This document shows, piece by piece, positions 1 to 64,000 of a stretch of DNA of 64,000 bases (positions are counted from its first letter, which is position 1; each line of letters opens with the position of its first letter). The position numbers were made by a program, and so were the translations under genes. The notes under the pieces were generated by a model. The model was given only the letters and a program-made list of their open reading frames with translations, searched no databases and was not told the DNA's origin. Source of the DNA: an uncultured Pseudomonadota bacterium (GTDB taxonomy: Bacteria; Pseudomonadota; Alphaproteobacteria; RF32; CAG-239); contig CASFJS010000008.1 in NCBI GenBank assembly GCA_949295085.1, forward strand, positions 38,855 through 102,854, read 5' to 3'.

Positions 1-332
1 CATCCGGCAGAGCTCTGGAAGCCATCAATCGTATTATCTACGCTCAGGGGAAAGCGCCACAGGCACAGTTAGGACATCTGACACGGGACATCGTCGCCTC
101 AAAATCAGGTGTAGTGGAGAGCATAGACAACCAGCAAATCAATAAGATTGGCGTTTTGGCCGGCGCTTCGCAATATCCCGGAGCCGGCCTTGATTTATTG
201 AAAAAAGTCGGTGACAAGGTCGAACCCGGTGAAACCCTATATCGGATTCATTCGGTCAGCACGCATGATTTTGCCTTTGCCAATTCCTTTGTTGATGGTA
301 ATAACGGCTACGAAATAAACTCCCGAAGGTAG
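1..332 (+). CDS. thymidine/pyrimidine-nucleoside phosphorylase family, C-terminal fragment (5' end outside window)
   Basis: Frame 3 is open from the window edge to TAG at 330-332. The translation ...SKSGVVESIDNQQINKIGVLAGA..GAGLDLLKKVGDKVEPGETLYRIHS resembles the C-terminal domain of thymidine phosphorylases. Confidence 0.6.
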   Translation, partial: SGRALEAINRIIYAQGKAPQAQLGHLTRDIVASKSGVVESIDNQQINKIGVLAGASQYPGAGLDLLKKVGDKVEPGETLYRIHSVSTHDFAFANSFVDGNNGYEINSRR

Positions 333-336
333 CACC

Positions 337-951
337 TCAGACTCTTTCCCTGTTATCGCGGCCGGCAGAACGGAGCGCGGCCATGCGTTCGGGCATCGTC
401 TGCCGCAGCCCTTGTATCTTACGCCCTAGAGAAGCTCCTTCTTGTCGGCCGTTTTGAGCATCTTTCCGCCCGTCTTTAACCGCTTCCCTCGTTTGGTTCT
501 GACGGCGGTTGTGCCGCTCGCTCGGCAGAGGTTTTACTCTGGCGCCGGTTATGGCGTTGATATCAAGCGGTACATTAAAATCTTTGCTGCTTTGCAGGCG
601 TTTCATTTCCTTTTTCAGATCCCCTTTGACACTAACGATTTCCGCCGAGGCCAGAATCAAAAAGTTTTTGTCTTCCTCAGCTTTTTTCAGCAGCAGGTGC
701 AAATCTTTATTCTGCGGGTCAGATTTTGCCTGCCGTTGCAAAATATTTATGGCCGCCTGATTTTCGATTCGCTGTTTTTTGATTTTCTCATGCGTTTTGT
801 TGAGTTCTTCACGAAACAAGGCCAGTTTCTTAGTTAGTTCATCCCGTTTGGCGGCATATTTGGGGTCATCTTTATCCAGTTGCTCAATTTCTTTTTCCAA
901 AGAAGTTTCATCGTCCGGTTTCTCGTCAATATGCGGTCTCTTTTCAACCAT
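337..951 (-). CDS. hypothetical coiled-coil protein with basic C-terminus
   Basis: 204-aa ORF, Lys/Glu/Gln-rich with heptad-like composition. No family recognised. It is convergent with the previous gene, with only 4 nt between the stops. Confidence 0.45.
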   Translation of the reverse strand: MVEKRPHIDEKPDDETSLEKEIEQLDKDDPKYAAKRDELTKKLALFREELNKTHEKIKKQRIENQAAINILQRQAKSDPQNKDLHLLLKKAEEDKNFLILASAEIVSVKGDLKKEMKRLQSSKDFNVPLDINAITGARVKPLPSERHNRRQNQTREAVKDGRKDAQNGRQEGASLGRKIQGLRQTMPERMAALRSAGRDNRERV

Positions 952-1068
952 AGAGTTCCTCCCACAGATTCCTTACCGTCAGAATAACACATATTTTGCC
1001 AAAAATCATGCAAAAAAATACTCCCCGAACAAAATCCGGGGAGTATCGGTCTTAAGACCAAACGCAGG

Positions 1069-2751
1069 TTAGGCGTTCTTCTTCAAGGCCTCGCCAAGAG
1101 CATCGCCGAGGGCCGAATTGCCGGTAGAAGAAGCATATTCTTCCAGGGCTTTCTTTTCCTCGTCAATTTCCAAAGCCTTAATAGACAAGCCGATTTTGGA
1201 ATTTTTCTTGTCAAGAGAAGTGATTTTAGCTTCAACTTCGTCACCTTCTTTGAAGTTATCCGGCTGTTGCTGAGCTTTGTCTTTTGACAAATCGCCTTTT
1301 TTAATATAAGACGGCAGACCGTTAACCTCAACGCTGATACCTTTGTCGTCAACGGCGGTAACTTTGGCTTTAACGGTTTCACCCTTTTTCAACCCGCCAA
1401 AAGCCGCGGCAACACTGTCTTCGGTAAGCTGTTTGATACCGAGAGAAATACGTTCTTTCTCAACATCGACATCAATAATTTTAGCTTGGATTTCCTGACC
1501 TTTGCTGTAGTCTTTGACGGCTTCTTCGCCGGATTTGGTCCAGGATATGTCGGACAAATGAATCATCCCGTCGATTTCATCGGACAAACCGACAAACAAA
1601 CCAAACTCGGTAATATTTTTAATTTTGCCCTCAATGACGGATCCGACCGGGTGCTCTTCAATATAAGCAGCCCACGGATTCGGCGTGCATTGTTTGATAC
1701 CGAGCGAGATACGTCTCTTGTCGACGTCAACTTCCAAAACTTTAACGTCAACCTCCTGTGAAGTAGAAACAATTTTGCCCGGATGAACATTTTTACGAGT
1801 CCAGCTCATTTCGGAGACATGAACCAAGCCCTCAATACCGTCCTCAAGCTCAACAAATGCGCCGTAATCGGTAATGTTGGTTACTTTGCCTTTGTAAATC
1901 TCGCCGACTTTGTATTTGCCCTCGACATTGGCCCATGGATCGGCTTCAAGCTGTTTCATACCCAGACTGATACGCTGAGTATCTTCGTTGAATTTGATAA
2001 CCTGAACCTTAACCGTTTGGCCGACCGACAAAACTTCCGCCGGATGATTAATACGACGCCATGAAATATCGGTAACGTGCAACAGGCCGTCAACACCGCC
2101 CAAATCGATAAACGCGCCGTAATCGGTAATGTTTTTGACAATACCCTCAAGAACAGCACCCTCTTTAAGGTCGTGAATCAATTCGGCGCGGGCTTCGGCA
2201 CGGGTTTCTTCCAAAACCACACGACGCGAAACGACGATATTGCCGCGAACCTTATCCATCTTCAAGATCTGGAACGGCTGAACAACGCCCATCAGCGGCG
2301 TAATATCGCGTATCGGACGAATATCAATCTGCGAACCGGGCAGGAAAGCAATAGCACCGTTAAGATCGACCGTAAAGCCGCCTTTAACGCGACCGAAAAT
2401 AACACCGTTAACACGTTCGCCGGCATTAAGCGATTTTTCCAAATCTTTCCAGGCTTCTTCGCGGCGGGCTTTTTCGCGCGACAAAACGATATTACCGTCT
2501 TTGTCCTCATAACGGTCAACATAAACCTCAACCGTATCGCCTTCTTTAAGTTCCGGATTCTGCCCAAATTCACGCAGCGGAATACGGCCCTCGGATTTCA
2601 ACCCGACGTCAACCACGGCATAATCGGGAGTTAAACGGATAATTGTGCCTTTAACCACCGAACCGGTAATACCGTCGCTGCCGAACTGTTCATTCAACAG
2701 TTCTTCAAAATTCTCGTTGGTTTCAGGGATTTTTAATTCTGTATTAGTCAT
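1069..2751 (-). CDS. rpsA: 30S ribosomal protein S1
   Basis: 560 aa with six S1 repeats (e.g. GxVxxITDYGAFVxL, GLVHVSEMSW motifs). Confidence 0.97.
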   Translation of the reverse strand: MTNTELKIPETNENFEELLNEQFGSDGITGSVVKGTIIRLTPDYAVVDVGLKSEGRIPLREFGQNPELKEGDTVEVYVDRYEDKDGNIVLSREKARREEAWKDLEKSLNAGERVNGVIFGRVKGGFTVDLNGAIAFLPGSQIDIRPIRDITPLMGVVQPFQILKMDKVRGNIVVSRRVVLEETRAEARAELIHDLKEGAVLEGIVKNITDYGAFIDLGGVDGLLHVTDISWRRINHPAEVLSVGQTVKVQVIKFNEDTQRISLGMKQLEADPWANVEGKYKVGEIYKGKVTNITDYGAFVELEDGIEGLVHVSEMSWTRKNVHPGKIVSTSQEVDVKVLEVDVDKRRISLGIKQCTPNPWAAYIEEHPVGSVIEGKIKNITEFGLFVGLSDEIDGMIHLSDISWTKSGEEAVKDYSKGQEIQAKIIDVDVEKERISLGIKQLTEDSVAAAFGGLKKGETVKAKVTAVDDKGISVEVNGLPSYIKKGDLSKDKAQQQPDNFKEGDEVEAKITSLDKKNSKIGLSIKALEIDEEKKALEEYASSTGNSALGDALGEALKKNA

Positions 2752-2949
2752 AAATATTATTCATCAAAATGCCAGACCCGAAAACATCGGCGGACTTGCG
2801 CGGATTAGATATACACACTCTGCCGGCGCGCCCCGGCAGCCTAAGCGAAACCTATTTATACACGCAAATATTTATTTTTCAAGAAAAAAATAACGCCGGA
2901 AACAAAAACTCAAAACTTTTTGGGATTAAAACAAAAGCCAAAGAAAAAA

Positions 2950-3026
2950 TGGCGCGCCCGGCGGGATTCGAACTCACAACCTTCTGATCCGTAGTCAGAT
3001 GCTCTATCCAATTGAGCTACGGGCGC
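2950..3026 (-). tRNA. tRNA-Arg (anticodon ACG)
   Basis: The reverse complement GCGCCCGTAGCTCAATTGGATAGAGCATCTGACTACGGATCAGAAGGTTGTGAGTTCGAATCCCGCCGGGCGCGCCA folds as a cloverleaf. Features: 7-bp acceptor stem, anticodon loop CTACGGA, TTCGAAT T-loop, encoded CCA. There is one A-C mismatch in the T stem. Confidence 0.88.
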
Positions 3027-3247
3027 ATCCTGACAACAGAAAAAGTTATTACATCATCAGGATTAAAAAAGCAAGCGATTTTTTAATAAAAAAATATTTT
3101 GTTTACCAATAATTTAAGAAAATAAAATATACTTCGTAACAAACAAGGTTTTTAAGCTCGTTTTTTTGTAAAAAAATTTCTTTACAAAACCGGCAGATAG
3201 TGTAAAAACAAAAAAGAATGTTATTTTTATTTTAGGGTGCTTTATCA

Positions 3248-4345
3248 ATGACAAAATCAGCAAAATTATCTTCCATCATAGTCGCTGCGGTCGCCTTAGG
3301 CGGTTGTACTTATTCGTCTGATGCTATTTTCCCGTCGCTTTTCGAAAATGATGCCGCGGAGGCTCAGATGGTTGAGGAAAATAATACCCGGAATGCGGGG
3401 ATTGCTTTGGGAACCACGAATTTTGAACCCGTCAATGTTTCCGAGGTAAGCAATACCGGAACTTTTGTCGGTCAAAAAGTGATGACTTTCCGCAATGAAC
3501 TGAATCAATTGCAATCATCCATTCGTGAAAATAACACACAGCTGCAAAGCATCAGAAAATCGGTTGTTGGCAATTCCTTGCAATATCACAAAACCATCGG
3601 TATGATCGAGGCCAAGTTGCAAGTCGGCACCACTCCGGGCAATCCGCAGATGTTTGAGATGCTTTCTGCCGCTCAAAACAACATTCAAACAATGAGCACC
3701 AATTCGGCAGCGCTTAATCAATTGTCGGCCAAAATTGCGGCAGATACCGCCAATACCGATTATCTCGTTGATGCCATTCGCTCGGCATACAGCATTTCCG
3801 GCGCGGTTGATGAAGATCACCGTCAGTTGCGCATTCTTGAAAACGAAGCCGGACAAACGTCTATCCTGATGCATTCGCTGCTCGGTGAGGTCAATAGCGA
3901 TATTTCACGCCAGCAACAATACATTGGAACCGCCGGCGATAATATTGTCAAATTAAGTGACGCCATTCGGGTTGGAAGTTTCGGCGTTAACAATGTTCCG
4001 TTAAGCCGCTCGCCGATGGCGGTTGCCGGCATGCCGCGTCCGGGAACAAAATCTGCTCCGGCACTTGCGGGAGGGAAACCGCTGTTGGCCGTTAAATTTT
4101 CCTCACCGGATGTCAAATATCAAGAGGGATTAAAGCAGGCTGTTGCAAATGCCGTTGCCAAAAAGCCCGATGTTATCTTTGATGTTGTCGCGGTTAATTC
4201 GCCGCGGGGTAACGGGGCTCAGAAATACGCCTCGCAGATTTTTCAAGATATCATCAAATTGGGTGTCAGCGCCGATAAGGTTAATATCTCGGCTAAGACC
4301 GATGACAAAGTCAGTGTGCCGGCCGTGATGGTTTTTGTCCGCTGA
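3248..4345 (+). CDS. hypothetical lipoprotein
   Basis: 365 aa. The N-terminus MTKSAKLSSIIVAAVALGGC contains a lipobox. The middle is Gln/Asn-rich and helical. No family recognised. Confidence 0.6.
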   Translation: MTKSAKLSSIIVAAVALGGCTYSSDAIFPSLFENDAAEAQMVEENNTRNAGIALGTTNFEPVNVSEVSNTGTFVGQKVMTFRNELNQLQSSIRENNTQLQSIRKSVVGNSLQYHKTIGMIEAKLQVGTTPGNPQMFEMLSAAQNNIQTMSTNSAALNQLSAKIAADTANTDYLVDAIRSAYSISGAVDEDHRQLRILENEAGQTSILMHSLLGEVNSDISRQQQYIGTAGDNIVKLSDAIRVGSFGVNNVPLSRSPMAVAGMPRPGTKSAPALAGGKPLLAVKFSSPDVKYQEGLKQAVANAVAKKPDVIFDVVAVNSPRGNGAQKYASQIFQDIIKLGVSADKVNISAKTDDKVSVPAVMVFVR

Positions 4346-4366
4346 CGAAAATATATTTTATAAAAA

Positions 4367-4395
4367 AGCCGCAATTTGAAGATTGCGGCTTTTTT
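4367..4395. terminator. bidirectional rho-independent terminator between convergent genes
   Basis: Stem agccgcaat / attgcggct flanked by an A-run and a T-run. It overlaps the engB stop codon. Confidence 0.5.
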
Positions 4396-5044
4396 AGACC
4401 TCTCCGGCCAGGTGGGCAATTTCGGCCTGCAAAATATCAATTCCTGTTTTTTTCTCGGAGCTTGTGAGCAGAACATGTATATAAGCCGCCGCATGCTTAG
4501 AGGATTCGGCCTGTGTACCCGCCAAGACCTGTTGCAACTGATCAAAGCCGACTTTGTCCGCCTTGGTTAAGATAATCTGATAAGTTACCGCCGCCTTGTC
4601 AAGCATATCCATAATCTCGCGGTCATTTTTTTTAATACCGTGACGAGCATCAATCAGCAAAAACACTCTTTTTAAATTCGGTCGCCCCTGCAAATAGGCA
4701 AAAATAACACTCTGCCATTGTTTAACCTGCGATTCCGGTGCCTGAGCATAACCGTACCCCGGCAGATCAACAAGATAAAGCTTCCCGGCCAAATCAAAAA
4801 AATTGAGTTGCTGTGTGCGTCCCGGCGTATGGGATGTTTTGGCCAATCCTTTTTGTCCGGTCAGGGCATTAATCAAGCTTGACTTTCCGACATTGGAACG
4901 TCCCGCAAAAGCAACCTCCGGCCTGTCTGCTGTCGGTAACTGATTTGTTTTTGCCGCACCCAAAACAAAATTCGTTTTGTTTTTGAACAAAGCTGCGGCG
5001 CGTTGCAACTGCTCCGGAGAAAATTCTTTCGCCGCAAAAGCCAT
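4394..5044 (-). CDS. engB: ribosome biogenesis GTP-binding protein YihA/YsxC
   Basis: 216 aa. G1 motif GRSNVGKSSLINALTG and DLPGYGY. It sits in the conserved position next to yidC. Confidence 0.9.
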   Translation of the reverse strand: MAFAAKEFSPEQLQRAAALFKNKTNFVLGAAKTNQLPTADRPEVAFAGRSNVGKSSLINALTGQKGLAKTSHTPGRTQQLNFFDLAGKLYLVDLPGYGYAQAPESQVKQWQSVIFAYLQGRPNLKRVFLLIDARHGIKKNDREIMDMLDKAAVTYQIILTKADKVGFDQLQQVLAGTQAESSKHAAAYIHVLLTSSEKKTGIDILQAEIAHLAGEV

Positions 5045-6777
5045 TAATCAGCTCCAACTTTTTTCATAATAACACGCTGCTGGATAATCGACAGCACATT
5101 GCTCAATGTCCAGTAAATAACCAGTCCAGAAGCAAAATGTCCCAGCATAAAGGTAAAGATAACGGGCATTAGGGCAAACACTCTGGCTTGATCCTTATTT
5201 GCCGGCTTGGGCGATAGCTTCTGTTGGATATACATTGTAATACCCATCAAAATCGGCCAAACGCCAAGGTCAAGCAAACTCGGAATAGGGATTCCCGTCA
5301 TTGCCGAAAGCGTCATCGGGTCCGGCGCCGATAAGTCCTTAATCCAGCCGACAAACGGTGCATGCCGGATTTCAATGGCAATATTTAATACTTTATATAA
5401 TGAAAAGAATACCGGAATTTGAATTAAAAGCGGCAGACAACCCGATGCCGGATTGATTTTTTCTTTTTTATACAGGTTCATCATTTCTTGTTGCAGACGC
5501 ACCTTGTCGTTTTTATATGTTTCCTGCAGAGCCAAAATTTTGGGTTGCACCTTTTTCATCCGCGACATACTCTCGTAAGACTTGTTGGCAATCGGAAACA
5601 TAACCAGCCGCAAAAGCGCCGCAAACAGCAAAATAGCCCACCCCATATTGCCGATAAAGCGGTACAAAAAATCCAATATATAAAAGAAAGGTTTAGTCAG
5701 AAAATAATACCAGCCGAAATCGACTGCCAGATCAAATTTCTCGATTCCCAAGTCTTTGGCATAATGATCCAACAGGGCAATTTCTTTAGCCCCGGCAAAA
5801 AAGCGCACATGGCTGGTACCGATACCGCCGCCGGCGATGGTCACGGGCGCGCCGACATAATCAGCCTGATAAGTATTTTCATCCGTTCGGCCAAATCGCG
5901 CCTTGTTGTTGTCGTCATTTAAAACAATTGCCGTAAACCAATATCTTTCACCAAAACCGAGCCAGCCGCCGGTGGTTTCAAATTCCTCTTTTTCGCCGAT
6001 ATCAATATCATTTGCCTTAAATTCACGCAAATTTGAATCCATCACGCCGATCAAGCCTTCATGAACCACGGCCGAGGCACTTTTTTCCGGACTGTATACA
6101 CGGTTAATAAGGCCATAGGGATAAAGGGTTACGGTTTTTCCGGAGTTGTTTTCGACAATTTGTTCAAGATGGAACATATAATCCTTATCAATGGAAATTT
6201 TGCGAACGAATTTAAGCCCCTGACCATTACTCCATTCCAAAGTCAACGGTGATTCCGGCGTCAGCTTACCGCCGATGGCATGCCAAAGGGTTTGGCTGTT
6301 TGGCAATTTAGTGTTTTGGTTGTTGCTGAGCCAGCCGAATTCGGCATAATAAGGCGATTGCGTGGCCGCCGGCGCCAAGAGCTCAACATCCGGACTGTCT
6401 TCGGCCAGAGTTTGTTTATAGTTTGTCAGGTATAAATCATCAAAACGTGCGCCCTTAAGCCGCAAAGACCCGACGATCTTGGCATTGGCAATATCAACGC
6501 GTTTATCAGCCCTCAAAGCTTCTGCCACCGGCATAATTTCACGGCCGGCCGGCGTGTAGAGTTCTGAGGAATATTCAAGCGGTATTGATGCCGGCGCCGG
6601 TTCGGCGGCGGCAACTTTTTCTTCGTCCTTTTCCGCGATTGATACCGGAGCATTATTAGCCGGCCATATCCAGTTGACCGCCAAAATGGCAATTGTTGAC
6701 AACACGATGGCCAGATAAAGGCCTTTGGTTTCTTCTTTCATATCCTCATAAAACTCCTCAAAATCATATTGTTTCAA
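5044..6777 (-). CDS. yidC: membrane protein insertase YidC
   Basis: 577 aa. It has an N-terminal TM segment, a large periplasmic domain and a C-terminal 5-TM core (GCLPLLIQIPVFFSLY). It lies within the rpmH-rnpA-yidD-yidC cluster. Confidence 0.95.
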   Translation of the reverse strand: MKQYDFEEFYEDMKEETKGLYLAIVLSTIAILAVNWIWPANNAPVSIAEKDEEKVAAAEPAPASIPLEYSSELYTPAGREIMPVAEALRADKRVDIANAKIVGSLRLKGARFDDLYLTNYKQTLAEDSPDVELLAPAATQSPYYAEFGWLSNNQNTKLPNSQTLWHAIGGKLTPESPLTLEWSNGQGLKFVRKISIDKDYMFHLEQIVENNSGKTVTLYPYGLINRVYSPEKSASAVVHEGLIGVMDSNLREFKANDIDIGEKEEFETTGGWLGFGERYWFTAIVLNDDNNKARFGRTDENTYQADYVGAPVTIAGGGIGTSHVRFFAGAKEIALLDHYAKDLGIEKFDLAVDFGWYYFLTKPFFYILDFLYRFIGNMGWAILLFAALLRLVMFPIANKSYESMSRMKKVQPKILALQETYKNDKVRLQQEMMNLYKKEKINPASGCLPLLIQIPVFFSLYKVLNIAIEIRHAPFVGWIKDLSAPDPMTLSAMTGIPIPSLLDLGVWPILMGITMYIQQKLSPKPANKDQARVFALMPVIFTFMLGHFASGLVIYWTLSNVLSIIQQRVIMKKVGAD

Positions 6778-6820
6778 TATGTAATATAAATAATGTCGTT
6801 AGGCAAGCGAATATACCCTT

Positions 6821-7054
6821 TTATTCGTGTTTTTGTTGCTTTGGCGGCACGGGATCATAGCCGCTTCCGCCCCAGGGGTGACAGCGCAGGATTCTTTTTA
6901 TGCCGAGCCAGCTTCCTTTAATCACGCCGTGAATTTGCAGAGCCTCAATAAAATATTCGGAACAAGTCGGCCGATAGCGGCAAACATTGGGCAGCATTGG
7001 CGACAAAAATCGTTGATACCCGCGCACCAGCAAAATCATCAGCTTTTTTATCAT
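6821..7054 (-). CDS. yidD: membrane protein insertion efficiency factor YidD
   Basis: 77 aa containing [14 protein letters not shown] and [12 protein letters not shown] motifs. There is a 4-nt overlap with rnpA. Confidence 0.9.
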
Positions 7055-7428
7055 GAGTTTTCTTCCGCGGCCGACGGGGCGGGAGCAGTAATTTGCGCAT
7101 TAATTTCCTTAAGAGCTTGCCGCAGACGCCGCGTCAAATAATCAAATTTGAGAGTGATTGTATTGTGCCGGCCGATAAGAACATAATTAACGCCGGCCAA
7201 AGCTTCTTCCGGAAAAACAATCGCCACGGCCGCCCGCAGCCGACGTTTGGTTCGGTTGCGAATATGCGCTTTACCGAGTTTCTTGGTCGCCGTATAGCCG
7301 ACATGGCAACAATCCTGCGGCCCGGACATACTTAAAGCCGCCTGCAGAACCAAACCGTTGACAACAACTTTGAATCCTTGGGCGGCTTTAATAAAATCTT
7401 TGCGTTTTTTTAAGATAAAAACTTTCAT
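7051..7428 (-). CDS. rnpA: ribonuclease P protein component
   Basis: 125-aa basic protein located between rpmH and yidD. It carries the [17 protein letters not shown] (RNR) motif. Confidence 0.85.
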
Positions 7429-7440
7429 CTCAAATAAAAA

Positions 7441-7575
7441 CTACGCCGAAATCTTCTTGCGTTTATGAGCGCGGCGCGCGGACAAAACCTTGCGGCCGCC
7501 GGCCGTAGCCATCCGGGCACGAAAACCGTGACGACGGGCTCTGACCAACTTTGAAGGTTGAAAAGTACGTTTCAT
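7441..7575 (-). CDS. rpmH: 50S ribosomal protein L34
   Basis: This ORF is below the ORF-track length cutoff. The reverse-strand translation is [44 protein letters not shown] (44 aa). Confidence 0.92.
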
Positions 7576-7678
7576 CTTTTTTCTCCGGTTATTAGTTAAT
7601 TATTTAAAGCTCCGGCAACGTCGGCCGGAGTCCTCGGACACTCCGCTTTATAAAGCCAAAAGACCGATATGTCAACCC

Positions 7679-8404
7679 TTAAATTGCCTGAGCGTTCCGC
7701 AAAACAGCCTGGGCAATATCGGAATGGCTGCCGTCTTCATTGTGCACGGCAATAGCCGGATATAAGACAAGAGGGGTTTTAGAGTCTTTTTGCGCCCGAA
7801 TGATGATTCGCTTGGCTTTTTCGCCTTGTTTTGAACACACCGGCAAAACCTCGATTTTTCCCAGACGTCCGTGCAATATTGCCAAAATATCTTCAAGTGC
7901 CGCTGTGCGGTTAATCATATAAAAATGCCCCTGCGGTCGCAGCATTTTAATACAAAAATTGAGCCAGTCTTTAAGCCTGACACCGGCAAAATTATGCGCG
8001 GCGGCTTTGCTGGCGTTCGGCGATGGTGTATCATCTTCGGCATAGGGCGGGTTGGTAATAACATGGGCAAAAGAGCAGGGCGTAAGCTTTGTTTTGAAAA
8101 TATCATCGTTGATAATCCGTAAAAAATCAAAACCGTTAGCCTGTGCGCTAAGCTCGGCTGCCCTGGCCAAAAGCGGCTGTTTTTCGATTCCGGTAATCCG
8201 AATGGCGCAATCGTTAAATCGCCGTGCCAGACAAAGCGCCACCGCGCCGGTGCCGCAACCCACATCCAAAATTGTGTCGCCTTTTTTTACTTTACCGAGG
8301 GCGGCCGCCAGCCACACCGCATCGGTCGAGGCACGGTAGCCTTCACGCGGTTGGTAGATTTTAACGCTTTTATTCAGCAGATAATTTTCATCATAAACTT
8401 GCAT
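7679..8404 (-). CDS. N6-adenine-specific methyltransferase, tRNA1(Val) m6A37 (YfiC/TrmN6)-like
   Basis: It has the SAM motif ILDVGCGTGAVAL and the catalytic NPPY (VITNPPYAED). I chose the start at MQVYDE (8404); the ORF itself is open back to 8479. Confidence 0.72.
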   Translation of the reverse strand: MQVYDENYLLNKSVKIYQPREGYRASTDAVWLAAALGKVKKGDTILDVGCGTGAVALCLARRFNDCAIRITGIEKQPLLARAAELSAQANGFDFLRIINDDIFKTKLTPCSFAHVITNPPYAEDDTPSPNASKAAAHNFAGVRLKDWLNFCIKMLRPQGHFYMINRTAALEDILAILHGRLGKIEVLPVCSKQGEKAKRIIIRAQKDSKTPLVLYPAIAVHNEDGSHSDIAQAVLRNAQAI

Positions 8405-8535
8405 ATGAAAATCGCCTTTCCGGCGGTATTTTAAAACTATTTTACCGAAAATCCAGTATTTTCTTGCCAAATACCGCAAAATACGCTACATTAACCGCCA
8501 CAAAGGAATTATTAACAAATAAATAAAATAAATAT

Positions 8536-8925
8536 ATGAAAATCAAAAAAAGAAATCTCCGATGGTTTAATTGCGCCATGCTGGTCGGAGTCCTTGTTTG
8601 TTTTTGTATCGGCGCGTTCGTTGAGGGGATGTTAGCTCCGGCCATAATTGCTCTGGTGTTTTGCATTTTGGCAATTATCGGCGGTATCTACGCCCAAAAG
8701 GACTACAGAGATTACCTCAATCTGGAGGATTCTCTGGCGCAAATGGACTTGCGGGAAATGCTGCAAACGCTGCAGGATGAAGAAAAGTTTGAAATTTGGG
8801 TGACGTATGCACCCCGAAGCGAGATTGATAAATTAATGTCAATCTATGCCCAACTGCCCCGCGAACATCCGTGTTATGCCGATCTGGCATATCTCTTGTT
8901 CCGTGTCAGACAAAAAAGACATTAA
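8536..8925 (+). CDS. hypothetical membrane protein (2 TM)
   Basis: 129 aa with two hydrophobic helices followed by a charged soluble tail. Confidence 0.5.
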   Translation: MKIKKRNLRWFNCAMLVGVLVCFCIGAFVEGMLAPAIIALVFCILAIIGGIYAQKDYRDYLNLEDSLAQMDLREMLQTLQDEEKFEIWVTYAPRSEIDKLMSIYAQLPREHPCYADLAYLLFRVRQKRH

Positions 8926-8935
8926 ACAAAAAAAA

Positions 8936-8966
8936 CCGCCCGTCTTATAAAGACCGGCGGTTTTTT
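8936..8966. terminator. bidirectional rho-independent terminator
   Basis: Stem ccgcccgtctt / aagaccggcgg (one mismatch) flanked by an A-run and T6. It lies between convergent genes. Confidence 0.55.
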
Positions 8967-8967
8967 G

Positions 8968-9705
8968 CTATTTCCATTCAATAATCGCCCGCGCCAGTTC
9001 GCGTTCGTTGTCGGAATCATAGGTTCGGATACTGTGGTAAGATTTATTGCCGTCCATTTTGGTGGTAACCATAATCTTTTCGCCCATATAGCCTTCTTTG
9101 CGAAAATTAATGTCGATTCGTGCCGGATTGTGAGCCAGCCGGAATTCCGGCTCAACCGCTTCCGCTGCCCAGAGAATATAGACCGCGTTGTTAATATGTT
9201 TATTAAGGTCAATGTCGTCAAACCGCACGCGGAATTTGAACTGACTGTCGCCGTCAGAAATCTCGGCAATCTTCGGAAAATCGGTATCAAGCGCGCGTTC
9301 GTTAAGCGGCAGATGCTGCGGCATATTATCAATCACCGACATCGGCCGCCATTTTTCAAGGTTAATCAACACCCATTGGCTTGAAGCGCGAATAATGGAT
9401 GAGCCGTCCTCGCCGAAGACCTCGTAATCACGATAAGCCGAAAGCTTGTTTTTGGCCGACGGCCAGGTTTCAATGGCAATATTCTCGTGAATTTTTGGCA
9501 ACCGGTCAATCTCCAGAGCATAATTGGTCCCGACCCAGGTCATACCGTTCTCAATACAAAATTTAAGCCCGAACCCCAAACGTGCCGCGTCATCGTCGGC
9601 CATATCCTGCAAGATGTTCATCAGGGTTAAAATCCGCAGATTGTTGTTGCGATCGCATTCATAGGAGCGGATGTTATATTCTTTGCGGTATTTATCGGTC
9701 TGCAT
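8968..9705 (-). CDS. acyl-ACP thioesterase family protein
   Basis: 245 aa. The YECDRNNNLRILTLMNILQDMA and ETWP patterns are typical of the FatA/B-like double hotdog thioesterases. Its start abuts the stop of the upstream gene (TAAATG). Confidence 0.7.
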   Translation of the reverse strand: MQTDKYRKEYNIRSYECDRNNNLRILTLMNILQDMADDDAARLGFGLKFCIENGMTWVGTNYALEIDRLPKIHENIAIETWPSAKNKLSAYRDYEVFGEDGSSIIRASSQWVLINLEKWRPMSVIDNMPQHLPLNERALDTDFPKIAEISDGDSQFKFRVRFDDIDLNKHINNAVYILWAAEAVEPEFRLAHNPARIDINFRKEGYMGEKIMVTTKMDGNKSYHSIRTYDSDNERELARAIIEWK

Positions 9706-11178
9706 TTATTTTCTCCGTTTACACAACATCATTTTAAATTTTTGCACCGTTCGCCGACGGCTGAATGTCCTTTTCAAAAAGCCCATGCCGGCAGTAGCTT
9801 TTTGCCAAACTTCGGTTAAAGCGCCATCTTCATTGGCTACCAGCCAGACAGCCGGTTTTTTTGATAATAACTGATATTGGTTACCGCAAAGTTTAAATAA
9901 GTAATTATTTTTCGGCACCGGTTTTATCATCGTAAAGTTGCAGCTCTCCGCCAGCGGCCGAAAACTTTCGGCAACAAAGCAGGGACAATGCGTCGGGATA
10001 AACACGGCCCGCGGCATAATCCGGCGGATAATTTCCCAATCTCCGAAGAAACCGTGTCCGGCGCCTTGCAATATCGGATAATCCTTTAAGTTGACAAACG
10101 GAATATTGCGAACATTGAGCTGTCCTTTAAGCGGATTAAAATAAGTGCGCGCCGTAATCAGGGCAAAACTGTCTTTGGGCGATTCGTCAATATTACCAAG
10201 GTCGTTAAATGCACCGATAACCACGAAGTTATTTTCCAATTCCGCAACATCATCAGGCATCCCGTAAAAAACTTTAATTTTTTCCCGAGCCATTTTGGCA
10301 AAATCGATTCCGTAATTTTCCAGCATCTTAAGATAGACATAAAAATCATCTTCGCCATAGAAAACAACATTTTTCTTAAGCTTTAACGCCGCTAAAAAGG
10401 CTAAAATATACATCTCGACATGTGTCGGGTATACCGGCAAAAAAATTTTTTTCTTGCGCGATTTGCGAATAATCCGCACCAGAGCCTTTAAGACATCGGC
10501 TTCCCGCCAGGCGATTCCGTCATTATCGATTCCGCAAAAATCAGCCACCGCAAAGTCAACTTTATCCGCCAGTTGTTGCAGGCGTTTAAGATTCGTCGGC
10601 TGACGGAAATAAGTCGTCTGATCGGTTTTCATATCGCCGCTGTGGTAGACGGTGGTTTGCCCGTCGCCGATAATGTAGCCGAAACTGTCAAAACAGGTAT
10701 GTGAAGCGCTGATAACCTCAATCTTAAGCAGACCACAGGTAAATTTATCACCGCCTTTGATCTCCACAAACTCCGGTTGCTTGGTTTTGCCGATTTGATA
10801 ACGCAAATACAGATCGTCCAGCACCATTTTGGTATACCGTCCGCCGTACAATGGCGGAAGTTTGTAGCCGGCACGGATATAATGGACAATACCGTTCAGG
10901 TGGTCGGGGTGTGAGTGTGTCAACAGCAGGGCTTTTAGATTAAACCCTTTATCCTCCAGCAATTCACGGATATCCGGCACCGCGGCGACGGAATTTTTAA
11001 TCCCCAAAGCCTGATGGTTATCAAATTTGCCCAAATCAACCACCACGGAAGTACATTTACGCCGGCCTCTTTCTTGTCCGACACAGGTATACCGGTAGCA
11101 ATGCCCGCTGATCTGGTCTATATTGTTGCCGCCGAGCGGTTGCCAATACAAACCTGTGTCCTGCAAGGATACGTCCAT
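9706..11178 (-). CDS. RNase J-like metallo-beta-lactamase/beta-CASP hydrolase
   Basis: 490 aa. Motifs seen: LLTHSHPDHLNG (MBL motif II), HSGDMKTD, VADFCGID and GAGHG..IPTHC. Their order matches the RNase J layout, but the protein is divergent. Confidence 0.6.
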   Translation of the reverse strand: MDVSLQDTGLYWQPLGGNNIDQISGHCYRYTCVGQERGRRKCTSVVVDLGKFDNHQALGIKNSVAAVPDIRELLEDKGFNLKALLLTHSHPDHLNGIVHYIRAGYKLPPLYGGRYTKMVLDDLYLRYQIGKTKQPEFVEIKGGDKFTCGLLKIEVISASHTCFDSFGYIIGDGQTTVYHSGDMKTDQTTYFRQPTNLKRLQQLADKVDFAVADFCGIDNDGIAWREADVLKALVRIIRKSRKKKIFLPVYPTHVEMYILAFLAALKLKKNVVFYGEDDFYVYLKMLENYGIDFAKMAREKIKVFYGMPDDVAELENNFVVIGAFNDLGNIDESPKDSFALITARTYFNPLKGQLNVRNIPFVNLKDYPILQGAGHGFFGDWEIIRRIMPRAVFIPTHCPCFVAESFRPLAESCNFTMIKPVPKNNYLFKLCGNQYQLLSKKPAVWLVANEDGALTEVWQKATAGMGFLKRTFSRRRTVQKFKMMLCKRRK

Positions 11179-11197
11179 CTAAAGATACCCGAAAATA

Positions 11198-11938
11198 TTA
11201 AAGTTGTCTGGCCTTTTTCAAACGATATTCTGCCAGTTTGGCCTCACGCCAGGCATGAGCCGCAGCCGCGGCTTTAGCCTCAAGCTGTTGGGTATTTTCG
11301 GCCAAAAATTTACTTTTTTCAAGCTTTTTAATCTTAACGGCCGGCTGGGGATTATTTTGGCGTTCCAGACTGGCCTGCACAATACCCTTATAAGCCTTTG
11401 ACAACCGCTGAGCATATTTTTTTGCCTTGCGCGGCAGGCTGGAATGGTAGGCCGTTGCTGCTTTGTTCCAGTCATAGCCTTTCTTTGCATAAAGCTTTTT
11501 CAAAAACTTGGCGCCATATTCCACGTTTTTATAGGGGTTAAAGGCTTCATCCAGATTATCAAAAGCCTCCGGATGATAGGCCAGATTGATTTGCATACAC
11601 CCGACATCAATACTCTTAACACCTTTGGCCTGCAGCTTTTTAACCGCGGCAATGGCCTCCTGCTTGGTGTCAAAATAACGTCCCTTGCCTTGGGCATTAA
11701 CCGTCCACGGCCAGGCCGTATTCCGTTGGCGCTCTTGATTCCAACGGCCGGATTCAACATTGGTAATGGTAGAAAGCAGGTGTTTTTTGATTTGGTATTT
11801 TTTCTCAAGCTGCCGTGCTGCAACTGTACAAACCTCTGCATCATCAACATATTGCGGGTATTCCGAGGCTTCTGCCGGTTGCACCAGCATTAGCAAAAAT
11901 AACAAAAACATCAAAAATTTTGATACGAAAAGTCGCAT
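11198..11938 (-). CDS. lytic transglycosylase (SLT domain), secreted
   Basis: 246 aa with a signal peptide (FLLMLVQPAEA). It has the catalytic-region pattern ITNVESGRW and CMQINL. Confidence 0.8.
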   Translation of the reverse strand: MRLFVSKFLMFLLFLLMLVQPAEASEYPQYVDDAEVCTVAARQLEKKYQIKKHLLSTITNVESGRWNQERQRNTAWPWTVNAQGKGRYFDTKQEAIAAVKKLQAKGVKSIDVGCMQINLAYHPEAFDNLDEAFNPYKNVEYGAKFLKKLYAKKGYDWNKAATAYHSSLPRKAKKYAQRLSKAYKGIVQASLERQNNPQPAVKIKKLEKSKFLAENTQQLEAKAAAAAHAWREAKLAEYRLKKARQL

Positions 11939-12152
11939 CCCTCTGCTCCCTTAAGTTCGCCACAAACATCCCTTATGCAACAAACGTGCCAATTTCAATT
12001 TGCTTAACGGCTTTATCTTTCCTTGTAAAATACATCAAAAACTTAAGGTTAAATTAGCCACATTTCTCGGCATACACCAGCCGAAAAAAACAACAACTCG
12101 TTCATTCATATATTAACGAATTGTTAACACACAAGAGGGCTATATAGCATAA

Positions 12153-13055
12153 TTATTTTTTAAAATCCAGCAAAAAATGACCCAATTCGACGATTGCGCG
12201 ACTAAGGTTGTGGCTAACATCTTGAAAATTTGCTTTTTTTTGGTAAGATTGTTCATCCATATAAAGTCCGCGATTGACTTCAATTTGCAGGGTATAGATA
12301 TTTTTGCGGGGTTGGCAGTAATTAAAAGTTATGAACGCGCCGGCATACGGACGGTTGAATTCGCCGCGCCAGCCGACAGCATCCAACGCATCAAACAGCT
12401 TTTGTGACATTTCATGCGGGCAACTTTCGTCAAACAGGTTGCAAACGCAAAAATCAAGCGGTCTGGCCTCGTTCATAATATGGCAAATGACGGACGGCAT
12501 AGAATGGCAGTCAATCAACAGACAAAAGCCGAATTTACGTTTGCATTTGTCCACCAGCTGTTTAAGCCGTCTGTGGTAGGGATCATAGGCATTTCTGAGG
12601 CGTTCGGCGGCCTCGTCGTAATTTAAAAGACCGTCATAAATATTTTTGTTTTGATAAACCACACGATGCAACACACCGAGCCCGACCCGGCAACGTCTTG
12701 AGTTAATGTCACCGGTTTTCGGTGCATTAAAAAACATAGTGTCGTCAAGCTCGATTTTATCGCGGTTAACATCAACAAAAGTGCGCGGCAGATTAAGGCT
12801 CAAAAGAGGAATTCCGTCATCGGAAGCCGGTTTAACCAGCTCGGTTACAAAACAGTCCTCGGAAACACGAAGCTCGTGAGGTGTTAACACGCTGTTTTGC
12901 AAAAATTCTTCGGGAAAAGTGTTGCCGGCGTGCGGTGATGACAAAACAATCGGAAATTGAGGCTCTTTGACATTAAACTCGTCAAAGATTTTAAGCTTTG
13001 TATAATCGACCGTAAAATCCAATATTTTGTCGTTCATTAAAATCGGCTCCCTCAA
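12153..13055 (-). CDS. N-formylglutamate amidohydrolase family protein
   Basis: 300 aa. The SSPHAGNTFPEEF, VDVNRD and IDCHSMP motifs are characteristic of the FGase family. Confidence 0.75.
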   Translation of the reverse strand: MREPILMNDKILDFTVDYTKLKIFDEFNVKEPQFPIVLSSPHAGNTFPEEFLQNSVLTPHELRVSEDCFVTELVKPASDDGIPLLSLNLPRTFVDVNRDKIELDDTMFFNAPKTGDINSRRCRVGLGVLHRVVYQNKNIYDGLLNYDEAAERLRNAYDPYHRRLKQLVDKCKRKFGFCLLIDCHSMPSVICHIMNEARPLDFCVCNLFDESCPHEMSQKLFDALDAVGWRGEFNRPYAGAFITFNYCQPRKNIYTLQIEVNRGLYMDEQSYQKKANFQDVSHNLSRAIVELGHFLLDFKK

Positions 13056-13166
13056 TTTTTTGCAGCGTACCTTTGATTATAAGCGGGCAAAACTTAAATA
13101 TTCACTAATGGCCGAAAAAAAGACTTGCATTTACCGGTAAGATATATTATCAAAGAGCTTGTCATG

Positions 13167-13266
13167 GCGATGGAGCGGAAGCTCCAAAGCTTATGAGCCA
13201 GAGCAGGCTTGCCTGCGACCGGTATAATTATTAAGAATTTTCCTTTATGGGTGTGTAGCTCAGGTA
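13167..13266 (+). repeat. 100-bp direct repeat, copy 1 (tRNA-Val leader plus first 18 nt of the tRNA)
   Basis: Read off base by base, this copy is identical to 13378-13477. It contains a TATAAT at 13223-13228. Confidence 0.9.
13249..13266 (+). pseudogene. truncated 5' fragment of tRNA-Val
   Basis: gggtgtgtagctcaggta matches nt 1-18 of the intact tRNA-Val at 13460. It is followed by the hairpin ggctccggtggagc plus a T-run. Confidence 0.6.
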
Positions 13267-13377
13267 AAACGGCTCCGGTGGAGCGGTTTTCAACGAAAGG
13301 CGAGAGTTTGTTAGTTTATGAGCAAGCTTTTAGCGCAGCGAAATAAACGTTACAAACCGAGTGACCGCAGCGAGTTA

Positions 13378-13477
13378 GCGATGGAGCGGAAGCTCCAAAG
13401 CTTATGAGCCAGAGCAGGCTTGCCTGCGACCGGTATAATTATTAAGAATTTTCCTTTATGGGTGTGTAGCTCAGGTA
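13378..13477 (+). repeat. 100-bp direct repeat, copy 2
   Basis: Same sequence as 13167-13266. This copy continues into the complete tRNA-Val. Confidence 0.9.
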
Positions 13478-13532
13478 GAGCGTTACGTTGACATCGTAGA
13501 GGTCGCAGGTTCGAGTCCTGCCACTCCCACCA
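13460..13532 (+). tRNA. tRNA-Val (anticodon GAC)
   Basis: GGGTGTGTAGCTCAGGTAGAGCGTTACGTTGACATCGTAGAGGTCGCAGGTTCGAGTCCTGCCACTCCCACCA. The anticodon loop is TTGACAT, the T arm is perfect and CCA is encoded. Two caveats: a T-T mismatch at acceptor pair 4:69 and a short 5-nt D loop. Confidence 0.78.
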
Positions 13533-13545
13533 ATTGACAATCAAA

Positions 13546-13569
13546 GCCTCCTTTAAGGAGGCCTTTTTT
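13546..13569 (+). terminator. rho-independent terminator after tRNA-Val
   Basis: Stem gcctcc, loop tttaa, stem ggaggc, followed by cttttttat. Confidence 0.6.
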
Positions 13570-13583
13570 ATAAACGATACGGT

Positions 13584-14369
13584 ATGAAAATAGGCGTTTT
13601 TGATTCCGGTCTGGGCGGTTTGGTCATCACCAGAGCTTTTAGAGAAACATTGCCTGAATATGACTATGTTTACTACGGCGATACGGCTCGTTTACCCTAT
13701 GGTGAAAAAACGTCCGGCCAGATATTGTCCTATACCATTGAGGCGATAAAATACCTGATAGAACAAAATTGCGGCCTGATTATTATTGCCTGTAACACGG
13801 CGACATCGATTACGCTGCGTTATCTGCAACAGCGGTTTATTCCGACATTTGCACCCGACATTAAAGTTTTGGGCGTGGTTATTCCGACGGTAGAAGAAGC
13901 TGCCATCGGTAAGACTTCCCGTGTTGGCGTTTTAGCCACCAACGCCACGGTGCGTTCGCACATATATCAAGCCGAGCTGCAAAAGATTAATCCTGCGCTG
14001 GAGGTCTTTGAGGTTGCGGCGCCGGAGCTGGTTCCGGATATTGAATCCGACAATTTTGCCGCGGCCGAGGCGGCAGCCGGCGAATATATCCATGCTTTTG
14101 ACAATATCGATTCGCTTATTCTGGGTTGTACACATTACCCCTTGCTCAAAACAACATTTCGTCGTCTGGTTTCGGAAAGAGTACGTGTCATATCGCAAGA
14201 CGAGCTGATGGGTGCCAAGCTGCACGACTATCTGCGGCGGCATATAGAAATTGATATTACCTTAAGTCGCGGCGGCAGTTTAAGGGTTTTGGTCAGCCGA
14301 CTGAATGACCGCTATCGTCAGGTCGCCGGCCGTCTGTTTCCGGGGATAGATATAGAAGAGAAGCCGTAA
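13584..14369 (+). CDS. murI: glutamate racemase
   Basis: 261 aa. Motifs seen: GVFDSGLGGL, ACNTATS and GCTHYPLL. Confidence 0.92.
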   Translation: MKIGVFDSGLGGLVITRAFRETLPEYDYVYYGDTARLPYGEKTSGQILSYTIEAIKYLIEQNCGLIIIACNTATSITLRYLQQRFIPTFAPDIKVLGVVIPTVEEAAIGKTSRVGVLATNATVRSHIYQAELQKINPALEVFEVAAPELVPDIESDNFAAAEAAAGEYIHAFDNIDSLILGCTHYPLLKTTFRRLVSERVRVISQDELMGAKLHDYLRRHIEIDITLSRGGSLRVLVSRLNDRYRQVAGRLFPGIDIEEKP

Positions 14370-14951
14370 ATGCGCAAAGATTTTTACCTTTTTCGCCATG
14401 GCGAAACCGCTTACAACGCTGCCGGTCGCTGGCAGGGACGCAGTGTTGATCTGCCGTTGGATTCCTTAGGACTTGAACAGGCTGCATCTTTAGCCGCAAA
14501 GCTGCAAGACAGGGGGCTTGAAGTAATCTATTCATCACCGTTGCGGCGTGCTTTGCAAACCGCCAAAATTGTTGCCGCGCCGCAGAATTTGGCAATTCGG
14601 ATTCTTCCGGAGTTGACCGAAGGAGCTTTCGGTGTTTGTGAAGGAATGCTAACAGGCGATATCGCCGCGCAATATCCGGCGCTTTGGCAGCGGTGGTACA
14701 AAGAAACGACGGCTTCGGATACGCGCTGGCCGGGCGGCGAGAGCAAGTTTGAGATGCAGCAGCGGATGTTCAAAGGTTTTGAAAAGATGCTGACCGCGCC
14801 GGAAAATATCATCGGCGTTGCTTCGCATAGCGGCTCCATGCGTTATTTTTTGCTGGCATTTGGTTATGGTCCGCACAAGATTCCGAATACCTCGGTATTT
14901 CATTTGTTTTACAACGGCTCTTGGCATCTGGACGACTCAGCCGTCGGTTAG
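14370..14951 (+). CDS. histidine phosphatase (phosphoglycerate mutase) family protein
   Basis: 193 aa with the RHGET catalytic motif. Its start abuts the murI stop (TAAATG). Confidence 0.8.
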   Translation: MRKDFYLFRHGETAYNAAGRWQGRSVDLPLDSLGLEQAASLAAKLQDRGLEVIYSSPLRRALQTAKIVAAPQNLAIRILPELTEGAFGVCEGMLTGDIAAQYPALWQRWYKETTASDTRWPGGESKFEMQQRMFKGFEKMLTAPENIIGVASHSGSMRYFLLAFGYGPHKIPNTSVFHLFYNGSWHLDDSAVG

Positions 14952-15042
14952 CCCGCTATTGTCCTTTTGAATATCAATCTTTTCCGTTTTTTAAAGCAGC
15001 CCGAAAAAATTTGCCTCCGGCCGGCGCAAAACATGATAAAGC

Positions 15043-16401
15043 TCAACGTTTGGATCTGCCGGCATAAGGATTATCGGTTTTACGCACGGTTATGCGCAGG
15101 GGAATACCGCCGAGATCAAAGGTTTCGCGCAGATTGTTAACCAAATAGCGCAAATAAGAATCCGGCAATCCCTCGGGATTACTCGAAAAAACATAAAAGG
15201 CCGGCGGCCGGGTTTTGGCTTGTGTAATATAACGCAACTTAATCCGGCGTTTGTTTTTACCCAAAGGCGGCGGATTATTGCTCAAAATATCAGCAAACCA
15301 CTTATTTAACGGCGCCGTCGGGATTCGTGTTTGCCAGCGGTCATAAACCTTAAAGACGGCACGCATAAGCTTATCAAGATTTTCTTTTTTGAGTGCCGAT
15401 ATGGTGACGGTGGGTATCCCCTCGGCCTGAGTCAGTGATGTTTGCAGCTTATAATTAAGTTTATCAAGGGCTTCTTTACGATCGGCAATATCCCACTTAT
15501 TCAGGGCAATGACCAAAGCGCGCCCCTCATCCAGAACCTGCCGGGCAATGGTAAGATCCTGTTTATCCAAAACACTGCCGGCATCCAAGACCAAAACCAC
15601 GACCTGTGCTGTAAAAGCAGCGTGTTTGGTCGCAGAGGCAGCCATCTTTTCCAAACTGTCTTCTATTTTGGCCTGCCGGCGCAGGCCTGCCGTATCCACC
15701 AGATTTATCCGTCGCCCCTCATATTCCCATTCATTGCTGACGGCATCACGGGTAACGCCGGCTTCGGGGCCTGTCAACATCCGCTCGTCATTCAAAAGCG
15801 CATTAACCAGAGTTGATTTACCCACATTGGGTCGCCCGACAATAGCCAATTGAACAGGACGTTTACAATCATCTCGTTTTGTTTCGGAAAGCTCCGTCAA
15901 CCTTTGAGCCTCGGCAATTTCTTTTAAGGCATCATACAAATCATTTAGGCCGAGCCCGTGTTCTGCCGAAAAAGCAATCGGTTGCCCAAAACCAAGCCGA
16001 TAAGCTTCATGAATACCGTCTTCTTGCAGTTTACCCTCACATTTGTTGGCCAGCAAAACAACCGGCTTAGCAGCCGGGCGTATAAGCTTGGCCAGTTCAA
16101 CATCATAAGGATGTAAACCATCGCGGGCATCAAACATAAAAACAACGGCATCCGCATCATCAACCGCTTTTTGCGTCTGCAGCCACATTCTTTTCTCGAT
16201 ATCATCTTCATGCGAGGCTTCATAACCGGCCGTATCAATAATTTTTAACGGCAGATCTTGCAATTTGGCCGTGGCAATTTTGCGATCGCGCGTCACACCG
16301 GGGCGGTCATGAACAATAGCCATTTTACGCCCGGCCAGCCGGTTAAATAAAGTCGATTTACCGACATTGGGCCGTCCGATAATTGCAATTTTAAGAACCA
16401 T
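15043..16401 (-). CDS. der: ribosome-associated GTPase Der/EngA
   Basis: It has two GTPase domains (GRPNVGKSTLFN and GRPNVGKSTLVN) plus a KH-like C-terminus. I chose the start at MVLKIAIIG; the ORF is open back to 16425. Confidence 0.95.
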   Translation of the reverse strand: MVLKIAIIGRPNVGKSTLFNRLAGRKMAIVHDRPGVTRDRKIATAKLQDLPLKIIDTAGYEASHEDDIEKRMWLQTQKAVDDADAVVFMFDARDGLHPYDVELAKLIRPAAKPVVLLANKCEGKLQEDGIHEAYRLGFGQPIAFSAEHGLGLNDLYDALKEIAEAQRLTELSETKRDDCKRPVQLAIVGRPNVGKSTLVNALLNDERMLTGPEAGVTRDAVSNEWEYEGRRINLVDTAGLRRQAKIEDSLEKMAASATKHAAFTAQVVVLVLDAGSVLDKQDLTIARQVLDEGRALVIALNKWDIADRKEALDKLNYKLQTSLTQAEGIPTVTISALKKENLDKLMRAVFKVYDRWQTRIPTAPLNKWFADILSNNPPPLGKNKRRIKLRYITQAKTRPPAFYVFSSNPEGLPDSYLRYLVNNLRETFDLGGIPLRITVRKTDNPYAGRSKR

Positions 16402-16411
16402 TCTGCCGACC

Positions 16412-17728
16412 CTATCTGTAAGCAACTATTTCGGCATCTTTAGTGGTCAAAAGCAGCGTTTCGCCGGCAACAATCGGCGTTGATTCAATACCTTCTTCCA
16501 CATCGGCAACGCCAAGGATTCGCCCGTTATAAGGCGAAACCGAAAAGAGCTTACCGTTGCTTGAGGCAACCAGCAGGGCATCATTGGCCAAAACCGGTCC
16601 GGATGTAAAGATTCCGACTTGTTCTTCACCTCCGGCATAAGGTATAATGGTCGACCAGATAATCTTGCCGTTTTGTTTATCAAGAGCAGCCAGATCACCG
16701 TCATTGGTCAACACAAATACAAAATTTCCCGCAACCCATGGCAAAGACGATGCTGCAATTTCTTTTTGCCAAAGTTTAACGCCGGTACGAATATCAATGG
16801 CCACCAGAGGCGCGTTATAGCCAACGGCAAAAACCTTGTCATTATCAATAACCGGACTGGCTTTAACCGAAGTTATGTCGGCAATTGATTCCGTCGTGCT
16901 TCCCGGAACAAGCCACTCCGCCCACAACGGCGTTCCGGTAGAGGCTTTATAGGCTTGTATCTGGCCGTTGGAAAAGGCGGCCACCACCAAATCTTTTTCG
17001 GGGCTGTAAGCTGGTGCCGCACCCCCGATCATGATGGTGCTTTCGGCCTCAAGTTTATCCTTCCATAACCGGCTTCCGTCGGCAATTTTAAGAGCATAAA
17101 TACCGTTATCAAGCGTCTGGATAATCACAAGCTCATCATTAACCGTCGGCGCAATACGAATGGGAGCCCCAATGTCCTGCTGCCACAAAAGCTTACCGTC
17201 TTTGGCATCAAGAGCAAATACCCAGCCAAACCCGGTCGTAACAAATACCTTACCGTCATAAAAGGCTATACCGCCTCCCGAAATAGAGGCTTCGGCGGCT
17301 TCTTCATTTTCCGGTTCAAGCTCTTTTTCCCAAATATTTTCGCCGTCTTGCAGGCTAAAAGCGCTGACCAGTCCTTCGGCATCAACGGTAAACACAAGAC
17401 CGTCGGCAACAATCGGTGTCGCAACCAAAACATTGCGTTTGGAAGATCCTTCGCCGAACGAGGTATTCCATATTTCATCCAGATTACCGCCGGCACGAAT
17501 ATGGCCGACAAGATGCGCAGAATTACCGCCGGTTTGCGACCATTGCATATTTTCGGAAGCACGCGGTAATTTTACTTTAATTTGTCCGGCAGCATATTCC
17601 GGCTGCAGATTTCTGTTTTCGCGTATGACACCGACCCGTTCGCCTTTAATATCCAAAGGCTCATCGGCAAACAAACCGCATCCGCTCAAAATTGTTACTG
17701 CCAAACAGCCGTAAAAAATTTTTTTCAT
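16412..17728 (-). CDS. bamB: outer membrane protein assembly factor BamB
   Basis: 438 aa with a lipobox (TILSGC) and PQQ-like beta-propeller repeats. It sits in the conserved yfgM-bamB-der order. Confidence 0.85.
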   Translation of the reverse strand: MKKIFYGCLAVTILSGCGLFADEPLDIKGERVGVIRENRNLQPEYAAGQIKVKLPRASENMQWSQTGGNSAHLVGHIRAGGNLDEIWNTSFGEGSSKRNVLVATPIVADGLVFTVDAEGLVSAFSLQDGENIWEKELEPENEEAAEASISGGGIAFYDGKVFVTTGFGWVFALDAKDGKLLWQQDIGAPIRIAPTVNDELVIIQTLDNGIYALKIADGSRLWKDKLEAESTIMIGGAAPAYSPEKDLVVAAFSNGQIQAYKASTGTPLWAEWLVPGSTTESIADITSVKASPVIDNDKVFAVGYNAPLVAIDIRTGVKLWQKEIAASSLPWVAGNFVFVLTNDGDLAALDKQNGKIIWSTIIPYAGGEEQVGIFTSGPVLANDALLVASSNGKLFSVSPYNGRILGVADVEEGIESTPIVAGETLLLTTKDAEIVAYR

Positions 17729-17742
17729 ATTTTTATCCTGAC

Positions 17743-18423
17743 TCAGTTGGTTTCATCCAAAAGGTTAATCATATCTAAAGCTCTGGTTTTCAGATCATCG
17801 GAAGCTGTTTCGGATGAAGCGATTTTCTCATATTCGGCCTTAGCCTGAGAGGGATTGTTTTCCCTGATATAAAGCATTGCCGCCAGTTCTCGGGCAATAT
17901 CCGATCCGCCCTCGTCTTTGAGCAGAGGGGTCAAAAGACCGATAATTTCTTCGGCCGGAGCATTATCATCCAATTTATACGATGCCAGTTTTAACGAGGC
18001 GATATCTTTAATTTGCGGCGATGCGGACTTATCGTCAATAAGAGCCTGCAAGACCACTTCGGCATCATCCTGACGTTGTTGCTCAAGATAAACATTGGCA
18101 ATCTGTATTTTGGCAATATCGGCATAGATACCGGTTGCTTTTTCGGCCAGCATATTATAAATCTCAAGACTTTCGTCCAGACGCCCCTGACTCTGCAAGG
18201 ACAGCGCAACCGAATAGGCGTTGGATAATTCTTGCGCCTTGCGGGTCTGCCATCCTTTAAAGCTCTCAAAGCTGACGGCTGCCGTCAAAATAAGGGCTAT
18301 GCCGATGATAATAAATAAACCGTATTTATCCCAAATCTGTTGCAACTGATCGTTTTTAACATCATCAACAACCTCTCGCAACAAAGCATCATTATCTATT
18401 TTGTTTTGTAATTTATTTTTCAT
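17743..18423 (-). CDS. YfgM-like membrane-anchored TPR protein
   Basis: 226 aa with a single N-terminal TM segment followed by a TPR-like helical domain. It lies immediately upstream of bamB. Confidence 0.7.
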   Translation of the reverse strand: MKNKLQNKIDNDALLREVVDDVKNDQLQQIWDKYGLFIIIGIALILTAAVSFESFKGWQTRKAQELSNAYSVALSLQSQGRLDESLEIYNMLAEKATGIYADIAKIQIANVYLEQQRQDDAEVVLQALIDDKSASPQIKDIASLKLASYKLDDNAPAEEIIGLLTPLLKDEGGSDIARELAAMLYIRENNPSQAKAEYEKIASSETASDDLKTRALDMINLLDETN

Positions 18424-18496
18424 TAATATCTCCGTCTTGATGTGGAATAATATTCTTTATAGCCGAAATATTTCGGCTACGCAAAGCATTTTTTTA

Positions 18497-19699
18497 TTAA
18501 ATGATTTCATGAATTAAAAATTTTTTTATCCATTGCAAATCTTTTATTTTCATCTTGGCGCCGAAAGTAATGGTATTGTCTTCGGATATGATGGATACGA
18601 AGAAACGCCCCGTTGCCGGATTTTCGCTGACTTCGATGGCTTCAATGTCTTTTTTCATGATTTCGTTATGTTTGGTAGAAAACAGCATATACTTATGAGT
18701 GTTGACGATTTTATGCCTTTTAATAACCAGCTTTTCTTTGCGGAACAAAATCTGAATAGCCACCAGTATGATAAATATGCCGATGGCGGCCATACTGTAG
18801 ATAGTCGATGCAAAAATTTGTCTGAAAGTATCCAGGTTGGCAACAACCATAACGACGATGGCCCCGACCAGAATAATCGCCAGCCAGGCCAAAAGATTGT
18901 AGGCATCCCACAGGATTTTGCGCACTTTAAGCACCATTTTGTCTTTCTTTCGCACAAAATTAATAGCGTCCGGCAAAGGTTCATAAGGATCATACTCGTC
19001 TTTAATCAGGCCGAGCTTATGGAGTTGCGCAATTGATTTATTAAGGTTTTTTAGTTCAATTTTTTTAAGTCCGTCATCCGTGTCAATCACGGCCGGTAAT
19101 TTAAATGCACGGGCATAGTCTTTCCATTTTCTGCGCACACCCTTTGAAGACGTTGACAAATAAAGCGGCACGATTTTTTCCGCATTGGGATGATAAAGTT
19201 CGACGACATAGCGGTTTTTTGTCAGGAAGCCCGATTGCAAAAATTCCACCCGGAAACGCACGCCGGTATAGTTCTTCAAACTTTCCTGCAAAATAAGTTT
19301 ATCGTGCAGGATCGGGCGTTTGATAATGGTAACTTTTTGGCCGATAAATTTATATTTGTTATAGCGGATATAAAGCAAAATATTGGTAACCATAATACCA
19401 ATTCCGACCAAAGCAAAGCACAAATCAAAAAACCAAACCGCCAACACGGGTTGATAAGTGACAATGTCGTTGGCAGGGACGATTTCGCTGCCCCCCTCAA
19501 ACGCGTTGCTCCATTCATAGACAGCCAAAAGAAACAACAAAAAACCGAAAACGATTCCCGGCAGCAACAACTTCAAATTTGCTCTGTCGGTTAAAAAAGC
19601 GTCTCTCTTCTTGTAGTTAAGTTCCAATTTATTGCTGAAGTGAGTTGGTATATTATAATACATCATTTTTTCCTTGATGTTTGCCAAACCTGAAAACAC
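18497..19699 (-). CDS. hypothetical membrane protein, two (TM hairpin + soluble module) units, bPH-like
   Basis: 400 aa. Two pairs of long hydrophobic helices are each followed by a ~100-aa soluble segment. The architecture recalls YdbT/bPH (DUF304-type) proteins, but sequence support is weak. Confidence 0.5.
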   Translation of the reverse strand: MFSGLANIKEKMMYYNIPTHFSNKLELNYKKRDAFLTDRANLKLLLPGIVFGFLLFLLAVYEWSNAFEGGSEIVPANDIVTYQPVLAVWFFDLCFALVGIGIMVTNILLYIRYNKYKFIGQKVTIIKRPILHDKLILQESLKNYTGVRFRVEFLQSGFLTKNRYVVELYHPNAEKIVPLYLSTSSKGVRRKWKDYARAFKLPAVIDTDDGLKKIELKNLNKSIAQLHKLGLIKDEYDPYEPLPDAINFVRKKDKMVLKVRKILWDAYNLLAWLAIILVGAIVVMVVANLDTFRQIFASTIYSMAAIGIFIILVAIQILFRKEKLVIKRHKIVNTHKYMLFSTKHNEIMKKDIEAIEVSENPATGRFFVSIISEDNTITFGAKMKIKDLQWIKKFLIHEII

Positions 19700-19815
19700 A
19701 TATATGCTAAACCAAATATTTTAAATATTCATCAATTTTTTGCTAAATTTTATCATATTTTAAGAATATTTCGCATAAAGTTAAGACAGATAATCATTAT
19801 CATGAAGGAGTCAAA

Positions 19816-21501
19816 ATGGGAAATTTTGAAATTTTTTCACAAACGGGCGGACTGATGTTTACGTTGTTTGCGCTGGGGTGTTTGCTGATTGCGGGAATCA
19901 TTGCCGCCAAAGACGATCGCCTGTTTTCGCCGATAAGTTTTTTGTTGTCAGCCTTTGCGTTTGATTTTTTCGGCACCGGTGTTGAAAAGCTGGCTGTTTC
20001 GGCGTTCGAACAGGGAAGCCCGGTTGAAACCTATGTGATGTTTGAATTATTGCTGTTTTTGGTATCCATGATTTGTATGTCCTCGGCGGCTTCGCGTTTT
20101 ATTGCCTCTGCCGACCGTTCCGCATCATCGCTGCCCGTATGGATATTGGGCGGTCTCGGCGGTGTGGCGGTTATTTTATTTACGGTAATTATCCCGGCCG
20201 GCGATTTGGTTAATCGGATGCGCCTCATTTTTCCGCTGGTTTCGTTTTTATATCTGACGGTTGGCTTGGCAGCGCGCTTTTCCGACAATCATTCCGACGG
20301 CTACGTTCTGGCTTTCGGGATTACGATTCTGCTGGCGATTATGACGGTTCTCAAATTCTTTAACATTTACACCCCGTGGTACATAACGCCGATGTCCTAT
20401 ATTTTATATGCTTTAAGCTTTTTGCTGATGCGGAACAACGCAACAGAAAACAAGCTGGAAAAAGCCGAGCAGGATCTTATCAAATACAACCGGCGGATTG
20501 AAGACATCATTAAGTCTTCGCCTTTCCCGATTATTATATCTCGTCTGGGAGATGACAAAATCATTTTGGCCAATACCAATGCCATAAAATTATTTGGCAT
20601 TAATCCGAAAGCCATTGATCACTACCACTTAAAAGACTTTTTTGCCGATTCGGACAATCGCCGTTTATTACTGGAGCGACTGGAAGAACAAAAAGAAGTT
20701 CAGGATTTTGAGGTCTTGATAAAAACGCCGGTTTCCGATACGCCGTTTTGGCTTTTAACATCGGCCAACATCATCGACTATAATTACGAACTGGCTTTAT
20801 ATTCGGCTTTTCAGGATATCACGTCCCGCAAAAACAGAGAAGCTCTGTTGCAAAATCAGGCCACTCGTGATCCGCTGACTTCTTTATATAACCGCCGCTA
20901 TTTTGAAGAAGAAGTTAACCGGCAGATTCTAAAAGCCAAAGCGGCGGGGTTGCCGTATAGTGTTTTAATGCTGGATGCCGACTTTTTTAAAAAGGTCAAC
21001 GACACCTACGGTCACAAAACCGGAGACAAGGTTTTGATAGAATTAGCGGCCAAAGCCGAAAGAGCCTTGCGCGACAAAGATATTGTGGCACGCTACGGCG
21101 GTGAAGAATTTGTTGTCTTTTTACCCGAGATAAATTCGGCTCAGGCCTACAAAGTTGCCGATCGTCTGCGTCAAAGCATTTCAACAATCGTTGTCTACTC
21201 AGATAACAATCAGGAAGTGCGTTTTACGGTTTCCATCGGTGTTTCCTCCTCCGAAATTTCGGACAATGTCGATACTTTGGTCAAAACCGCCGACGAGGCT
21301 TTGTATAAAGCCAAACAGGGCGGTCGCAACCGGGTTGAGGTTTTTACCAAAAATGATATGAAAAAATTTATCAATCAGGGAGAGCAAATGGTTAAAGACG
21401 AAAAAAAGAATCAACATCCGGTTTACGACAAAGAAAATGCAGCCGAAATCTCACTTTTGGACGGTGTTGATACCAAAGATATCTCAGTCGGCAAGGAATA
21501 G
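19816..21501 (+). CDS. diguanylate cyclase with multi-TM N-terminus and PAS-like domain
   Basis: 561 aa. There are ~6 N-terminal TM helices, a PAS-like segment, and a GGDEF domain (DPLTSLYNRRYF, RYGGEEFVVFL). Confidence 0.9.
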   Translation: MGNFEIFSQTGGLMFTLFALGCLLIAGIIAAKDDRLFSPISFLLSAFAFDFFGTGVEKLAVSAFEQGSPVETYVMFELLLFLVSMICMSSAASRFIASADRSASSLPVWILGGLGGVAVILFTVIIPAGDLVNRMRLIFPLVSFLYLTVGLAARFSDNHSDGYVLAFGITILLAIMTVLKFFNIYTPWYITPMSYILYALSFLLMRNNATENKLEKAEQDLIKYNRRIEDIIKSSPFPIIISRLGDDKIILANTNAIKLFGINPKAIDHYHLKDFFADSDNRRLLLERLEEQKEVQDFEVLIKTPVSDTPFWLLTSANIIDYNYELALYSAFQDITSRKNREALLQNQATRDPLTSLYNRRYFEEEVNRQILKAKAAGLPYSVLMLDADFFKKVNDTYGHKTGDKVLIELAAKAERALRDKDIVARYGGEEFVVFLPEINSAQAYKVADRLRQSISTIVVYSDNNQEVRFTVSIGVSSSEISDNVDTLVKTADEALYKAKQGGRNRVEVFTKNDMKKFINQGEQMVKDEKKNQHPVYDKENAAEISLLDGVDTKDISVGKE

Positions 21502-21507
21502 CTCTTA

Positions 21508-22638
21508 ATGCTTTGTCCTCAGGCCATAAATTGCGGGGGCTGCCGTTATCGTGACATGGACGACGAGGCCTACCGTTTATTAAAGCAGCGCAATTTTGCC
21601 GCCGCGCTCGGGCCGTTGCAAAGCGATTCTTATACCCTGAATCCGCCGGAGTTTATTGCGGACGGCGGCCGCCGGCGGGCGACGCTCAACTTTTTCTGCC
21701 GCCGGCAGAGGTTATTGTTGGGTTTTAATACCAGAGCCTCTCACCAAATTGCCGATATCCGGTCTTGTCCGGCGCTAACGCCGAAACTCAATGCTGTATT
21801 GCCGTTTCTTCGCAAATTGCTGGAAGCGCTTTGCCGTGAGCCTTGCAAATTCAAAAAAGGCCGCAAAACCGTGTCGCAATACATTACCGGCGGCGATGTT
21901 TTTGTGTGCGAGGCTTTTAACGGCGTGGATATCGTGTTGGAATACGATGCGCCGTTAGAGCTCAATCACCGGCTCATAATAGCCGAAATCAGCCAGACCG
22001 ATAACAATGTTATTCGTCTGTCGCATCGTCGCCGGATTTCGGACGAAGCGGAAACAATTATTGAAAAAAGCCGTCCTTTTATTAAGATCGGCTCCTATGA
22101 TGTCGCCATACCGGCCGGCACCTTTTTACAACCCTCGGTCGGCGGTCAGGAAGCGTTGGGGCGCCTGGTACTAAAATACATGTCCGGCGTTAAAGGCGAG
22201 GTTGCGGACATGTTTTGCGGCCTCGGCACTTTCTCTTATTTATTGGCGACATTGCCGGGGGTCAGTGTTTCGGCGTTCGATTCGTCAAAAGCTCTGCTGC
22301 AGGGGTTTAAGGATTCGGTAAACGCCAATCAAATAAAAAACATCCGGATGGAATGCCGCAATTTGTTTAAGTATCCGCTTTTAGCTGATGAGCTCGGGCA
22401 TTACACGGCTGTTGTATTTGACCCGCCGCGTGCCGGAGCGGCGGCGGTTTGTCGGGCGCTGGCGGCCGCGGCGATAAAGCCGCAGATCATTGTTGCCGTT
22501 TCCTGCAACCCGGCGACTTTTGTCAACGATGCCAACACACTGATATCCGGAGGCTATAATCTTAAAGAAATCACCATGGTTGATCAGTTTGTCCGTTCTG
22601 ATCACAGTGAGTTGGTTGCCTGCTTTACAAAACGATAG
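21508..22638 (+). CDS. class I SAM-dependent RNA (uracil-5) methyltransferase, RlmD/TrmA family
   Basis: 376 aa. It has an N-terminal Cys cluster (CPQAINCGGC), then DMFCGLGTF, FDPPRAG and VSCNPATF motifs. Confidence 0.8.
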   Translation: MLCPQAINCGGCRYRDMDDEAYRLLKQRNFAAALGPLQSDSYTLNPPEFIADGGRRRATLNFFCRRQRLLLGFNTRASHQIADIRSCPALTPKLNAVLPFLRKLLEALCREPCKFKKGRKTVSQYITGGDVFVCEAFNGVDIVLEYDAPLELNHRLIIAEISQTDNNVIRLSHRRRISDEAETIIEKSRPFIKIGSYDVAIPAGTFLQPSVGGQEALGRLVLKYMSGVKGEVADMFCGLGTFSYLLATLPGVSVSAFDSSKALLQGFKDSVNANQIKNIRMECRNLFKYPLLADELGHYTAVVFDPPRAGAAAVCRALAAAAIKPQIIVAVSCNPATFVNDANTLISGGYNLKEITMVDQFVRSDHSELVACFTKR

Positions 22639-22682
22639 ATGTCATTTATAGTAACAACATTAATTAAGGGAAACCCAAACGG

Positions 22683-23339
22683 ATGAAAAAAATTTTATTA
22701 TGTTTGTTGGCCGGTTTGATGGCGGCCTGTTCATCGGCAGACGATACGGCAGATACCTGTCCGCCGATTAATATTCCGCGGGCGACTGCGCGTTTATACC
22801 AAAACAACGGCCGCTTTGACGAATTTCAGGTCAGTTTGGTGGGTTTTGAAAGCTATTGTTATACACAATCGTCCAACAATCGCCGTTACGCCAAAATAAG
22901 ACCGGTATTTAAGGTGCGCCGGCTTGAGGACAGCCCGACCACGTCGTTGGATATTGATTTTTTTGTAAAGACCTCAATAAATGCCGAAGACTACCTCGGT
23001 ATTCGCCGTTTTAGTCAGGTTTTAAATATTCCGCGTTCCAGCCGCGAAGAAATCATCAAGGGACGGCCGACGGTTACCCGCATCACCGAACGTCCGTACC
23101 GTGGTTTTAGTATAGCTCTGGGCTTTGAATTATCCGAGGCAACCAAAGCCAAAGCCGATAAAATGTTTGATATAGACTACCGCTACCTGTCGGCAGAGGA
23201 ATTGGCTGCTCGGGCCGCCTCCGGAGTTGAGACGATTTATCTGACGGTATCCCCTGACGAAGAAGTTATTTATTCCGAAACAGACCAACGGCCGGTAGTG
23301 GTCAAAAAAGACCGCGCTTGTGCTTCATGCCAAAATTAA
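22683..23339 (+). CDS. hypothetical lipoprotein
   Basis: 218 aa with the lipobox LMAAC. No family recognised. Confidence 0.55.
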   Translation: MKKILLCLLAGLMAACSSADDTADTCPPINIPRATARLYQNNGRFDEFQVSLVGFESYCYTQSSNNRRYAKIRPVFKVRRLEDSPTTSLDIDFFVKTSINAEDYLGIRRFSQVLNIPRSSREEIIKGRPTVTRITERPYRGFSIALGFELSEATKAKADKMFDIDYRYLSAEELAARAASGVETIYLTVSPDEEVIYSETDQRPVVVKKDRACASCQN

Positions 23340-23351
23340 CGGGAGAAACAA

Positions 23352-25328
23352 ATGTTTTTTACCTCATCACACAAACAAGAAAGACAAATGGCCGATGCGA
23401 TTCGCTTTTTGGCCGCCGAAATGATAGAAAAAGCCAAATCCGGCCACCCCGGCATGCCTTTGGGCATTGCCGATGTGGCAACGGTTTTGTTTGCCAAACA
23501 TTTAAAAATCAATCCGCAAAATCCGCGTTGGTTTGATCGCGATCGTTTTGTTTTGTCGGCCGGCCACGCCTCAAGTCTTTTGTATGCGTTGTTTTATCTT
23601 TTGGGCTACAAGGACATAACGGTTGACGATCTGCGCAATTTTCGCCAACTCGGTGCCAAAACCGCCGGCCATCCGGAATACGGACACCTTGCCGGTATAG
23701 ACATAACCACCGGTCCTTTGGGGCAGGGGATTTCCTCTGCCGTCGGCATGGCGCTGGCCGAAAAAATTATAGCCGCCAAATACGGTTCGGATGTCTGCGA
23801 CCATTACACTTATGTTATCATGGGGGATGGCTGCCTGATGGAAGGCGTCTCGGAGGAGGCAATTGCTTTAGCCGGACACTGGCGCCTAAACAAGCTGATT
23901 GCTTTGTGGGACAACAACAACGTAACGATTGACGGTTTTGTTGATATTGCGTCATCAACCGATCAGGCGGCGCGTTTTAAGGCCAACGGCTGGAATGTCA
24001 TTGCCGTTGACGGCCATGATTTTGCCGCGGTAGACAAAGCCATTGAAAAAGCCAAAAAATCCGACCGGCCGACCATGATTGCCTGCAAAACCACCATTGG
24101 TTTCGGGGCGCCGACCAAATGCAATTCGCCCCAGTGCCACGGTTCGCCGCTTGGCGCCGGGGAATTGGCCGCCATGCGCAAAAATTTGGGCTGGACGGCC
24201 GAACCTTTTGAAGTGCCGCAAGAAATTTTGCACCTCTGGCGTGAGGCCGGCAAACGCTGTGCCGGACAGGATAAAGAATGGGAGGTCCGCGCCAAAGCCA
24301 AGGGCAAAGAGTTTTTAGATATTTTGGCCGGACGCCTGCCAAAAGGCTGGAACAAAGAGCTTGAGGCTTTTAAGCGTCAGGCGGTTAAGGAAGGGCTTTC
24401 GGTGGCCAGCCGCAAGGCCTCGCAGATGTGTCTTGAAGCCATCGTGCCGCATATTCCGCAGCTTGTGGGCGGTTCGGCGGATTTAGCCGGCCCCAACATG
24501 GTTCTGACCAAGAAGAGCAAAACCGTCACCACGGCCGATTACAACGGCAACAATATTGAATACGGCGTGCGCGAACACGCCATGGGCACAATTATGAACG
24601 GCATGGCGCTGCACGGCGGTATTTTGCCTTTTGGCGGCACATTTTTTGTCTTTTCGGACTATCTGCGGCCGGCCATGCGTCTGGCGGCCTTAATGGGGCT
24701 GCATGTAATTTATGTCATGACCCACGATTCAATCGGTGTCGGCGAGGACGGCCCCACTCATCAGCCGATAGAACATCTGGCCTCTTTTCGCGCCATGCCG
24801 GGGATTCAGGTTTTCCGTCCCTGCGACGCGGTGGAAACGGCCGAGGCCTGGTCTTTAGCGCTGGAGACGGACAATATGCCGAGTATCCTGGCTTTAAGTC
24901 GCCAGACGTTGCCGTTGCTGCGTCAGGATACCAAACTTAATCTATCGGCGCGCGGCGCCTATATCATCACCGGCGACGATAAAAAACGACAGGCAACACT
25001 GATTGCCACCGGCTCAGAGGTCTCCTTGGCGGTTGAGGCTCATCGGCGCCTGAAGGCCGAGGGTATCGAGACAGTTGTTGTGTCAATGCCCTGCGCCGAA
25101 TTGTTTGACAATCAGGATATCGCTTATCAGGAGCAGATTTTGGGCACCGCGCCGCGCATTGCCGTTGAGGCGGCATCAAAATTCGGCTGGGAAAAATACG
25201 TCGGGTTAAGTGGCGACATCATCGGCATGGACGGCTTTGGCGCGTCGGCGCCGGCAGCCGATTTGTACCAATACTTCGGCATCACCGTTGACGAGGTTGT
25301 CGACGCGGTAAAAGATGTTTTAAACTAA
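23352..25328 (+). CDS. tkt: transketolase
   Basis: 658 aa. It has SGHPGMPLG and GDGCLMEGVS motifs and a ThDP-binding layout. The RBS GGGAGA is upstream. Confidence 0.96.
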   Translation: MFFTSSHKQERQMADAIRFLAAEMIEKAKSGHPGMPLGIADVATVLFAKHLKINPQNPRWFDRDRFVLSAGHASSLLYALFYLLGYKDITVDDLRNFRQLGAKTAGHPEYGHLAGIDITTGPLGQGISSAVGMALAEKIIAAKYGSDVCDHYTYVIMGDGCLMEGVSEEAIALAGHWRLNKLIALWDNNNVTIDGFVDIASSTDQAARFKANGWNVIAVDGHDFAAVDKAIEKAKKSDRPTMIACKTTIGFGAPTKCNSPQCHGSPLGAGELAAMRKNLGWTAEPFEVPQEILHLWREAGKRCAGQDKEWEVRAKAKGKEFLDILAGRLPKGWNKELEAFKRQAVKEGLSVASRKASQMCLEAIVPHIPQLVGGSADLAGPNMVLTKKSKTVTTADYNGNNIEYGVREHAMGTIMNGMALHGGILPFGGTFFVFSDYLRPAMRLAALMGLHVIYVMTHDSIGVGEDGPTHQPIEHLASFRAMPGIQVFRPCDAVETAEAWSLALETDNMPSILALSRQTLPLLRQDTKLNLSARGAYIITGDDKKRQATLIATGSEVSLAVEAHRRLKAEGIETVVVSMPCAELFDNQDIAYQEQILGTAPRIAVEAASKFGWEKYVGLSGDIIGMDGFGASAPAADLYQYFGITVDEVVDAVKDVLN

Positions 25329-25339
25329 CCAAAAACCGC

Positions 25340-25367
25340 TTGCAAAGCCGTTGGGTTTATATATATT
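25340..25367 (+). promoter_or_regulatory. candidate sigma70-type promoter for fba
   Basis: TTGCAA (25340-25345), a 16-nt spacer, then TATATT (25362-25367). The -10 element ends 36 nt upstream of the fba ATG. Confidence 0.35.
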
Positions 25368-25403
25368 GGAACAAGAAAAATTTTTTAATGTAAGGAGAAA
25401 ATT

Positions 25404-26453
25404 ATGCCTTTAGTCACAATGCGTCAGATTTTGGACCACGCCGCCGAAAACAACTACGGCGTTCCGGCTTTTAACATCAACGATATGGAGCAGGTGATTG
25501 CCGTTTTGCAGGCGGCGCGCAAAGTTAACGCGCCGGTTATTTTGCAAACCTCGACCGGTGCCCGCAAGTTTGCCGGTGACCCGATGATTCGCCACATGGT
25601 TGCCGCCGGTATAGAGATGTTTCCCGAGCTGCCGGTTTGCATTCATCAGGATCACGGCTCGTCGGTGGACGTTTGCCAGTCGGCGATTGTCAACGGCTAT
25701 TCGTCGGTGATGATGGACGGCTCTTTGGAGGCGGACGGCAAAACGCCGTCGTCTTTTGAATACAATGTCCGTGTCACCAAAGAGGTTGTGGCCCGCGCCC
25801 ATGCCGTCGGCGCTTCGGTTGAGGGCGAGCTTGGCGTTATCGGCTCGCTGGAAACCGGCAAAGGCGACAAAGAAGACGGCCACGGTGCCGAGGGTGTGAT
25901 TGACAAGAAAAAACTGGTGACCGACCCGGACGAGGCCGCGCGTTTTGTTGCCGAAACACATCTGGATGCTTTAGCGGTTGCCGTCGGTACGTCGCACGGC
26001 GCCTATAAGTTCACCCGCAAGCCGGACGGCGAAATTTTGTCGATTGAGACGATTGAAAAAATTCACCAAAAGCTGCCCAACACCCACATGGTTATGCACG
26101 GTTCGTCCTCTGTTCCGCAAGAGCTGCAGGATTTGATTAATGCCTATGGCGGCGCCATTCCGCAGACTTATGGTGTTCCGGTTGAAGAAATTGTCCGCGG
26201 TATCAAATCCGGCGTTCGCAAGGTCAATGTCGACACCGACTGCCGCATGGCCATCACCGGCGCCATCCGCAAGATATTTGCCGAAAACCCGAAAGAATTT
26301 GACCCGCGCAAATACTTAAAGCCGGCAATTGAAGAAATGCAAAAAGTCTGCGAGGCGCGGTATATTGCCTTTGGTGCGGCCGGTCATGCCGATAAGATTA
26401 AGCCGATTCCGATGTCGGAAATGGCCAAGCGTTACGCCGCCGGCGAAATTTAA
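25404..26453 (+). CDS. fba: class II fructose-bisphosphate aldolase
   Basis: 349 aa. Motifs seen: YGVPAFNINDMEQ, HQDHG and GTSHGAYKF. The RBS is AAGGAG with a 6-nt spacer to the ATG. Confidence 0.92.
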   Translation: MPLVTMRQILDHAAENNYGVPAFNINDMEQVIAVLQAARKVNAPVILQTSTGARKFAGDPMIRHMVAAGIEMFPELPVCIHQDHGSSVDVCQSAIVNGYSSVMMDGSLEADGKTPSSFEYNVRVTKEVVARAHAVGASVEGELGVIGSLETGKGDKEDGHGAEGVIDKKKLVTDPDEAARFVAETHLDALAVAVGTSHGAYKFTRKPDGEILSIETIEKIHQKLPNTHMVMHGSSSVPQELQDLINAYGGAIPQTYGVPVEEIVRGIKSGVRKVNVDTDCRMAITGAIRKIFAENPKEFDPRKYLKPAIEEMQKVCEARYIAFGAAGHADKIKPIPMSEMAKRYAAGEI

Positions 26454-26479
26454 TTTTGCTCTGGCCTTTGCCTCGTTTT

Positions 26480-26945
26480 AAACCGTCCCCCGCTTGGGGA
26501 GGCAATAAAACCTGTCATGCCGCCTTTGGCGGGCATTCTTCCCACCAACCCTGTCACCCCGCCTCGGGAAAAATACTTGCCCAAAGGCTGGGTGACATGG
26601 TTTTAAAGGCGGCGGGACACGTCTTGGATCATTCTGAGGAGTTCTTCTTTTTCTGTCATTCTGAGGAGCGCTTCTTTTTCTGTCATTCTGAGGAGTGTTT
26701 CTTTTTCTGTCATTCTGAGGAGTGTTTCTTTTCCTGTCATTCTGAGGGACGAATGTCCCGAAGAATCTAAGAGATGTTTCGCTTACGCTCAACATGACGG
26801 TAAAAAAGAGATCTTTCGCTTCGCTCAGGATGACAATAAAGGGCGCTCAGGATGACTGTAAAAAAAACGCGCCTCTCAGGATGACGGTAAAGGGCGCTCA
26901 GGATGACAGGTTTTATTGCTTAGCCCCAGGCGGGAGGGGGGTGAC
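26480..26945. repeat. repeat cluster A: large imperfect palindrome built of gtcattctgagg / cctcaggatgac modules
   Basis: A 17-nt perfect inverted repeat gcaataaaacctgtcat (26502-26518) pairs with atgacaggttttattgc (26903-26919). The interior holds forward-oriented gtcattctgagg units on the left and reverse-oriented ctcaggatgac units on the right. Confidence 0.85.
26629..26763 (+). repeat. 27-bp tandem array (5 units) inside cluster A
   Basis: tcattctgagga units start at 26629, 26656, 26683, 26710 and 26737, an exact 27-nt period. Confidence 0.9.
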
Positions 26946-27001
26946 GGTTTGGGTGTGCCAAAGGCTTCGGAGGAATGGCATTGGATGCGGTGTTTTAAAA
27001 C

Positions 27002-27030
27002 AAAAAAACCGGAGCCCGCAAGGGCTCCGG
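27002..27030 (-). terminator. rho-independent terminator downstream of the barrel gene
   Basis: Stem ccggagccc, loop gcaa, stem gggctccgg. On the minus strand a T7 run follows. It lies 13 nt after the stop at 27043. Confidence 0.6.
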
Positions 27031-27042
27031 AAAAAAGTTTCA

Positions 27043-28245
27043 TCAAAAAGCGAATCTTAATCCAGCTGTGGCCATGGCATCCATGCCAAAGCCGTTGCTG
27101 GATGTTCCGCTGTACGTCGGCTCGCCCTTAAAGGCTGTGCCGAACGTATAGTGGCCTCCAAACTCGCCTCCGAAAACGACCTCAAACCAGTCGAAGTGGA
27201 GGGCGAACTGGAGGTATCCGCTCGCTTTCACCCCAAGGGTGTAGCCGGCGGCGCTCATCCGGAAGCTGTTGTCTTCCGTCGCGCCGCATTCGGTTTTGAC
27301 ATATTCACCGAGTCCGGCTTTGGCGCCGAGCTCGATGGTCAAAACCGAATTGCTCCCCCATGGGAGGAATCGGTATCCGCCCTGGCCGTAAAAGGCGTTG
27401 GTGGAACTCTTATCAGATCCGAAGACCTGATAAGAACCAATGCCCCAAACGGCGCCGCCGCGAGCCGCACTTCTTTCGAAGTGAAGCAGCTCGGCTCCGG
27501 CTATCCAACCCTCGTTGCCGAGGAAAGAGTAGCCGGAGTATATCCCGCCCTGCCAGCAATTATCTCCGGAAACTCTCGTTTCCTTGAAGATATTGAAAGT
27601 CAAGGCGAGACCGGCGCTAAATCGGTCCGCGTGGTAGGCGGTGGGCAAAGCCTCCCAACCCTCCGGTACCGTAACGGTACGCTTTTGAGGGTTGTTAAAG
27701 GCGTACAGATAACGTCCGTAAACGGAAAGCGTTACCTTATCTCCCAACCGCACGCCCAGCGAGAGCTGGCCGCCGGCCTTAACACGCCACAGACTGTTGA
27801 AGTAGTCGTGGGTGTCAGTCTCGCCGTGCCACGAGTGATCGTGGTAGGCAAGCTGGCCGGCGCCGGCAAGCGCGTCGAGGCCGACATAGACTCTGTTGCC
27901 AAGCCTAAGCCCGACAACAGCCAACACATCGGAGGTGGCTCCGTAGTGCCGGCCATAGTCTATTGAAGCCATACCACCCCAACGCCAGCCAAAGGCCTTT
28001 GTCGGGGTGTAGACGCGGGTCGCCGAGAGGTCAGCCCCATAGGAACTGTAGCCTCCCCAGCTTCCGTGTCCGCCGAGAGTAATCTCAGTGTGGACACGCT
28101 CAGCCTGCGTAAAGCGCAGGTTACGGCTCTCGTAGCGGTAGCCGTAAGAGGTTGAGCGAACCTCCTGATTGTTCTGGGCGTTGACCGTCGCTGCGCTCAT
28201 ACAAGCGACGGTTAAAACTGCTAAAATATATATTTTTTTCCCCAT
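27043..28245 (-). CDS. predicted outer-membrane beta-barrel protein (family unknown)
   Basis: 400 aa with a signal peptide (ILAVLTVACMSAATVNAQ). Gly/Tyr/Ser-rich alternating strands run throughout, and the C-terminus is ...AGLRFAF. Codons are C/G-ending. Confidence 0.6.
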   Translation of the reverse strand: MGKKIYILAVLTVACMSAATVNAQNNQEVRSTSYGYRYESRNLRFTQAERVHTEITLGGHGSWGGYSSYGADLSATRVYTPTKAFGWRWGGMASIDYGRHYGATSDVLAVVGLRLGNRVYVGLDALAGAGQLAYHDHSWHGETDTHDYFNSLWRVKAGGQLSLGVRLGDKVTLSVYGRYLYAFNNPQKRTVTVPEGWEALPTAYHADRFSAGLALTFNIFKETRVSGDNCWQGGIYSGYSFLGNEGWIAGAELLHFERSAARGGAVWGIGSYQVFGSDKSSTNAFYGQGGYRFLPWGSNSVLTIELGAKAGLGEYVKTECGATEDNSFRMSAAGYTLGVKASGYLQFALHFDWFEVVFGGEFGGHYTFGTAFKGEPTYSGTSSNGFGMDAMATAGLRFAF

Positions 28246-28495
28246 ATCCTTACGGTTTTAGGGACCCCTGAGTAGAGAACTATGGCTGACGCCACAATGA
28301 GAAGAGAAAAAAACAAAAACACGAGCGGGTACTGACCTCACGCAACCTTGGCGCAAAGCGGGGTATTAGCTTTTGCCCCACCATTAAGCCTCCCTCATGC
28401 CCAAAGGCACAAGATCATGGGCGGCTCCCGTTTTTGTTCTCTCTCAAGTCCTTTACCTCGAGGCGCCCCCAAACCCAAAAGCATGGGGGCTTATT

Positions 28496-31432
28496 TTACA
28501 TAATTGTGCCGACGAAGTAGTTGACAACTCCGTTATAAGAGATTGTCCACATTCCGTTCTCGGCAGAACCGGTGGCTTTCACGGGATCTGCAAAAGGGTT
28601 GCCGTTTAAGGCAGCCTCTGCATCACCCATGATATTGGCAGCTGCTCCGTTAGGGAAGTAATAGGTAATGATGTATCCGGTGCTGGTTTTTGAAGCCTCC
28701 ACTGCGGATACGGTACCAATTCTTCCCGGCTGAGCCCATGCCATGGCGCGACCGGAGGACAGAATGTTCTGCCCGTCGGCGGCTGTAAGGTCGGTTACGG
28801 TCCAGTCCGTACCGTTCACATCGCGAGAATAGGCGACATAGGCGCCATTTTTCTCAGCAAGAATGTGAAGGTCGGTGCTGACATAATGACAGTATAAATC
28901 ATAACTGTCAGTGATCCACATCCCGACAATCTTGCCGCTGATTACCTCCGCCTCGATATAATTCACTGGAATCGAAGCGGATACAATTTCGTTACCGTGT
29001 GTAAACACGATAACGGCACCATTTTCCTGAAAGGTAATGGTGCTAACCTCTACGGCACATACCGGAGCCTCTGAGCGGTAGTCTGTTCCGTTGAACATGA
29101 TGGCGGAAACCTCTCTTGCAGAGAAGTTCACCATCACCTCACGTCCCTCGACAGTAACAGTGTTACTGCCGTTGAACTGGAATGACTGCCCCTTAACGGA
29201 AGCCGGCATGGAGGCCAGAGTGTAAACAAAACGGTTTGTAACCGTGTAGTTCACACTCTCGGCAGAGGTTGTTCCGTTTGACCAAGTGGTCGTTCGGGTT
29301 GCCTCGTTGTCGCACACGATTGAAATCGTGTTGTTGACAACCGTTGCATTTTCTTCAAATGCAATGTGCCGGAAAGAGTTCTGGGCATTAATAACCGTCA
29401 CCTCCTTCTTTGTGACGGTTACGTCTACCGATATTTCAGCGTAGTCCTGGCTGTCATTCGCGTAGAATCGAATGAAAGCTTTTTCGGCAGAGGTGAAGCT
29501 GATTGTACGGGCTTCGGCAACGCAAGGCTTAATCTCGCCTGCGTAATCCTTGTCCATGTAAACCACTTTACCCTCAACCTCAGCGGACAAACGCTGAGCA
29601 GAGATCTCTTCCCCAGCCACGGTGACGGTACCGTTGGTGAAGTCGTAGGTCTTGCCCACAACCTCATTAACATCGTCCACCACAATCTCCGGAATGGAGA
29701 TGCGGAACGAGTTAACAACGGTATAGTCTACGCTCTCCTCGTTCTGGCGGCTGCCGTCAGACATCACCTCGACGAAATCCGCGATATTGTCGCAGAAAAC
29801 GTTAACGGTGTTGTTGGACAGCTGCGCCTCGCGCTGGAAAGCGACGTGGCGGTAACTCCACTCCACATCCTCCACCGTTACAGGCTCCTCGTAAGGAACC
29901 ACGGTGATGATGAGGGTGGCCTCGGCGTAGTCCTTGCTGTCCTCGTTATAAAAACGAATGACAGCCTCAGAAGCCGAGGTAAAGGTAATGGTCTTGGCTT
30001 CGGCAACGCAAGGCTTAATTTCGCCTGCGTAATCCTTACCCCTATACATCACCTTACCCTCAACCTCAGCGGATGTACGCTGAGCCTCGAGAGAGGTTCC
30101 GGCCACGGTGACCACGCCGTTGGTGAAGTCGTAGGTCTTGCCCACAACCTCATCGTCAGCCGTTGCCTGAATCTCCGGTACGGAGATGGCAAAACGGTTG
30201 ACCACGGTATAGTCCACTTCCTCGGCGTTGCGGCGGCTGTTGTCGCTCCACACCTCGACGAAATCTGCGACATTGTCGCAGAAAACGCTAACGGTGTTGT
30301 CGCTGGACAGCTGCGCCTCGCGCAGGAAGTTCTCGTGGCGGTAGGACCACTCGGTGTAGTTATAAACGGGGTCCTCCATAACCGGAGTTCCGTCTACATT
30401 TACCGAGATCTTGGCGTAGTCATCCTCATCCTCGTTATAAAAGAGGATGGTGGCGGATGACTCGCCGAAAGTGATTGTCCGGGCAGCAACCTTGCAAGGC
30501 TCAATTTCGCCTGCATAGTCTTTATTGCCGTAGACAACGTCACCCTCGACGTTTGCCTCGATCCAGGTGCAAGAGACCTGGTGGCCGTTGATCTTTGCCA
30601 CCCCGTCAACAAACTCAACGCTCTTGCCGTTGAGTCCTTTAACCTCGTTCTCGTTCAACTCCGGGAAGTTGAACTTAAACGTGTTGTTAACGAGGTAGGG
30701 AACGGTCTCCTCCTCTTTCCGGCTCCCGTCACTCCACACCTCAGCAAACTCTGCAAAGTTGTTGCAGAGAACGCTTATGGTATCATTTTCCAGTCCGGCA
30801 TTGCGCTGGAACTGGTAGTGACGGGTTGTCCAGTCCACGTGGTCGAACACGGGAGGGGTGTATCCCTCCTCGACCACGAAAGTCTGGATGGCCTCTGCGA
30901 GTACCATCTCTCCGTAGGACAGTGTGTACACTGTCTCGGAAAGCTCGTAGAAGCTCGGGTCATCCGAGGCTTCTACGACGGCGTGCTCGCCGCTTACCTG
31001 GAGCTCTACACCGCAATGCAGTGTATACTCCTGACCTTCCGTGTCTTTGAAGGTCATGGTGAGGCCGGCCACTTTCACCTTGTTGGTGGTGTCAGCGGCG
31101 CCGGAGTAGGCAAAACTGAGCTCGCGCTCAGCTGCCTTTTCCAGCCTTTCGGCGGGGCGGAGCCCCTCGGTTCCGGACACCTTAATGGTGTCCTGTGCCT
31201 CGAGCCCGAACGGGCTGTTGGCATAACCGAGGCTGGTGCTGTCGGAGGCAAAAACCTCGACAGACACCTCGCTTGCCGGAATGTAATATTCCGGCACGGG
31301 GTTCGGGGTTTCGGGGGTCAGCGAGTGTTCTTCTTTCCAGCTCTCGCTACAGCCGGTCATAGCTACCATGGCTACCACGATAGCTATGAAAAATTTCATC
31401 TTTTTCATATTTTTTGATTTTGATTTTTTCAT
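28496..31432 (-). CDS. large lipoprotein with four tandem ~160-aa modules (family unknown)
   Basis: The first ATG gives MKKSKSKNMKKMKFFIAIVVAMVAMTGC, with a lipobox; the ORF is open to a GTG at 31444. The protein is 978-982 aa. The modules share W(S/T)YRH..F.REAQLS..NT..VFCDN.ADFVEV.SD.SR and KDYAGEIKPCVAEA.TI.F. Confidence 0.65.
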   Translation of the reverse strand: MKKSKSKNMKKMKFFIAIVVAMVAMTGCSESWKEEHSLTPETPNPVPEYYIPASEVSVEVFASDSTSLGYANSPFGLEAQDTIKVSGTEGLRPAERLEKAAERELSFAYSGAADTTNKVKVAGLTMTFKDTEGQEYTLHCGVELQVSGEHAVVEASDDPSFYELSETVYTLSYGEMVLAEAIQTFVVEEGYTPPVFDHVDWTTRHYQFQRNAGLENDTISVLCNNFAEFAEVWSDGSRKEEETVPYLVNNTFKFNFPELNENEVKGLNGKSVEFVDGVAKINGHQVSCTWIEANVEGDVVYGNKDYAGEIEPCKVAARTITFGESSATILFYNEDEDDYAKISVNVDGTPVMEDPVYNYTEWSYRHENFLREAQLSSDNTVSVFCDNVADFVEVWSDNSRRNAEEVDYTVVNRFAISVPEIQATADDEVVGKTYDFTNGVVTVAGTSLEAQRTSAEVEGKVMYRGKDYAGEIKPCVAEAKTITFTSASEAVIRFYNEDSKDYAEATLIITVVPYEEPVTVEDVEWSYRHVAFQREAQLSNNTVNVFCDNIADFVEVMSDGSRQNEESVDYTVVNSFRISIPEIVVDDVNEVVGKTYDFTNGTVTVAGEEISAQRLSAEVEGKVVYMDKDYAGEIKPCVAEARTISFTSAEKAFIRFYANDSQDYAEISVDVTVTKKEVTVINAQNSFRHIAFEENATVVNNTISIVCDNEATRTTTWSNGTTSAESVNYTVTNRFVYTLASMPASVKGQSFQFNGSNTVTVEGREVMVNFSAREVSAIMFNGTDYRSEAPVCAVEVSTITFQENGAVIVFTHGNEIVSASIPVNYIEAEVISGKIVGMWITDSYDLYCHYVSTDLHILAEKNGAYVAYSRDVNGTDWTVTDLTAADGQNILSSGRAMAWAQPGRIGTVSAVEASKTSTGYIITYYFPNGAAANIMGDAEAALNGNPFADPVKATGSAENGMWTISYNGVVNYFVGTIM
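28955..30847 (-). repeat. intragenic tandem repeats (~486-489 nt period, 4 units)
   Basis: These correspond to protein residues ~200-830. The two central units share exact runs, for example 37 nt at both 29631-29667 and 30117-30153. Confidence 0.85.
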
Positions 31433-31841
31433 GTTTGAAAGCACTCACGCTAGAGTGCGAAAATAACCCTGCCGCTTACGGTTCGATGCGAAAACGGGTC
31501 AGCACTGTAAAAATCCCTAGGACTTGTAAGAATATTATGAGAAAAATCAATATAGAAGCTTATATTTGTAACAGAAACGTTATTCTGTTTAATAGAAACT
31601 CTTTTTTTTGAAATTTTTCTAATGATAGTCTTAATGGCCTAAAGATAATATGTGTGCAACTATACTATAGCATAAAAGCGCTTTGGGTGCAAGTTTATTT
31701 TTGGAAAAAATGCGCCGGTTAGGTGTTGATTTTTAATGTTTTTTTAACTTTTTACCGATTGCTTGACAAAATTTTTGTCTTTTCTTGTCCCGACTCGGAA
31801 AAAGCGGAAGCCCCCTTAGCCTCAAGAGGAATGCCTGCCTT

Positions 31842-32285
31842 GGCTCAGGATGACGTTTTTCTTTTGTCATGTTGAGGAACGTCAGTGACGAAACATCCCA
31901 GAGATCCTTCGCTGCGCTCAGGATGACGCACCTACCTGTCATTCTGAGGAGCGTTTCTTTTTCTGTCATTCTGAGGAGCGTTTCTTTTCCTGTCATTCTG
32001 AGGGACGGAAGTCCCGAAGAATCGTAAGAGATGTTTCGCTTACGCTCAACATGACGGTGAAAGGCGCTCAGGATGACGCACCTACCTGTCATTCTGAGGA
32101 GCGTTTCTTTTTCTGTCATTCTGAGGGACGAAAGTCCCGAAGAATCTTAAGAGATGTTTCGCTTACGCTCAACATGACAGTGAAAGGCGCTCAGGATGAC
32201 GCACCTACCGGTCATTCTGAGGAGCGTTTCTTTTTCTGTCATTCTGAGGAGCGAGAGCGACGAAGAATCCCATCCGTCGTCGCCC
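31842..32285. repeat. repeat cluster B: higher-order 150/123-bp tandem repeat of the same family
   Basis: gcgctcaggatgacgcaccta starts at 31914, 32064 and 32187. The 27-bp sub-units start at 31939/31966/31993, 32089/32116 and 32212/32239. Confidence 0.88.
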
Positions 32286-32339
32286 CCGAGCGAAAACGTT
32301 GTTTTCCCATCGTAAAAAAGTTGATAAATATTATCCGGA

Positions 32340-33257
32340 TCAGACGTTCAACAAGGTCGAAAACAACTGGGTGGCTTTGCTTTGCTTGTTTCTGATAGAA
32401 GCCAGATTGGTGTAGGCATCCGACATCAGCGTTGCCGTGGCCTCATATTTTTGCGCCTGTATCTGCGCGGCATAGGCCGCCGAGATATATTCCGCCGATG
32501 ACGTGCTCGATGTTAATGAAATTGTCTCGTTCTGCGAATCCGACGACTTGGTTTCGGTCACCAGATAGTCATTGCGGTATTTGTCGCCCTGACGGATTTG
32601 CATCACATAGGGCATGCTGGCCTCCGGTGTCTCTGCCTCGGAGCCGATTTCAATGTAGTAATAGCCCTTTTTGGCCTTGTATTCGCCGGACAAAATCGCT
32701 TTCATATTGGCGTATTCTTCGGAGTTTTTGTCCGCTGTCGAATCGCCGATGGTAACCGTACGGTTGCCTTTTTTCATATAAACCTTGATTGTCATACCCT
32801 CGGCAAGGTCATCCAGCAGGCCTTTATTGGCTTTTTCGCGCTCCTCTTTCATCTTTTCGACCTCGGCGCGGGCAATCTCCAAAGGTGTTTTCGGCGTGGT
32901 GTCAATTTCTTCTTCCTCGGTTTTGATACCCATGGCCTCAAGCTCGGATTTAATTTCGTTCAAGCGGGTTTCATATTTTGACAAATCCAAAACCTTGCCG
33001 TCGTCCGTCGAATCGCCGCTGCGCAGGTTGATAAACAGCTTGCCGTTGGACTGAACCTGAACCATGTACATATCTTTATTGTCATACGGATCCAGCGTCG
33101 CGATAACCGAAATACGCGAATCGTTCAAGCGCGACCAGCCGAGATCGCGGGCATTGGCAAAACTTTCGTCGACATTGTTAACGTCGGCAACCGTTTTGTC
33201 CCAGCCGGCAATATTGCTGTTCTCCGTTGTGCTGCCGTTGACAGAGGAAACGGACAT
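32340..33257 (-). CDS. hypothetical protein (no signal peptide; acidic helical centre)
   Basis: 305-aa ORF. The N-terminal ~100 aa show a beta-rich pattern (ATLDPYDNKDMYMVQVQSNGKLFINL) faintly like pre-peptidase C-terminal (PPC) domains. No confident family. Confidence 0.5.
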   Translation of the reverse strand: MSVSSVNGSTTENSNIAGWDKTVADVNNVDESFANARDLGWSRLNDSRISVIATLDPYDNKDMYMVQVQSNGKLFINLRSGDSTDDGKVLDLSKYETRLNEIKSELEAMGIKTEEEEIDTTPKTPLEIARAEVEKMKEEREKANKGLLDDLAEGMTIKVYMKKGNRTVTIGDSTADKNSEEYANMKAILSGEYKAKKGYYYIEIGSEAETPEASMPYVMQIRQGDKYRNDYLVTETKSSDSQNETISLTSSTSSAEYISAAYAAQIQAQKYEATATLMSDAYTNLASIRNKQSKATQLFSTLLNV

Positions 33258-33332
33258 GAAACTTCTCCTTAAAAATTCACCACTCTTTTATGGTAGCATA
33301 AAATTACTAAACAAACAATTAAATTGTTGGTT

Positions 33333-34481
33333 TTATGCCGCGAATAAATCTTTGATTTTGTCAAAAAAGCTTTTGGCCTCCGGTTGGCAGGAATTTTCTT
33401 TGCTGATAGCGCGAAATTCCTCCAAAAGCTCTTTTTGGCGTTCGGATAGGTTAACCGGTGTTTCGACCCGCAGTTTGACAAACAAATCGCCGCGGCGCTC
33501 CGAGCGCACAATCGTCATCCCCTGACCTTTGACCTTAACCACTTGATCGGTCTGGGCGCCGGGGGCAATCTCAAGCTCTATCTTGTTGCCGTTGATGGCG
33601 GGAATCTCAACCTTGCCGCCAAGAGCCGCGCAACACATCGAAATCGGAATACGGGTATAAAGGCTGGCGCCGTCGCGCTCATAAAGCTTGTGTTCCTTAA
33701 CGGTAACAAAAACATACAAATCACCATTGGCGCCGCCGCGGATTCCGGCCTCGCCGGCACCCTCCAGCCGGATACGCGTGCCATCCTCAATACCTGAGGG
33801 AACGCTGACTTTGATTGTCCGCGCTTTATTGATATACCCCTTGCCTTTGCAGTCCGGACAGGCGTTTTTGACCAAACGCCCCGTTCCTTTGCAATGCGGA
33901 CAACTTTGCTCAACAACAAAAAAGCCCTGCTGCAGACGCACTTTGCCGCTGCCGTTGCAATGCGGACAAACCGGCGCCTCAGCGCCGTCTTTGGTGCCGT
34001 GACCGTGACAGGTTGCGCAGGTTTCGGTCGACGGAAAACTGATTTCCTTTTCAACACCGGAAAAAGCCTCCTCCAGCGTTACGGACAAGTTATAGCGGAT
34101 ATCCTGCCCGCGCCGGGCATAGCTTTGTTTGCGACTGCGACCGCCGCCCATAAAATCGGCAAAAACATCGGCAAAAATATCGGCAAAACCACCGGCCGCT
34201 CCGCCAAAGTCAAAATTAAAGCCGCCGAACGGATTACCGCCGCCCATACCGCCGTTTTGAAAAGCCGCATGGCCAAAACGGTCATAGGCAGCGCGCTTTT
34301 GGTCGTCTTTTAAGATCTCATAAGCCTCATTAATCTCCTTAAACCGCGCCTCGGCCTCTTTGTTGCCGGGGTTGCGGTCGGGGTGATATTGCATTGCCAA
34401 ACGGCGGAATGCTTTCTTTATCTCATCGCCGGAGGCGGTTTTGGATACCTCCAATATCTCGTAATAATCTCTTTCGGTCAT
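33333..34481 (-). CDS. dnaJ: molecular chaperone DnaJ
   Basis: 382 aa with a J domain (HPD), a G/F region and four CxxCxGxG zinc-finger repeats. Confidence 0.96.
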
Positions 34482-34518
34482 TGTTTGTTTTAAGCCTTTG
34501 TTGCGTTTCTTGCTCTTT

Positions 34519-34547
34519 ATTTAGGAATATTTGCGGCAAAATGCAAG
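34519..34547 (-). promoter_or_regulatory. candidate RpoH (sigma32)-type promoter for dnaJ
   Basis: On the minus strand: CTTG (34547-34544), 18 nt, then CCTAAAT (34525-34519). There is one mismatch to the alphaproteobacterial CTTG-N17/18-CYTATNT pattern as I recall it. It lies 37 nt upstream of the ATG. Confidence 0.4.
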
Positions 34548-34713
34548 CAAATTGCACAAGTTTTTGAAATAAAAGCATAAAGTATATGTTAACGAATTTC
34601 TGATATAATCACTTTAATGGAAATTTTGACAAAAAAGTTGTTTTTGTGTCAAAAACATGCTAGGATATAAGTATGTTTTGACAGATACCGTGTTTTGATA
34701 AGGATTTATTGCC

Positions 34714-37700
34714 ATGACTGATACATCTAACTGGCCAAGAGAAGTTATTGATATTGAACAATTAAAAACCGTTTTGGATAGTAACAGTATCAATATGGCT
34801 GACGAACTGGACATTGTTTTGCGGCAGAAAGCGCACGTTGATATGCCTTACGGAAAACGTTATCAGCATGTCAGGTTTGCCACAATTCTGGGCGCCGTTC
34901 ATGTTCCAAACAGTCTGTATGATGACGAAGAACGCCAAAAACACTTAAAGAAACTTCGCCGTTATTATGATCAAAGTGCGACAAAGGCCTATATTAAATT
35001 GGAAACGGCGGATTTTTATTGCAACTTTCTGGAGCAAATCAAAGACAGCATTGAACAAAGACACCCCGGAGTCAAACTGCCCTTGACCACTGTTGATAAG
35101 CCCAAAGAAAAAGAGCAAACTCGCGGCACCGGCGGCAAAAAACGGAGCAAACCCAACACGCAGAACGATCAAATTGTCAAAATAGACCGTTATCGGGTTA
35201 TTAATCCCTCTTGTCTGTCAAATCTGCCCGCCGAAGAATTAACCAAACTGCTGAATGAAACACTGGCTGAATATGCCAATAATATGACCGCAACCGCCGA
35301 TAAGGATAAATTAATCAAATTTATCGCCAATCTTGAGTATGCTTTTGCTTATGCACGAAATGACGGCAAAAGTTTAGAACAAAATTCCCATTTAAATCAG
35401 GCGCGGCGGCTGTATAACTACCGAGCCGGACAAAATCTTACGCCGCAAACCCAAAAGCTTTATGTCGCTTATATGGAAGCGGTTGAGGAAAAACTGAGAA
35501 AAGCGCATCCGGATTATCAGATTGTTTATGATGAAATTCCTCTGCTTTATGACAGTGTCCGAGCGGAACCCCAACCTGAGCCGGAACCCAAACCTGAGCC
35601 GGAACCCAAACCTGAGCCGGAACCCCAACCTGAGCCGGAGCCCCAACCGGAACCTGAGCCGGAACCCCAACCTGAGCCGGAGCCGGCGGATACGCAGGAA
35701 AAAATTTTGGAAGGCTATACCTCGGATGAATGGATGCAACTTTTGGCCGGCGTCAAAAATGAGGATGCTCTGCCGGTTTTTCTTGAAATGACGGCCGACT
35801 CGCTTCATCTGACAGAAGGGATGGAAATCACGGCTTTGCGTGAGGTTTTGGGCGAGCGTTTTCCGAAAAACTTTGAAAAACTGACCCCTGCGGAAAAAGA
35901 TGCCAAACGGCAAGAACTCAAAAGCAGCCTTAATCCGGCCGAGTTGGCAAAATTCAATATCCGGCTGACCGACAAAGCCCAAATTTTGGCCGAAAGCCTG
36001 CCGCCGCACCAACTGGTTGTGATGGCGCAGGATATTGACAAGCAGCTTGAAGATAAAAACCGCACCTCCGATGAGCAAGAGCAACAACTGCAGGAACTGA
36101 AAGCGCAAAAAGAAGTGCTGGTTGCCGCCATGGCCGCCAAAACCAAAGGTGTGGCTTTTGGAGACATCATCATTGACCAAACCAACGTTGCCGATGTTTA
36201 TGACGGCGCAATGGAAATGTTTGATTATCTGCAAAACTCCGGTGTGCAGCTTGAGGGCGAAGGTGAGTTTTCTTTTGCCGATCTGATGGAAAGTGCCAAA
36301 AATAAATTAAACAGAGAAATCGCCGCCTATGATGAAGCGAACGGTCTGACAAACATTAACGAAGAAGACGCGGATAAGCTGGAAAAAGCTTTTGATGATG
36401 TCTGGGCAACAGCCAAAGAAATTGATATCAACGACAAAACGCAGAACGAAGCCTGGTTTTCCAATATCGGAACGTTTTTCGACGGCCTGAGTTTTGCCGA
36501 GCCTGACGCCGATAAGAAAAAGCAAACTTTTATCGAGACCATTAAGCTCGAGGCTGCGCGCAATGCCGCCATACGATCCGTCGGAAAAAGCAAAGAAGAA
36601 TTAATCGAAGAATTAAAAATCCAATTACAAACAACGGCCGGCCAGCATATCCAAACATTGATTACGACCGATGTCATGGCAAATTTACCGGAAAACGCAA
36701 CCGATGAACAGCGTCGGCAGGCTGTTGCGGAAGCTTTGGCTCAGCCACGACATCAAATCAGCGACAAAGGCCTGGCAGCTTATCAGGCGGCCACGGTTAA
36801 CAACCATATCAGCTTTTTGAACCGTTTGGCCGGCAAGGCACACCTCAACAATCGCAGCGCGTCGGTTTTGAGCAAAATATACGGACCTTTGCAAAAAATC
36901 GATAAGGCCTGTATCGCCCGTTTTGGTCAAAATTATACCGTGGTGCGCAAATTCGGCCGGATGATGGCCGGTAATATGGGTGCTCAGGCTCTCAATCAGG
37001 TTGTGAGAATTGGCTGCAATACCGTCGGACTGGCGCTCGGCACGCCGGGGCTCGGTTCCCAGATTTATGCCGGCGTTTATGCCGCACAGGCTTTGACCCG
37101 TCTGGGGATGAGCTTTGCTCAGGAACGTCGCGACGCCAAAGCTCGGGGTGAGAAATACGGTTTCGGCAAATTCCTGTTGCAAAAATCACCGGAAATTTTG
37201 ATGACTGCCGCGGTCACAACGTCTATTTTCTTCGGTGGCGAAATTGCCAAACGCGGCATGGAAGCCGCCGTACGCTACGGCACCATGGCTGTCGGGTTTG
37301 GTATTTCATTGGTTAAAGGTATCAGAGCCCAGCGCAAAGCCGGCAACAAATGGGGCAAAGCCATCGCCAAGGCCTTTGCCAATTCGGCAGCCTCAACCGC
37401 GACGGCCGTTGCAACCGGTATGGGCATGGCCTGGGGCGTCAACAATCTGGCGGCCGAAATAACCAATAACACATCGCTTGATTTGTGGGGCGAACACGGC
37501 ACCCGCCAGCCGACCGCCGATGAATATAATCCTGACGACGCCAGTTACAGCAAAGATACTGTCGGCAGCGATAAATTGGATAATTATAAAAATATGACTC
37601 CCGAAGAACTCAACCGGTCCGGAATTATCAAGGAGGGGCTGCCTCGTGACGAAGCGGCCGGTTTGATTAACCAAACCGATGAGCAACTGGCCGACAAAGG

Positions 37701-38589
37701 CTTGGTTCGCAGTGAAACCAGCGCCAATGATCCGAACGGCGTTAAGATTGTCGACGAACCGGCCGGGGTGGCTTATGCCAAAGGCGCGGTTGAAAACGCC
37801 AAAGATATTCTGGAAATGTGGACCAAAGATGCGCCGGGATTGTTGGACGACAATATCAGCAAGCTGCAGCCGATTCTGGAAGAATGGAATGCCCGGTTTC
37901 CGGATAAAGCCATGGATGCCCACCGGTTGTTGCTGATTGCCGGCGACTGCGGTGCACAGATGGTTAATGCCGATATTGACACCAATATGCACCACGTCGA
38001 CCATAGCGATACACCGGCGGAAGTTCACGGAAATCATAAAGTTTTTGGCTCACAATGGTGCGAGGCCAACAACTTTAATCATGATATAATTAAACATATC
38101 GCCTCCGTTACCGATGCCAACGGCCATATCATCCCCGAAAAATTATCGCCGGATACTTTGTGGGCCATTGCCGAGCTTGACGCAGCGGTCAGCGCACATA
38201 ATGAAGTCGGACATATTAACGGTGCGCCGGTTCATACCGACGGGGTATTGGCACGCAACGCCTCGGCAGACGGAACAGGCGTCTTTCACCATGTTGACGA
38301 TGGTAAAGGCGAGGTCTTTACGACTTATGCCGACGGCGACGGTAAAATCACGATACCGGAAAAAGCGCATTATGAACGGATTGATGAATTCTCCAAGGTT
38401 GAACAACACAGCTATATTCCGTTCACGGTTACGTTTGACCGGATTTTCGGCGGCGCGCAAAAATTTACTCAAAGCCTGAAACGGATTATGGGCGCCAACG
38501 GTAAGTATAAGGAAAAAACAAACGCCGACGGCACCAAGGATAAGTCGGCAGGTATTAATCCGGTTAAGCTTTCCGGCGGCCGCTCTTAA
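34714..38589 (+). CDS. giant orphan protein (1291 aa) with PEPEPK/Q repeat tract and Gly/Ala-rich hydrophobic centre
   Basis: One uninterrupted ORF with backbone-like codon usage and no signal peptide. No domain recognised. Confidence 0.7.
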   Translation: MTDTSNWPREVIDIEQLKTVLDSNSINMADELDIVLRQKAHVDMPYGKRYQHVRFATILGAVHVPNSLYDDEERQKHLKKLRRYYDQSATKAYIKLETADFYCNFLEQIKDSIEQRHPGVKLPLTTVDKPKEKEQTRGTGGKKRSKPNTQNDQIVKIDRYRVINPSCLSNLPAEELTKLLNETLAEYANNMTATADKDKLIKFIANLEYAFAYARNDGKSLEQNSHLNQARRLYNYRAGQNLTPQTQKLYVAYMEAVEEKLRKAHPDYQIVYDEIPLLYDSVRAEPQPEPEPKPEPEPKPEPEPQPEPEPQPEPEPEPQPEPEPADTQEKILEGYTSDEWMQLLAGVKNEDALPVFLEMTADSLHLTEGMEITALREVLGERFPKNFEKLTPAEKDAKRQELKSSLNPAELAKFNIRLTDKAQILAESLPPHQLVVMAQDIDKQLEDKNRTSDEQEQQLQELKAQKEVLVAAMAAKTKGVAFGDIIIDQTNVADVYDGAMEMFDYLQNSGVQLEGEGEFSFADLMESAKNKLNREIAAYDEANGLTNINEEDADKLEKAFDDVWATAKEIDINDKTQNEAWFSNIGTFFDGLSFAEPDADKKKQTFIETIKLEAARNAAIRSVGKSKEELIEELKIQLQTTAGQHIQTLITTDVMANLPENATDEQRRQAVAEALAQPRHQISDKGLAAYQAATVNNHISFLNRLAGKAHLNNRSASVLSKIYGPLQKIDKACIARFGQNYTVVRKFGRMMAGNMGAQALNQVVRIGCNTVGLALGTPGLGSQIYAGVYAAQALTRLGMSFAQERRDAKARGEKYGFGKFLLQKSPEILMTAAVTTSIFFGGEIAKRGMEAAVRYGTMAVGFGISLVKGIRAQRKAGNKWGKAIAKAFANSAASTATAVATGMGMAWGVNNLAAEITNNTSLDLWGEHGTRQPTADEYNPDDASYSKDTVGSDKLDNYKNMTPEELNRSGIIKEGLPRDEAAGLINQTDEQLADKGLVRSETSANDPNGVKIVDEPAGVAYAKGAVENAKDILEMWTKDAPGLLDDNISKLQPILEEWNARFPDKAMDAHRLLLIAGDCGAQMVNADIDTNMHHVDHSDTPAEVHGNHKVFGSQWCEANNFNHDIIKHIASVTDANGHIIPEKLSPDTLWAIAELDAAVSAHNEVGHINGAPVHTDGVLARNASADGTGVFHHVDDGKGEVFTTYADGDGKITIPEKAHYERIDEFSKVEQHSYIPFTVTFDRIFGGAQKFTQSLKRIMGANGKYKEKTNADGTKDKSAGINPVKLSGGRS
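35566..35685 (+). repeat. in-frame 18-bp-type tandem repeat encoding (PEPEPK/Q)n
   Basis: cctgagccggaaccc(a/c)aa is reiterated. The translation is PQPEPEPKPEPEPKPEPEPQPEPEPQPEPEPEPQPEPEP. Confidence 0.9.
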
Positions 38590-38630
38590 AAAGAGAAGCT
38601 CCGCATTTGCGGAGCTTCTCTTTTTTTTTT
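38590..38630. terminator. bidirectional rho-independent terminator shared by the giant ORF and dnaK
   Basis: A 14-bp stem agagaagctccgca / tgcggagcttctct with a T10 run on the plus side and a T5 run on the minus side. Confidence 0.7.
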
Positions 38631-38639
38631 GGAGTTTAC

Positions 38640-40556
38640 TTATTTGACCTCTTCAAAATCGGCGTCAACAACCTTTTCGTCTTTAGGCTGTTCGGCCGAA
38701 GCACCGGTATCGGCGCCTTGCGTTGCGCCCTGAGCCTGTTGTGCCTGAGCGGCCTGCGCCTTGTACATGGCCTCGCCGAGTTTCATTGAAGCCTGCATCA
38801 GACTTTCGGTCTTTTCTTTGATAACCGCCAAATCATCGGCCTCCAGCGCTGTCTTCAAAGCGTTGATTTCTTTTTCAATCGCTTCTTTTTCGGCCGGTGA
38901 AACCTTGTCGCCGTTTTCTTTTAAGGTCTTTTCGGTGGTATGAACCAAAGATTCGGCTTGGTTCTTAGCCTCGACAACCTCTTTTTTCTTCTTATCGGCT
39001 TCGGCATTAGCCTCGGCGTCTTTGACCATCTTTTCGATATCGGCATCGGACAAACCGCCGCTGGCTTGAATACGAATAGCCTGCTCTTTGTTGGTGGCCT
39101 TATCCTTGGCCGAAACGTTAACAATGCCGTTGGCGTCGATATCAAAGGTTACTTCAATCTGCGGCATACCGCGCGGTGCCGGCGGAATACCAACCAGATC
39201 AAACTGGCCCAGAAGTTTGTTGTCGGCCGCCATTTCACGCTCGCCCTGAAAGACGCGAATCGTAACAGCCGTTTGGCCGTCTTCGGCGGTTGAGAAGACC
39301 TGCGATTTGCGGGTCGGAATGGTGGTGTTGCGGTCAATCAAACGGGTGAAGACACCACCAAGGGTTTCAATACCCAAAGACAGCGGCGTAACATCCAGCA
39401 ACAAAACATCTTTGACATCGCCCATCAAAACACCGCCCTGAATGGCTGCGCCGACGGCAACGACCTCATCCGGGTTAACACCTTTGTGCGGCTCTTTGCC
39501 AAAGATTTCTTTAACCTTTTCCTGAACTTTGGGCATACGGGTCATACCGCCGACCAAAATAACCTCGCTGATATCTGTCGGCGAAATACCGGCATCGGCC
39601 ATGGCCTTTTTGCAAGGCTCAACCGTGCGCTCAATCAAATCTTCAACCAAAGATTCAAGTTTGGCGCGAGTCAGCTTGATGTTCAAATGTTTCGGCCCTG
39701 TGGCATCCGCGGTAATAAAGGGCAAATTAACCTCGGTCTGTGTGGTAGAGGACAGCTCAATCTTGGCTTTTTCGGCCGCTTCTTTCAAACGCTGCAAAGC
39801 CAAACGGTCGTTCTTCAAATCAATGCCTGATTCTTTCTTAAATTCCTCGGACAAATAGTTGACCAGACGCTGGTCAAAGTCTTCGCCGCCCAAGAAAGTA
39901 TCGCCGTTGGTCGACTTAACCTCAAAAACGCCGTCGCCAATCTCCAAAATCGAGATATCAAACGTACCGCCGCCAAGGTCATAAACCGCAATCGTGCCGT
40001 TGGTTTTTTTATCCAAGCCGTAAGCCAAAGCAGCCGCCGTCGGCTCGTTGATGATACGCAAGACATCCAGTCCGGCAATTTTACCGGCGTCTTTGGTGGC
40101 CTGACGCTGAGAGTCGTTAAAATAGGCCGGAACGGTAATAACGGCTTTTTCAATTTTTTCGCCAAGGTAGCTTTCGGCATATTCTTTAATCTTTTGCAAG
40201 ACGATAGCCGAGATCTGCGACGGCGCATATTTCTGGCCTTTAACCTCAACCCAGGCATCGCCGTTGTCGCCCTCGATAATCTTAAACGGAACCAAAGCTT
40301 TGTCTTTGGCAACTTCCGGCGAATCATACCGACGGCCGATTAAACGTTTAATCGCAAACAACGTGTTTTCCGGGTTGGTTACCGCCTGACGTTTAGCCGG
40401 AAAACCGACCAGACGCTCTGTATCGGTAAACGCGACCATCGACGGTGTGGTGCGCGCGCCTTCGGAGTTCTCAAGAACTTTGGCCTCCCCGCCTTCCATA
40501 ACGGCAAAACAGGAGTTGGTCGTACCCAAGTCAATACCAATAACTTTATTGCTCAT
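38640..40556 (-). CDS. dnaK: molecular chaperone DnaK (Hsp70)
   Basis: 638 aa with GIDLGTTNS and DLGGGTFD motifs and a C-terminal EEVK-type tail. Confidence 0.98.
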
Positions 40557-40604
40557 AATCTTTTCCTTCTTTCCAGATTTTGATTTTTATTTGTCTAGAA
40601 GCTT

Positions 40605-40633
40605 ATATAGGAATCAGATTTTGGCGGTGCAAG
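40605..40633 (-). promoter_or_regulatory. candidate RpoH (sigma32)-type promoter for dnaK
   Basis: On the minus strand: CTTG (40633-40630), 18 nt, then CCTATAT (40611-40605). It fits CTTG-N17/18-CYTATNT and lies 48 nt upstream of the ATG. Confidence 0.5.
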
Positions 40634-40660
40634 GGCGGATATTATTTTTTTATAAGAAAA

Positions 40661-41236
40661 TTATGCTGAGGGCTCCAGAATTATTTCTTCCCAAACACAT
40701 TCAAAGCTGTCTTCGCCCGGCGAACAAGCATACGCACCGACAGCGGCAATATCCGAGACTTTTGGCAGATGCAGCATGCGAACTTGCCGAAAATTATTGC
40801 CGGTCAGCGAATACATAATAACAAAATCTTTGCCGCGGCGGCTCAAACGCAGCCAAAGCGTATGACAATCCAAAGGCAAATCCGTTGCCGACCAGTCGCA
40901 AGAACCTTGATTGGCACTGATAATACCCAGCTGCGGTGCGACCAGATTAGGCGACAACAACCCCGCTTTAATCCAGTTTTGGGCATCAGAACGGAACATC
41001 AGGCCGCATTGCGCCGAATTTTTAATAACCGGAAACGAGCACTTGACCACGAGGATAAAATTACCGGCACAATCTTTGGCAAACAAATGGCCGTTGTCTT
41101 TTTGAAAGCCGCCATCGGTATTTTGCCAGAAGTCGGTTTGCGGTCTGGTTTCTATCAGCATGCCCTCCTCAACAAAACGAACGTTTTGCGGATCATTATA
41201 CCAGATAAAATCTTTGATATTTTCCAAAATCATCAA
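40661..41236 (-). CDS. DUF1349 family protein (concanavalin-like fold)
   Basis: 191 aa. The pattern WYNDP..., [13 protein letters not shown] and NWIKAG is typical of DUF1349. It has a 4-nt overlap with the upstream J-protein gene. Confidence 0.7.
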
Positions 41237-42147
41237 AAAGTCCTGATTGTTTCGTCCGGCATATTTTGCAAAGCTTTTTCAAGCTCAGAGCTTTTGGTCT
41301 TGGGCATAACCACTTTTAGGGTTATAATTTGGTCGCCGCCTTTGACCCCTTTGCCCTTAAGCCGCAGTTTTTCGCCGGTGGTCGCATAGGGCGGAATGTT
41401 TACGGCCACTTTGCCGGTAATGGTCGGCACGGTTATTTTGGCTCCTAAAATCGCCTCTTTCAGCGTTATCGGCAACTCCAGCAGAATATTTTTGTCTTCC
41501 AGCTCAAAATAGGGATGGCGGTCGACATTCAAGGTAATTAGGACATCACCGGGCGTGCCGCCGTTGAAGCTCGGCTCGCCCAACCCTTTAAGCCGCAAGG
41601 TTTGTCCGTTTGAAGTGCCTGCGGGAATTTTGACATTGATGTTTTTGCCGTTGAGATTGACGGTTTTTTCTTCACCGCGCGCCGCCGACAAAAAGTCAAT
41701 CCGCATGGTGTAGTTAATATCGGCGCCTTTGCGCGGCCGACGCGATGCCCCGCCAAAACCTCCCGCAAAACCGCCGGCGCCGCGTCCCGAAAATTGTGAA
41801 AAGATATCGTCGCCGAAAATTGACGAGAAATCAAATGACGCGCCAGATCCGCCAAACGGGTTTCCTCCGGCCGAATATGCCTGATACCCGCCGCCAAAAC
41901 CGCCGGCGCCAAAACCGGTCGGTTTGCCGTCGGCATCTATTTCGTTGTTGTCATATTTTTGACGTTTTTCTTTATCACCCAGAATATCGTAAGCACTGGA
42001 AACTTCTTTGAATTTCTCGGCCGCGTTTTTATCGTCTTTATTTAAATCCGGATGATATTTACGCGCCAGTTTACGGTAAGCCGATTTTATTTCGTTTTCC
42101 GTTGCCGTCTTACTGACGCCCAAAACCTGGTATAAATCTTTATTCAT
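41233..42147 (-). CDS. J-domain co-chaperone, CbpA-like (no zinc finger)
   Basis: It has a J domain (DLYQVLGV...YHPDLN), a G/F-rich region and DnaJ C-terminal domains. I chose the start at MNKDLYQ; the ORF is open back to 42192. Confidence 0.8.
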
Positions 42148-42207
42148 TGCCAAACCCGTAAAAACCTTTCTTATCTTTATATAGGCAAACAAAAAAGGCT
42201 TTGCAAG

Positions 42208-42507
42208 TTAAGACGATGGCAATTCATCACAAACAAACGTTGCCCTGCGCCGGTTATCCGGTTGCAACTTAATATCGTACAAAACAGCCTGCCTGTCGCC
42301 GCGATTGGCGCAATAAATGGCCGCAACCGGAGCAATCTCGTCAATCCGGATATTTGAATACTCATAAACCACATGCCAGGGACTTTTTTCGATAATAACG
42401 ACATGATCCGCGATATAATTATAATCAGGGTCATAAATTTCTTCCCTGAAAAACGAGCAGGATGACAAGAAACAGACCATGCCAAAAATAACCAGATATT
42501 TTTTCAT
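42208..42507 (-). CDS. hypothetical small lipoprotein
   Basis: 99 aa with the lipobox FLSSC. Confidence 0.5.
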   Translation of the reverse strand: MKKYLVIFGMVCFLSSCSFFREEIYDPDYNYIADHVVIIEKSPWHVVYEYSNIRIDEIAPVAAIYCANRGDRQAVLYDIKLQPDNRRRATFVCDELPSS

Positions 42508-42665
42508 TCTTTTCCCTCTCTGTCTTTTACCGGGCCGGATTTTGTTTTGCTTTTGCCTTGAGAAACCGGAGTCAACCCCTCAACACTTTCGCCTTTGGCC
42601 GCAACAACTTTAGCCCGCATATTTTGCAGACTGTTCTGAAGTTTTTTTATTGTTGCATCATCCAT
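42504..42665 (-). CDS. possible small ORF (53 aa, Lys-rich), below ORF-track cutoff
   Basis: The translation is MDDATIKKLQNSLQNMRAKVVAAKGESVEGLTPVSQGKSKTKSGPVKDREGKE. Its stop overlaps the ATG of the next gene (ATGA). There is no other support. Confidence 0.25.
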   Translation of the reverse strand: MDDATIKKLQNSLQNMRAKVVAAKGESVEGLTPVSQGKSKTKSGPVKDREGKE

Positions 42666-42713
42666 GGTTTTGCCCTCTGGTCTTATTTTTAGCAGACAGG
42701 CGTTAAATAATGC

Positions 42714-43034
42714 TTAATTAAGCTCTTTGTAAACATCTTTACCGGCCTGAAGCAGAATTTTATAGACTCTGTTATTGGTTGCGTTTTTGGTACGCCGGTT
42801 CGACAACTTGGCAATCATTTTCATAAGCTCGGCATTAAACCGTTTGTTTTGCCGCAAAGATTCGATATCGCCGTAATTTTCCTCATCATTAATTTTGTAA
42901 TCAACCACGGCTTTGAGCGTTGCCATATATTTGGCTTCGTTTTGGGCCGAATACTGTGCTCCGGCCGAAGAAACCGACAAAAACACCCCCAAAAACACAA
43001 AATAAAATATTTTCATGGCTCTGCCTGCTTTCAT
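42714..43034 (-). CDS. hypothetical small secreted helical protein
   Basis: 106 aa. The signal peptide is MKIFYFVFLGVFLSVSSAGA, with a likely start at 43016. Confidence 0.5.
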   Translation of the reverse strand: MKAGRAMKIFYFVFLGVFLSVSSAGAQYSAQNEAKYMATLKAVVDYKINDEENYGDIESLRQNKRFNAELMKMIAKLSNRRTKNATNNRVYKILLQAGKDVYKELN

Positions 43035-43113
43035 TAATGATTTATTTTGTTTTTATGTTTTATTATGATACCGTTCGGATTGATTAGCTACGATTTTTTG
43101 AAAGTTATCAGAT

Positions 43114-44094
43114 ATGAAAAAAACTTTGTGGATTTTGCTTGATGATCGCCGCGGCAGCGTTGGCCAGGCCAAAGGTGTTGCCATGGCGCTGGGCAGCGCG
43201 CTTAACATTATTGAAAAGCAGATTGTTTACACTCCCCTGGGCAGTTTGCCAAACTGGTTGCGCGGCAGGACCCTGCTCGGAACGGATTCACAAAAGTCGG
43301 ATAACCTGCAGGCGCCTTTTCCGGATATGGTGATGTCCACATCAAGGCGAACCGTCCCGGTAGCGCGTTATATCCGCAAAAAATCGGGCAACCGGACCAA
43401 AATCATCCAACTCATGTATCCCGGCGGCGGAACCGGTATTAAAGAGATGTCTTTAGTCGTGGTTCCCGCTCATGATAAACCTAAAAAACAACAGGGAAAA
43501 AACATTTTTGTCATTACCGGAGCCCCCACACGCATTTTCGACAACACTTTGCAACAGGAACGCCAAAAATGGCTGCCTGTATTTGCCGATTTACCAAAGC
43601 CGCTGACGGCCGTTATTATCGGCGGCGGCATCAAAAACAAACCCTGGCCGCTTGAAAATGCGTATGACCTGGCAGATAGTCTTAAAAAAATGCACGACAA
43701 AATCGGCGGCAGTTTTTTAATAACCTCATCGCGGCGTACGGGATCGGCGGCGGAAAAAATCATTATGGATAAGCTTAAAAATATTCCGATGTATACCTAT
43801 ATGTGGGGCGAAAAGAAAGAAAATCCCATCATGGGTTTTTATGCCTGTTCCGATAAAATTGTCGTTACGGCCGATTCGGTTTCCATGTGTTCGGAAGCCT
43901 GCGGTTGCCATGTTCCGGTGCTGTTATTTTTGGGGCGTAACTGGCTTTCGGACAAGCACAAACGGTTTGCGGCATCGCTGATTGAAAAAGGTTTTGCTGC
44001 GGACATTACGTCGCCGCAGGCTCTTGAATTTAAGGCTGCCGCAGCATTTAATCCGGCCGCACGAATTGCCGAACAAATACTAAAAATCGGCTAG
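43114..44094 (+). CDS. ELM1/mitochondrial-fission family (DUF1022-type) protein
   Basis: 326 aa. It shows LLDDRRGSVGQAKGVAMALG, IIGGG, SSRRT and TADSVSMCSEA patterns as I remember them for Pfam Mito_fiss_Elm1. Confidence 0.65.
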   Translation: MKKTLWILLDDRRGSVGQAKGVAMALGSALNIIEKQIVYTPLGSLPNWLRGRTLLGTDSQKSDNLQAPFPDMVMSTSRRTVPVARYIRKKSGNRTKIIQLMYPGGGTGIKEMSLVVVPAHDKPKKQQGKNIFVITGAPTRIFDNTLQQERQKWLPVFADLPKPLTAVIIGGGIKNKPWPLENAYDLADSLKKMHDKIGGSFLITSSRRTGSAAEKIIMDKLKNIPMYTYMWGEKKENPIMGFYACSDKIVVTADSVSMCSEACGCHVPVLLFLGRNWLSDKHKRFAASLIEKGFAADITSPQALEFKAAAAFNPAARIAEQILKIG

Positions 44095-44868
44095 GCCGAA
44101 ACTGCTGTCCGCCAAAGGGGTGTGGTCGCTTGTTTTGTCAGTTGCCGGATTTTCTTTTCTTTCGGCAACCGTTTTTTGAAACATACGCCCGAAATAAGTG
44201 CTTTTCCGCCAGACATACGCCGGTAGAAGCGCCGGATCGGCAAAGGTGCTGATATCCCGGTCCCAAAGCCGCTCCGCAAACGGATGATACAGCCGGTTAT
44301 ACATGCGTACGATATAGCGCAACGGATGATAATACAACGGCTGGTGCCAATCGATAAATATGGCTTTGCCGCCGGGTTTAACGGATTTGAGGGCATTATT
44401 GACAATCTTGACTTTGGTGGCGGACGGAACTTCGGACAACAACATAAAGCATAAAACGGCATCATATTGTCCTTTGGGCTTTAACTTGGTTGCGTCCTGA
44501 CAAAACACTTTCATTCCGGGATAAATTTTCCAATATTTTTCATTAATCCGCTCAACCTGCAGCGGGTTGATATCAACAATGTCATATTGCCCGTAAGCAC
44601 CGATAGCCATGGCTGTTTCGTCAATTTCATTGCCAAAAACAACACCGATTTGAAGAACGCTTTGATTCATCTGCAGCTCACGAACCGCGGCATTAACCAG
44701 CTTTTTATACTGAAAAAAAGTCCGCAATCCGCAACGGAAATTGCTATCCAGCGCGCTGCAGCGATCTTTGTCGTTATAAATATCGCCGTAAATAAAATCC
44801 AGATAGGCCGGCAGTTTGGGCTTTGCAGCTTTAGTTATAATCATTTTCCCTCTCTTGCAGAATTTCAA
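44080..44868 (-). CDS. UbiE/UbiG-like methyltransferase paralog, candidate rhodoquinone biosynthesis RquA
   Basis: 262 aa, with an alternative start at 44844. Motif I is degenerate (VLQIGVVFG instead of LDxGxGxG). Other features are LLSEVP, KPGGKAIFIDWHQP, HPFAERLW and the C-terminal STYFGRMFQKTVA. These match my memory of the RquA signature. Confidence 0.5.
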   Translation of the reverse strand: MKFCKRGKMIITKAAKPKLPAYLDFIYGDIYNDKDRCSALDSNFRCGLRTFFQYKKLVNAAVRELQMNQSVLQIGVVFGNEIDETAMAIGAYGQYDIVDINPLQVERINEKYWKIYPGMKVFCQDATKLKPKGQYDAVLCFMLLSEVPSATKVKIVNNALKSVKPGGKAIFIDWHQPLYYHPLRYIVRMYNRLYHPFAERLWDRDISTFADPALLPAYVWRKSTYFGRMFQKTVAERKENPATDKTSDHTPLADSSFGLADF

Positions 44869-45178
44869 TGACTTTCAAAACGCTTTTTTGGTAACAATCC
44901 TGGCTTTCCGAGATAAGAGAAGACAATTTGGCCAGTCTGTTATTAAGCATGTCATCTTCAATTTTGGTGCAAATGCGCGAAAAATCTTCCATCCCGAATA
45001 CCAGACTGCTGGACCGCCAGCAATGAAAAACCCGGCATTTTTCCTTGTCGGATATCTTATCCAGATTTTCCCACGACTTGGACGATTCCGCCAAATAGTC
45101 TTTCAAAAGCCCCTGCATTTTGCTTTTGCCGAAAATATCCAAATATTCATCAAGCTGTTTTTTATTAATATTAGTCAT
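44831..45178 (-). CDS. HPt (histidine phosphotransfer)-like protein
   Basis: I chose the start at MTNINKK (an ATGACTAA overlap with the response-regulator stop). The FHCWRSSSLVFGM segment resembles HxLKGSSxxxG. Support is weak. Confidence 0.45.
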   Translation of the reverse strand: MTNINKKQLDEYLDIFGKSKMQGLLKDYLAESSKSWENLDKISDKEKCRVFHCWRSSSLVFGMEDFSRICTKIEDDMLNNRLAKLSSLISESQDCYQKSVLKVIEILQERENDYN

Positions 45179-45851
45179 TTTTTCCCAATAACCCCAATTG
45201 AGTTGCCGCGGCAACCGCTCCGGTACGATTATAAACATTAAGTAATTTTAAAATTGCCGTCACATGGAGCTTAACCGTACCCTCACTAAGCCCGAGTTCA
45301 TACGCAATTTGTTTGTTTGAAGCACCTTTGGCAATCAGCCGCAAAACGTCGATTTGCCGCGGCGTCAGAATTTTGGCTTTTTCGGACGGATCCTGATTTT
45401 CTGGAACATTTTCAAGCTGTTTAAGCATGTCAAATTCATTCTGCGATGTTCCCTGCAACAACTCCGGAGGAATATAGACACCTCCGGACAAGACCAAATT
45501 AACCGCTGACAGAATCACGGCATTGCTTGAAGTCTTCGGAACATATCCGGCAGCACCGAGTTCCAGAGTTTTCTGCACGATTTCCCGGTCAAAGACCGCC
45601 GATAAAATAATAATCGGCGTATCCGGTATTTGCTCGTGTATTCTTTTAAGGGCGTCCAGCCAGCGGGCTCCCGGCATAGCCAAATCCGTCAACAACAAAT
45701 TAAAATCTTTCTGTTTTTCAAGGGCGGCAAAAATATCATCATAATTTCGGGCCTTAACCAGTTCTGCCTGCGGAAAGAAATCGGACAGAACCATTTCCAG
45801 TCCTTTCAAAAACAATTCATGATCATCGGCTATCAATATTTTCATCGGCAC
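45171..45851 (-). CDS. NarL/FixJ(LuxR)-family response regulator
   Basis: 226 aa. It has a receiver domain (ILIADDH, LLLTDLAMPG, K at PK) and a C-terminal LuxR HTH (LTPRQIDVLRLIAKGASNKQIA). Confidence 0.9.
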   Translation of the reverse strand: MPMKILIADDHELFLKGLEMVLSDFFPQAELVKARNYDDIFAALEKQKDFNLLLTDLAMPGARWLDALKRIHEQIPDTPIIILSAVFDREIVQKTLELGAAGYVPKTSSNAVILSAVNLVLSGGVYIPPELLQGTSQNEFDMLKQLENVPENQDPSEKAKILTPRQIDVLRLIAKGASNKQIAYELGLSEGTVKLHVTAILKLLNVYNRTGAVAAATQLGLLGKND

Positions 45852-46594
45852 TCTCCGTTATCACGCCAATCCCCGGCCAAAGCCTGCCAAACGGCCAATG
45901 CCGCAACGGCCGCTGTTTCCGCCCGCAAAACCAAAGGTCCCAGGCGAATGTCCGAAACAAAAGGTTTGGCTGTCAGGGACAAAACCTCCGTCAGGCTGAA
46001 ACCGCCTTCCGGCCCGATGAGCAAAGCCGCCTTTTTTCCGGCGCAACCGGAAAAAGCGTCGGCCGCATCTTTGCCCGAACGACGTTCGTTCATGAAAAAC
46101 AATTGCCTTGTCGGATCCCAGCTTTGCAAAAGACTGTTCATATCAACCGGCACATCAATCACCGGCACGCTCAACCTGCCGCATTGTTCCGCGGCCTCAA
46201 CGGCCTGTGCCGCCAAACGCTCAATCCTGACTTTGTCCGTATTGGTGTGCTCGGTTATCACCGGAATTATTCTGGACACGCCGAGCTCAACCGCTTTTTC
46301 GATAACAAAATCCGTTTTGTCCTTTTTTAGCGGTGCAAACAAAAGCCACAAATCCTGTTCTTTTACCGGAAGACGCGTCTGTTCATCAACCGAAACAACC
46401 GTTTTTTTCTTATCGGCTTTCCGTATCCGGCACAAAAACTCGCCATCCTCGGCATTAAAGCAACCGATGACATCTTCCGCCTGGCAGCGCATAACATTGC
46501 ACAGATAATGCGAAACCTTTTCCGAAAGCTCCAGCAATCCTCCGGAAAAAAGTTTTTGCCGCATAAATAGTCTGATACGGTATTTATTTTTCAT
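45842..46594 (-). CDS. rsmE: 16S rRNA (uracil1498-N3)-methyltransferase
   Basis: 250 aa with RsmE-type PUA-like and SPOUT domains. Motifs seen: H(Y)L.NVMR near the N-terminus, LIGPEGGF and LGPLVLRAETA. Confidence 0.85.
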   Translation of the reverse strand: MKNKYRIRLFMRQKLFSGGLLELSEKVSHYLCNVMRCQAEDVIGCFNAEDGEFLCRIRKADKKKTVVSVDEQTRLPVKEQDLWLLFAPLKKDKTDFVIEKAVELGVSRIIPVITEHTNTDKVRIERLAAQAVEAAEQCGRLSVPVIDVPVDMNSLLQSWDPTRQLFFMNERRSGKDAADAFSGCAGKKAALLIGPEGGFSLTEVLSLTAKPFVSDIRLGPLVLRAETAAVAALAVWQALAGDWRDNGECR

Positions 46595-47087
46595 TCTTCT
46601 TCAAGTCGAGTCTGAGTTCTTTATTCTGCTCGTTCTTCCCGTCGGCATACATGTCAAAATAAACGTAGCCGGAACCTCCGAGAAACAGCAGTTCTACATT
46701 AAAAGACGAGCCGGCGTTTTCCGTTCCGACCAAATGGACTCGGCTCGAGTTATATCTTACATCCCAATAGCTGCCGGGCTGCGTGTCCAGTTTTACGATG
46801 ATTGTATCTTGCGGATTAGGGGCAAGAGAGGCTGTCGAAGACGATATCAAATTAACGGTATGCGTCTGAGCCGGCTCCGTATCTTCGTCTTCGGGTATAA
46901 GAATTTCCGGTTCCTCGGTGCGGCCGCTGGTTGCAGCCTCATTGTCTTTATTAAAAACATTGCGATACGACAAAGCTTCCGAGGCAGATTGCTGCACCAG
47001 CGCCTGTGCGTTAAAGCAGATTCCCACACCAAGCATAACAGCCAGTATTCCGTATTTAGTCATTATTCTTCTCCCAGAAATATGCAC
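46584..47087 (-). CDS. hypothetical secreted protein
   Basis: 167 aa. The signal peptide is MTKYGILAVMLGVGICFNAQA, with a likely start at 47063. The beta-rich C-terminal segment (KLDTQPGSYWDV) is faintly chagasin/I42-like. This is very tentative. Confidence 0.5.
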   Translation of the reverse strand: MHISGRRIMTKYGILAVMLGVGICFNAQALVQQSASEALSYRNVFNKDNEAATSGRTEEPEILIPEDEDTEPAQTHTVNLISSSTASLAPNPQDTIIVKLDTQPGSYWDVRYNSSRVHLVGTENAGSSFNVELLFLGGSGYVYFDMYADGKNEQNKELRLDLKKNEK

Positions 47088-47178
47088 ATTAATGATATTT
47101 ATTCTTCATTATATCTTTTATCTTATCTATAATAAAGTGAATATTTCGTTACAAACAATAAAAATTTTAGGATTTTTT

Positions 47179-47841
47179 ATGATTATCACCATCGATGGTC
47201 CGGCCGCCGCCGGTAAGGGAACTCTGGCACGGCAGTTGGCAAAAAAATATGGCCTGGCGTATTTTGATACGGGAATGGTCTACCGTGCGGTCGGGTTGGA
47301 ACTCCTCAACAACGGCCTGTCTCCGGATGATACGGCGGCGGCATCAAAAGTTGCCGCGGGTCTTACTTTTGCCCGAATGATTGCCCTGTCGGCGCAGCCC
47401 GGTTTTCGTTCGGCAGCCGGCGGTCAGGCGGCGTCAAAAGTTGCCGCCATGCCAAAAGTTCGCGAATATTTATTAAAAATGCAGCAGGATTTTGCGCGTA
47501 CCCCGAAACTGCCGACGGGGGAAAAAACCGCCGGCGTGGTTTATGACGGTCGCGATACCGGCACGGTCATTTGTCCGCAGGCCGATGTCAAATTTTTTAT
47601 TACCGCGTCTCCGGAGGTTCGTGCCATGCGGCGACACAAAGAATATTTGCAAAAAGAGATGCCCTCTGTTTATGAGGACGTTTTGGCCCAAACCAAAGAA
47701 CGCGATTTAAGAGATTCTTCACGGACATCGGCACCGCTGAGGCCGGCAGAAGACGCCGTTATTATCGATACTTCCGATATGGATATCACCGAGGTATTTG
47801 CCGAGGCCTGTCGGATTATTGATGACAAATTTTTGAAATAA
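47179..47841 (+). CDS. cmk: cytidylate kinase
   Basis: The start is MIITIDGPAAAGKGT (P-loop). The ORF-track N-terminal extension back to 46918 overlaps the neighbouring gene and is rejected. Confidence 0.9.
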   Translation: MIITIDGPAAAGKGTLARQLAKKYGLAYFDTGMVYRAVGLELLNNGLSPDDTAAASKVAAGLTFARMIALSAQPGFRSAAGGQAASKVAAMPKVREYLLKMQQDFARTPKLPTGEKTAGVVYDGRDTGTVICPQADVKFFITASPEVRAMRRHKEYLQKEMPSVYEDVLAQTKERDLRDSSRTSAPLRPAEDAVIIDTSDMDITEVFAEACRIIDDKFLK

Positions 47842-47904
47842 ATAAAAATCTTCCGGTTGCCGTCAAGCGCATCCAAACGCTGGTATTTAGGCAAAGATGA
47901 ATTT

Positions 47905-48753
47905 TTACCCGGCCAAAAAGCTTTTAATCTCTGTCAGGCGTGCCAGAGCATCCCGTCTTCCGAGCTCATACATCTGTCTCACGATTCCAAGGTCGGACTC
48001 CATCTTGCCGATTTTGATTAATTTTGACGGTTGCAAAACCAAAGCTTGTCCGATTCTTTGTTGCGCAAAAACATCATCAAGCTCGCGGTTATACATAAGG
48101 TATCGTTGGTCGATGGCTTTGGCAAATTCCGGATATCGCCGGTAAACCAGCTTTGCCAGCCAACCGTTATGGGCGGGTTTTTTGCGGTAACCTTCCGGTC
48201 GTGTCAGGATAACAACATTGCGTCCATATCCCAAATCCTGTGCCGCCCTGAGAGGAATACTGTCGCAAATACCGCCGTCCAACAGTTTTTTGCCGTTAAT
48301 CTCAACGATTTTTGATAAAAACGGCAGCGAGGCCGAGGCGCGCAAATAATCAATCTTTTCGCCGCGCAAACTTTGGCACAAGATATATTCGGCTTTGCCT
48401 GTTTCCAGATTGGAGCAGACGGCATAAAATTTTGCCGCACTTTTTTCAAAAGCGTCATGGTCAAAAGGATCCAATTTGTCCGGTAATTCATGGTAGCAAA
48501 AATCGGTATCGACCACATTGCCGGTTTTTAGCCAGTTTCTAAGGCTCATAAAGCGCGGGTCGTTACCATATTTGAGATTATAGCGGATAGAGCGTTCTTT
48601 TTGTCCGGCCACGTACGAACAGCCGTGAATGGCGCCGGCCGAAACACCGAATACGGCGTCCGGCATGATGGAGTTTTCCAAAAAAACATCCAAAACGCCG
48701 GCGGTGTAAATACCGCGTTTGGCGCCGCCTTCAAGAATAAATGCCGTAGCCAT
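47905..48753 (-). CDS. patatin-like phospholipase
   Basis: 282 aa with the oxyanion GGAKRG, the lipase motif GVSAG, and a DGG near the C-terminal half. Confidence 0.85.
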   Translation of the reverse strand: MATAFILEGGAKRGIYTAGVLDVFLENSIMPDAVFGVSAGAIHGCSYVAGQKERSIRYNLKYGNDPRFMSLRNWLKTGNVVDTDFCYHELPDKLDPFDHDAFEKSAAKFYAVCSNLETGKAEYILCQSLRGEKIDYLRASASLPFLSKIVEINGKKLLDGGICDSIPLRAAQDLGYGRNVVILTRPEGYRKKPAHNGWLAKLVYRRYPEFAKAIDQRYLMYNRELDDVFAQQRIGQALVLQPSKLIKIGKMESDLGIVRQMYELGRRDALARLTEIKSFLAG

Positions 48754-48984
48754 CGAAGTTTCCCTTTCATAACAAGATCAACAAAACAACAGATATTTTG
48801 TAGCAATTCGTTTGTTGCAATGCAACCGTAAAATCAAATTATATAAAAACAAAAGTCGCCCGATCCTTAACGATCGTTCGGCGGCACAACAGAGGGATGA
48901 ATATGCTCAAGGCGCGGCACAAATAAAAAAATCAAAAAACTGTAACACTTTTTAAGTAATTTATATGTTATACTCATCCTATAA

Positions 48985-48998
48985 TGTTTACGTAAACA
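48985..48998. promoter_or_regulatory. 14-bp perfect palindrome abutting a TATAAT, possible operator
   Basis: tgtttacgtaaaca follows TATAAT (48980-48985) directly. It ends 22 nt upstream of the ATG at 49021. Confidence 0.3.
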
Positions 48999-49020
48999 AA
49001 ATTAACCGCGGCGCACGACA

Positions 49021-50991
49021 ATGTTTAAGCGTATGAAAAACATATCTTTTTTGTTTGTTCTGGCTTTGAGCCTGAGCTTTGGCGCGCCCGCAGCACGGGC
49101 CCAGCAGCTCTGGGACGCGAGCGAAAGCGGTATGAGCGCCGCCGACTTTGCCCAAAATTATGGCGGCGAGGCCTATGCCGATGTTCTGAAACAGGCGACA
49201 GACCAGAAAAAAATTATTTGCGGAAACAAAGATACCGTTTGCGACGCAGAAACCGAAATTTGTTTGCGCTGCGTGGGGAAGAGAAGATCAGAGCGCCTAT
49301 GGATCTTTGATAGAAAAGCAGTATATGATATGGGGCGTTGCGTTGCCAAAGCATCGGCAGATATGACAAATATACAAAAAAGTTGGCCGGAATGCCGACT
49401 CGATGTAGATTTAAACTGGGGGCTTCTGGAAGAAGAACTCTCATACACGCTTACGCTGGAGCCATCCGGCTTTTTGTCCGAAAGTTCAATCAGGACGCTA
49501 TTTATAACCTGGGCTAAAAGCAAGCATGAATTTACGGATGCCAAAGGCAATAAATATGCGCTATACATGCAGGATGGCAGCTCAACCATTAACTACGCCA
49601 ACCGTGGCAGCGCCACCAAAGGCTGCGAGGTTCTGCCGGTCAAAATTTTTAACCTTAAGGGCTGTTTTTTCTGTCCTCTGGCCGATATTATTTTCAACGC
49701 CGCCAATAATGTAACGGCGCAGGCCGACAGCGTTTTTTCCAAAGCTTTTTTATCCGTAACGGCGGTGATGTTTGCGCTTTGGCTGGCCATAGCCGCGTTG
49801 CAACAGGTCTTTCCGCTGACCAAGCAGGACGCTCCGAAGTTTTTATCTTCCATAATCAAGCAGGGCTTCAAATTCCTGATAGTGTTTTTTCTGCTGACCA
49901 ACATACAGTATTTATTTAAAATGTTTATCAACCCTGTGCTAAACAGCGGGCTTGAAATGGGGATAGCCATATCTTCACCCTCCGCAAAAGTCGAAATAAC
50001 GGAGTGTACCCCCGGCAATGCTTCTTATTACAACAATGCGATAGGTTCCGCGCGGTCTTTGCAATGCAAAATCAAAGACTACCTGACCGCATTGCAATCA
50101 AAAATTTCTTATATGCAGGCGATTGGCACCTCGCTGTTTTGTATCGGCAGCCACGAAATCATCACGATTGAGCCGGAAAAGTTTAAAGGGGGCTTTGCCT
50201 TAATGTTTCTGGGCGGAATGCTGGCGGTTTTCGGCTTTCTGTTGACCATTGCTTTCGGCTTCTACTTTCTTGATGCGTTGTTGCAACTGGCAATTATCGG
50301 CGCCATGCTGCCGTTTATGATTGCCGGCTGGCCGTTTAAGCCGACGACGCAATATGCTTCCACCGGTTTTAAGATGCTGCTGAACACCTTTTTTGTGATG
50401 TTTTTTACCGGTTTTGTCATCAGCGTCAATTTTGAGCTGGTTGAAAACGCCATTGATTTGGCTCCGGAAAGCTCGGAAAACGCTCAATATATGGAGGAAA
50501 GGAGTGGGGGAATGGCCGCCATAGCTCTGGCCATCAACGAACAAAATGTTGAAAAAGTTCATCAGAAAACCGACTTAGGCAGTACGGGTTTTCTGCTGCT
50601 TACGTTTGCCTGTCTCTTTGGTTTCAAATTCGTTGCTCAGGTAACGCCTTTGGCCGGCAAGCTATCCGCCGGCGGCTTTAAGCCGATTGCCGGCCGTATC
50701 GGCACCATGGCGGCCTCGGCGGTTAAGGGTGCGGCCCAAAAAGCGACTTCTCCGGTGCGGGAGGCCGTGGCGGAAAAATATCATGAAGCCGGCGGTGTCG
50801 TCGGTATTGTCGGCAAACCGGTTGAAAAACTCGGCGGCCTTGCCGGACGGGCCATTGCCGGCGAGGATCAGGAAGGCAAAAGCTGGAAAGAAAAATCATT
50901 CAGAGGCAAAGTCGGCGCGGCCGTCAGCGGCATAGCCGCCGCGCCGCGAAAAGCCGCCAAAGCCGTTCATCGCAGCGTGCCGCGCAAATAA
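49021..50991 (+). CDS. polytopic membrane protein with Cys-rich secreted N-domain; possibly TrbL/VirB6-like
   Basis: 656 aa. In order: a signal peptide, a ~190-aa Cys-containing domain, 6 or more TM helices, and a Gly/Ala/Lys-rich tail. The VirB6-like call rests on architecture only. Confidence 0.55.
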   Translation: MFKRMKNISFLFVLALSLSFGAPAARAQQLWDASESGMSAADFAQNYGGEAYADVLKQATDQKKIICGNKDTVCDAETEICLRCVGKRRSERLWIFDRKAVYDMGRCVAKASADMTNIQKSWPECRLDVDLNWGLLEEELSYTLTLEPSGFLSESSIRTLFITWAKSKHEFTDAKGNKYALYMQDGSSTINYANRGSATKGCEVLPVKIFNLKGCFFCPLADIIFNAANNVTAQADSVFSKAFLSVTAVMFALWLAIAALQQVFPLTKQDAPKFLSSIIKQGFKFLIVFFLLTNIQYLFKMFINPVLNSGLEMGIAISSPSAKVEITECTPGNASYYNNAIGSARSLQCKIKDYLTALQSKISYMQAIGTSLFCIGSHEIITIEPEKFKGGFALMFLGGMLAVFGFLLTIAFGFYFLDALLQLAIIGAMLPFMIAGWPFKPTTQYASTGFKMLLNTFFVMFFTGFVISVNFELVENAIDLAPESSENAQYMEERSGGMAAIALAINEQNVEKVHQKTDLGSTGFLLLTFACLFGFKFVAQVTPLAGKLSAGGFKPIAGRIGTMAASAVKGAAQKATSPVREAVAEKYHEAGGVVGIVGKPVEKLGGLAGRAIAGEDQEGKSWKEKSFRGKVGAAVSGIAAAPRKAAKAVHRSVPRK

Positions 50992-50995
50992 TATC

Positions 50996-51895
50996 CTAGC
51001 TTTGGCGTCGCGCCAGGGGGTGCCTTTTTTGCACGTCATCCCGCAGTTCATCAGATAAAATATGAGTATAAATCTCGGTTGTGCTGATATTTTCATGCCC
51101 CAGCATTTTTTGCAGCGAGCGCAAATCAACTTCGCGGTTGATAAGGTGTGTGGCAAACGAATGCCGAAAAACGTGCGGTGAAACTTTTTGGACATCTATG
51201 CCGGCCAGCACCGCCAGATTTTTAAGATTTTTAAAAAATCCGTCACGCGTAATATGTCCGCTCCGCGCCGTGGCCGAGGGAAACAAAAACGGCGTTTCTC
51301 TGTCCTTGAGCAGTTTGCGCCGCTCCGGCAGATAGGCCAGCACGTCATCAATCGCCGCTTTGGCGATCGGCACGATTCTTTCTTTGGCGCCTTTGCCTTT
51401 GATTAATATTTGCTGCCGGTCATAGTTAATACAATTCAGCGGCAGCCCGACAAGTTCCGAAACGCGAAGCCCGCAGGCATACATAAGCTTGAGCATGGCG
51501 GCGGTGCGCTTGTGGCGGATATCGGGATTATGTTCCGCGGCCGCAAGCATCAGGTTAACTTCGTCGCGGGTCAAAAACTTCGGCAAACGCCGGCCTTTTT
51601 TCGGCGCAGATATATTAACCATCGGGTTGTCGGTAATTTCTTTTTCCGACAATAAGAATTTAAAAAAATCATTAAGCGCGGATATTCTGCGGGAGATTGA
51701 TGTCGGCGCGGCACCTTTTTCGCTTAAGGCTTGAACAAACTTTTGCACGTCGCGCTCACCAACCAATGTCAAATCTTTGCCAACAAAAGCAGACAGCAGT
51801 TCTAAATCCCGCCGGTAAGCGTCAATCGTATTTTGCGCCGCTCCATGCTCGGCCGCCTGCATATCCAAAAAGTCGTCAATCAGTCCGTCAGTCAT
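50996..51895 (-). CDS. xerD: site-specific tyrosine recombinase XerD
   Basis: 299 aa. Motifs seen: N-terminal SAM-like domain, ARGLRVSEL, HVFRHSFATHL and GHENISTTEIYTH. Confidence 0.9.
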   Translation of the reverse strand: MTDGLIDDFLDMQAAEHGAAQNTIDAYRRDLELLSAFVGKDLTLVGERDVQKFVQALSEKGAAPTSISRRISALNDFFKFLLSEKEITDNPMVNISAPKKGRRLPKFLTRDEVNLMLAAAEHNPDIRHKRTAAMLKLMYACGLRVSELVGLPLNCINYDRQQILIKGKGAKERIVPIAKAAIDDVLAYLPERRKLLKDRETPFLFPSATARSGHITRDGFFKNLKNLAVLAGIDVQKVSPHVFRHSFATHLINREVDLRSLQKMLGHENISTTEIYTHILSDELRDDVQKRHPLARRQS

Positions 51896-52022
51896 TTATC
51901 TGGATAACTTCTTCAACATGCTCCGACTGCACGGGAATTTCGTGCAGAACGGCAAATCCGACGGCCAAAATAATCACAAGCCCGATGATATAATACAAAA
52001 ATTTGGGTTTTTCGCGGCGCAT
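51888..52022 (-). CDS. possible 44-aa single-TM ORF overlapping the xerD start
   Basis: The translation is MRREKPKFLYYIIGLVIILAVGFAVLHEIPVQSEHVEEVIQIND. It is below the ORF-track cutoff and has an 8-nt overlap with xerD. Confidence 0.3.
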   Translation of the reverse strand: MRREKPKFLYYIIGLVIILAVGFAVLHEIPVQSEHVEEVIQIND

Positions 52023-52112
52023 TCCTCAAAATCCTTTTTAATAAAAAAGAGTTGCTAAAAACAGATGTTATTTATATAGTTAGCACAATTAATTTGAAAG
52101 ATAAAACCGAAA

Positions 52113-52682
52113 ATGAACATACAAACAGATAAAATAATTTTGCTTGTCGGCCTGATGGGCAGCGGCAAAACATCGGTTGGCAAACGTTTGGCGCAAAAGC
52201 TCAATCTGCCTTTTATCGATGGCGACCGCGAAATTGAAAAAGCCGCCGGCCTGAGCCTGATTGACGTACTCAAATGCTTTGGCACCGAAGAATATCGCGC
52301 CGGCGAGGCGCGGGTAATGAAACGCCTGTTGTCATCCGGACCCTGCGTTTTAGCCTCCGGCGGCGGGTCGTTTGTCTGCGAGCAAACCAGAAAACTGGCC
52401 AAAGAAAAAGCCGTAACCGTATGGCTTAAAGCCGATGTCGATATTTTATGCCGCCGCACCGCCGGCCGTTATCACCGTCCGTTCCTAAAAGGTGATGATC
52501 AGGGCTTGCGCAGCAAGATTGAAAACTATATCCGGGAAGAATACCCGTATTATTCCGAAGCCGATATCGCGGTTGAAACCAGAGAAGAACAGGTTTCGGA
52601 TACGGTGGCGCGGGTTGTTGCAGCGCTGGACGATTTTTTTGCGGCCAAGACCTCAGGCCAAAAGCTGCCGGATAAGGCCTAA
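52113..52682 (+). CDS. aroK: shikimate kinase
   Basis: 189 aa with the P-loop GLMGSGKTSVGK and IDGD motifs. Confidence 0.9.
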   Translation: MNIQTDKIILLVGLMGSGKTSVGKRLAQKLNLPFIDGDREIEKAAGLSLIDVLKCFGTEEYRAGEARVMKRLLSSGPCVLASGGGSFVCEQTRKLAKEKAVTVWLKADVDILCRRTAGRYHRPFLKGDDQGLRSKIENYIREEYPYYSEADIAVETREEQVSDTVARVVAALDDFFAAKTSGQKLPDKA

Positions 52683-53327
52683 AGATTTTTCCGGCGCCAG
52701 TTTCCAAAAGTCCTGATACTGTTGACAATGGTTGTCAACACCGGGGGTGTCGCTGATAATCCGCAGAGCCAAAAACGGCACGCGGTATAAGTGGCAAACC
52801 TGGGCGATGGCGGCGGATTCCATATCCACGGCCAGCGCCTGCGGAAAACGGGTCTTAATTTTTTCCAGTTCCTGCCGGTCGGTAATAAACTGATCGCCGC
52901 TTACAATCAAACCGCGGTGCAGATTTCCGGCGTTTTGCGCCGTAAACTTATCCAACAAAGCGCCATCGCCGGCAAACCTGACCGGCAGCCCCTGCACCTG
53001 TCCGTACTCATTGCCGTCTCCGCACCAAACATCATGATACGCCGTATATTCGCCGGCCACCACATCCAAAACCTTTAGTTGAGCGTCTATGCCGCCGGCA
53101 ACACCGCTGCTGATAATGTTATCCAGAGCAAAATTATTAATCATTTCAACCGTCGCGGCGGCCGCATTCACCTTGCCGATGCCGGCGCGTGCCAACACAA
53201 TCTGCCGGTTTCCCAATATTCCTTCAACAAATTCCAAATGGCGCAGCTTGGCAACTTTGGGCTGCCGCAAAAGCTGCCGGACAAGCTCAAATTCTTTGTT
53301 CATCGCCACGATAAGACCGGTTTTCAT
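52653..53327 (-). CDS. mtnN: 5'-methylthioadenosine/S-adenosylhomocysteine nucleosidase
   Basis: 224 aa with GIGKVNAA, SGVAGG and VDMESAA motifs. Confidence 0.85.
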   Translation of the reverse strand: MKTGLIVAMNKEFELVRQLLRQPKVAKLRHLEFVEGILGNRQIVLARAGIGKVNAAAATVEMINNFALDNIISSGVAGGIDAQLKVLDVVAGEYTAYHDVWCGDGNEYGQVQGLPVRFAGDGALLDKFTAQNAGNLHRGLIVSGDQFITDRQELEKIKTRFPQALAVDMESAAIAQVCHLYRVPFLALRIISDTPGVDNHCQQYQDFWKLAPEKSLGLIRQLLA

Positions 53328-53342
53328 AAGTAATTGTCCCTG

Positions 53343-53864
53343 TTAATATTGCAACAAAGAGATTGTCTTGCCATAAGGCCGCAGCTTTTTGCTGCCGTTC
53401 AAGTCGGACAGCTCTATCAAAAAAGCCGTCGCCGCAATACGGCCTTTTAGCCGCAAAACGAGCTTGCAGGCCGCCTCGGCCGTTCCGCCGGTAGCTAAAA
53501 GATCATCAATAATCAGCACTCTTTCGTCTGGGGCAATAGCGTCCTGATGTACTTCAAGCGCCGCCGAACCATATTCCAGATCATAATATTCTTTGAGTGT
53601 GGCTGCCGGCAGTTTTCCCGGTTTGCGCAGCACCACCAAACCGCAGCCGAGCTTGTAGGCCAAAGGCGCGCCGATAAGATAACCGCGCGATTCGATGGCG
53701 GCAATCTTATCAATCGGTTCGTTTTTCAACACATCATACAGGGCGTCGATAATCAGCCTAAAGCAGCGTTTATCCTTAAGCGCGGTGGTAATATCTTTAA
53801 ATAAAATCCCCGGTTTGGGAAAATCCGGCACATCGCGGATGGCTTGTTTTATCTCTTCATACAT
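53343..53864 (-). CDS. apt: adenine phosphoribosyltransferase
   Basis: 173 aa with FPKPGILFKDIT and the PRPP motif VLIIDDLLATGGT. Confidence 0.93.
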   Translation of the reverse strand: MYEEIKQAIRDVPDFPKPGILFKDITTALKDKRCFRLIIDALYDVLKNEPIDKIAAIESRGYLIGAPLAYKLGCGLVVLRKPGKLPAATLKEYYDLEYGSAALEVHQDAIAPDERVLIIDDLLATGGTAEAACKLVLRLKGRIAATAFLIELSDLNGSKKLRPYGKTISLLQY

Positions 53865-53995
53865 GCGTAATCATCCTTTCATTCCAAAAGTATAACCGGC
53901 AGATTTTTTTTGACAATAAATTAAAGAGAATAATACCAAATTTTAATATTTGCATTATATTAATAGAGCAAAATATCGGCAGGGAGATTTGGGCT

Positions 53996-54880
53996 ATGAA
54001 AAAAGTTTTGTCATTTGATATCGGCGGTACCAAAATCGCTTATGCGGTGGTGGATGGAGAGGGACGCTTTTCCAACGAGGTGATTAAGGTTTCAACCCCA
54101 AAAACCGCCGCCGGCATAGCCGAGTTGCTGAAAACCACGGCCAAAGGACTTGAAGCCGAAATTGACGGCGTGGCCGTCTCAACCGCCGGCGCGGTTAATC
54201 ATGAGGGAACCCGCATTACCTCACACACCGGCAACCTGCCCGAAGGCTACAATCAGACGGATTTCACTGCTTTAAGCACCAGGCCGGTTTTGGTTGAAAA
54301 CGATGCCAACTCGGCCGGCTGGGCGGAGTTTTCGCTCGGTGCGGCCAAAGGTTGCCGCAATGCCGTTATTTTGACTCTCGGCACCGGTGTCGGAGCCGGC
54401 ATTATTGTCGACGGCCGTTTGCTTAAAGGCAAATCGGGCGCCGCCGGTGAAATGCATTTTCCGATAGATTCCGGCCGCAAAAGAATTTGCAACGGCTGCG
54501 GTATGTACGATTGCTTTGAATCTTTTGCCTCCGGCACGGGGCTGAATACCAACGCCCGCGAGTATATGGGGCCGGAATCGACCAGCTATGACGTTATCCG
54601 CGGCCTCAAAGAGGGCGATCATCAGGCGCGCGCCGCTTTTGACAAATGGCAGGATTATCTGGTTAAAGGATTGATTATGCTGGCTAATATTTTTGACCCT
54701 GAGGTAATTGTTCTTTCCGGCTCAATGGCCAAATTTGTTGAATATGACAAGGTCAACGCCGCCGCCAACGCCAAAATATTAACTCAGCCCTTTGCCTTAA
54801 AAGAGGCGGTTTTTGAAAACAACGCCGGCATTATCGGCGCCGCATTGCTGCTGATTGACAAGCTGCAGAATAAAAAATAA
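53996..54880 (+). CDS. ROK family sugar kinase
   Basis: 294 aa with DIGGTKIAYA, ENDANSAGWAE and GTGVGAGII motifs and a Cys-containing ROK zinc motif region. Confidence 0.8.
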   Translation: MKKVLSFDIGGTKIAYAVVDGEGRFSNEVIKVSTPKTAAGIAELLKTTAKGLEAEIDGVAVSTAGAVNHEGTRITSHTGNLPEGYNQTDFTALSTRPVLVENDANSAGWAEFSLGAAKGCRNAVILTLGTGVGAGIIVDGRLLKGKSGAAGEMHFPIDSGRKRICNGCGMYDCFESFASGTGLNTNAREYMGPESTSYDVIRGLKEGDHQARAAFDKWQDYLVKGLIMLANIFDPEVIVLSGSMAKFVEYDKVNAAANAKILTQPFALKEAVFENNAGIIGAALLLIDKLQNKK

Positions 54881-55101
54881 AGCGGCCGGCCGCCGTAATA
54901 CACTCACTCGGCCAAGGCGGGAACCCCTTTTTACTCAAAATTCTGCCCGGCTCCCGTCCGAATATTCTCAGACGGGTGACATTCCCCCGCTTTTTATACT
55001 AACATCTCCGGCCGCCGTGAAAATATCATCTTACGACAGTAACGGGATGAAAATCAAAAAGGCAAAAAATCCACAGATTTGTGTATATTTTTTCGTGGCG
55101 C

Positions 55102-55130
55102 TTGCCAAGAGTCGCATTTTGATTTATCTA
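55102..55130 (+). promoter_or_regulatory. candidate sigma70-type promoter ahead of the pilus-associated genes
   Basis: TTGCCA (55102-55107), a 17-nt spacer, then TATCTA (55125-55130). The -10 element ends 21 nt upstream of the ATG at 55152. Confidence 0.3.
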
Positions 55131-55151
55131 GTGTTTAGAGGGGTTTCATTT

Positions 55152-56909
55152 ATGCCAAAAACAGGTCTGAAGGCATTTATATGCAGTTTTTCGGTATCGC
55201 TGTTTGCCGTTATGGCGGTAAACAGGGTTTTCTGGCATGAAGAAACCCTTGATGATACCCCTCCGGAAATTAGCGGGCAAAACATTGTTTTGTTCTTGAA
55301 AAACAATGCTATATCAAAAAGCCCGGTCAAAAAAATAGCGCTTAATACCCTGCCGAAAATAGATTTACCCGTTCCGCAGCCTCCGCAGCCGGAAATTATT
55401 ATGGCCGCCGAGCCGGAACAATGGAGCTTTCCGCTGGAGTTTGAAACTGTTGATGAGCCGGCGGAGCTGGGCGCGTCTCCGGCTGCGGAGGCCGAGCCTG
55501 TTGTGGTGGCCGATATCGTTTATTCTGAAGACAAACCTCTCGAAACCCCCGATATTAAGGCTGCGCCGGTTTATGCTCCGGAGCAAAATGAAATCAAACT
55601 TGCGGCTGCACCTGTTTATCGGCCGGAAGATGTCGCCCCGTTGATACCTCTTACGGAAAACGGTCCGTCGGCGCCGCCGGCAACCGGGCAGGCCGCTCCA
55701 ACAACGGGCAAAGCCCCCGGCGGTGATTCCAAAGCCCTGAAATTGGCCCGTGCGGCAAAAGTGGCTCCCATTCCGTTACAGAAATCAGCCTCTGAGCCGG
55801 TGTCTGACAAAAAAATATCTATCGGAGATCCGGGAGACTTGAACCATATTGCCATGGGTGATACCGGCATTCCGATCGAAAGTATGAGAAACAAGCTGGC
55901 GCCGTCGCCGCAGGAAGAACCTCCCGCAAAGGACTGGAAGCCCATGAGTGATAGTCCGTGGGTGGTTGCCAAGACCGGCGCCGGCGGCAAAAACCGTCTG
56001 GCGGCAAACTTTTCCGAAAAAGCAGACGGAGAAATCGTCCGGGCTCTTGAAATTGCCCCGGAGCGCAAAGGTGTGCAAGTTGCGTCCGAAACGGTTAAAA
56101 ATCTCATTATCCCGATACCGCGGGATATTATGCAGGACAAAGACCTGACCCCGAAACTTGCCTATCCGAGTTCATCGGAAGACGCGGCGAAAGAAAAGAT
56201 TATTGACGCAAAAATTAAACAGCAGGAAAAAATCCTGGAAGCGGGCAAAGGCGATAAGGAAACACCCTTGCTTTCGCCTGTTGAAGAAGATATCGTTCTG
56301 GATGCGCCGAATACGGGAAAGAGCGGGGATGTGCTTGCGGCAGAATCCCGGTCGGCGGCCGAGATTGCGCAGCCGGCAAAAAATACTGCCCCCGAAGAAA
56401 AAGAGGCGGCGCTTTCAAAAAAAACCGGTATTATCGGGGCGTTGAATTCTATTTTTAATCGTTCGGCCAAAACCGTTGATGGCGCAAAGGAAAGAGCGGT
56501 AGCCAAGGCTAAAGCCAAACGCTCTTTAAAACGAAAACAGGCTAAAGAGAAACCTGTCTCGATCATGCCCAAAGAAATCCGGTTATCGTTCCAGCCCAAC
56601 CGGGCAGAGATATCGGGGCAGACATTGCGTTGGGTACAGGCCTTTGCCGCCAAAGCGGCGGAAACACCCGAGATGGCTCTGGAAATCAGGATTGACGGCA
56701 CCAGCTCCATGGCTTTACAGCAAAAGCGCCTCAATCTGTTGCACAATATTTTGACCAATAAAGGGGTTGAATACTCCAAAATCAATACGGTTTTTACAAC
56801 CAGAGAGCCAAACAGCTTTATTTTACGGACAATTAGTCCGGACAACGACAAGAAAGGAACAACAAAAGGAAAAAACAATGGTGCCGGATATCGCTACATA
56901 CAATGGTAA
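55152..56909 (+). CDS. Pro/Ala/Glu-rich membrane-anchored protein with degenerate OmpA/MotB-like C-terminus
   Basis: I chose the start at MPKTGLKAFICSFSVSLFAVMAV (a TM anchor); the ORF is open back to 54855. The centre is long and low-complexity. The last ~110 aa (RLSFQPNRAEISG...IRIDGTSS...QKRLNLLHNILTNKGV) loosely follow the OmpA-C pattern. Confidence 0.5.
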   Translation: MPKTGLKAFICSFSVSLFAVMAVNRVFWHEETLDDTPPEISGQNIVLFLKNNAISKSPVKKIALNTLPKIDLPVPQPPQPEIIMAAEPEQWSFPLEFETVDEPAELGASPAAEAEPVVVADIVYSEDKPLETPDIKAAPVYAPEQNEIKLAAAPVYRPEDVAPLIPLTENGPSAPPATGQAAPTTGKAPGGDSKALKLARAAKVAPIPLQKSASEPVSDKKISIGDPGDLNHIAMGDTGIPIESMRNKLAPSPQEEPPAKDWKPMSDSPWVVAKTGAGGKNRLAANFSEKADGEIVRALEIAPERKGVQVASETVKNLIIPIPRDIMQDKDLTPKLAYPSSSEDAAKEKIIDAKIKQQEKILEAGKGDKETPLLSPVEEDIVLDAPNTGKSGDVLAAESRSAAEIAQPAKNTAPEEKEAALSKKTGIIGALNSIFNRSAKTVDGAKERAVAKAKAKRSLKRKQAKEKPVSIMPKEIRLSFQPNRAEISGQTLRWVQAFAAKAAETPEMALEIRIDGTSSMALQQKRLNLLHNILTNKGVEYSKINTVFTTREPNSFILRTISPDNDKKGTTKGKNNGAGYRYIQW

Positions 56910-56963
56910 TAACTGTTTGACGGCGCTTGATTATTTATTTTTCAATAGTATGATAAGGAAAAT

Positions 56964-57668
56964 ATGATGAATAAATCTATTCAAAGGATCGCGAATATGA
57001 GCTTAAAGAGATTATACGGGCCGGTTTTTTTATCGCTGCTGCTGGTAACGGGGTGCAGCAGATATACTTTATGGGGTTCGGCCGATGAGCCTGAGATAAT
57101 CAGTGAGCAGGAAGTTGCCTATGTTCAAAGTGCGCCGGTCGTTCCGGTTGTCGTCCCGCCGGAGGAGCCGGCAGATCCTTTTGTTGATTATCGCCGGACC
57201 GCGGCCAATTATCGTGAGTTTGGTGAAAGAACGCCGCAAGATCAGTATATTGTGAGCGGCGGTCTTGGCAGTAATATGTCTGCCGCCGTTCCGCCGACAA
57301 TCGAAGAAGAAGTTATGAATTATGAAGAAGCTGTCAACGAGGCTTTTGACGAGGCTGCCGGGGATAGCAATTACGGTGCCGCAAGTTCCGGCGACGATGC
57401 CGTTGAAGACTGGCTGGCCGAAGAAGGCGATACTCTGAAAGGCCTGCTGTCCGATTGGTGCGAAAGAGCCGGTTGGCGTTTAGTGTGGAACTCAAACCGC
57501 AATTATACTTTAGGGGCCGGAGCCATGTTTCGGGGTCGGTTTGCCGATGTATCTTCGGCCTTGATTCGCACTTTTGCGCGCGCGCAGCCGGCGCCTTTGG
57601 CCACTTTTTATAAAGGAAACCGCGTTTTAGTTGTTGAGACCAGGGAGGATGAGAATGCGTATAACTAA
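56964..57668 (+). CDS. PilL-like lipoprotein with TcpQ-type C-terminal domain (type IVb pilus)
   Basis: It has the lipobox LLLVTGC. The C-terminus DWLAEEGDTLKGLLSDWCERAGWRLVWNS...FRGRFADV matches the TcpQ/PilL domain pattern. Confidence 0.6.
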   Translation: MMNKSIQRIANMSLKRLYGPVFLSLLLVTGCSRYTLWGSADEPEIISEQEVAYVQSAPVVPVVVPPEEPADPFVDYRRTAANYREFGERTPQDQYIVSGGLGSNMSAAVPPTIEEEVMNYEEAVNEAFDEAAGDSNYGAASSGDDAVEDWLAEEGDTLKGLLSDWCERAGWRLVWNSNRNYTLGAGAMFRGRFADVSSALIRTFARAQPAPLATFYKGNRVLVVETREDENAYN

Positions 57669-59256
57669 TTGGAAGAAATTCGGGCTTGGCATTTGCGTGG
57701 TCGCTTTTGCTGCTTCCTGTTCTATTTCAACAACGATGGACACCGCGGTTGAAAAAGAAATCAGTTCGGCCTCTCGTTTGCGGGAGGACGCCAAGGTTCC
57801 GACGGGGGTATCCAATCAGGATTTGGTTAAAGTAAAAGAGGATATCTGGCTTGGCGACAGCAGCAAAATTGAATATGAGGGCGAGCCGCTTCCGTCGTAT
57901 TTGGAGGGCAAAGACGGCATTACGCTTGTTTCCAACCGGCCGATTACCTTGTATGAAATCGGCGACATGATCAACCGCACCACAAGTCTGGGCGTTCGCT
58001 ATGCCGCGGAGCTGGAGGAGGAAGTCCGCTCCAAAGGCGAGCAGAACAAGCCTCTTGAAGAAACGGTAACGTCTGGCGGCTGGGTTTCTCCCGACACGAT
58101 GATGGTTTCCTATCAGGGGCCGTTGAGCGGTTTTCTGGATGAGGTTTCCTCGCGTTTTGGTGTGTGGTGGAAATATGAGAACAAAGACATTTATTTTTAC
58201 CGTTTTATTACCAAAACTTTTGTCATCTACTCTCTGCCGACAAAGCCGAGTATGAGTGTTCAGATCGGCGGGCAGGCTTCCGGTGGCGGTGCATCGTCAT
58301 CCATCAGTTTGTCTTCGTCGATTGATGTTGAGATGTGGGCGCAATTTGAAAAGAGCATTACCTCCATGATAAGTTCGGGAGCCAAGTTGACGGTATCTCC
58401 GGCGGATGGCACGATTACCCTGACGGCCACACCGAACGACATCAAGTTGGTTGCCAAATACATTAACGAGCAAAATGCCCGTTTGTCGCGTCAGGTGGCC
58501 ATTTCGGTCAAGATTATGCAGGTCACGGTAAATGACACTGACAACTACGGGCTGGATCTGCGCGCCACTTTTGAAGACGGCGTTACCTCAATCGGTATCA
58601 CGGGGGCGCAGTCCATCAGCGGTGATGACATGAGCAACTCGCTGTCTTGGGGTGTTATCAAAAACAACTGGACGGCGGACGCCATTATGCAGGCCATCTC
58701 GCAGAAGAACCGCACTTCTTTGATTACCAGCGGCACGGTGACGACACTTAACAATAAGCCGGCGCCGATTCAGGTAACGCAGAAACAAAACTATATTTCG
58801 GAGATGACCAAAACCAACAACGGCACCGACGGCAACAACTATGACATTTCGGTGACAACCGAGGAAATCGAAACCGGGTTTACGCTGGATGTTCTGCCGC
58901 GCATTTTGGAGCATGGCCGCATGCTGGTTATGTTCAACATGACACTTTCCGATCTGCTATCGCTTGAGAGAGTTCAATTCGGTAACGAAGATGAGAACCA
59001 GTACATTCAAAACCCGATTGTTGAAAGCCGCGCTTTCACGCAGGAGGTTGCCATGACTTCCGGAGAATCTCTGATTTTGACGGGTTACGAGCGCGTTTCG
59101 AGTGAGACCTCCAAGTCCGGCATGGGCTCGGCCGAAAATTCTCTGTTGGGCGGCAGCGCTTCGGCGGAGAGGGATCGCAATATTTTGGTTATCATCCTGA
59201 CGCCGGTTTTGCTTGAAACCCCGCTATCACCCGAAACCAGAATGAGCATGAATTAA
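57655..59256 (+). CDS. type IVb pilus secretin lipoprotein, R64 PilN-like
   Basis: The RBS AGGGAGG precedes MRITNWKK. The lipobox is AFAASC. The C-terminal secretin domain shows GFTLDVLPRIL, ESRAFTQEVAMTSGESLILTGY and NILVIILTP. Confidence 0.8.
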   Translation: MRITNWKKFGLGICVVAFAASCSISTTMDTAVEKEISSASRLREDAKVPTGVSNQDLVKVKEDIWLGDSSKIEYEGEPLPSYLEGKDGITLVSNRPITLYEIGDMINRTTSLGVRYAAELEEEVRSKGEQNKPLEETVTSGGWVSPDTMMVSYQGPLSGFLDEVSSRFGVWWKYENKDIYFYRFITKTFVIYSLPTKPSMSVQIGGQASGGGASSSISLSSSIDVEMWAQFEKSITSMISSGAKLTVSPADGTITLTATPNDIKLVAKYINEQNARLSRQVAISVKIMQVTVNDTDNYGLDLRATFEDGVTSIGITGAQSISGDDMSNSLSWGVIKNNWTADAIMQAISQKNRTSLITSGTVTTLNNKPAPIQVTQKQNYISEMTKTNNGTDGNNYDISVTTEEIETGFTLDVLPRILEHGRMLVMFNMTLSDLLSLERVQFGNEDENQYIQNPIVESRAFTQEVAMTSGESLILTGYERVSSETSKSGMGSAENSLLGGSASAERDRNILVIILTPVLLETPLSPETRMSMN

Positions 59257-59280
59257 AAAGCCAGACAGGAGAAGCCATCA

Positions 59281-60606
59281 GTGCTGGAAGATGCAAAACT
59301 TTTAGATGAAGATTATGACGACGCCGGCGGCAAGCGCACCTGGGGAACGGCTCTCAACATTGACGGTGTAAACTACGCAACGAGCCTGTTCTGGCAGCCG
59401 CTACAAAACTCCGGTGACTATTTACAGGAGGTTGAAGAAGCCTCCAACAGTATTTTGGAGGGCGCCGATCTTTTTTGTATCAAAGGCGGCAAAGCGCCGC
59501 AGTTTGGTATTTGTGTTTCGCATGAGGGCTACAAGACCGGTGAATCGGTTGCGGCGGTTTCTCTGGTAACGGCTCTGTCGAATGTTTCGTCTTTTGTGGC
59601 CGTATTCAAGACCAAAGAGGGCTGGTGGTACACCTGTGTTCGTAACGACATCATATTGTCTGACGGCGACATGCTGTTCCTAAACGAAGAAGAAGCCAAA
59701 AACCAGTTTATGTCCATGTTGGCGGTTCCGGACTGGGGGCGCAAGATTGCGCCTCAGGAATGGGGTCTGGAGGACACCGAGGAACTTGATCTTGGGGAGA
59801 CCATTGCGCGCGGTGCCAAGGTCAAGCTGCAAAAAATAAAAGGGCTTCGCGGTTCAAAATTGATTATGGTCATTGCCATTTCGGCGGTTGTCGGCCTGTG
59901 GTTGGTGTCAAGCCTGATTGACAAATTGTTTTTAACGCCGGCCAAAAGACCCGTTGTGGTTCCGGTTCGGCCAAAAGTCGTCCAGCAGGTTGAGGTCAAA
60001 GAAGTTCCCAAACCGTGGGAAAGCATCAAAAGCCCGACGCGTTTCATGCAAAACTGCCGTGAGGGCGTCATGCGTCTGGCCGGAATTATGCCGCCGGGGT
60101 GGGAAATCGGCGTCATCAACTGTACGGGAACATCGGCTGCAACATCCTGGACAAGGCAGCTCGGCACGATGGAGTGGATAGAAACCGCCTTAAAGAACTC
60201 GGGTGTCGAGCTTTCGGGCTATTCGTTTGACCCGTCGGGAAATTCGCTGTCGGCGACTCTTAATTTGAGTGCTTTAGAGCCTTTATTGTCCCCGCCGGAT
60301 AAGACCCAAACGGATTTACGAAACGAGCTAAACAATTTATTTCAATCTCTGGGGCTGCAAATTTCGCTCACGGACGAGCGCATAACGCTCCAGTCCGCCA
60401 GACCGGCTGGCGGCAAAGGGCCCCAGGCGGCACAAGCCGTTGCCCCGGTGATTGTCAATTTAATAAAATTTTCGTTTAATTCGCCGCATGATCCTTTAAT
60501 TTGGCTGGATTTGTTAACAAAATATTCAGGTCTTGAAATTAGGATGATTACATACACCCCAAGCAGCAATACTTGGCATTATGAGGGAGCTATCTATGTT
60601 TTATAA
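59281..60606 (+). CDS. PilO(2)-like bitopic type IVb pilus assembly protein
   Basis: 441 aa with a GTG start and a single central TM segment (LIMVIAISAVVGLWLVSSLI). Its size and position between the secretin and the PilP-like gene match R64/PAPI-1 PilO. Confidence 0.5.
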   Translation: MLEDAKLLDEDYDDAGGKRTWGTALNIDGVNYATSLFWQPLQNSGDYLQEVEEASNSILEGADLFCIKGGKAPQFGICVSHEGYKTGESVAAVSLVTALSNVSSFVAVFKTKEGWWYTCVRNDIILSDGDMLFLNEEEAKNQFMSMLAVPDWGRKIAPQEWGLEDTEELDLGETIARGAKVKLQKIKGLRGSKLIMVIAISAVVGLWLVSSLIDKLFLTPAKRPVVVPVRPKVVQQVEVKEVPKPWESIKSPTRFMQNCREGVMRLAGIMPPGWEIGVINCTGTSAATSWTRQLGTMEWIETALKNSGVELSGYSFDPSGNSLSATLNLSALEPLLSPPDKTQTDLRNELNNLFQSLGLQISLTDERITLQSARPAGGKGPQAAQAVAPVIVNLIKFSFNSPHDPLIWLDLLTKYSGLEIRMITYTPSSNTWHYEGAIYVL

Positions 60607-61972
60607 CGCAAGAAATTTTTTGTTGGTGATGTTCATCGTTGTTTTGGCAGCGGTGTCCGGGTCGGTTCGGGCGCAGGGGCTTGTTTCGTTATCGGAAGAC
60701 GCCATGTTTGACGACGGCCTTGATACCGGGGACGAGCTTCCCGATCCTGCGGCGCGCAAGACACCTCAGGCGGAAGACGACAAAGCCGCTCCCAAAGATG
60801 CCGAAATTCCGTTAATTCAGCCGCAACCGGAGGCCAAAGCGCCTGCCGCTGCGCCTAAAGCTCCCGCAAAGCCGGCTGCCGATACCGGCGCCCGACCCAA
60901 AATTTCTCTGCCCAAAATTGAGGAGGAAGAGAGCATAGACTTGTTTGGCGACAAAGACAATGCCGGCGCCATCAGTCAGGATTTATTTTCGCAGATGTCC
61001 GAGCTGGAAAAAAGAACGGCATTGTTGAATTTGGAACTCCGCCGCGAAAAGCTGCAAAACGAGATTGAAGCGGTCAAAAACCAGCGGCGTCAGGCTCTGC
61101 AGCAGGAAGAAGACAAAAAAGAGCAGCAGCGGCTCAAAAACCTTGAGTTTGAAAAGCAGCAGGAGCAAAAAGTTTTGGTCGAGCAACAAAAACTGCGTGA
61201 TCTGGACATTCAATTTGAGACCCTGCGTCAGGAAAAACTTTTAGGTTCGTACAAAAACTATATGCTGGAAGAAAATCAAAAGTGGATTGCCCACAATGCC
61301 AATTTTTACAAACAGATTGCGGATCTCCGGCAGTCAAAAAAACACCTCACGGAAGCTCTCAAAGAAAAATTGCTTGCCCTCAAGGCCGAGGCTCAGACGG
61401 TGCGGCAGCAATATGAGGAGGCAACCAGAGAGTATGAAAAAACAATTGCCAACCGCGATACGCAGCTTAATATTTTGCGCAATCGCATAGCCATCATGGA
61501 GCGCGAGCAGGAAGCCATGGCTCAGAATCCTTTTGCCGGAGCAGCGTCGGCAGATACCGCTGCGTCGGATGAAGAAAAAGGCGAGGGGGATGAGAAGTCG
61601 CCTGATGAAGATACCGCCACCGAGCCGGTTGAAACAAAATTATCGCTCCTGTACGCCATTACCGAGATTCGCGGCCAGGGTGGCGAGCTGGTAGCCAAGT
61701 TGCTTAACAAAAACGGCATGTCTTTCTATGTCAAGAAAGGCACCAAGTTGCAAACCGGCCACACCATCAGCAACATCACGTCGTCTTACGTATCTGCCGA
61801 AAAAGACGGTGCAAAAGAATATCTGTATTTTGCCTCCGGTGGCATTACGCCGGTAGAAACCGCGGAATTCAAACTTGATATCTCCGAAGAAGACGGTGTC
61901 ACGTCGGCGGCAACAAGGAGCAGCGGCGGAACCCGCAGAAGATCCGGCGGGCCGGTTGCCACCAGGCTCTAA
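60596..61972 (+). CDS. PilP-like protein with ~300-aa Pro/Ala-rich and coiled-coil extension
   Basis: The start is MFYNARNF, with the RBS GAGGGAG. After a signal peptide comes a PKA-rich tract, then a Q/E/K coiled coil. The C-terminal ~90 aa (LLYAITEIRGQGGELVAKLLNKNGMSFYVKKGTKLQTGHTISNITSSYV) follow the PilP pattern. Confidence 0.5.
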   Translation: MFYNARNFLLVMFIVVLAAVSGSVRAQGLVSLSEDAMFDDGLDTGDELPDPAARKTPQAEDDKAAPKDAEIPLIQPQPEAKAPAAAPKAPAKPAADTGARPKISLPKIEEEESIDLFGDKDNAGAISQDLFSQMSELEKRTALLNLELRREKLQNEIEAVKNQRRQALQQEEDKKEQQRLKNLEFEKQQEQKVLVEQQKLRDLDIQFETLRQEKLLGSYKNYMLEENQKWIAHNANFYKQIADLRQSKKHLTEALKEKLLALKAEAQTVRQQYEEATREYEKTIANRDTQLNILRNRIAIMEREQEAMAQNPFAGAASADTAASDEEKGEGDEKSPDEDTATEPVETKLSLLYAITEIRGQGGELVAKLLNKNGMSFYVKKGTKLQTGHTISNITSSYVSAEKDGAKEYLYFASGGITPVETAEFKLDISEEDGVTSAATRSSGGTRRRSGGPVATRL

Positions 61973-61994
61973 AAATCTGACGGGCTGACAATTG

Positions 61995-63671
61995 ATGGCC
62001 GAAGAAACAACAGAAAAACCCGATGAGCCCGCCGCTGAGGCTGCCGCGCCGGATACGGCTCCAAAGACCGAAACGCAGGCAGCGGCCTCCGATGGCGGCA
62101 AGGGGACGATTAACGATATTTACTTTTCCAACGGCAACAAGTTGCTGACTTTGCCGGGGTCGACCTTAGCGGTCAATGACGACACCCGGCGTTTGCTGGC
62201 TTTGTTTTCCGACGGGCGTTTTCTGGTTGTTGAGACCCACAAGTTTGACGGCCGCGTTCTGAGCTTTGAGGTTTTGGCCCGCAAAAAAAAGCTTGCAATA
62301 TCCAAGCCGACCTATGTTTCGCAAAACGAAATCAATGCCATTTATTCCATTGGCGAGCGTGCGCAGGCGGCTGAGGAGGTTTCGGCCGACGCCGAGCTTG
62401 ACCAGCTGCAAATGCAAAAAGACTTTGTCAACGTGGTGGCCAGAGCCGCCGCCCGCAAAGTTTCGGATATTCACGTTGTGGTGGCCGACAGCACGCAGAT
62501 TATGTTCCGCGTCAACGGCATGATGCAGGTCGAGATGGAATACAACAAAGAATGGGGCGAATCATTTGTGCGCGCGGCGTTTGCCTCGGCGGATATTTCG
62601 GATTCAAACTATGCCCAAAACGAGTTTCAGGGCGCGCAAAAGTTGGGCTCCACACCTTTGCGCGGCTCCAAGGGCAAATTAATGCTGCCGCACAACGTTT
62701 TGGCCATTCGTTTGCAATTTAACCCGATAGCTTTCGGTTCGCAATATTTGGTCATGCGCTTATTATACGCCGATGACAATCCGGACGGCTCCGGCGATTT
62801 GGCAAGTCTTGGCTTTGGCCAGTTTGAAGAAGATTTGTTTTATCGTTTGCGGGCGGTTCCGGTGGGTCTGAGCATTATTGCCGGCCCGACGGGCTCCGGC
62901 AAATCGACCACCCTGCAGCGCAACATGATTAAGCTGCTGCAGGAAAAAAATTACGAGCTCAATCTGCTGACGGTGGAAGACCCGCCGGAGTATCCGATTC
63001 CCGGTGCGCGGCAAATGCCGGTGACCAACGCCAACACCGAGGAAGAAAAAGCCGAAGAATTTACCAAAGCCCTGTCGGCGGCGTTGCGTTCCGACCCGGA
63101 CGTGATTATGGTGGGCGAGATTCGCGCTTTAGCTGCGGCGCAGCTGACATTTCAGGGCGCGTTGTCCGGCCACGGCATGTGGTCAACGCTGCACGCCAAC
63201 TCGGCGCCGGCTATTCTCAACCGTTTTCGCGATATGGGCGTTGAAACCTTTAAGCTTCTGGATCCGGAACTCGTCAAGGGTCTGATTTCGCAACGTTTGT
63301 TCCGCAAGCTTTGCCCGCACTGCCGGATTTCTGTCAAAGAAAGACAGAATGACCCCTCATTTCAAAGGCTGCGCACGGCGCTGGGCGATTTTGGCGTTGA
63401 AAACACCTTTGTGCGCGGTCCGGGCTGCAAGTTTTGCAACAACACCGGCATCAAAGGCCGCATGTGCGTGCCGGAAATTATTTTGCCCGATGCCACCTTT
63501 TTGGAGTTAATGATCAAAGGCGAAACCCGCAAGGCCATTGACTACTGGACATCGGACCTAAACGGACGTACCTTGAAAGAAGCCGCCATGGAGCGTATGC
63601 TCAAAGGGTTTATCGACTTGGACGAGGTTGAGCGCTGGTGCGGTTTGCTGGACCAGCGTCCGGCATATTAA
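61995..63671 (+). CDS. type II/IV secretion ATPase (GspE family), R64 PilQ-like
   Basis: It has Walker A GPTGSGKST, an Asp box, Walker B VIMVGEIR, a His box, and a CPHC...C..C tetracysteine motif. Confidence 0.9.
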   Translation: MAEETTEKPDEPAAEAAAPDTAPKTETQAAASDGGKGTINDIYFSNGNKLLTLPGSTLAVNDDTRRLLALFSDGRFLVVETHKFDGRVLSFEVLARKKKLAISKPTYVSQNEINAIYSIGERAQAAEEVSADAELDQLQMQKDFVNVVARAAARKVSDIHVVVADSTQIMFRVNGMMQVEMEYNKEWGESFVRAAFASADISDSNYAQNEFQGAQKLGSTPLRGSKGKLMLPHNVLAIRLQFNPIAFGSQYLVMRLLYADDNPDGSGDLASLGFGQFEEDLFYRLRAVPVGLSIIAGPTGSGKSTTLQRNMIKLLQEKNYELNLLTVEDPPEYPIPGARQMPVTNANTEEEKAEEFTKALSAALRSDPDVIMVGEIRALAAAQLTFQGALSGHGMWSTLHANSAPAILNRFRDMGVETFKLLDPELVKGLISQRLFRKLCPHCRISVKERQNDPSFQRLRTALGDFGVENTFVRGPGCKFCNNTGIKGRMCVPEIILPDATFLELMIKGETRKAIDYWTSDLNGRTLKEAAMERMLKGFIDLDEVERWCGLLDQRPAY

Positions 63672-63687
63672 TAAAGAGGATTAAAAG

Positions 63688-64000
63688 ATGGCCGAAGAAG
63701 AAAGCACACCCAAAAAACGCTCGTCGAAATCGCTGCAGTCGGCGATGCGCAAGCTAAACAAGGTGGAAGAATATTATGCCCGCCTGATTATTCAGTTTTC
63801 CAACAAAACGAGGCTCAAAGTTTATCGCAAAATTGCCTCGTTGATGCGCAACCGCTTTTCGTTGATGGACGCGCTGGACATGTTGCACGACGGCGCCTCA
63901 AACGGCGGCAAAAACCCCGGCGAACCCTTGGCAATTGCCATTGCCGCCTGGGGGCGTTCGCTCAACAACGGTAAAACTTTTTCCGAGGCCTTAAAGGGCT
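63688..64000 (+). CDS. GspF/PilC-family platform protein (R64 PilR-like), 5' fragment running off the window
   Basis: The ORF is open from the ATG at 63688 to the window edge. ...RLKVYRKIASLMRNRFSLMDALDML... and GKTFSEALKG are typical of the first GspF domain. Confidence 0.65.
   Translation, partial: MAEEESTPKKRSSKSLQSAMRKLNKVEEYYARLIIQFSNKTRLKVYRKIASLMRNRFSLMDALDMLHDGASNGGKNPGEPLAIAIAAWGRSLNNGKTFSEALKG

What the first reader, a model, noticed from the sequence alone, without database searches (positions are those of the whole stretch)
26456..32300. Repeat-bracketed ~5 kb island of foreign composition carrying a beta-barrel plus giant-lipoprotein gene pair
Two minus-strand genes (27043-28245 and 28496-31432) lie between fba and the dnaJ-side genes. 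They sit between two clusters of one repeat family (26480-26945 and 31842-32285).

A ~67-nt segment (tgtcattctgagggacg.a.gtcccgaagaatc.taagagatgtttcgcttacgctcaacatgac.gt) occurs at about 26735-26801, 31991-32058 and 32114-32181. All three are in the same orientation, so direct repeats bracket the island.

The interior differs from the backbone in several ways:
- Hand-counted 60-nt lines give 50-57% GC inside, versus 37-50% in four backbone lines. This is a small sample, not a proper scan.
- Codons are strongly C/G-ending, for example gtc gag gtg tgg agc gac aac agc cgc cgc aac gcc gag.
- Neither gene has a well-spaced Shine-Dalgarno, whereas fba next door has AAGGAG-6-ATG.
- Long antisense ORFs of 271-364 aa appear, a typical GC3 symptom.

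There is no integrase or transposase, and I cannot assign either protein to a family.

The best reading is a recently acquired cell-surface module of unknown function. The alternative is an assembly chimera seeded by the repeats.
Basis: partly seen in the sequence, partly recalled or inferred. Interest (0 to 1): 0.78.

Follow-up and report, generated by a model that had tools for sequence, protein, structure and literature searches.

The report
Relocated hypervariable surface lipoprotein–barrel cassette
The "island" is a fast-evolving cell-surface gene pair (a modular lipoprotein and an outer-membrane barrel) that is old in this group of uncultured gut Alphaproteobacteria and has moved to a new chromosomal site in this species; the two genes are separated by a conserved folded RNA that no database lists.

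Summary
Two minus-strand genes, a 400-aa barrel and a ~970-aa lipoprotein, sit between two clusters of one repeat family. Their oligonucleotide signature is the clearest outlier in the 64 kb.

The reading "recently acquired foreign island" does not hold. The same pair lies at one conserved site (ppdk–omp203 | pair | h149–pepM24–prmA) in every relative examined. It is equally atypical in composition there.

In the window's species it lies between h305/dnaJ and fba. Three further independent assemblies show the same h305–lipoprotein junction, so it is not a chimera. The old site is empty in contigs from three samples that also carry window-type contigs. That points to relocation, next to an inverted 23.5-kb block.

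The locus is hypervariable within species. Its dS is 2–16 times that of the flanks, one domain is replaced outright, and the lipoprotein carries two to at least five 162-aa modules.

Neither protein matches Pfam, NCBIfam, PDB sequences or a specific fold.

Two extras emerged. The 250-nt intercistronic spacer holds a ~140-nt structured RNA with strong covariation and no Rfam match. The flanking repeats belong to a 25–27-nt hairpin repeat found verbatim across many bacterial phyla.

The parts
26480..26945 (.). Downstream repeat cluster R1. It holds four tandem 27-nt truncated units, one 67-nt inverted doublet and four inverted units, plus a second repeat type (26483-26518, inverted at 26903-26938).
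27009..27030 (-). Strong intrinsic terminator of the operon: 9-bp stem with 8 GC pairs, followed by a T-run.
27043..28245 (-). Outer-membrane beta-barrel protein of 400 aa. It has a signal peptide, about 16 strands and a C-terminal Phe, and belongs to an orphan family.
28307..28442 (-). Core of the conserved intercistronic structured RNA: a long P1 stem enclosing three hairpins, with a conserved GCUA loop.
   Evidence: no Rfam hit
28465..28490 (-). Conserved GCCCC...GGGGC hairpin immediately after the lipoprotein stop codon.
28496..31432 (-). Surface lipoprotein gene. The likely start is the ATG at 31408 (MKKMKFF...), and the lipobox is ...VAMTG-C.
28499..28957 (-). Conserved C-terminal domain of the lipoprotein (aa ~826-978). 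It holds the densest cluster of family-invariant residues.
28958..30865 (-). Four tandem 162-aa (486-nt) beta modules (aa ~190-825), each with two conserved Cys. Homologue lengths correspond to two to at least five modules.
30866..31348 (-). Hypervariable N-terminal domain of the lipoprotein. The allele is replaced within the species (45-46% identity to L003 and L033, 92% to L030).
31433..31841 (-). AT-rich upstream region that travelled with the cassette; 31509-31781 is ~72% identical to the upstream region at the ancestral site. Tentative promoter: -35 at 31692-31687, -10 at 31669-31664.
   Evidence: the promoter is read from the sequence and is inferred
31842..32285 (.). Upstream repeat cluster R2, including 2.3 copies of a 123-nt super-repeat built from the same units.

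Best explanation
**What it is.** The region is one transcription unit. It runs from an upstream AT-rich region through the lipoprotein gene, a 250-nt structured spacer and the barrel gene to a strong terminator. It encodes a two-part cell-surface module of an uncultured gut alphaproteobacterial clade.

**How it probably works (inferred).**
- The lipoprotein is lipid-anchored.
- It carries a hypervariable N-terminal domain, a variable number of 162-aa beta modules and a conserved C-terminal domain.
- The barrel is its outer-membrane partner, acting as anchor or translocon for the conserved C-terminal domain. This lets the variable parts be displayed on the cell surface.
- The folded intercistronic RNA uncouples expression of the two genes, through processing, stability or regulated read-through or translation of the barrel.

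**Evolution (shown).**
- The module is ancestral to the clade.
- It is kept highly polymorphic by homologous exchange of whole alleles and single domains. This is the pattern expected for a target of phages or host immunity.

**What changed in this species.**
- The cassette left its ancestral omp203|h149 site.
- It now sits at the junction of a 23.5-kb inversion, between h305/dnaJ and fba.
- Clusters of a dispersed hairpin repeat bracket the cassette at both the old and the new site. They are the likely recombination substrates (inferred).
For: **Operon anatomy.** The genes are co-oriented, a terminator follows only the barrel, and the upstream region is conserved with the ancestral locus.

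**Surface proteins.**
- The lipobox Cys is conserved in 15 of 17 aligned homologues.
- The barrel model has pLDDT 78. Its only fold matches are FadL, OmpG, CymA and porins at probability 1.0.
- The lipoprotein model has pLDDT 83 and is an all-beta string of domains.

**Ancestral status.**
- The pair lies at ppdk-omp203|pair|h149-pepM24-prmA in L001, L004-L013, L036-L050 and L131-L134.
- The pair is atypical in tetranucleotide signature in 9 of 9 related loci (8 at the ancestral site plus window-type L003): r = 0.44-0.66 against 0.67-0.93 for other windows.
- GC3 of the orthologues resembles that of their neighbours.

**Relocation.**
- The h305|pair junction is seen in ERZ16268236, ERZ16268270, ERZ16268267 and ERZ16268163.
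- In L014 and L015, h305 is followed instead by the tRNA-Arg/w365 block, which is inverted in the window.
- The empty site h149|terminator|omp203 occurs in ERZ16268236, ERR10610549 and ERR10610621. These three samples also hold window-type contigs.

**Hypervariability.**
- Strains with an identical h149 and 98-100% identical pepM24 have barrels 76-90% and lipoproteins 68-87% identical (one pair of contigs carries identical alleles), with lipoprotein lengths of 632-967 aa.
- Window versus L003: flank dS is 0.02-0.08; barrel dS is 0.33; the rest of the lipoprotein 0.17; the N-domain has dN 0.54 and dS 1.5.
- Domain phylogenies disagree with each other, which indicates mosaicism.

**RNA.**
- 97.4% of cells pair and 20 of 40 pairs show double compensatory changes.
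- 0 of 500 shuffles reach this, and slid controls give 42-56%.
- The model finds exactly one copy per locus, in the spacer, including divergent species.

**Repeats.** They lie at both flanks of the ancestral cassette and after h305 in genomes where that site is empty.
Against: **Function is inferred, not shown.**
- No physical or functional link between the lipoprotein and the barrel has been demonstrated.
- Phylogenies of the barrel and of the lipoprotein C-domain are not congruent. That argues against tight co-evolution.
- Fold searches gave no specific match: TM is about 0.25 for the barrel and at most 0.1 for the lipoprotein.

**Relocation has gaps.**
- The empty ancestral site is tied to the window's species only by co-occurrence in three samples. 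A second copy elsewhere in the genome is not strictly excluded.
- The role of the repeats in the move is circumstantial.
- The repeats are absent from the more distant species that still carry the pair.

**The role of the RNA is unknown.** Its U-rich 3' strand is not conserved in group C.
Confidence: 0.6

Rival explanations
1. Recently acquired foreign island. The 5-kb segment came by horizontal transfer from outside the clade and inserted between fba and h305.
For: - The tetranucleotide signature and codon usage are atypical.
- Repeats lie at both ends.
- The position is not shared with relatives.
Against: - Orthologues are present in every related species examined, at one conserved site, down to 43% barrel identity.
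- The same compositional anomaly is seen there.
- Recoding the pair with host codon usage removes only part of the anomaly (r 0.57 to 0.745). Part of it therefore reflects protein composition.
- The nearest homologues all come from the same clade.
- There is no integrase and no adjacent tRNA.
Confidence: 0.04
2. Assembly chimera seeded by the repeats.
For: - Repeat clusters of 400-470 nt lie at both junctions.
- Related contigs often break inside or near this locus.
Against: - The same h305-repeat-lipoprotein junction appears in four independent assemblies from different samples.
- The whole fba-pair-h305-dnaJ arrangement is collinear at 96-99% identity in L003.
Confidence: 0.01
3. Extra paralogous copy. 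The species keeps a pair at the ancestral site, and the window copy is a duplicate or an imported second allele.
For: - The window alleles are only 64-73% identical to those of the nearest other species.
- The assignment of the empty-site contigs to this species rests on sample co-occurrence only.
Against: - Empty h149|omp203 contigs occur in three of three checkable samples that hold window-type contigs.
- Those contigs are from a species distinct from L001, L005 and L006 (82-87% nucleotide identity).
- No second window-like allele appeared among 35-39 homologue clusters.
Confidence: 0.15
4. Nutrient-uptake pair. The barrel is a substrate channel. The lipoprotein is an extracellular binding or capture lid, as in SusCD or BtuG-BtuB. 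The spacer RNA is a ligand-sensing riboswitch for the barrel.
For: - The top fold hits are substrate channels: FadL, TodX, CymA and OmpG.
- The RNA has conserved junction and loop nucleotides with freely covarying stems, as aptamers do.
- The RNA sits directly upstream of the barrel start.
Against: - No TonB-dependent, SusD or FadL family signature is present.
- TM-scores are low.
- Extreme allelic diversity and module copy-number variation fit an antigen or receptor better than a nutrient binder.
- No expression platform was identified.
- The motif was not found upstream of any other gene.
Confidence: 0.2

Closest known systems
Slam (type 11 secretion) with TbpB/fHbp-type surface lipoproteins of Neisseria and relatives
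   Same: - An outer-membrane barrel gene is adjacent to the gene of a large, antigenically variable lipoprotein.
- The lipoprotein's conserved C-terminal beta domain could be the recognition element.
- Allelic diversity is strong.
   Different: - The barrel has no DUF560 or TPR signature.
- TbpB, fHbp and HpuA do not appear among the top 50 fold matches listed.
- The gene order and the 162-aa tandem modules are unlike those systems.
- The analogy comes from my own knowledge and is not a tested homology.
Surface lipoprotein-barrel complexes such as SusCD and BtuG-BtuB
   Same: A co-encoded outer-membrane barrel plus an exposed lipoprotein.
   Different: - There is no TonB-dependent receptor plug or barrel domain, and no SusD-like fold or family.
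- At 400 aa the barrel is far smaller than a 22-stranded TBDT.
Recombining hypervariable surface-antigen loci (for example porB/tbpB/opa of Neisseria, O-antigen and capsule loci)
   Same: - dS is several-fold above that of conserved flanks.
- Alleles are mosaics of domains.
- Length varies through repeat copy number.
- Composition has been atypical for a long time across species.
   Different: - A different protein family.
- No silent donor cassettes were seen.
- Here the whole locus has also changed chromosomal position.
REP/REPIN/BIME intergenic hairpin repeats
   Same: - A short imperfect hairpin with a fixed 5' tetranucleotide (TGTC).
- Intergenic location, inverted doublets and tandem arrays.
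- Clusters coincide with rearrangement junctions.
   Different: - REP sequences are normally species-specific. This 25-mer is verbatim in many phyla.
- No RAYT or any recurrent neighbouring gene was found.
Intercistronic mRNA structures (puf operon hairpins of Rhodobacter, RNase III processing stems) and riboswitches
   Same: - A conserved structure between two cistrons whose products are probably needed in different amounts.
- A long outer helix encloses a multi-hairpin domain.
   Different: - No match in Rfam 15.
- It is much more elaborate than a stabilising hairpin.
- No ligand or processing evidence is available.

Membership tests
Genomic island (integrative element) | Integrase or recombinase gene, insertion at a tRNA/tmRNA gene, direct repeats that are duplicated target sequence | tested here: not met
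   - No integrase or transposase among the neighbours.
- The nearest tRNAs are at 2950 and 13460.
- The flanking repeats are copies of a dispersed family, not a duplicated att site.
Genomic island (integrative element) | Absent from close relatives, with composition foreign to the lineage | tested here: not met
   The pair is present in every relative examined. The same atypical signature is seen in each.
Bacterial lipoprotein (SPII substrate) | N-terminal signal peptide ending in a lipobox with an invariant Cys | tested here: met
   The window has ...AIVVAMVAMTG-C. 15 of 17 aligned homologues have [TSA][GSA]-C after a hydrophobic stretch; the other two start without an N-terminal signal. No dedicated predictor was run.
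Outer-membrane beta-barrel protein | Signal peptide, even number of amphipathic beta strands, C-terminal aromatic residue, barrel fold | tested here: met
   - Signal peptide and terminal Phe are conserved.
- There are 16 main strands at pLDDT 78.
- Foldseek gives probability 1.0 to FadL, OmpG, CymA and porins, but TM only 0.2-0.26.
Slam / DUF560 (T11SS) | DUF560 14-stranded barrel with N-terminal TPR | tested here: not met
   No Pfam or NCBIfam hit at E <= 0.01.
SusC/SusD-like or TonB-dependent systems | TonB_dep_Rec/Plug domains and a SusD-like lipoprotein | tested here: not met
   No family hits. The barrel is only 400 aa.
Classical porin and OMP_b-brl families | Score above the Pfam gathering threshold | tested here: not met
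   Only sub-threshold hits: Porin_1 at E = 0.03 and OMP_b-brl_2 at E = 0.18 on the N-half. No profile similarity to the neighbouring omp203.
REP/REPIN | Short palindromic unit, intergenic, occurring as inverted doublets | tested here: met
REP/REPIN | Cognate RAYT (Y1 transposase) in the genome | not testable with these tools
   Only 64 kb of the genome is available. No recurrent gene lies next to 120 copies in other genomes.
Any Rfam 15 family (for the spacer RNA) | Covariance-model match | tested here: not met
   Nothing real at E <= 10, either on the 6.2-kb region or on the 281-nt spacer alone.
Riboswitch | Ligand-dependent alternative structure controlling a downstream gene | not testable with these tools
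   The structure and its covariation are shown. No ligand, expression platform or probing data exist.

The most novel reading that the evidence does not exclude
The locus encodes a previously unrecognised surface-lipoprotein display system. In it an orphan ~16-stranded barrel exports or anchors a modular lipoprotein. The output of the system is set by a new class of structured intercistronic RNA that senses a ligand or a protein. The cassette is moved and exchanged through a cross-phylum 27-nt hairpin repeat whose means of spread is unknown.
Probability: 0.12. Interest if true: 0.8.

Novelty: new variant of a known kind. Interest (0 to 1): 0.52.

Why it matters
**For genome scanning.** The case shows that atypical composition plus flanking repeats does not imply recent acquisition. 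A native, long-polymorphic surface locus can look foreign in every genome that carries it.

**For biology.**
- It identifies what is probably a major variable surface structure of an uncultured clade of human and animal gut Alphaproteobacteria. Such a structure is a candidate phage receptor or immune target, and a useful strain marker.
- It yields a well-supported new structured RNA to test.
- It also flags a short hairpin repeat that is conserved letter for letter across phyla. I could not find that literal sequence in the searchable literature.

Tried and rejected
**Protein family and fold searches that gave nothing specific.**
- Pfam and NCBIfam on both proteins, on the barrel halves (Pfam only) and on the lipoprotein homologues (Pfam only): nothing.
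- PDB sequence profiles: nothing.
- Foldseek against PDB and viral libraries: only generic beta-barrel or beta-repeat similarity, TM at most 0.26.
- Exhaustive profile search of the lipoprotein against 1.84 billion representatives: only 67 hits. Ten of the weaker hits carry no Pfam domain.

**Protein hypotheses left unresolved.**
- Barrel as an internal duplication of an 8-stranded unit: hhalign probability is only 25%, so this is inconclusive.
- Barrel related to the neighbouring omp203: rejected.

**Composition hypothesis rejected.** High-expression codon bias as the whole cause of the composition does not hold. The log-likelihood against fba/tkt/dnaK usage is no higher than for background genes.

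**Synteny.** The fba-side search returned only more distant species. None had the pair or the repeats downstream.

**RNA searches.**
- Rfam gave only spurious miRNA, snoRNA or lncRNA hits.
- A metagenome scan with a 16-base pattern taken from the RNA returned 120 chance hits. The covariance model scored none of the 100 it was run on.
- mafft-qinsi was unavailable.

**Repeat follow-up.**
- Literature searches for the repeat by its literal sequence returned only primer hits or nothing.
- No recurrent neighbouring gene lies next to the cross-phylum repeat.

Full report
**1. What is in the sequence**

The window has 48.4% GC. It carries two co-oriented minus-strand ORFs: 27043-28245 (400 aa) and 28496-31432/31444 (978/982 aa). 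They lie between fba (25404-26453, +; class II aldolase, preceded by tkt) and a 305-aa unknown protein (h305, 32340-33257, -), which is followed by dnaJ.

Both intergenic flanks are filled with one repeat family.
- The core GTCATYCTGAG occurs 19 times in 64 kb.
- Every copy lies in 26655-26907 or 31844-32248. None is expected by chance.
- Each 67-nt segment consists of two inverted copies of a basic unit: TGTC + 5-bp stem + GA/AG internal loop + a small, variable GNRA-type hairpin.
- Tandem 27-nt truncated units and a 123-nt super-repeat make up the rest.

No integrase or transposase lies within about 12 kb. The neighbours are housekeeping genes: der/engA, bamB, a GGDEF protein, a TrmA-like protein, tkt, fba, dnaJ, dnaK. 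The nearest tRNAs are at 2950 and 13460.

**2. Composition**

GC and GC3 do not single out the pair.
- GC3 is 0.66 and 0.65, against 0.643 for fba, 0.644 for h305, 0.612 for tkt and 0.653 for the last gene of the window.
- The barrel's 57% GC owes much to a Gly/Ala-rich second codon position (GC2 0.50).

Other measures do single it out.
- Codon usage is distinct: KL is 0.18 and 0.21, the largest in the window for the lipoprotein and among the highest for the barrel.
- The strand-symmetric tetranucleotide signature is a sharp outlier. r = 0.54-0.59, against 0.88-0.96 for every 4.4-kb window that does not overlap the pair.

The decisive control, however, goes against a foreign origin.
- In nine related loci (eight with the pair at its ancestral position, plus window-type L003) the pair is just as deviant. 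r = 0.44-0.66, against 0.67-0.93 for other windows of the same loci.
- Its GC3 there matches its neighbours.
- Recoding the two ORFs with the window's average codon usage raises r from 0.57 to 0.745. Other genes recoded the same way reach 0.77-0.86. Part of the anomaly is therefore amino-acid composition and part is codon or context usage.

The missing Shine-Dalgarno is real but uninformative: 30 of 52 crude ORF starts lack one.

**3. Who has it, and where**

The organism belongs to uncultured gut Alphaproteobacteria. Records are labelled Alphaproteobacteria, Rhodospirillales or Azospirillum MAGs from human and animal guts.

Both proteins have only small families.
- Word-indexed searches found 39 and 35 clusters at 90% identity.
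- An exhaustive profile search of the lipoprotein against 1.84 billion representatives found 67 proteins.
- The two genes co-occur on the same contigs.

In all other species and strains examined, the order is ppdk - omp203 (an 8-stranded PF13505 OMP) - [repeats] - lipoprotein - barrel - [repeats] - h149 - pepM24 - prmA. These are L001, L004-L013, L036-L050 and L131-L134. Barrel identity to the window falls as low as 43%. That is the ancestral site.

Only the window and its conspecifics have the pair between h305 and fba. L003 is 96-99% identical in the flanks, and L030-L033 also show the junction. The junction is seen in four different samples besides the window, which excludes a misassembly.

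In the relatives E04__bin174 and BRZ_PK__bin103, h305 is followed by repeats (plus a small HTH gene in the former). Then comes the block that starts at window 2948 with tRNA-Arg, in the opposite orientation. The 23.5-kb block from tRNA-Arg to fba is therefore inverted in the window's species, and the cassette sits at the h305-proximal junction.

The homology that moved with the cassette runs from the terminator (26994) to the upstream region (31781). It stops at the repeat clusters.

Finally, I found an empty ancestral site: h149 and omp203 convergent on one bidirectional terminator, 56 nt apart.
- It occurs in six contigs.
- Three of them come from ERZ16268236, ERR10610549 and ERR10610621. 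These samples also yielded window-type h305 contigs.
- The contigs are 82-87% identical to other species.

I conclude that the cassette was relocated rather than duplicated. The link to the species rests on sample co-occurrence only.

The repeats also flank the cassette at the ancestral site in the nearer species, and they sit after h305 where that site is empty. They are absent from the loci of more distant species that still have the pair. They are therefore younger than the pair. They are plausible, but unproven, recombination substrates.

**4. Hypervariability**

Among strains that share an identical h149 and 98-100% identical pepM24:
- barrels are 76-90% identical;
- lipoproteins are 68-87% identical (one pair of contigs, L044 and L046, carries identical alleles);
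- lipoprotein lengths are 632-967 aa.

Window versus L003, which have the same species and the same site:

| Region | dN | dS | dN/dS |
|---|---|---|---|
| Flanking genes | 0.000-0.009 | 0.02-0.08 | ≤0.11 |
| Barrel | 0.054 | 0.33 | 0.16 |
| Lipoprotein, rest | 0.037 | 0.17 | 0.22 |
| Lipoprotein, N-terminal 190 codons | 0.54 | 1.5 | 0.35 |

The N-terminal values amount to an outright allele replacement.

The N-domain of the window is 92% identical to L030 but 45-46% identical to L003 and L033. The C-domain is closest to E04/L008-type alleles, whereas the barrel is closest to L001-type alleles.

High dS and domain mosaicism indicate old alleles shuffled by homologous recombination. They do not indicate a simple burst of point mutation.

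Homologue lengths of ~645, ~800, ~970 and ~1100 aa correspond to 2, 3, 4 and 5 copies of a 162-aa module, and one homologue of 1485 aa is longer still. The window has four modules. R2 and R3 are 69% identical, and the others are 30-46% identical.

**5. The proteins**

*Lipoprotein.*
- It has a signal peptide and a conserved lipobox Cys. The likely start is the ATG at 31408.
- The AF2 model has pLDDT 83 and pTM 0.34. It is an all-beta string of domains: an N-domain, four modules each with two conserved Cys, and a ~150-aa C-domain that holds the densest cluster of family-invariant residues.

*Barrel.*
- It has a signal peptide, 16 main strands and two long hairpins at equivalent positions in each half.
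- Both halves end in an aromatic motif (..TFNIF and ..LRFAF).
- An invariant SGDNCW linker joins the halves.
- Evidence for an internal duplication is weak.
- Foldseek recognises only outer-membrane barrels, at low TM.

*Family membership.* No Pfam, NCBIfam or PDB sequence relative exists for either protein. Membership in Slam/DUF560, TonB-dependent/SusCD, FadL or the porin families was tested and not met.

The functional model is an inference from gene linkage, conservation pattern and analogy. In that model the barrel is the anchor or translocon for the conserved C-domain, and the variable N-domain and modules are displayed on the surface.

**6. The intercistronic RNA**

The 250-nt spacer (28246-28495) is more conserved than the ORFs.
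- It begins with a GCCCC/GGGGC hairpin.
- It then forms a ~140-nt domain (28307-28442, minus strand). A long P1 helix encloses hairpins P2, P3 (with loop GCUA) and P4, with conserved junction nucleotides.

A covariance model built from 11 sequences (R1) behaves as follows.
- It scores 106-165 bits on the sense strand and about 22 bits on the antisense strand.
- It finds exactly one copy per locus.
- It ranks the spacer top in three of the five divergent loci it was not built from (20-24.5 bits). L036 scores 13 bits and L013 gives no spacer hit. There P1, P3 and P4 are kept through completely different sequences.

Covariation counts are strong, with the caveat that the alignment was fitted to the model and holds only 10 sequences.

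| Measure | Value |
|---|---|
| Cells paired | 97.4% |
| Pairs with double compensatory changes | 20 of 40 |
| Shuffles reaching this | 0 of 500 |
| Paired cells in slid controls | 42-56% |

Rfam 15 has no match. The model found no copy elsewhere in the window, in the other loci searched, or in 100 of the 120 pattern-selected metagenome contigs.

The U-rich 3' strand of P1 makes the element terminator-like in the window's group but not in group C. Termination therefore cannot be the conserved function. Processing or stability control, or regulated barrel expression, is the best guess.

**7. The repeat family is not local**

The hosts include Acidobacteriota, Chloroflexota, Bacteroidota, Bacillota, Planctomycetota, Verrucomicrobiota, Gemmatimonadota, Nitrospirota, Omnitrophota, Patescibacteria and several proteobacterial classes.
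- My own estimate is that fewer than one match is expected by chance in 596 Gb.
- The flanks are not conserved.
- Inverted doublets and arrays of truncated units recur, as in the window.
- No gene family recurs next to it.
- The literal sequence is absent from the paper library.

It behaves like a REP/REPIN element, but with a cross-phylum identity that REPs do not normally show.

**8. Verdict**

The interpretation needs correcting. This is a native, ancient, hypervariable surface cassette that has been relocated in one species. It is neither a recent foreign acquisition nor an artefact.

Novelty lies in three things: two orphan protein families, a well-supported new structured RNA, and the puzzling repeat.

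Function remains inferred.

Noticed in passing
window 28246-28495 (-), core 28307-28442: A conserved structured RNA lies between the lipoprotein and barrel genes. 20 of 40 base pairs covary, there is no Rfam match, and there is one copy per locus in all species that carry the pair.
   Followed up: yes
window 26655-26907 and 31844-32248; L137-L256: The repeat unit T-GTCATCCTGAGCG(A/C)AGCGAAGGATC-T is found verbatim in genomes of more than 10 phyla. It has no conserved flanks and no linked gene, and it often occurs as inverted doublets or after tandem truncated units. The literal sequence was not found in the paper library.
   Followed up: partly
window 34714-38589 (+): A 1291-aa protein with a Pro-rich stretch is wedged between dnaJ and dnaK on the opposite strand. 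It has no real Pfam domain. It is highly variable among relatives (24-62% identity) and absent from E04__bin174, where dnaK directly precedes dnaJ.
   Followed up: no
window 32342-34581 and 38596-40655 versus L014: The dnaK-dnaJ-h305 segment is 93-96% identical in nucleotides to E04__bin174, while the adjoining regions are only 76-81% identical. This suggests recent inter-species recombination right next to the cassette's new site.
   Followed up: partly
window 2948-26453; tRNA-Arg at 2950-3026 (-): A 23.5-kb block from tRNA-Arg to fba is inverted relative to E04__bin174 and BRZ_PK__bin103. One breakpoint coincides with the tRNA gene and the other with the cassette.
   Followed up: partly
window 25404-26453 (fba); L051-L087: Fba is 87-96% identical in most of these loci (83% in one); where tkt lies beside it, tkt is only 66-78% identical. 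Fba is either unusually constrained or has been exchanged between species.
   Followed up: no
window 26483-26625 and 26903-26938; L257 1-200: A second repeat type (..CCCCCGC..GGCAATAAAACCTGTC..) forms the outer inverted arms of cluster R1. It recurs upstream of h149 at the empty ancestral site, where all six contigs end within 155-401 nt.
   Followed up: no
L047-L050, L039, L040: Contigs of related strains often terminate inside the lipoprotein gene. This is consistent with assembly breaks caused by the 486-nt internal repeats or by strain mixtures. MAG gene catalogues probably under-represent this family.
   Followed up: no
window 27043-28245 (-): The two halves of the barrel have matching strand patterns. 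Each ends in an aromatic beta-signal-like motif, and an invariant SGDNCW linker joins them. The barrel may be a tandem duplication of an 8-stranded unit.
   Followed up: partly
L014 10916-12522: In E04__bin174 the site after h305 holds a 109-aa HTH gene bracketed by the same repeat clusters, next to tRNA-Arg. This is a second small repeat-bracketed insert at the same hotspot.
   Followed up: no

Follow-up and report, generated by a model that had tools for sequence, protein, structure and literature searches.

The gene at 28496-31444 of the window (the whole 64,000-nt stretch of DNA that was analysed) probably encodes a variable outer-membrane lipoprotein, which is most likely surface-exposed and paired with a co-transcribed orphan barrel; we put the probability of this reading at roughly 0.55. 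The protein was composed of a lipobox signal, an N-domain of ~166 aa, four ~160-aa modules with two Cys each, and a C-domain of 146 aa. The first-pass annotation had described such a four-module lipoprotein and interpreted it as a surface-exposed adhesin or binding protein. Its observation was confirmed as a whole and its interpretation was partly supported, the adhesin or binding label resting on indirect population-genetic and gene-context grounds; we infer both the surface exposure and the ligand.

The gene and its signal were located as follows.
28496-31444, minus strand: lipoprotein ORF, open over 982 codons from GTG
31349-31444, minus strand: signal peptide of the lipoprotein as far as the lipobox Cys (residues 1-32 counted from GTG), by translation and the lipobox rule

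The open frame annotated earlier (978-982 aa) was found, with a product of 970-982 aa depending on the start, 982 aa from GTG or 970 aa from the ATG at residue 13 (MKKMKFF). Close homologues begin at MKKTKFF, the equivalent of this ATG, and the start codon is likely to be the ATG at 31408 rather than GTG. The lipobox rule was a regular-expression version of the PROSITE PS51257 type, which asks for an n-region with positive charge, an h-region that is hydrophobic and, with its Cys falling at position 15-35, the lipobox [LVI..][AST..][GAS]C. The signal peptide ended in ...VAMTGC, followed by SESWKEEH, and the signal was read as MKKMKFFIAIVVAMVAMTG followed by C. The rule was satisfied by the window protein and by 37 of the 40 family members whose N-terminus is complete; Asp at +2 occurred in none of the N-terminally complete members checked (n=40), and the Cys32 column was invariant in a 38-protein alignment. 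The earlier prediction that the product is a lipoprotein is supported by this rule-based signal analysis, and both LspA (Peptidase_A8, 124.6 bits) and LolA (92.1 bits) were encoded in the window's genome with scores above cut-off.

Four tandem modules were placed between residues 199 and 836, as first described, by an HMM built on the window protein's own four modules.
30374-30850, minus strand: module 1 (M1, residues 199-357), from the HMM domain table and alignment
29885-30367, minus strand: module 2 (M2, residues 360-520), from the HMM domain table, modelled alone by AF2
29399-29878, minus strand: module 3 (M3, residues 523-682), 68% identical in amino acids to module 2 and carrying the exact 37-nt run
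28937-29398, minus strand: module 4 (M4, residues 683-836), a divergent "terminal-type" module, from the HMM and alignment

M2 and M3 were 68% identical, M1 was 43-46% identical to either of them, and M4 was about 30% identical to the others. A terminal-type module sat before the C-domain in the compared relatives as well, with the common signature SREVSAIMF...APVC. The two Cys columns, reported to be conserved in each module, were invariant in all four window modules and at least 90% conserved among 32 diverse modules of relatives; the two residues (Cys30 and Cys120) are candidates for a disulfide. The sequence motifs given earlier fitted M1-M3 well and M4 loosely. The 37-nt run shared by 29631-29667 and 30117-30153 was exact, as claimed; no other run at the 486-nt period was as long, and its length nominally exceeded the expectation under codon-column shuffles (p about 0.02). 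The recent duplication of the central modules that had been read from it was rejected, since dS between M2 and M3 was about 0.67, far above the 0.02-0.09 between conspecific strains.

AF2 models of the lipoprotein were confident and all-beta, with domains separate along the chain. Module 2 alone was modelled with pLDDT 97.7 and pTM 0.88 as an all-beta structure with strands of 13-18 residues, and Foldseek with this model, a search proposed in the first-pass annotation, gave no match at E<=0.001 in PDB and BFVD, with a best TM-score of 0.26. The full-length model gave only noise in Foldseek (TM 0.05-0.07, rmsd >28 A). In Pfam and NCBIfam nothing was above noise for the whole lipoprotein, the N-domain, the C-domain or the barrel protein, the C-domain and barrel protein having no Pfam match even at E<=10; profile searches against PDB sequences (module, N-domain, C-domain, last module plus C-domain, and barrel) returned no genuine match, and a genome-contig scan with the lipoprotein as query returned none. 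Membership of the module in the Ig-like or cadherin-like repeats (Big_1/2/3/5, Cadherin, FN3) was found by neither Pfam nor Foldseek. The initial statement that the module has no recognisable fold or Pfam-type domain therefore held in Pfam, NCBIfam, PDB sequences and Foldseek, and the 160-residue module may, judged from its model, be a new beta fold.

Several apparent matches were rejected. WD40 designer propellers for the C-domain (E 1e-13) had zero individually significant stretches, because one weak 43-residue match was summed over many identical blades. For P0010, a relative with 8 modules, the PF25371 (DUF7884) label and the other weak matches were likewise repeat sums with no single significant stretch, and P0080, P0085 (Big_5 / ice-binding) and P0090 in the representative search were low-complexity or repeat artefacts.

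The modules were flanked by two further domains.
30851-31348, minus strand: N-terminal domain (residues 33-198), weakly module-like, made of beta structure and differing more between strains than any other part
28499-28936, minus strand: C-terminal domain of 146 aa (residues 837-982), rich in beta structure and containing two short helices

Residues 51-198 of the N-domain had a pLDDT of about 81-93 in the full-length AF2 model, and in hhalign the domain matched the module profile with a probability of 67% (E 5e-5), a result which suggests a weak resemblance to the module. The C-domain (pLDDT about 81-92) contained 13 short DSSP beta segments and 2 helices in the model, and family members were the only matches to this region. 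The distinct C-terminal domain of ~150 aa noticed initially was recovered at residues 837-982, and profile-profile comparison found it unrelated to the module.

An ORF of the same strand lies directly downstream of the lipoprotein gene.
27043-28245, minus strand: partner gene, 400 aa, secreted, Gly/aromatic-rich, ending in ...GLRFAF

Its product is predicted from sequence to be an outer-membrane beta-barrel of an orphan family. It had a cleavage-type signal peptide (...A-x-A/Q), its final Phe was invariant in 18/18 aligned homologues, and the mature protein of ~375 residues opened directly with Gly/aromatic beta-type sequence, with no TPR-like segment. There were 35 homologues, none of them named. 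Similarity to Slam/DUF560, TonB-dependent transporters or OMP_b-brl was not found, and in hhalign the partner was unrelated to the neighbouring Omp25/31-like OMPs of 202 aa (OMP_b-brl). A crude count of amphipathic strands on the partner gave no informative pattern.

In the window, on 2 conspecific contigs and in 6 further genomes of the genus, the barrel gene adjoined the lipoprotein gene and shared its strand, and an unannotated 377-aa gene was found at the barrel position in one more relative (L103/L104). Among 37 genomes of the genus both genes were present in 8, and two single-gene cases ended at a contig edge; the other 27 had at most a weak partial match to one gene (G008, G021, G036). 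Co-occurrence at genome level was 8/8 in the complete cases. Paralogues without an adjacent barrel were seen in two genomes (G004:C2 and G031:C1), both of which have one barrel elsewhere. No clear co-variation of N-domain and barrel was observed: one locus (L101) had a replaced N-domain with a barrel 91.5% identical, and another (L102) an N-domain 89% and a barrel 95% identical.

Such a conserved pair of lipoprotein and outer-membrane protein could also serve nutrient capture, in which the lipoprotein would bind a glycan, haem or a vitamin and hand it over to a barrel acting as diffusion channel, by analogy with TbpB/TbpA, HpuA/HpuB, BtuG/BtuB, and SusE/F with SusCD. Tandem beta modules do recall the multivalent CBM-like arrays of SusE/SusF, a genome of 1.47 Mb suggests reliance on scavenging, and the pair was found in gut metatranscriptome assemblies. 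However, the mature barrel of ~375 residues lacks any signature of a plug, a TonB-box or a TBDT, and active uptake is therefore excluded; no transporter, glycosidase or regulator genes were linked to the pair in the window or at related loci; absence from most species of the genus would be odd for a core nutrient route; and whole-domain allele swaps are commoner in antigens than in substrate binders. We consider this use of the pair rather unlikely.

Candidate transcription signals and repeat arrays were found around the two genes.
27009-27030, minus strand: terminator-like hairpin just past the barrel gene, 9 pairs (8 G-C) followed by a T-run
31664-31692, minus strand: putative promoter with a weak -35 (TTGCAC, 17 nt, TATAGT), lying some 220 nt ahead of the start codon
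26626-26940, plus strand: right-hand REP-like array of 27-nt units, bracketing the two-gene island
31827-32270, plus strand: left-hand REP-like array of 27-nt and 123-nt units, in the same orientation as the right-hand array and bracketing the island

The lipoprotein and barrel genes were both found in gut metatranscriptome assemblies, and one contig of 1627 nt covered both; these contigs may include DNA, and their source is an allele 90-95% identical and not the window strain. The alignments of contigs X6 and X7 stopped at 27061 with loose ends beyond, and the hairpin at 27009-27030 is likely to end the two-gene unit. At the other side X6 ended at 31644 and X7 at 31600, with X5 continuing to 31834. 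The candidate promoter was read from the sequence, and a consensus scan did not return it. The repeat family of both arrays had about 60 copies across the genome. "Empty-site" joints between the flanking arrays (DNA run X2) were rejected as excision, because each side was no longer than 24-40 nt and lay in a repeat family spread over the genome. A foreign base composition of the island was also rejected, its GC of 50-54% matching that of the adjacent tkt and fba.

The host was an alphaproteobacterium according to a DnaK scan. Among 1.84 billion proteins, a profile search recovered about 49 true relatives, every one of which has the same lipoprotein architecture. The family was confined to one genus, in MAGs of gut and rumen Alphaproteobacteria, where its distribution was patchy, with about 9/37 species carrying the lipoprotein and about 28/37 lacking it. 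Across relatives the lipoprotein-barrel pair occupied three or more chromosomal sites.

Module number, which the first-pass annotation had proposed to compare among related strains, varied from 1-2 to 8 in relatives (2-8 in full-length ones), and alleles at least 90% identical in nucleotides had 4, 3 or 2 modules through net in-register deletions of 486 nt. The idea that the repeats are a substrate for copy-number change was borne out by this variation, and other family members showed independent recent module duplications at 88-99% identity; the truly recent ones, with modules 95-99% identical, were confined to those other members. Compared with the conspecific allele P0002, the N-domain was 44.6% identical and the other domains 89-98%. 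The island had a dS of 0.24-0.33 against 0.02-0.09 for the flanking genes, and the lipoprotein a dN/dS of 0.30-0.37 against 0.11 or less; no signal of positive selection was detected, dN/dS being below 1 in every domain. The alleles are mosaic and anciently diverged, and modules were gained and lost whole by in-register recombination. Recombination with other species alone could account for the deep divergence of the alleles. Mosaic alleles, the barrel partner and the weak module-likeness of the N-domain were all points absent from the first-pass annotation.

The surface reading is preferred because changes of module number, swaps of the N-domain and a raised dS of the island typify exposed proteins. 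Counting against it are the paralogues with no adjacent barrel, a dN/dS below 1 in every domain, a most variable domain that adjoins the lipid anchor and not the distal end, and the default for proteobacterial lipoproteins, a Lol route which leaves them facing the periplasm on the inner leaflet. That default would suit a periplasm-facing spacer or tether from the outer membrane to peptidoglycan or the inner membrane, with the barrel as anchor partner, and two conserved Cys per module would fit the cell surface and an oxidising periplasm equally well. We regard such a spacer as unlikely: 1-2 to 8 modules in relatives and 2 to 4 in alleles at least 90% identical speak against it because a fixed periplasmic width would constrain it, while the many species without the lipoprotein, the raised allele divergence and the N-domain replacement would be unexpected for a housekeeping envelope protein.

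Patchiness, insertion at more than one site, mosaic alleles and variable length also typify arms-race loci between phage and host, so that the protein might interact with phages, either as a receptor under escape selection or as a shield or decoy blocking adsorption. Nevertheless, tblastn against phage and plasmid collections gave no match to the pair and no defence genes consistently adjoined it. A phage role of this kind, which would be compatible with the main explanation and not exclusive of it, appears very unlikely.

For a surface lipoprotein with a barrel partner, Lol would deliver the protein to the outer membrane, and the barrel would then export it or hold it at the surface. The tandem modules would form a rigid beta-rich stalk or a multivalent array with a length set by module number, and the fast-exchanged N-domain, perhaps with the modules, would touch a partner outside the cell, for instance a ligand from the host or the diet, an antibody or a phage; this contact would drive allelic diversification of the lipoprotein. 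A more specific version, which we hold to be doubtful, would make the barrel a dedicated translocon or anchor flipping the lipoprotein outward, an analogue of Slam with no sequence kinship or TPR, the C-domain its export or docking signal, and the module a new fold.

To our knowledge, small-genome gut and rumen Alphaproteobacteria are known from metagenomes only, and their contacts with host and microbes are undescribed. This lineage-specific, strain-variable two-gene unit, seen in faecal metatranscriptomes, is a prime candidate for the main variable surface structure of the lineage and could be useful as a strain-typing and antigen marker. A tightly coupled lipoprotein-barrel pair unrelated to Slam would offer a compact, reconstitutable system in which to test a new route of lipoproteins to the surface, beyond those of Slam and of Bacteroidota. 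The module, with its pLDDT of 97.7 and no PDB or BFVD neighbour, merits an experimental structure as a possible new beta fold.

Slam (type XI secretion) exports the surface lipoproteins TbpB, LbpB, fHbp and HpuA in Neisseria, Moraxella and Pasteurellaceae (PMC5449769, PMC9090332), and is an OMP with an N-terminal TPR domain and a 14-stranded DUF560 (PF04575) barrel (PMC5449769). The window resembles it in having a lipoprotein gene which adjoins the gene of a dedicated, predicted outer-membrane barrel, an all-beta multi-domain lipoprotein whose C-terminal domain is conserved and whose N-terminal part varies more, and strong allelic diversity in a host-associated bacterium. It differs in that the partner has no DUF560/SlipAM match or N-terminal TPR domain, known Slam cargo lacks tandem modules of 160 aa, and the lipoprotein gene comes first. 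Slam cargo ends in an eight-stranded barrel domain (TbpB-like, GNA1870 or PagP-barrel); no Pfam signature of these was found in the C-domain at E<=10, where the model shows the 13 short beta segments and 2 helices. PF04575 was not found in the window's genome, and control genomes gave no match either.

SusE/SusF and SGBP-B of Bacteroides share with the window protein an N-terminal lipid anchor, a string of beta-domains, a domain number varying between paralogues, the gut habitat and an acidic stretch right after the lipidated Cys. However, no SusC/SusD or glycoside hydrolase genes were near the window or related loci, neither Pfam nor Foldseek matched the modules to a CBM or an Ig-like domain, and the host is not a member of Bacteroidota. 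In the TonB-dependent pairs (TbpA/B, SusC/D, BtuB/G) the partner is a 22-stranded TBDT with plug and TonB box, whereas here it is a protein of 400 aa with no Plug/TonB_dep_Rec match, and no TBDT genes occurred in the flanks of the window or related loci.

Intimin/invasin and other Ig-like repeat adhesins show a similar tandem beta stalk, distinct C-terminal domain, varying module number and association with a barrel. Intimin/invasin has Big_1 repeats and a C-terminal lectin-like tip. Here, in contrast, a lipid serves as the anchor and the barrel is a polypeptide of its own, and the modules are twice the Ig-like size, with strands of 13-18 residues and no Ig-like counterpart in Foldseek, where the best TM-score was 0.26.

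In LptE/LptD, and in RcsF with OmpA/C/F, an outer-membrane lipoprotein is likewise functionally bound to a barrel, and LptDE has recently been proposed to carry some lipoproteins to the surface (PMC12065857). LptE and RcsF are small conserved proteins of a single domain, with essential or regulatory roles, whereas the window lipoprotein is 970 aa long, modular and hypervariable, and most species of the genus do without it.

An island of two genes, coding for the lipoprotein and for a second envelope protein, was delimited in the window by the following features:

26626-26940 and 31827-32270, same orientation: arrays of a REP-like 27-nt repeat, bracketing the island
27043-28245, minus strand: ORF of 400 aa, putative outer-membrane beta-barrel (the partner)
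28496-31444, minus strand: lipoprotein gene
31692-31664, minus strand: candidate promoter TTGCAC-17-TATAGT

The lipoprotein ORF has 982 open codons counted from a GTG. The ATG at residue 13 (MKKMKFF...) is the equivalent of the start in the closest homologues, so the true length is probably 970 aa. The N-terminus runs from a Lys-rich part through a hydrophobic part to VAMTG/C, which is typical of a lipoprotein signal. The first-pass annotation had predicted such a signal from an AMTGC lipobox, and comparison with relatives agreed: the PROSITE-style lipobox expression was satisfied by the window protein and by 37 of 40 N-terminally complete relatives, and the Cys was an invariant column in an alignment of 38 proteins. 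Asp was found at +2 in none of the N-terminally complete relatives, which mostly carried Ser, Thr or Gly there, followed by acidic residues. Both signal peptidase II and LolA were encoded by the window's genome.

An HMM of the four modules placed M1 to M4 at residues 199-357, 360-520, 523-682 and 683-836, between an N-domain and a C-domain. The module Cys pair was invariant across M1-M4, and its conservation reached at least 90% among 32 diverse modules of relatives. The ORF, the module array, the Cys pair and an exact 37-nt run described at first pass were all recovered, while the accompanying claim of a recent duplication of the central modules had to be dropped: M2 and M3 shared 68% protein identity with a dS of ~0.67, so their duplication is old. 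The run (at 29631 and 30117) was the longest at the 486-nt period and nominally unusual (p ~0.02); it may reflect gene conversion over a short tract, or local constraint.

No Pfam or NCBIfam match was obtained for the whole lipoprotein, the N-domain alone or the C-domain alone, E<=10 included, which fits the earlier statement that no Pfam-type domain was recognised. Searches of PDB sequences with module, N-domain and C-domain profiles revealed no real relative. Apparent WD40 hits of the C-domain contained no individually significant stretch, their score being a sum over identical blades, and were rejected. Structure prediction and search, which had also been proposed at first pass, were carried out on M2. 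The AlphaFold2 model (32-module alignment; pLDDT 97.7, pTM 0.88) was all-beta, with three consecutive long strands (13-18 residues), a fourth of 13 and then a compact set of short strands, and Foldseek returned no match at E<=0.001 in PDB (best TM 0.26) or BFVD. Judged from this model, the module is possibly a beta fold new to science. The full-length model (pLDDT 83.6, pTM 0.33) consisted of confident all-beta domains and short low-confidence linkers, and as modelled the domains stand separate along the chain; its Foldseek matches were noise. Profile-profile comparison suggests a distant and partial relationship between N-domain and module (probability 67%, E 5e-5), and gave the C-domain as unrelated to the module.

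The first-pass interpretation, a surface adhesin or binding protein, was largely sensible but incomplete, and the partner gene was not mentioned. This gene lies ~250 nt downstream of the lipoprotein gene on the same strand. Its product has a signal peptide, Gly/aromatic richness and the C-terminus ...GLRFAF, whose terminal Phe was invariant in 18 aligned homologues, and from these features it is a putative outer-membrane beta-barrel. All 35 homologues were unnamed; no match was found in Pfam, NCBIfam or PDB, nor any relation to the neighbouring Omp25/31-type OMPs.

Six further genomes of the genus and two conspecific contigs likewise had the barrel gene directly 3' of the lipoprotein gene; in another relative (L103/L104) its position was taken by an unannotated 377-aa gene. 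The pair was found at no fewer than three different chromosomal locations. A genome-by-genome tally of 37 gave both genes in eight genomes, apparent singletons in G026 and G034 (both cut by contig ends), and at most weak partial matches to one gene in the other 27. Lipoprotein and putative barrel together form an orphan envelope module of two genes in an uncultured gut lineage.

Two genomes, G031 (locus L016, copy G031:C1) and G004 (locus L013, copy G004:C2), carried an extra barrel-less lipoprotein paralogue. The former lacks any N-domain and has eight modules, of which three are 97-99% identical; the latter occupies the tkt-fba site that holds the pair in the window, with the barrel-linked copy of G004 elsewhere. 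In conspecific contig L102 the barrel gene is present at 8649-9848 (95% identical to the window's), where the collection's gene calls give only two short opposite-strand ORFs; absence of the partner from databases can thus be an annotation artefact. Just upstream of the pair with a two-module relative in L103, small GIY-YIG and RHH_4 (ribbon-helix-helix) genes (6572-7402) may be what is left of a mobile or toxin-antitoxin-like element at this site of insertion.

Both genes were matched at 90-95% identity by assembled contigs from four gut/faecal metatranscriptome runs (X5-X8) of two studies; the contigs are related alleles and not the exact window strain, such libraries can contain DNA, and contig depth is a poor expression measure. 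Coverage in X6 and X7 extended from 27061, just inside a strong terminator-like hairpin 3' of the barrel gene, to 31600-31644, just downstream of the candidate promoter, and the X5 contig reached further upstream. A single 1627-nt contig in X8 spanned the junction of the barrel and lipoprotein genes, which would fit a bicistronic transcript. In the minus-strand 5' UTR (31560-31640), a leader of ~220 nt from the candidate promoter to the start codon is AT-rich and includes an A8 run; around the start codon the sequence is rich in A (AAAAAATCAAAATCAAAAAAT).

The REP-like repeat has the core GTCATTCTGAGGAGCG and also forms 123-nt higher-order units. It occurs in ~60 copies at ~25 sites genome-wide, and within the 64-kb window only at the two arrays flanking the island; its translation yields the spurious ORFs 'CHSEERFFF' and 'LRMTVKGAQDD'. 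Between the island and dnaJ, an ORF of 305 aa (32340-33257, minus strand) with no family match was protein-identical (dN = 0) in two conspecific contigs, unlike its hypervariable neighbour. Another ORF of 1291 aa (34714-38589, plus strand) has a (PEPEPK/Q)n tract around residues 285-330 and no real Pfam/NCBIfam family, with matches only to the proline-rich repeat; it was kept beside dnaJ in conspecific contigs, where gene calls of 1244-1283 aa overrun the locus ends.

Module number, whose comparison had been proposed at first pass, ranged from 1-2 to 8 among relatives, and alleles differed by 486-nt deletions.

Module number in full-length proteins
Two: ~24 relatives, and a further one in which a single module scores
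Three: five relatives
Four: five proteins, the window's included
Five: three relatives
Eight: one relative

Adjacent modules were 88-99% identical in P0007, P0009, P0010 and P0027, which indicates independent recent duplications in these relatives. The flanks of conspecific contigs L101 and L102 were 98-99% identical to the window and the island ~92%. L101 has four modules and an unalignable N-domain (44.6% aa identity, versus 89-98% for other domains), and L102 three, with an M2/M3 hybrid in the middle. In X5-X7 a net 486-nt in-register deletion fuses M1 and M2, followed by a terminal-type module, so that this allele has two modules; in X8 an M2/M3 deletion has removed exactly 486 nt. The locus clearly varies in module copy number and in cassettes.

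Divergence of the island and its flanks
Lipoprotein: dS 0.24-0.29, dN/dS 0.30-0.37
Barrel: dS 0.28-0.33, dN/dS 0.13-0.16
Flanking tkt, fba, orf305 and dnaJ: dS 0.02-0.09, dN/dS 0.11 or less

The dS of the island against that of the flanks shows that its alleles far predate the genomic background and that recombination has reshuffled them. Amino-acid change was relatively relaxed, with dN/dS >1 in no domain.

A word-indexed search of 5.8 billion proteins gave 42 lipoprotein relatives, all unnamed metagenomic proteins, and the module profile, run exhaustively as an HMM against 1.84 billion cluster representatives, matched 52, three of which were repeat artefacts. The distant true members inspected retain, for the most part, the plan of lipoprotein signal, N-domain, one or two modules and C-domain; the C-domain was not found outside the family. 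Lipoprotein matches were confined to the window's own genus (61 genomes, its own and 60 relatives), being strong in 9 of 37 species and weak in two more, with none in 24 other genera of the class or in phage and plasmid collections. The DnaK of the window's genome (1.47 Mb) groups with MAGs labelled 'uncultured Alphaproteobacteria bacterium' or 'Azospirillum sp. 51_20', which derive from the guts of humans, mice, chickens and ruminants. A periplasmic spacer is an unlikely role for the lipoprotein, since a module number anywhere from 1-2 to 8 and absence from most species fit it poorly.

Best supported is the reading as a variable surface lipoprotein, that is, a lipid-anchored outer-membrane protein working with its own barrel under diversifying external pressure. 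The lipoprotein would function together with this dedicated barrel, which could be an exporter, anchor or channel; it would be surface-exposed and bind a ligand, and its modules may form an extendable stalk or a multivalent array. A phage-interaction locus, which would be compatible with this reading, has only a slim chance. If the barrel is a new lipoprotein surface-export device, the pair would be of greater interest.

Somewhat less improbable than the spacer, though still doubtful, is a nutrient-capture pair; neither a TonB-dependent (TBDT) partner nor linked catabolic genes were found. No Ig-like or CBM match was found for the lipoprotein. As for membership of the Slam system, DUF560 and TPR were not found in the pair, nor the cargo signatures TbpB, GNA1870 and PagP-type in the lipoprotein (Pfam, E<=10). 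In its logic the arrangement recalls modular lipoproteins of the SusE/F type and repeat adhesins of the intimin type. With Slam-dependent surface lipoproteins the pair shares adjacent lipoprotein and OMP genes, a variable N-terminal part with a conserved C-terminal domain, and a host-associated organism (PMC5449769, PMC9090332).
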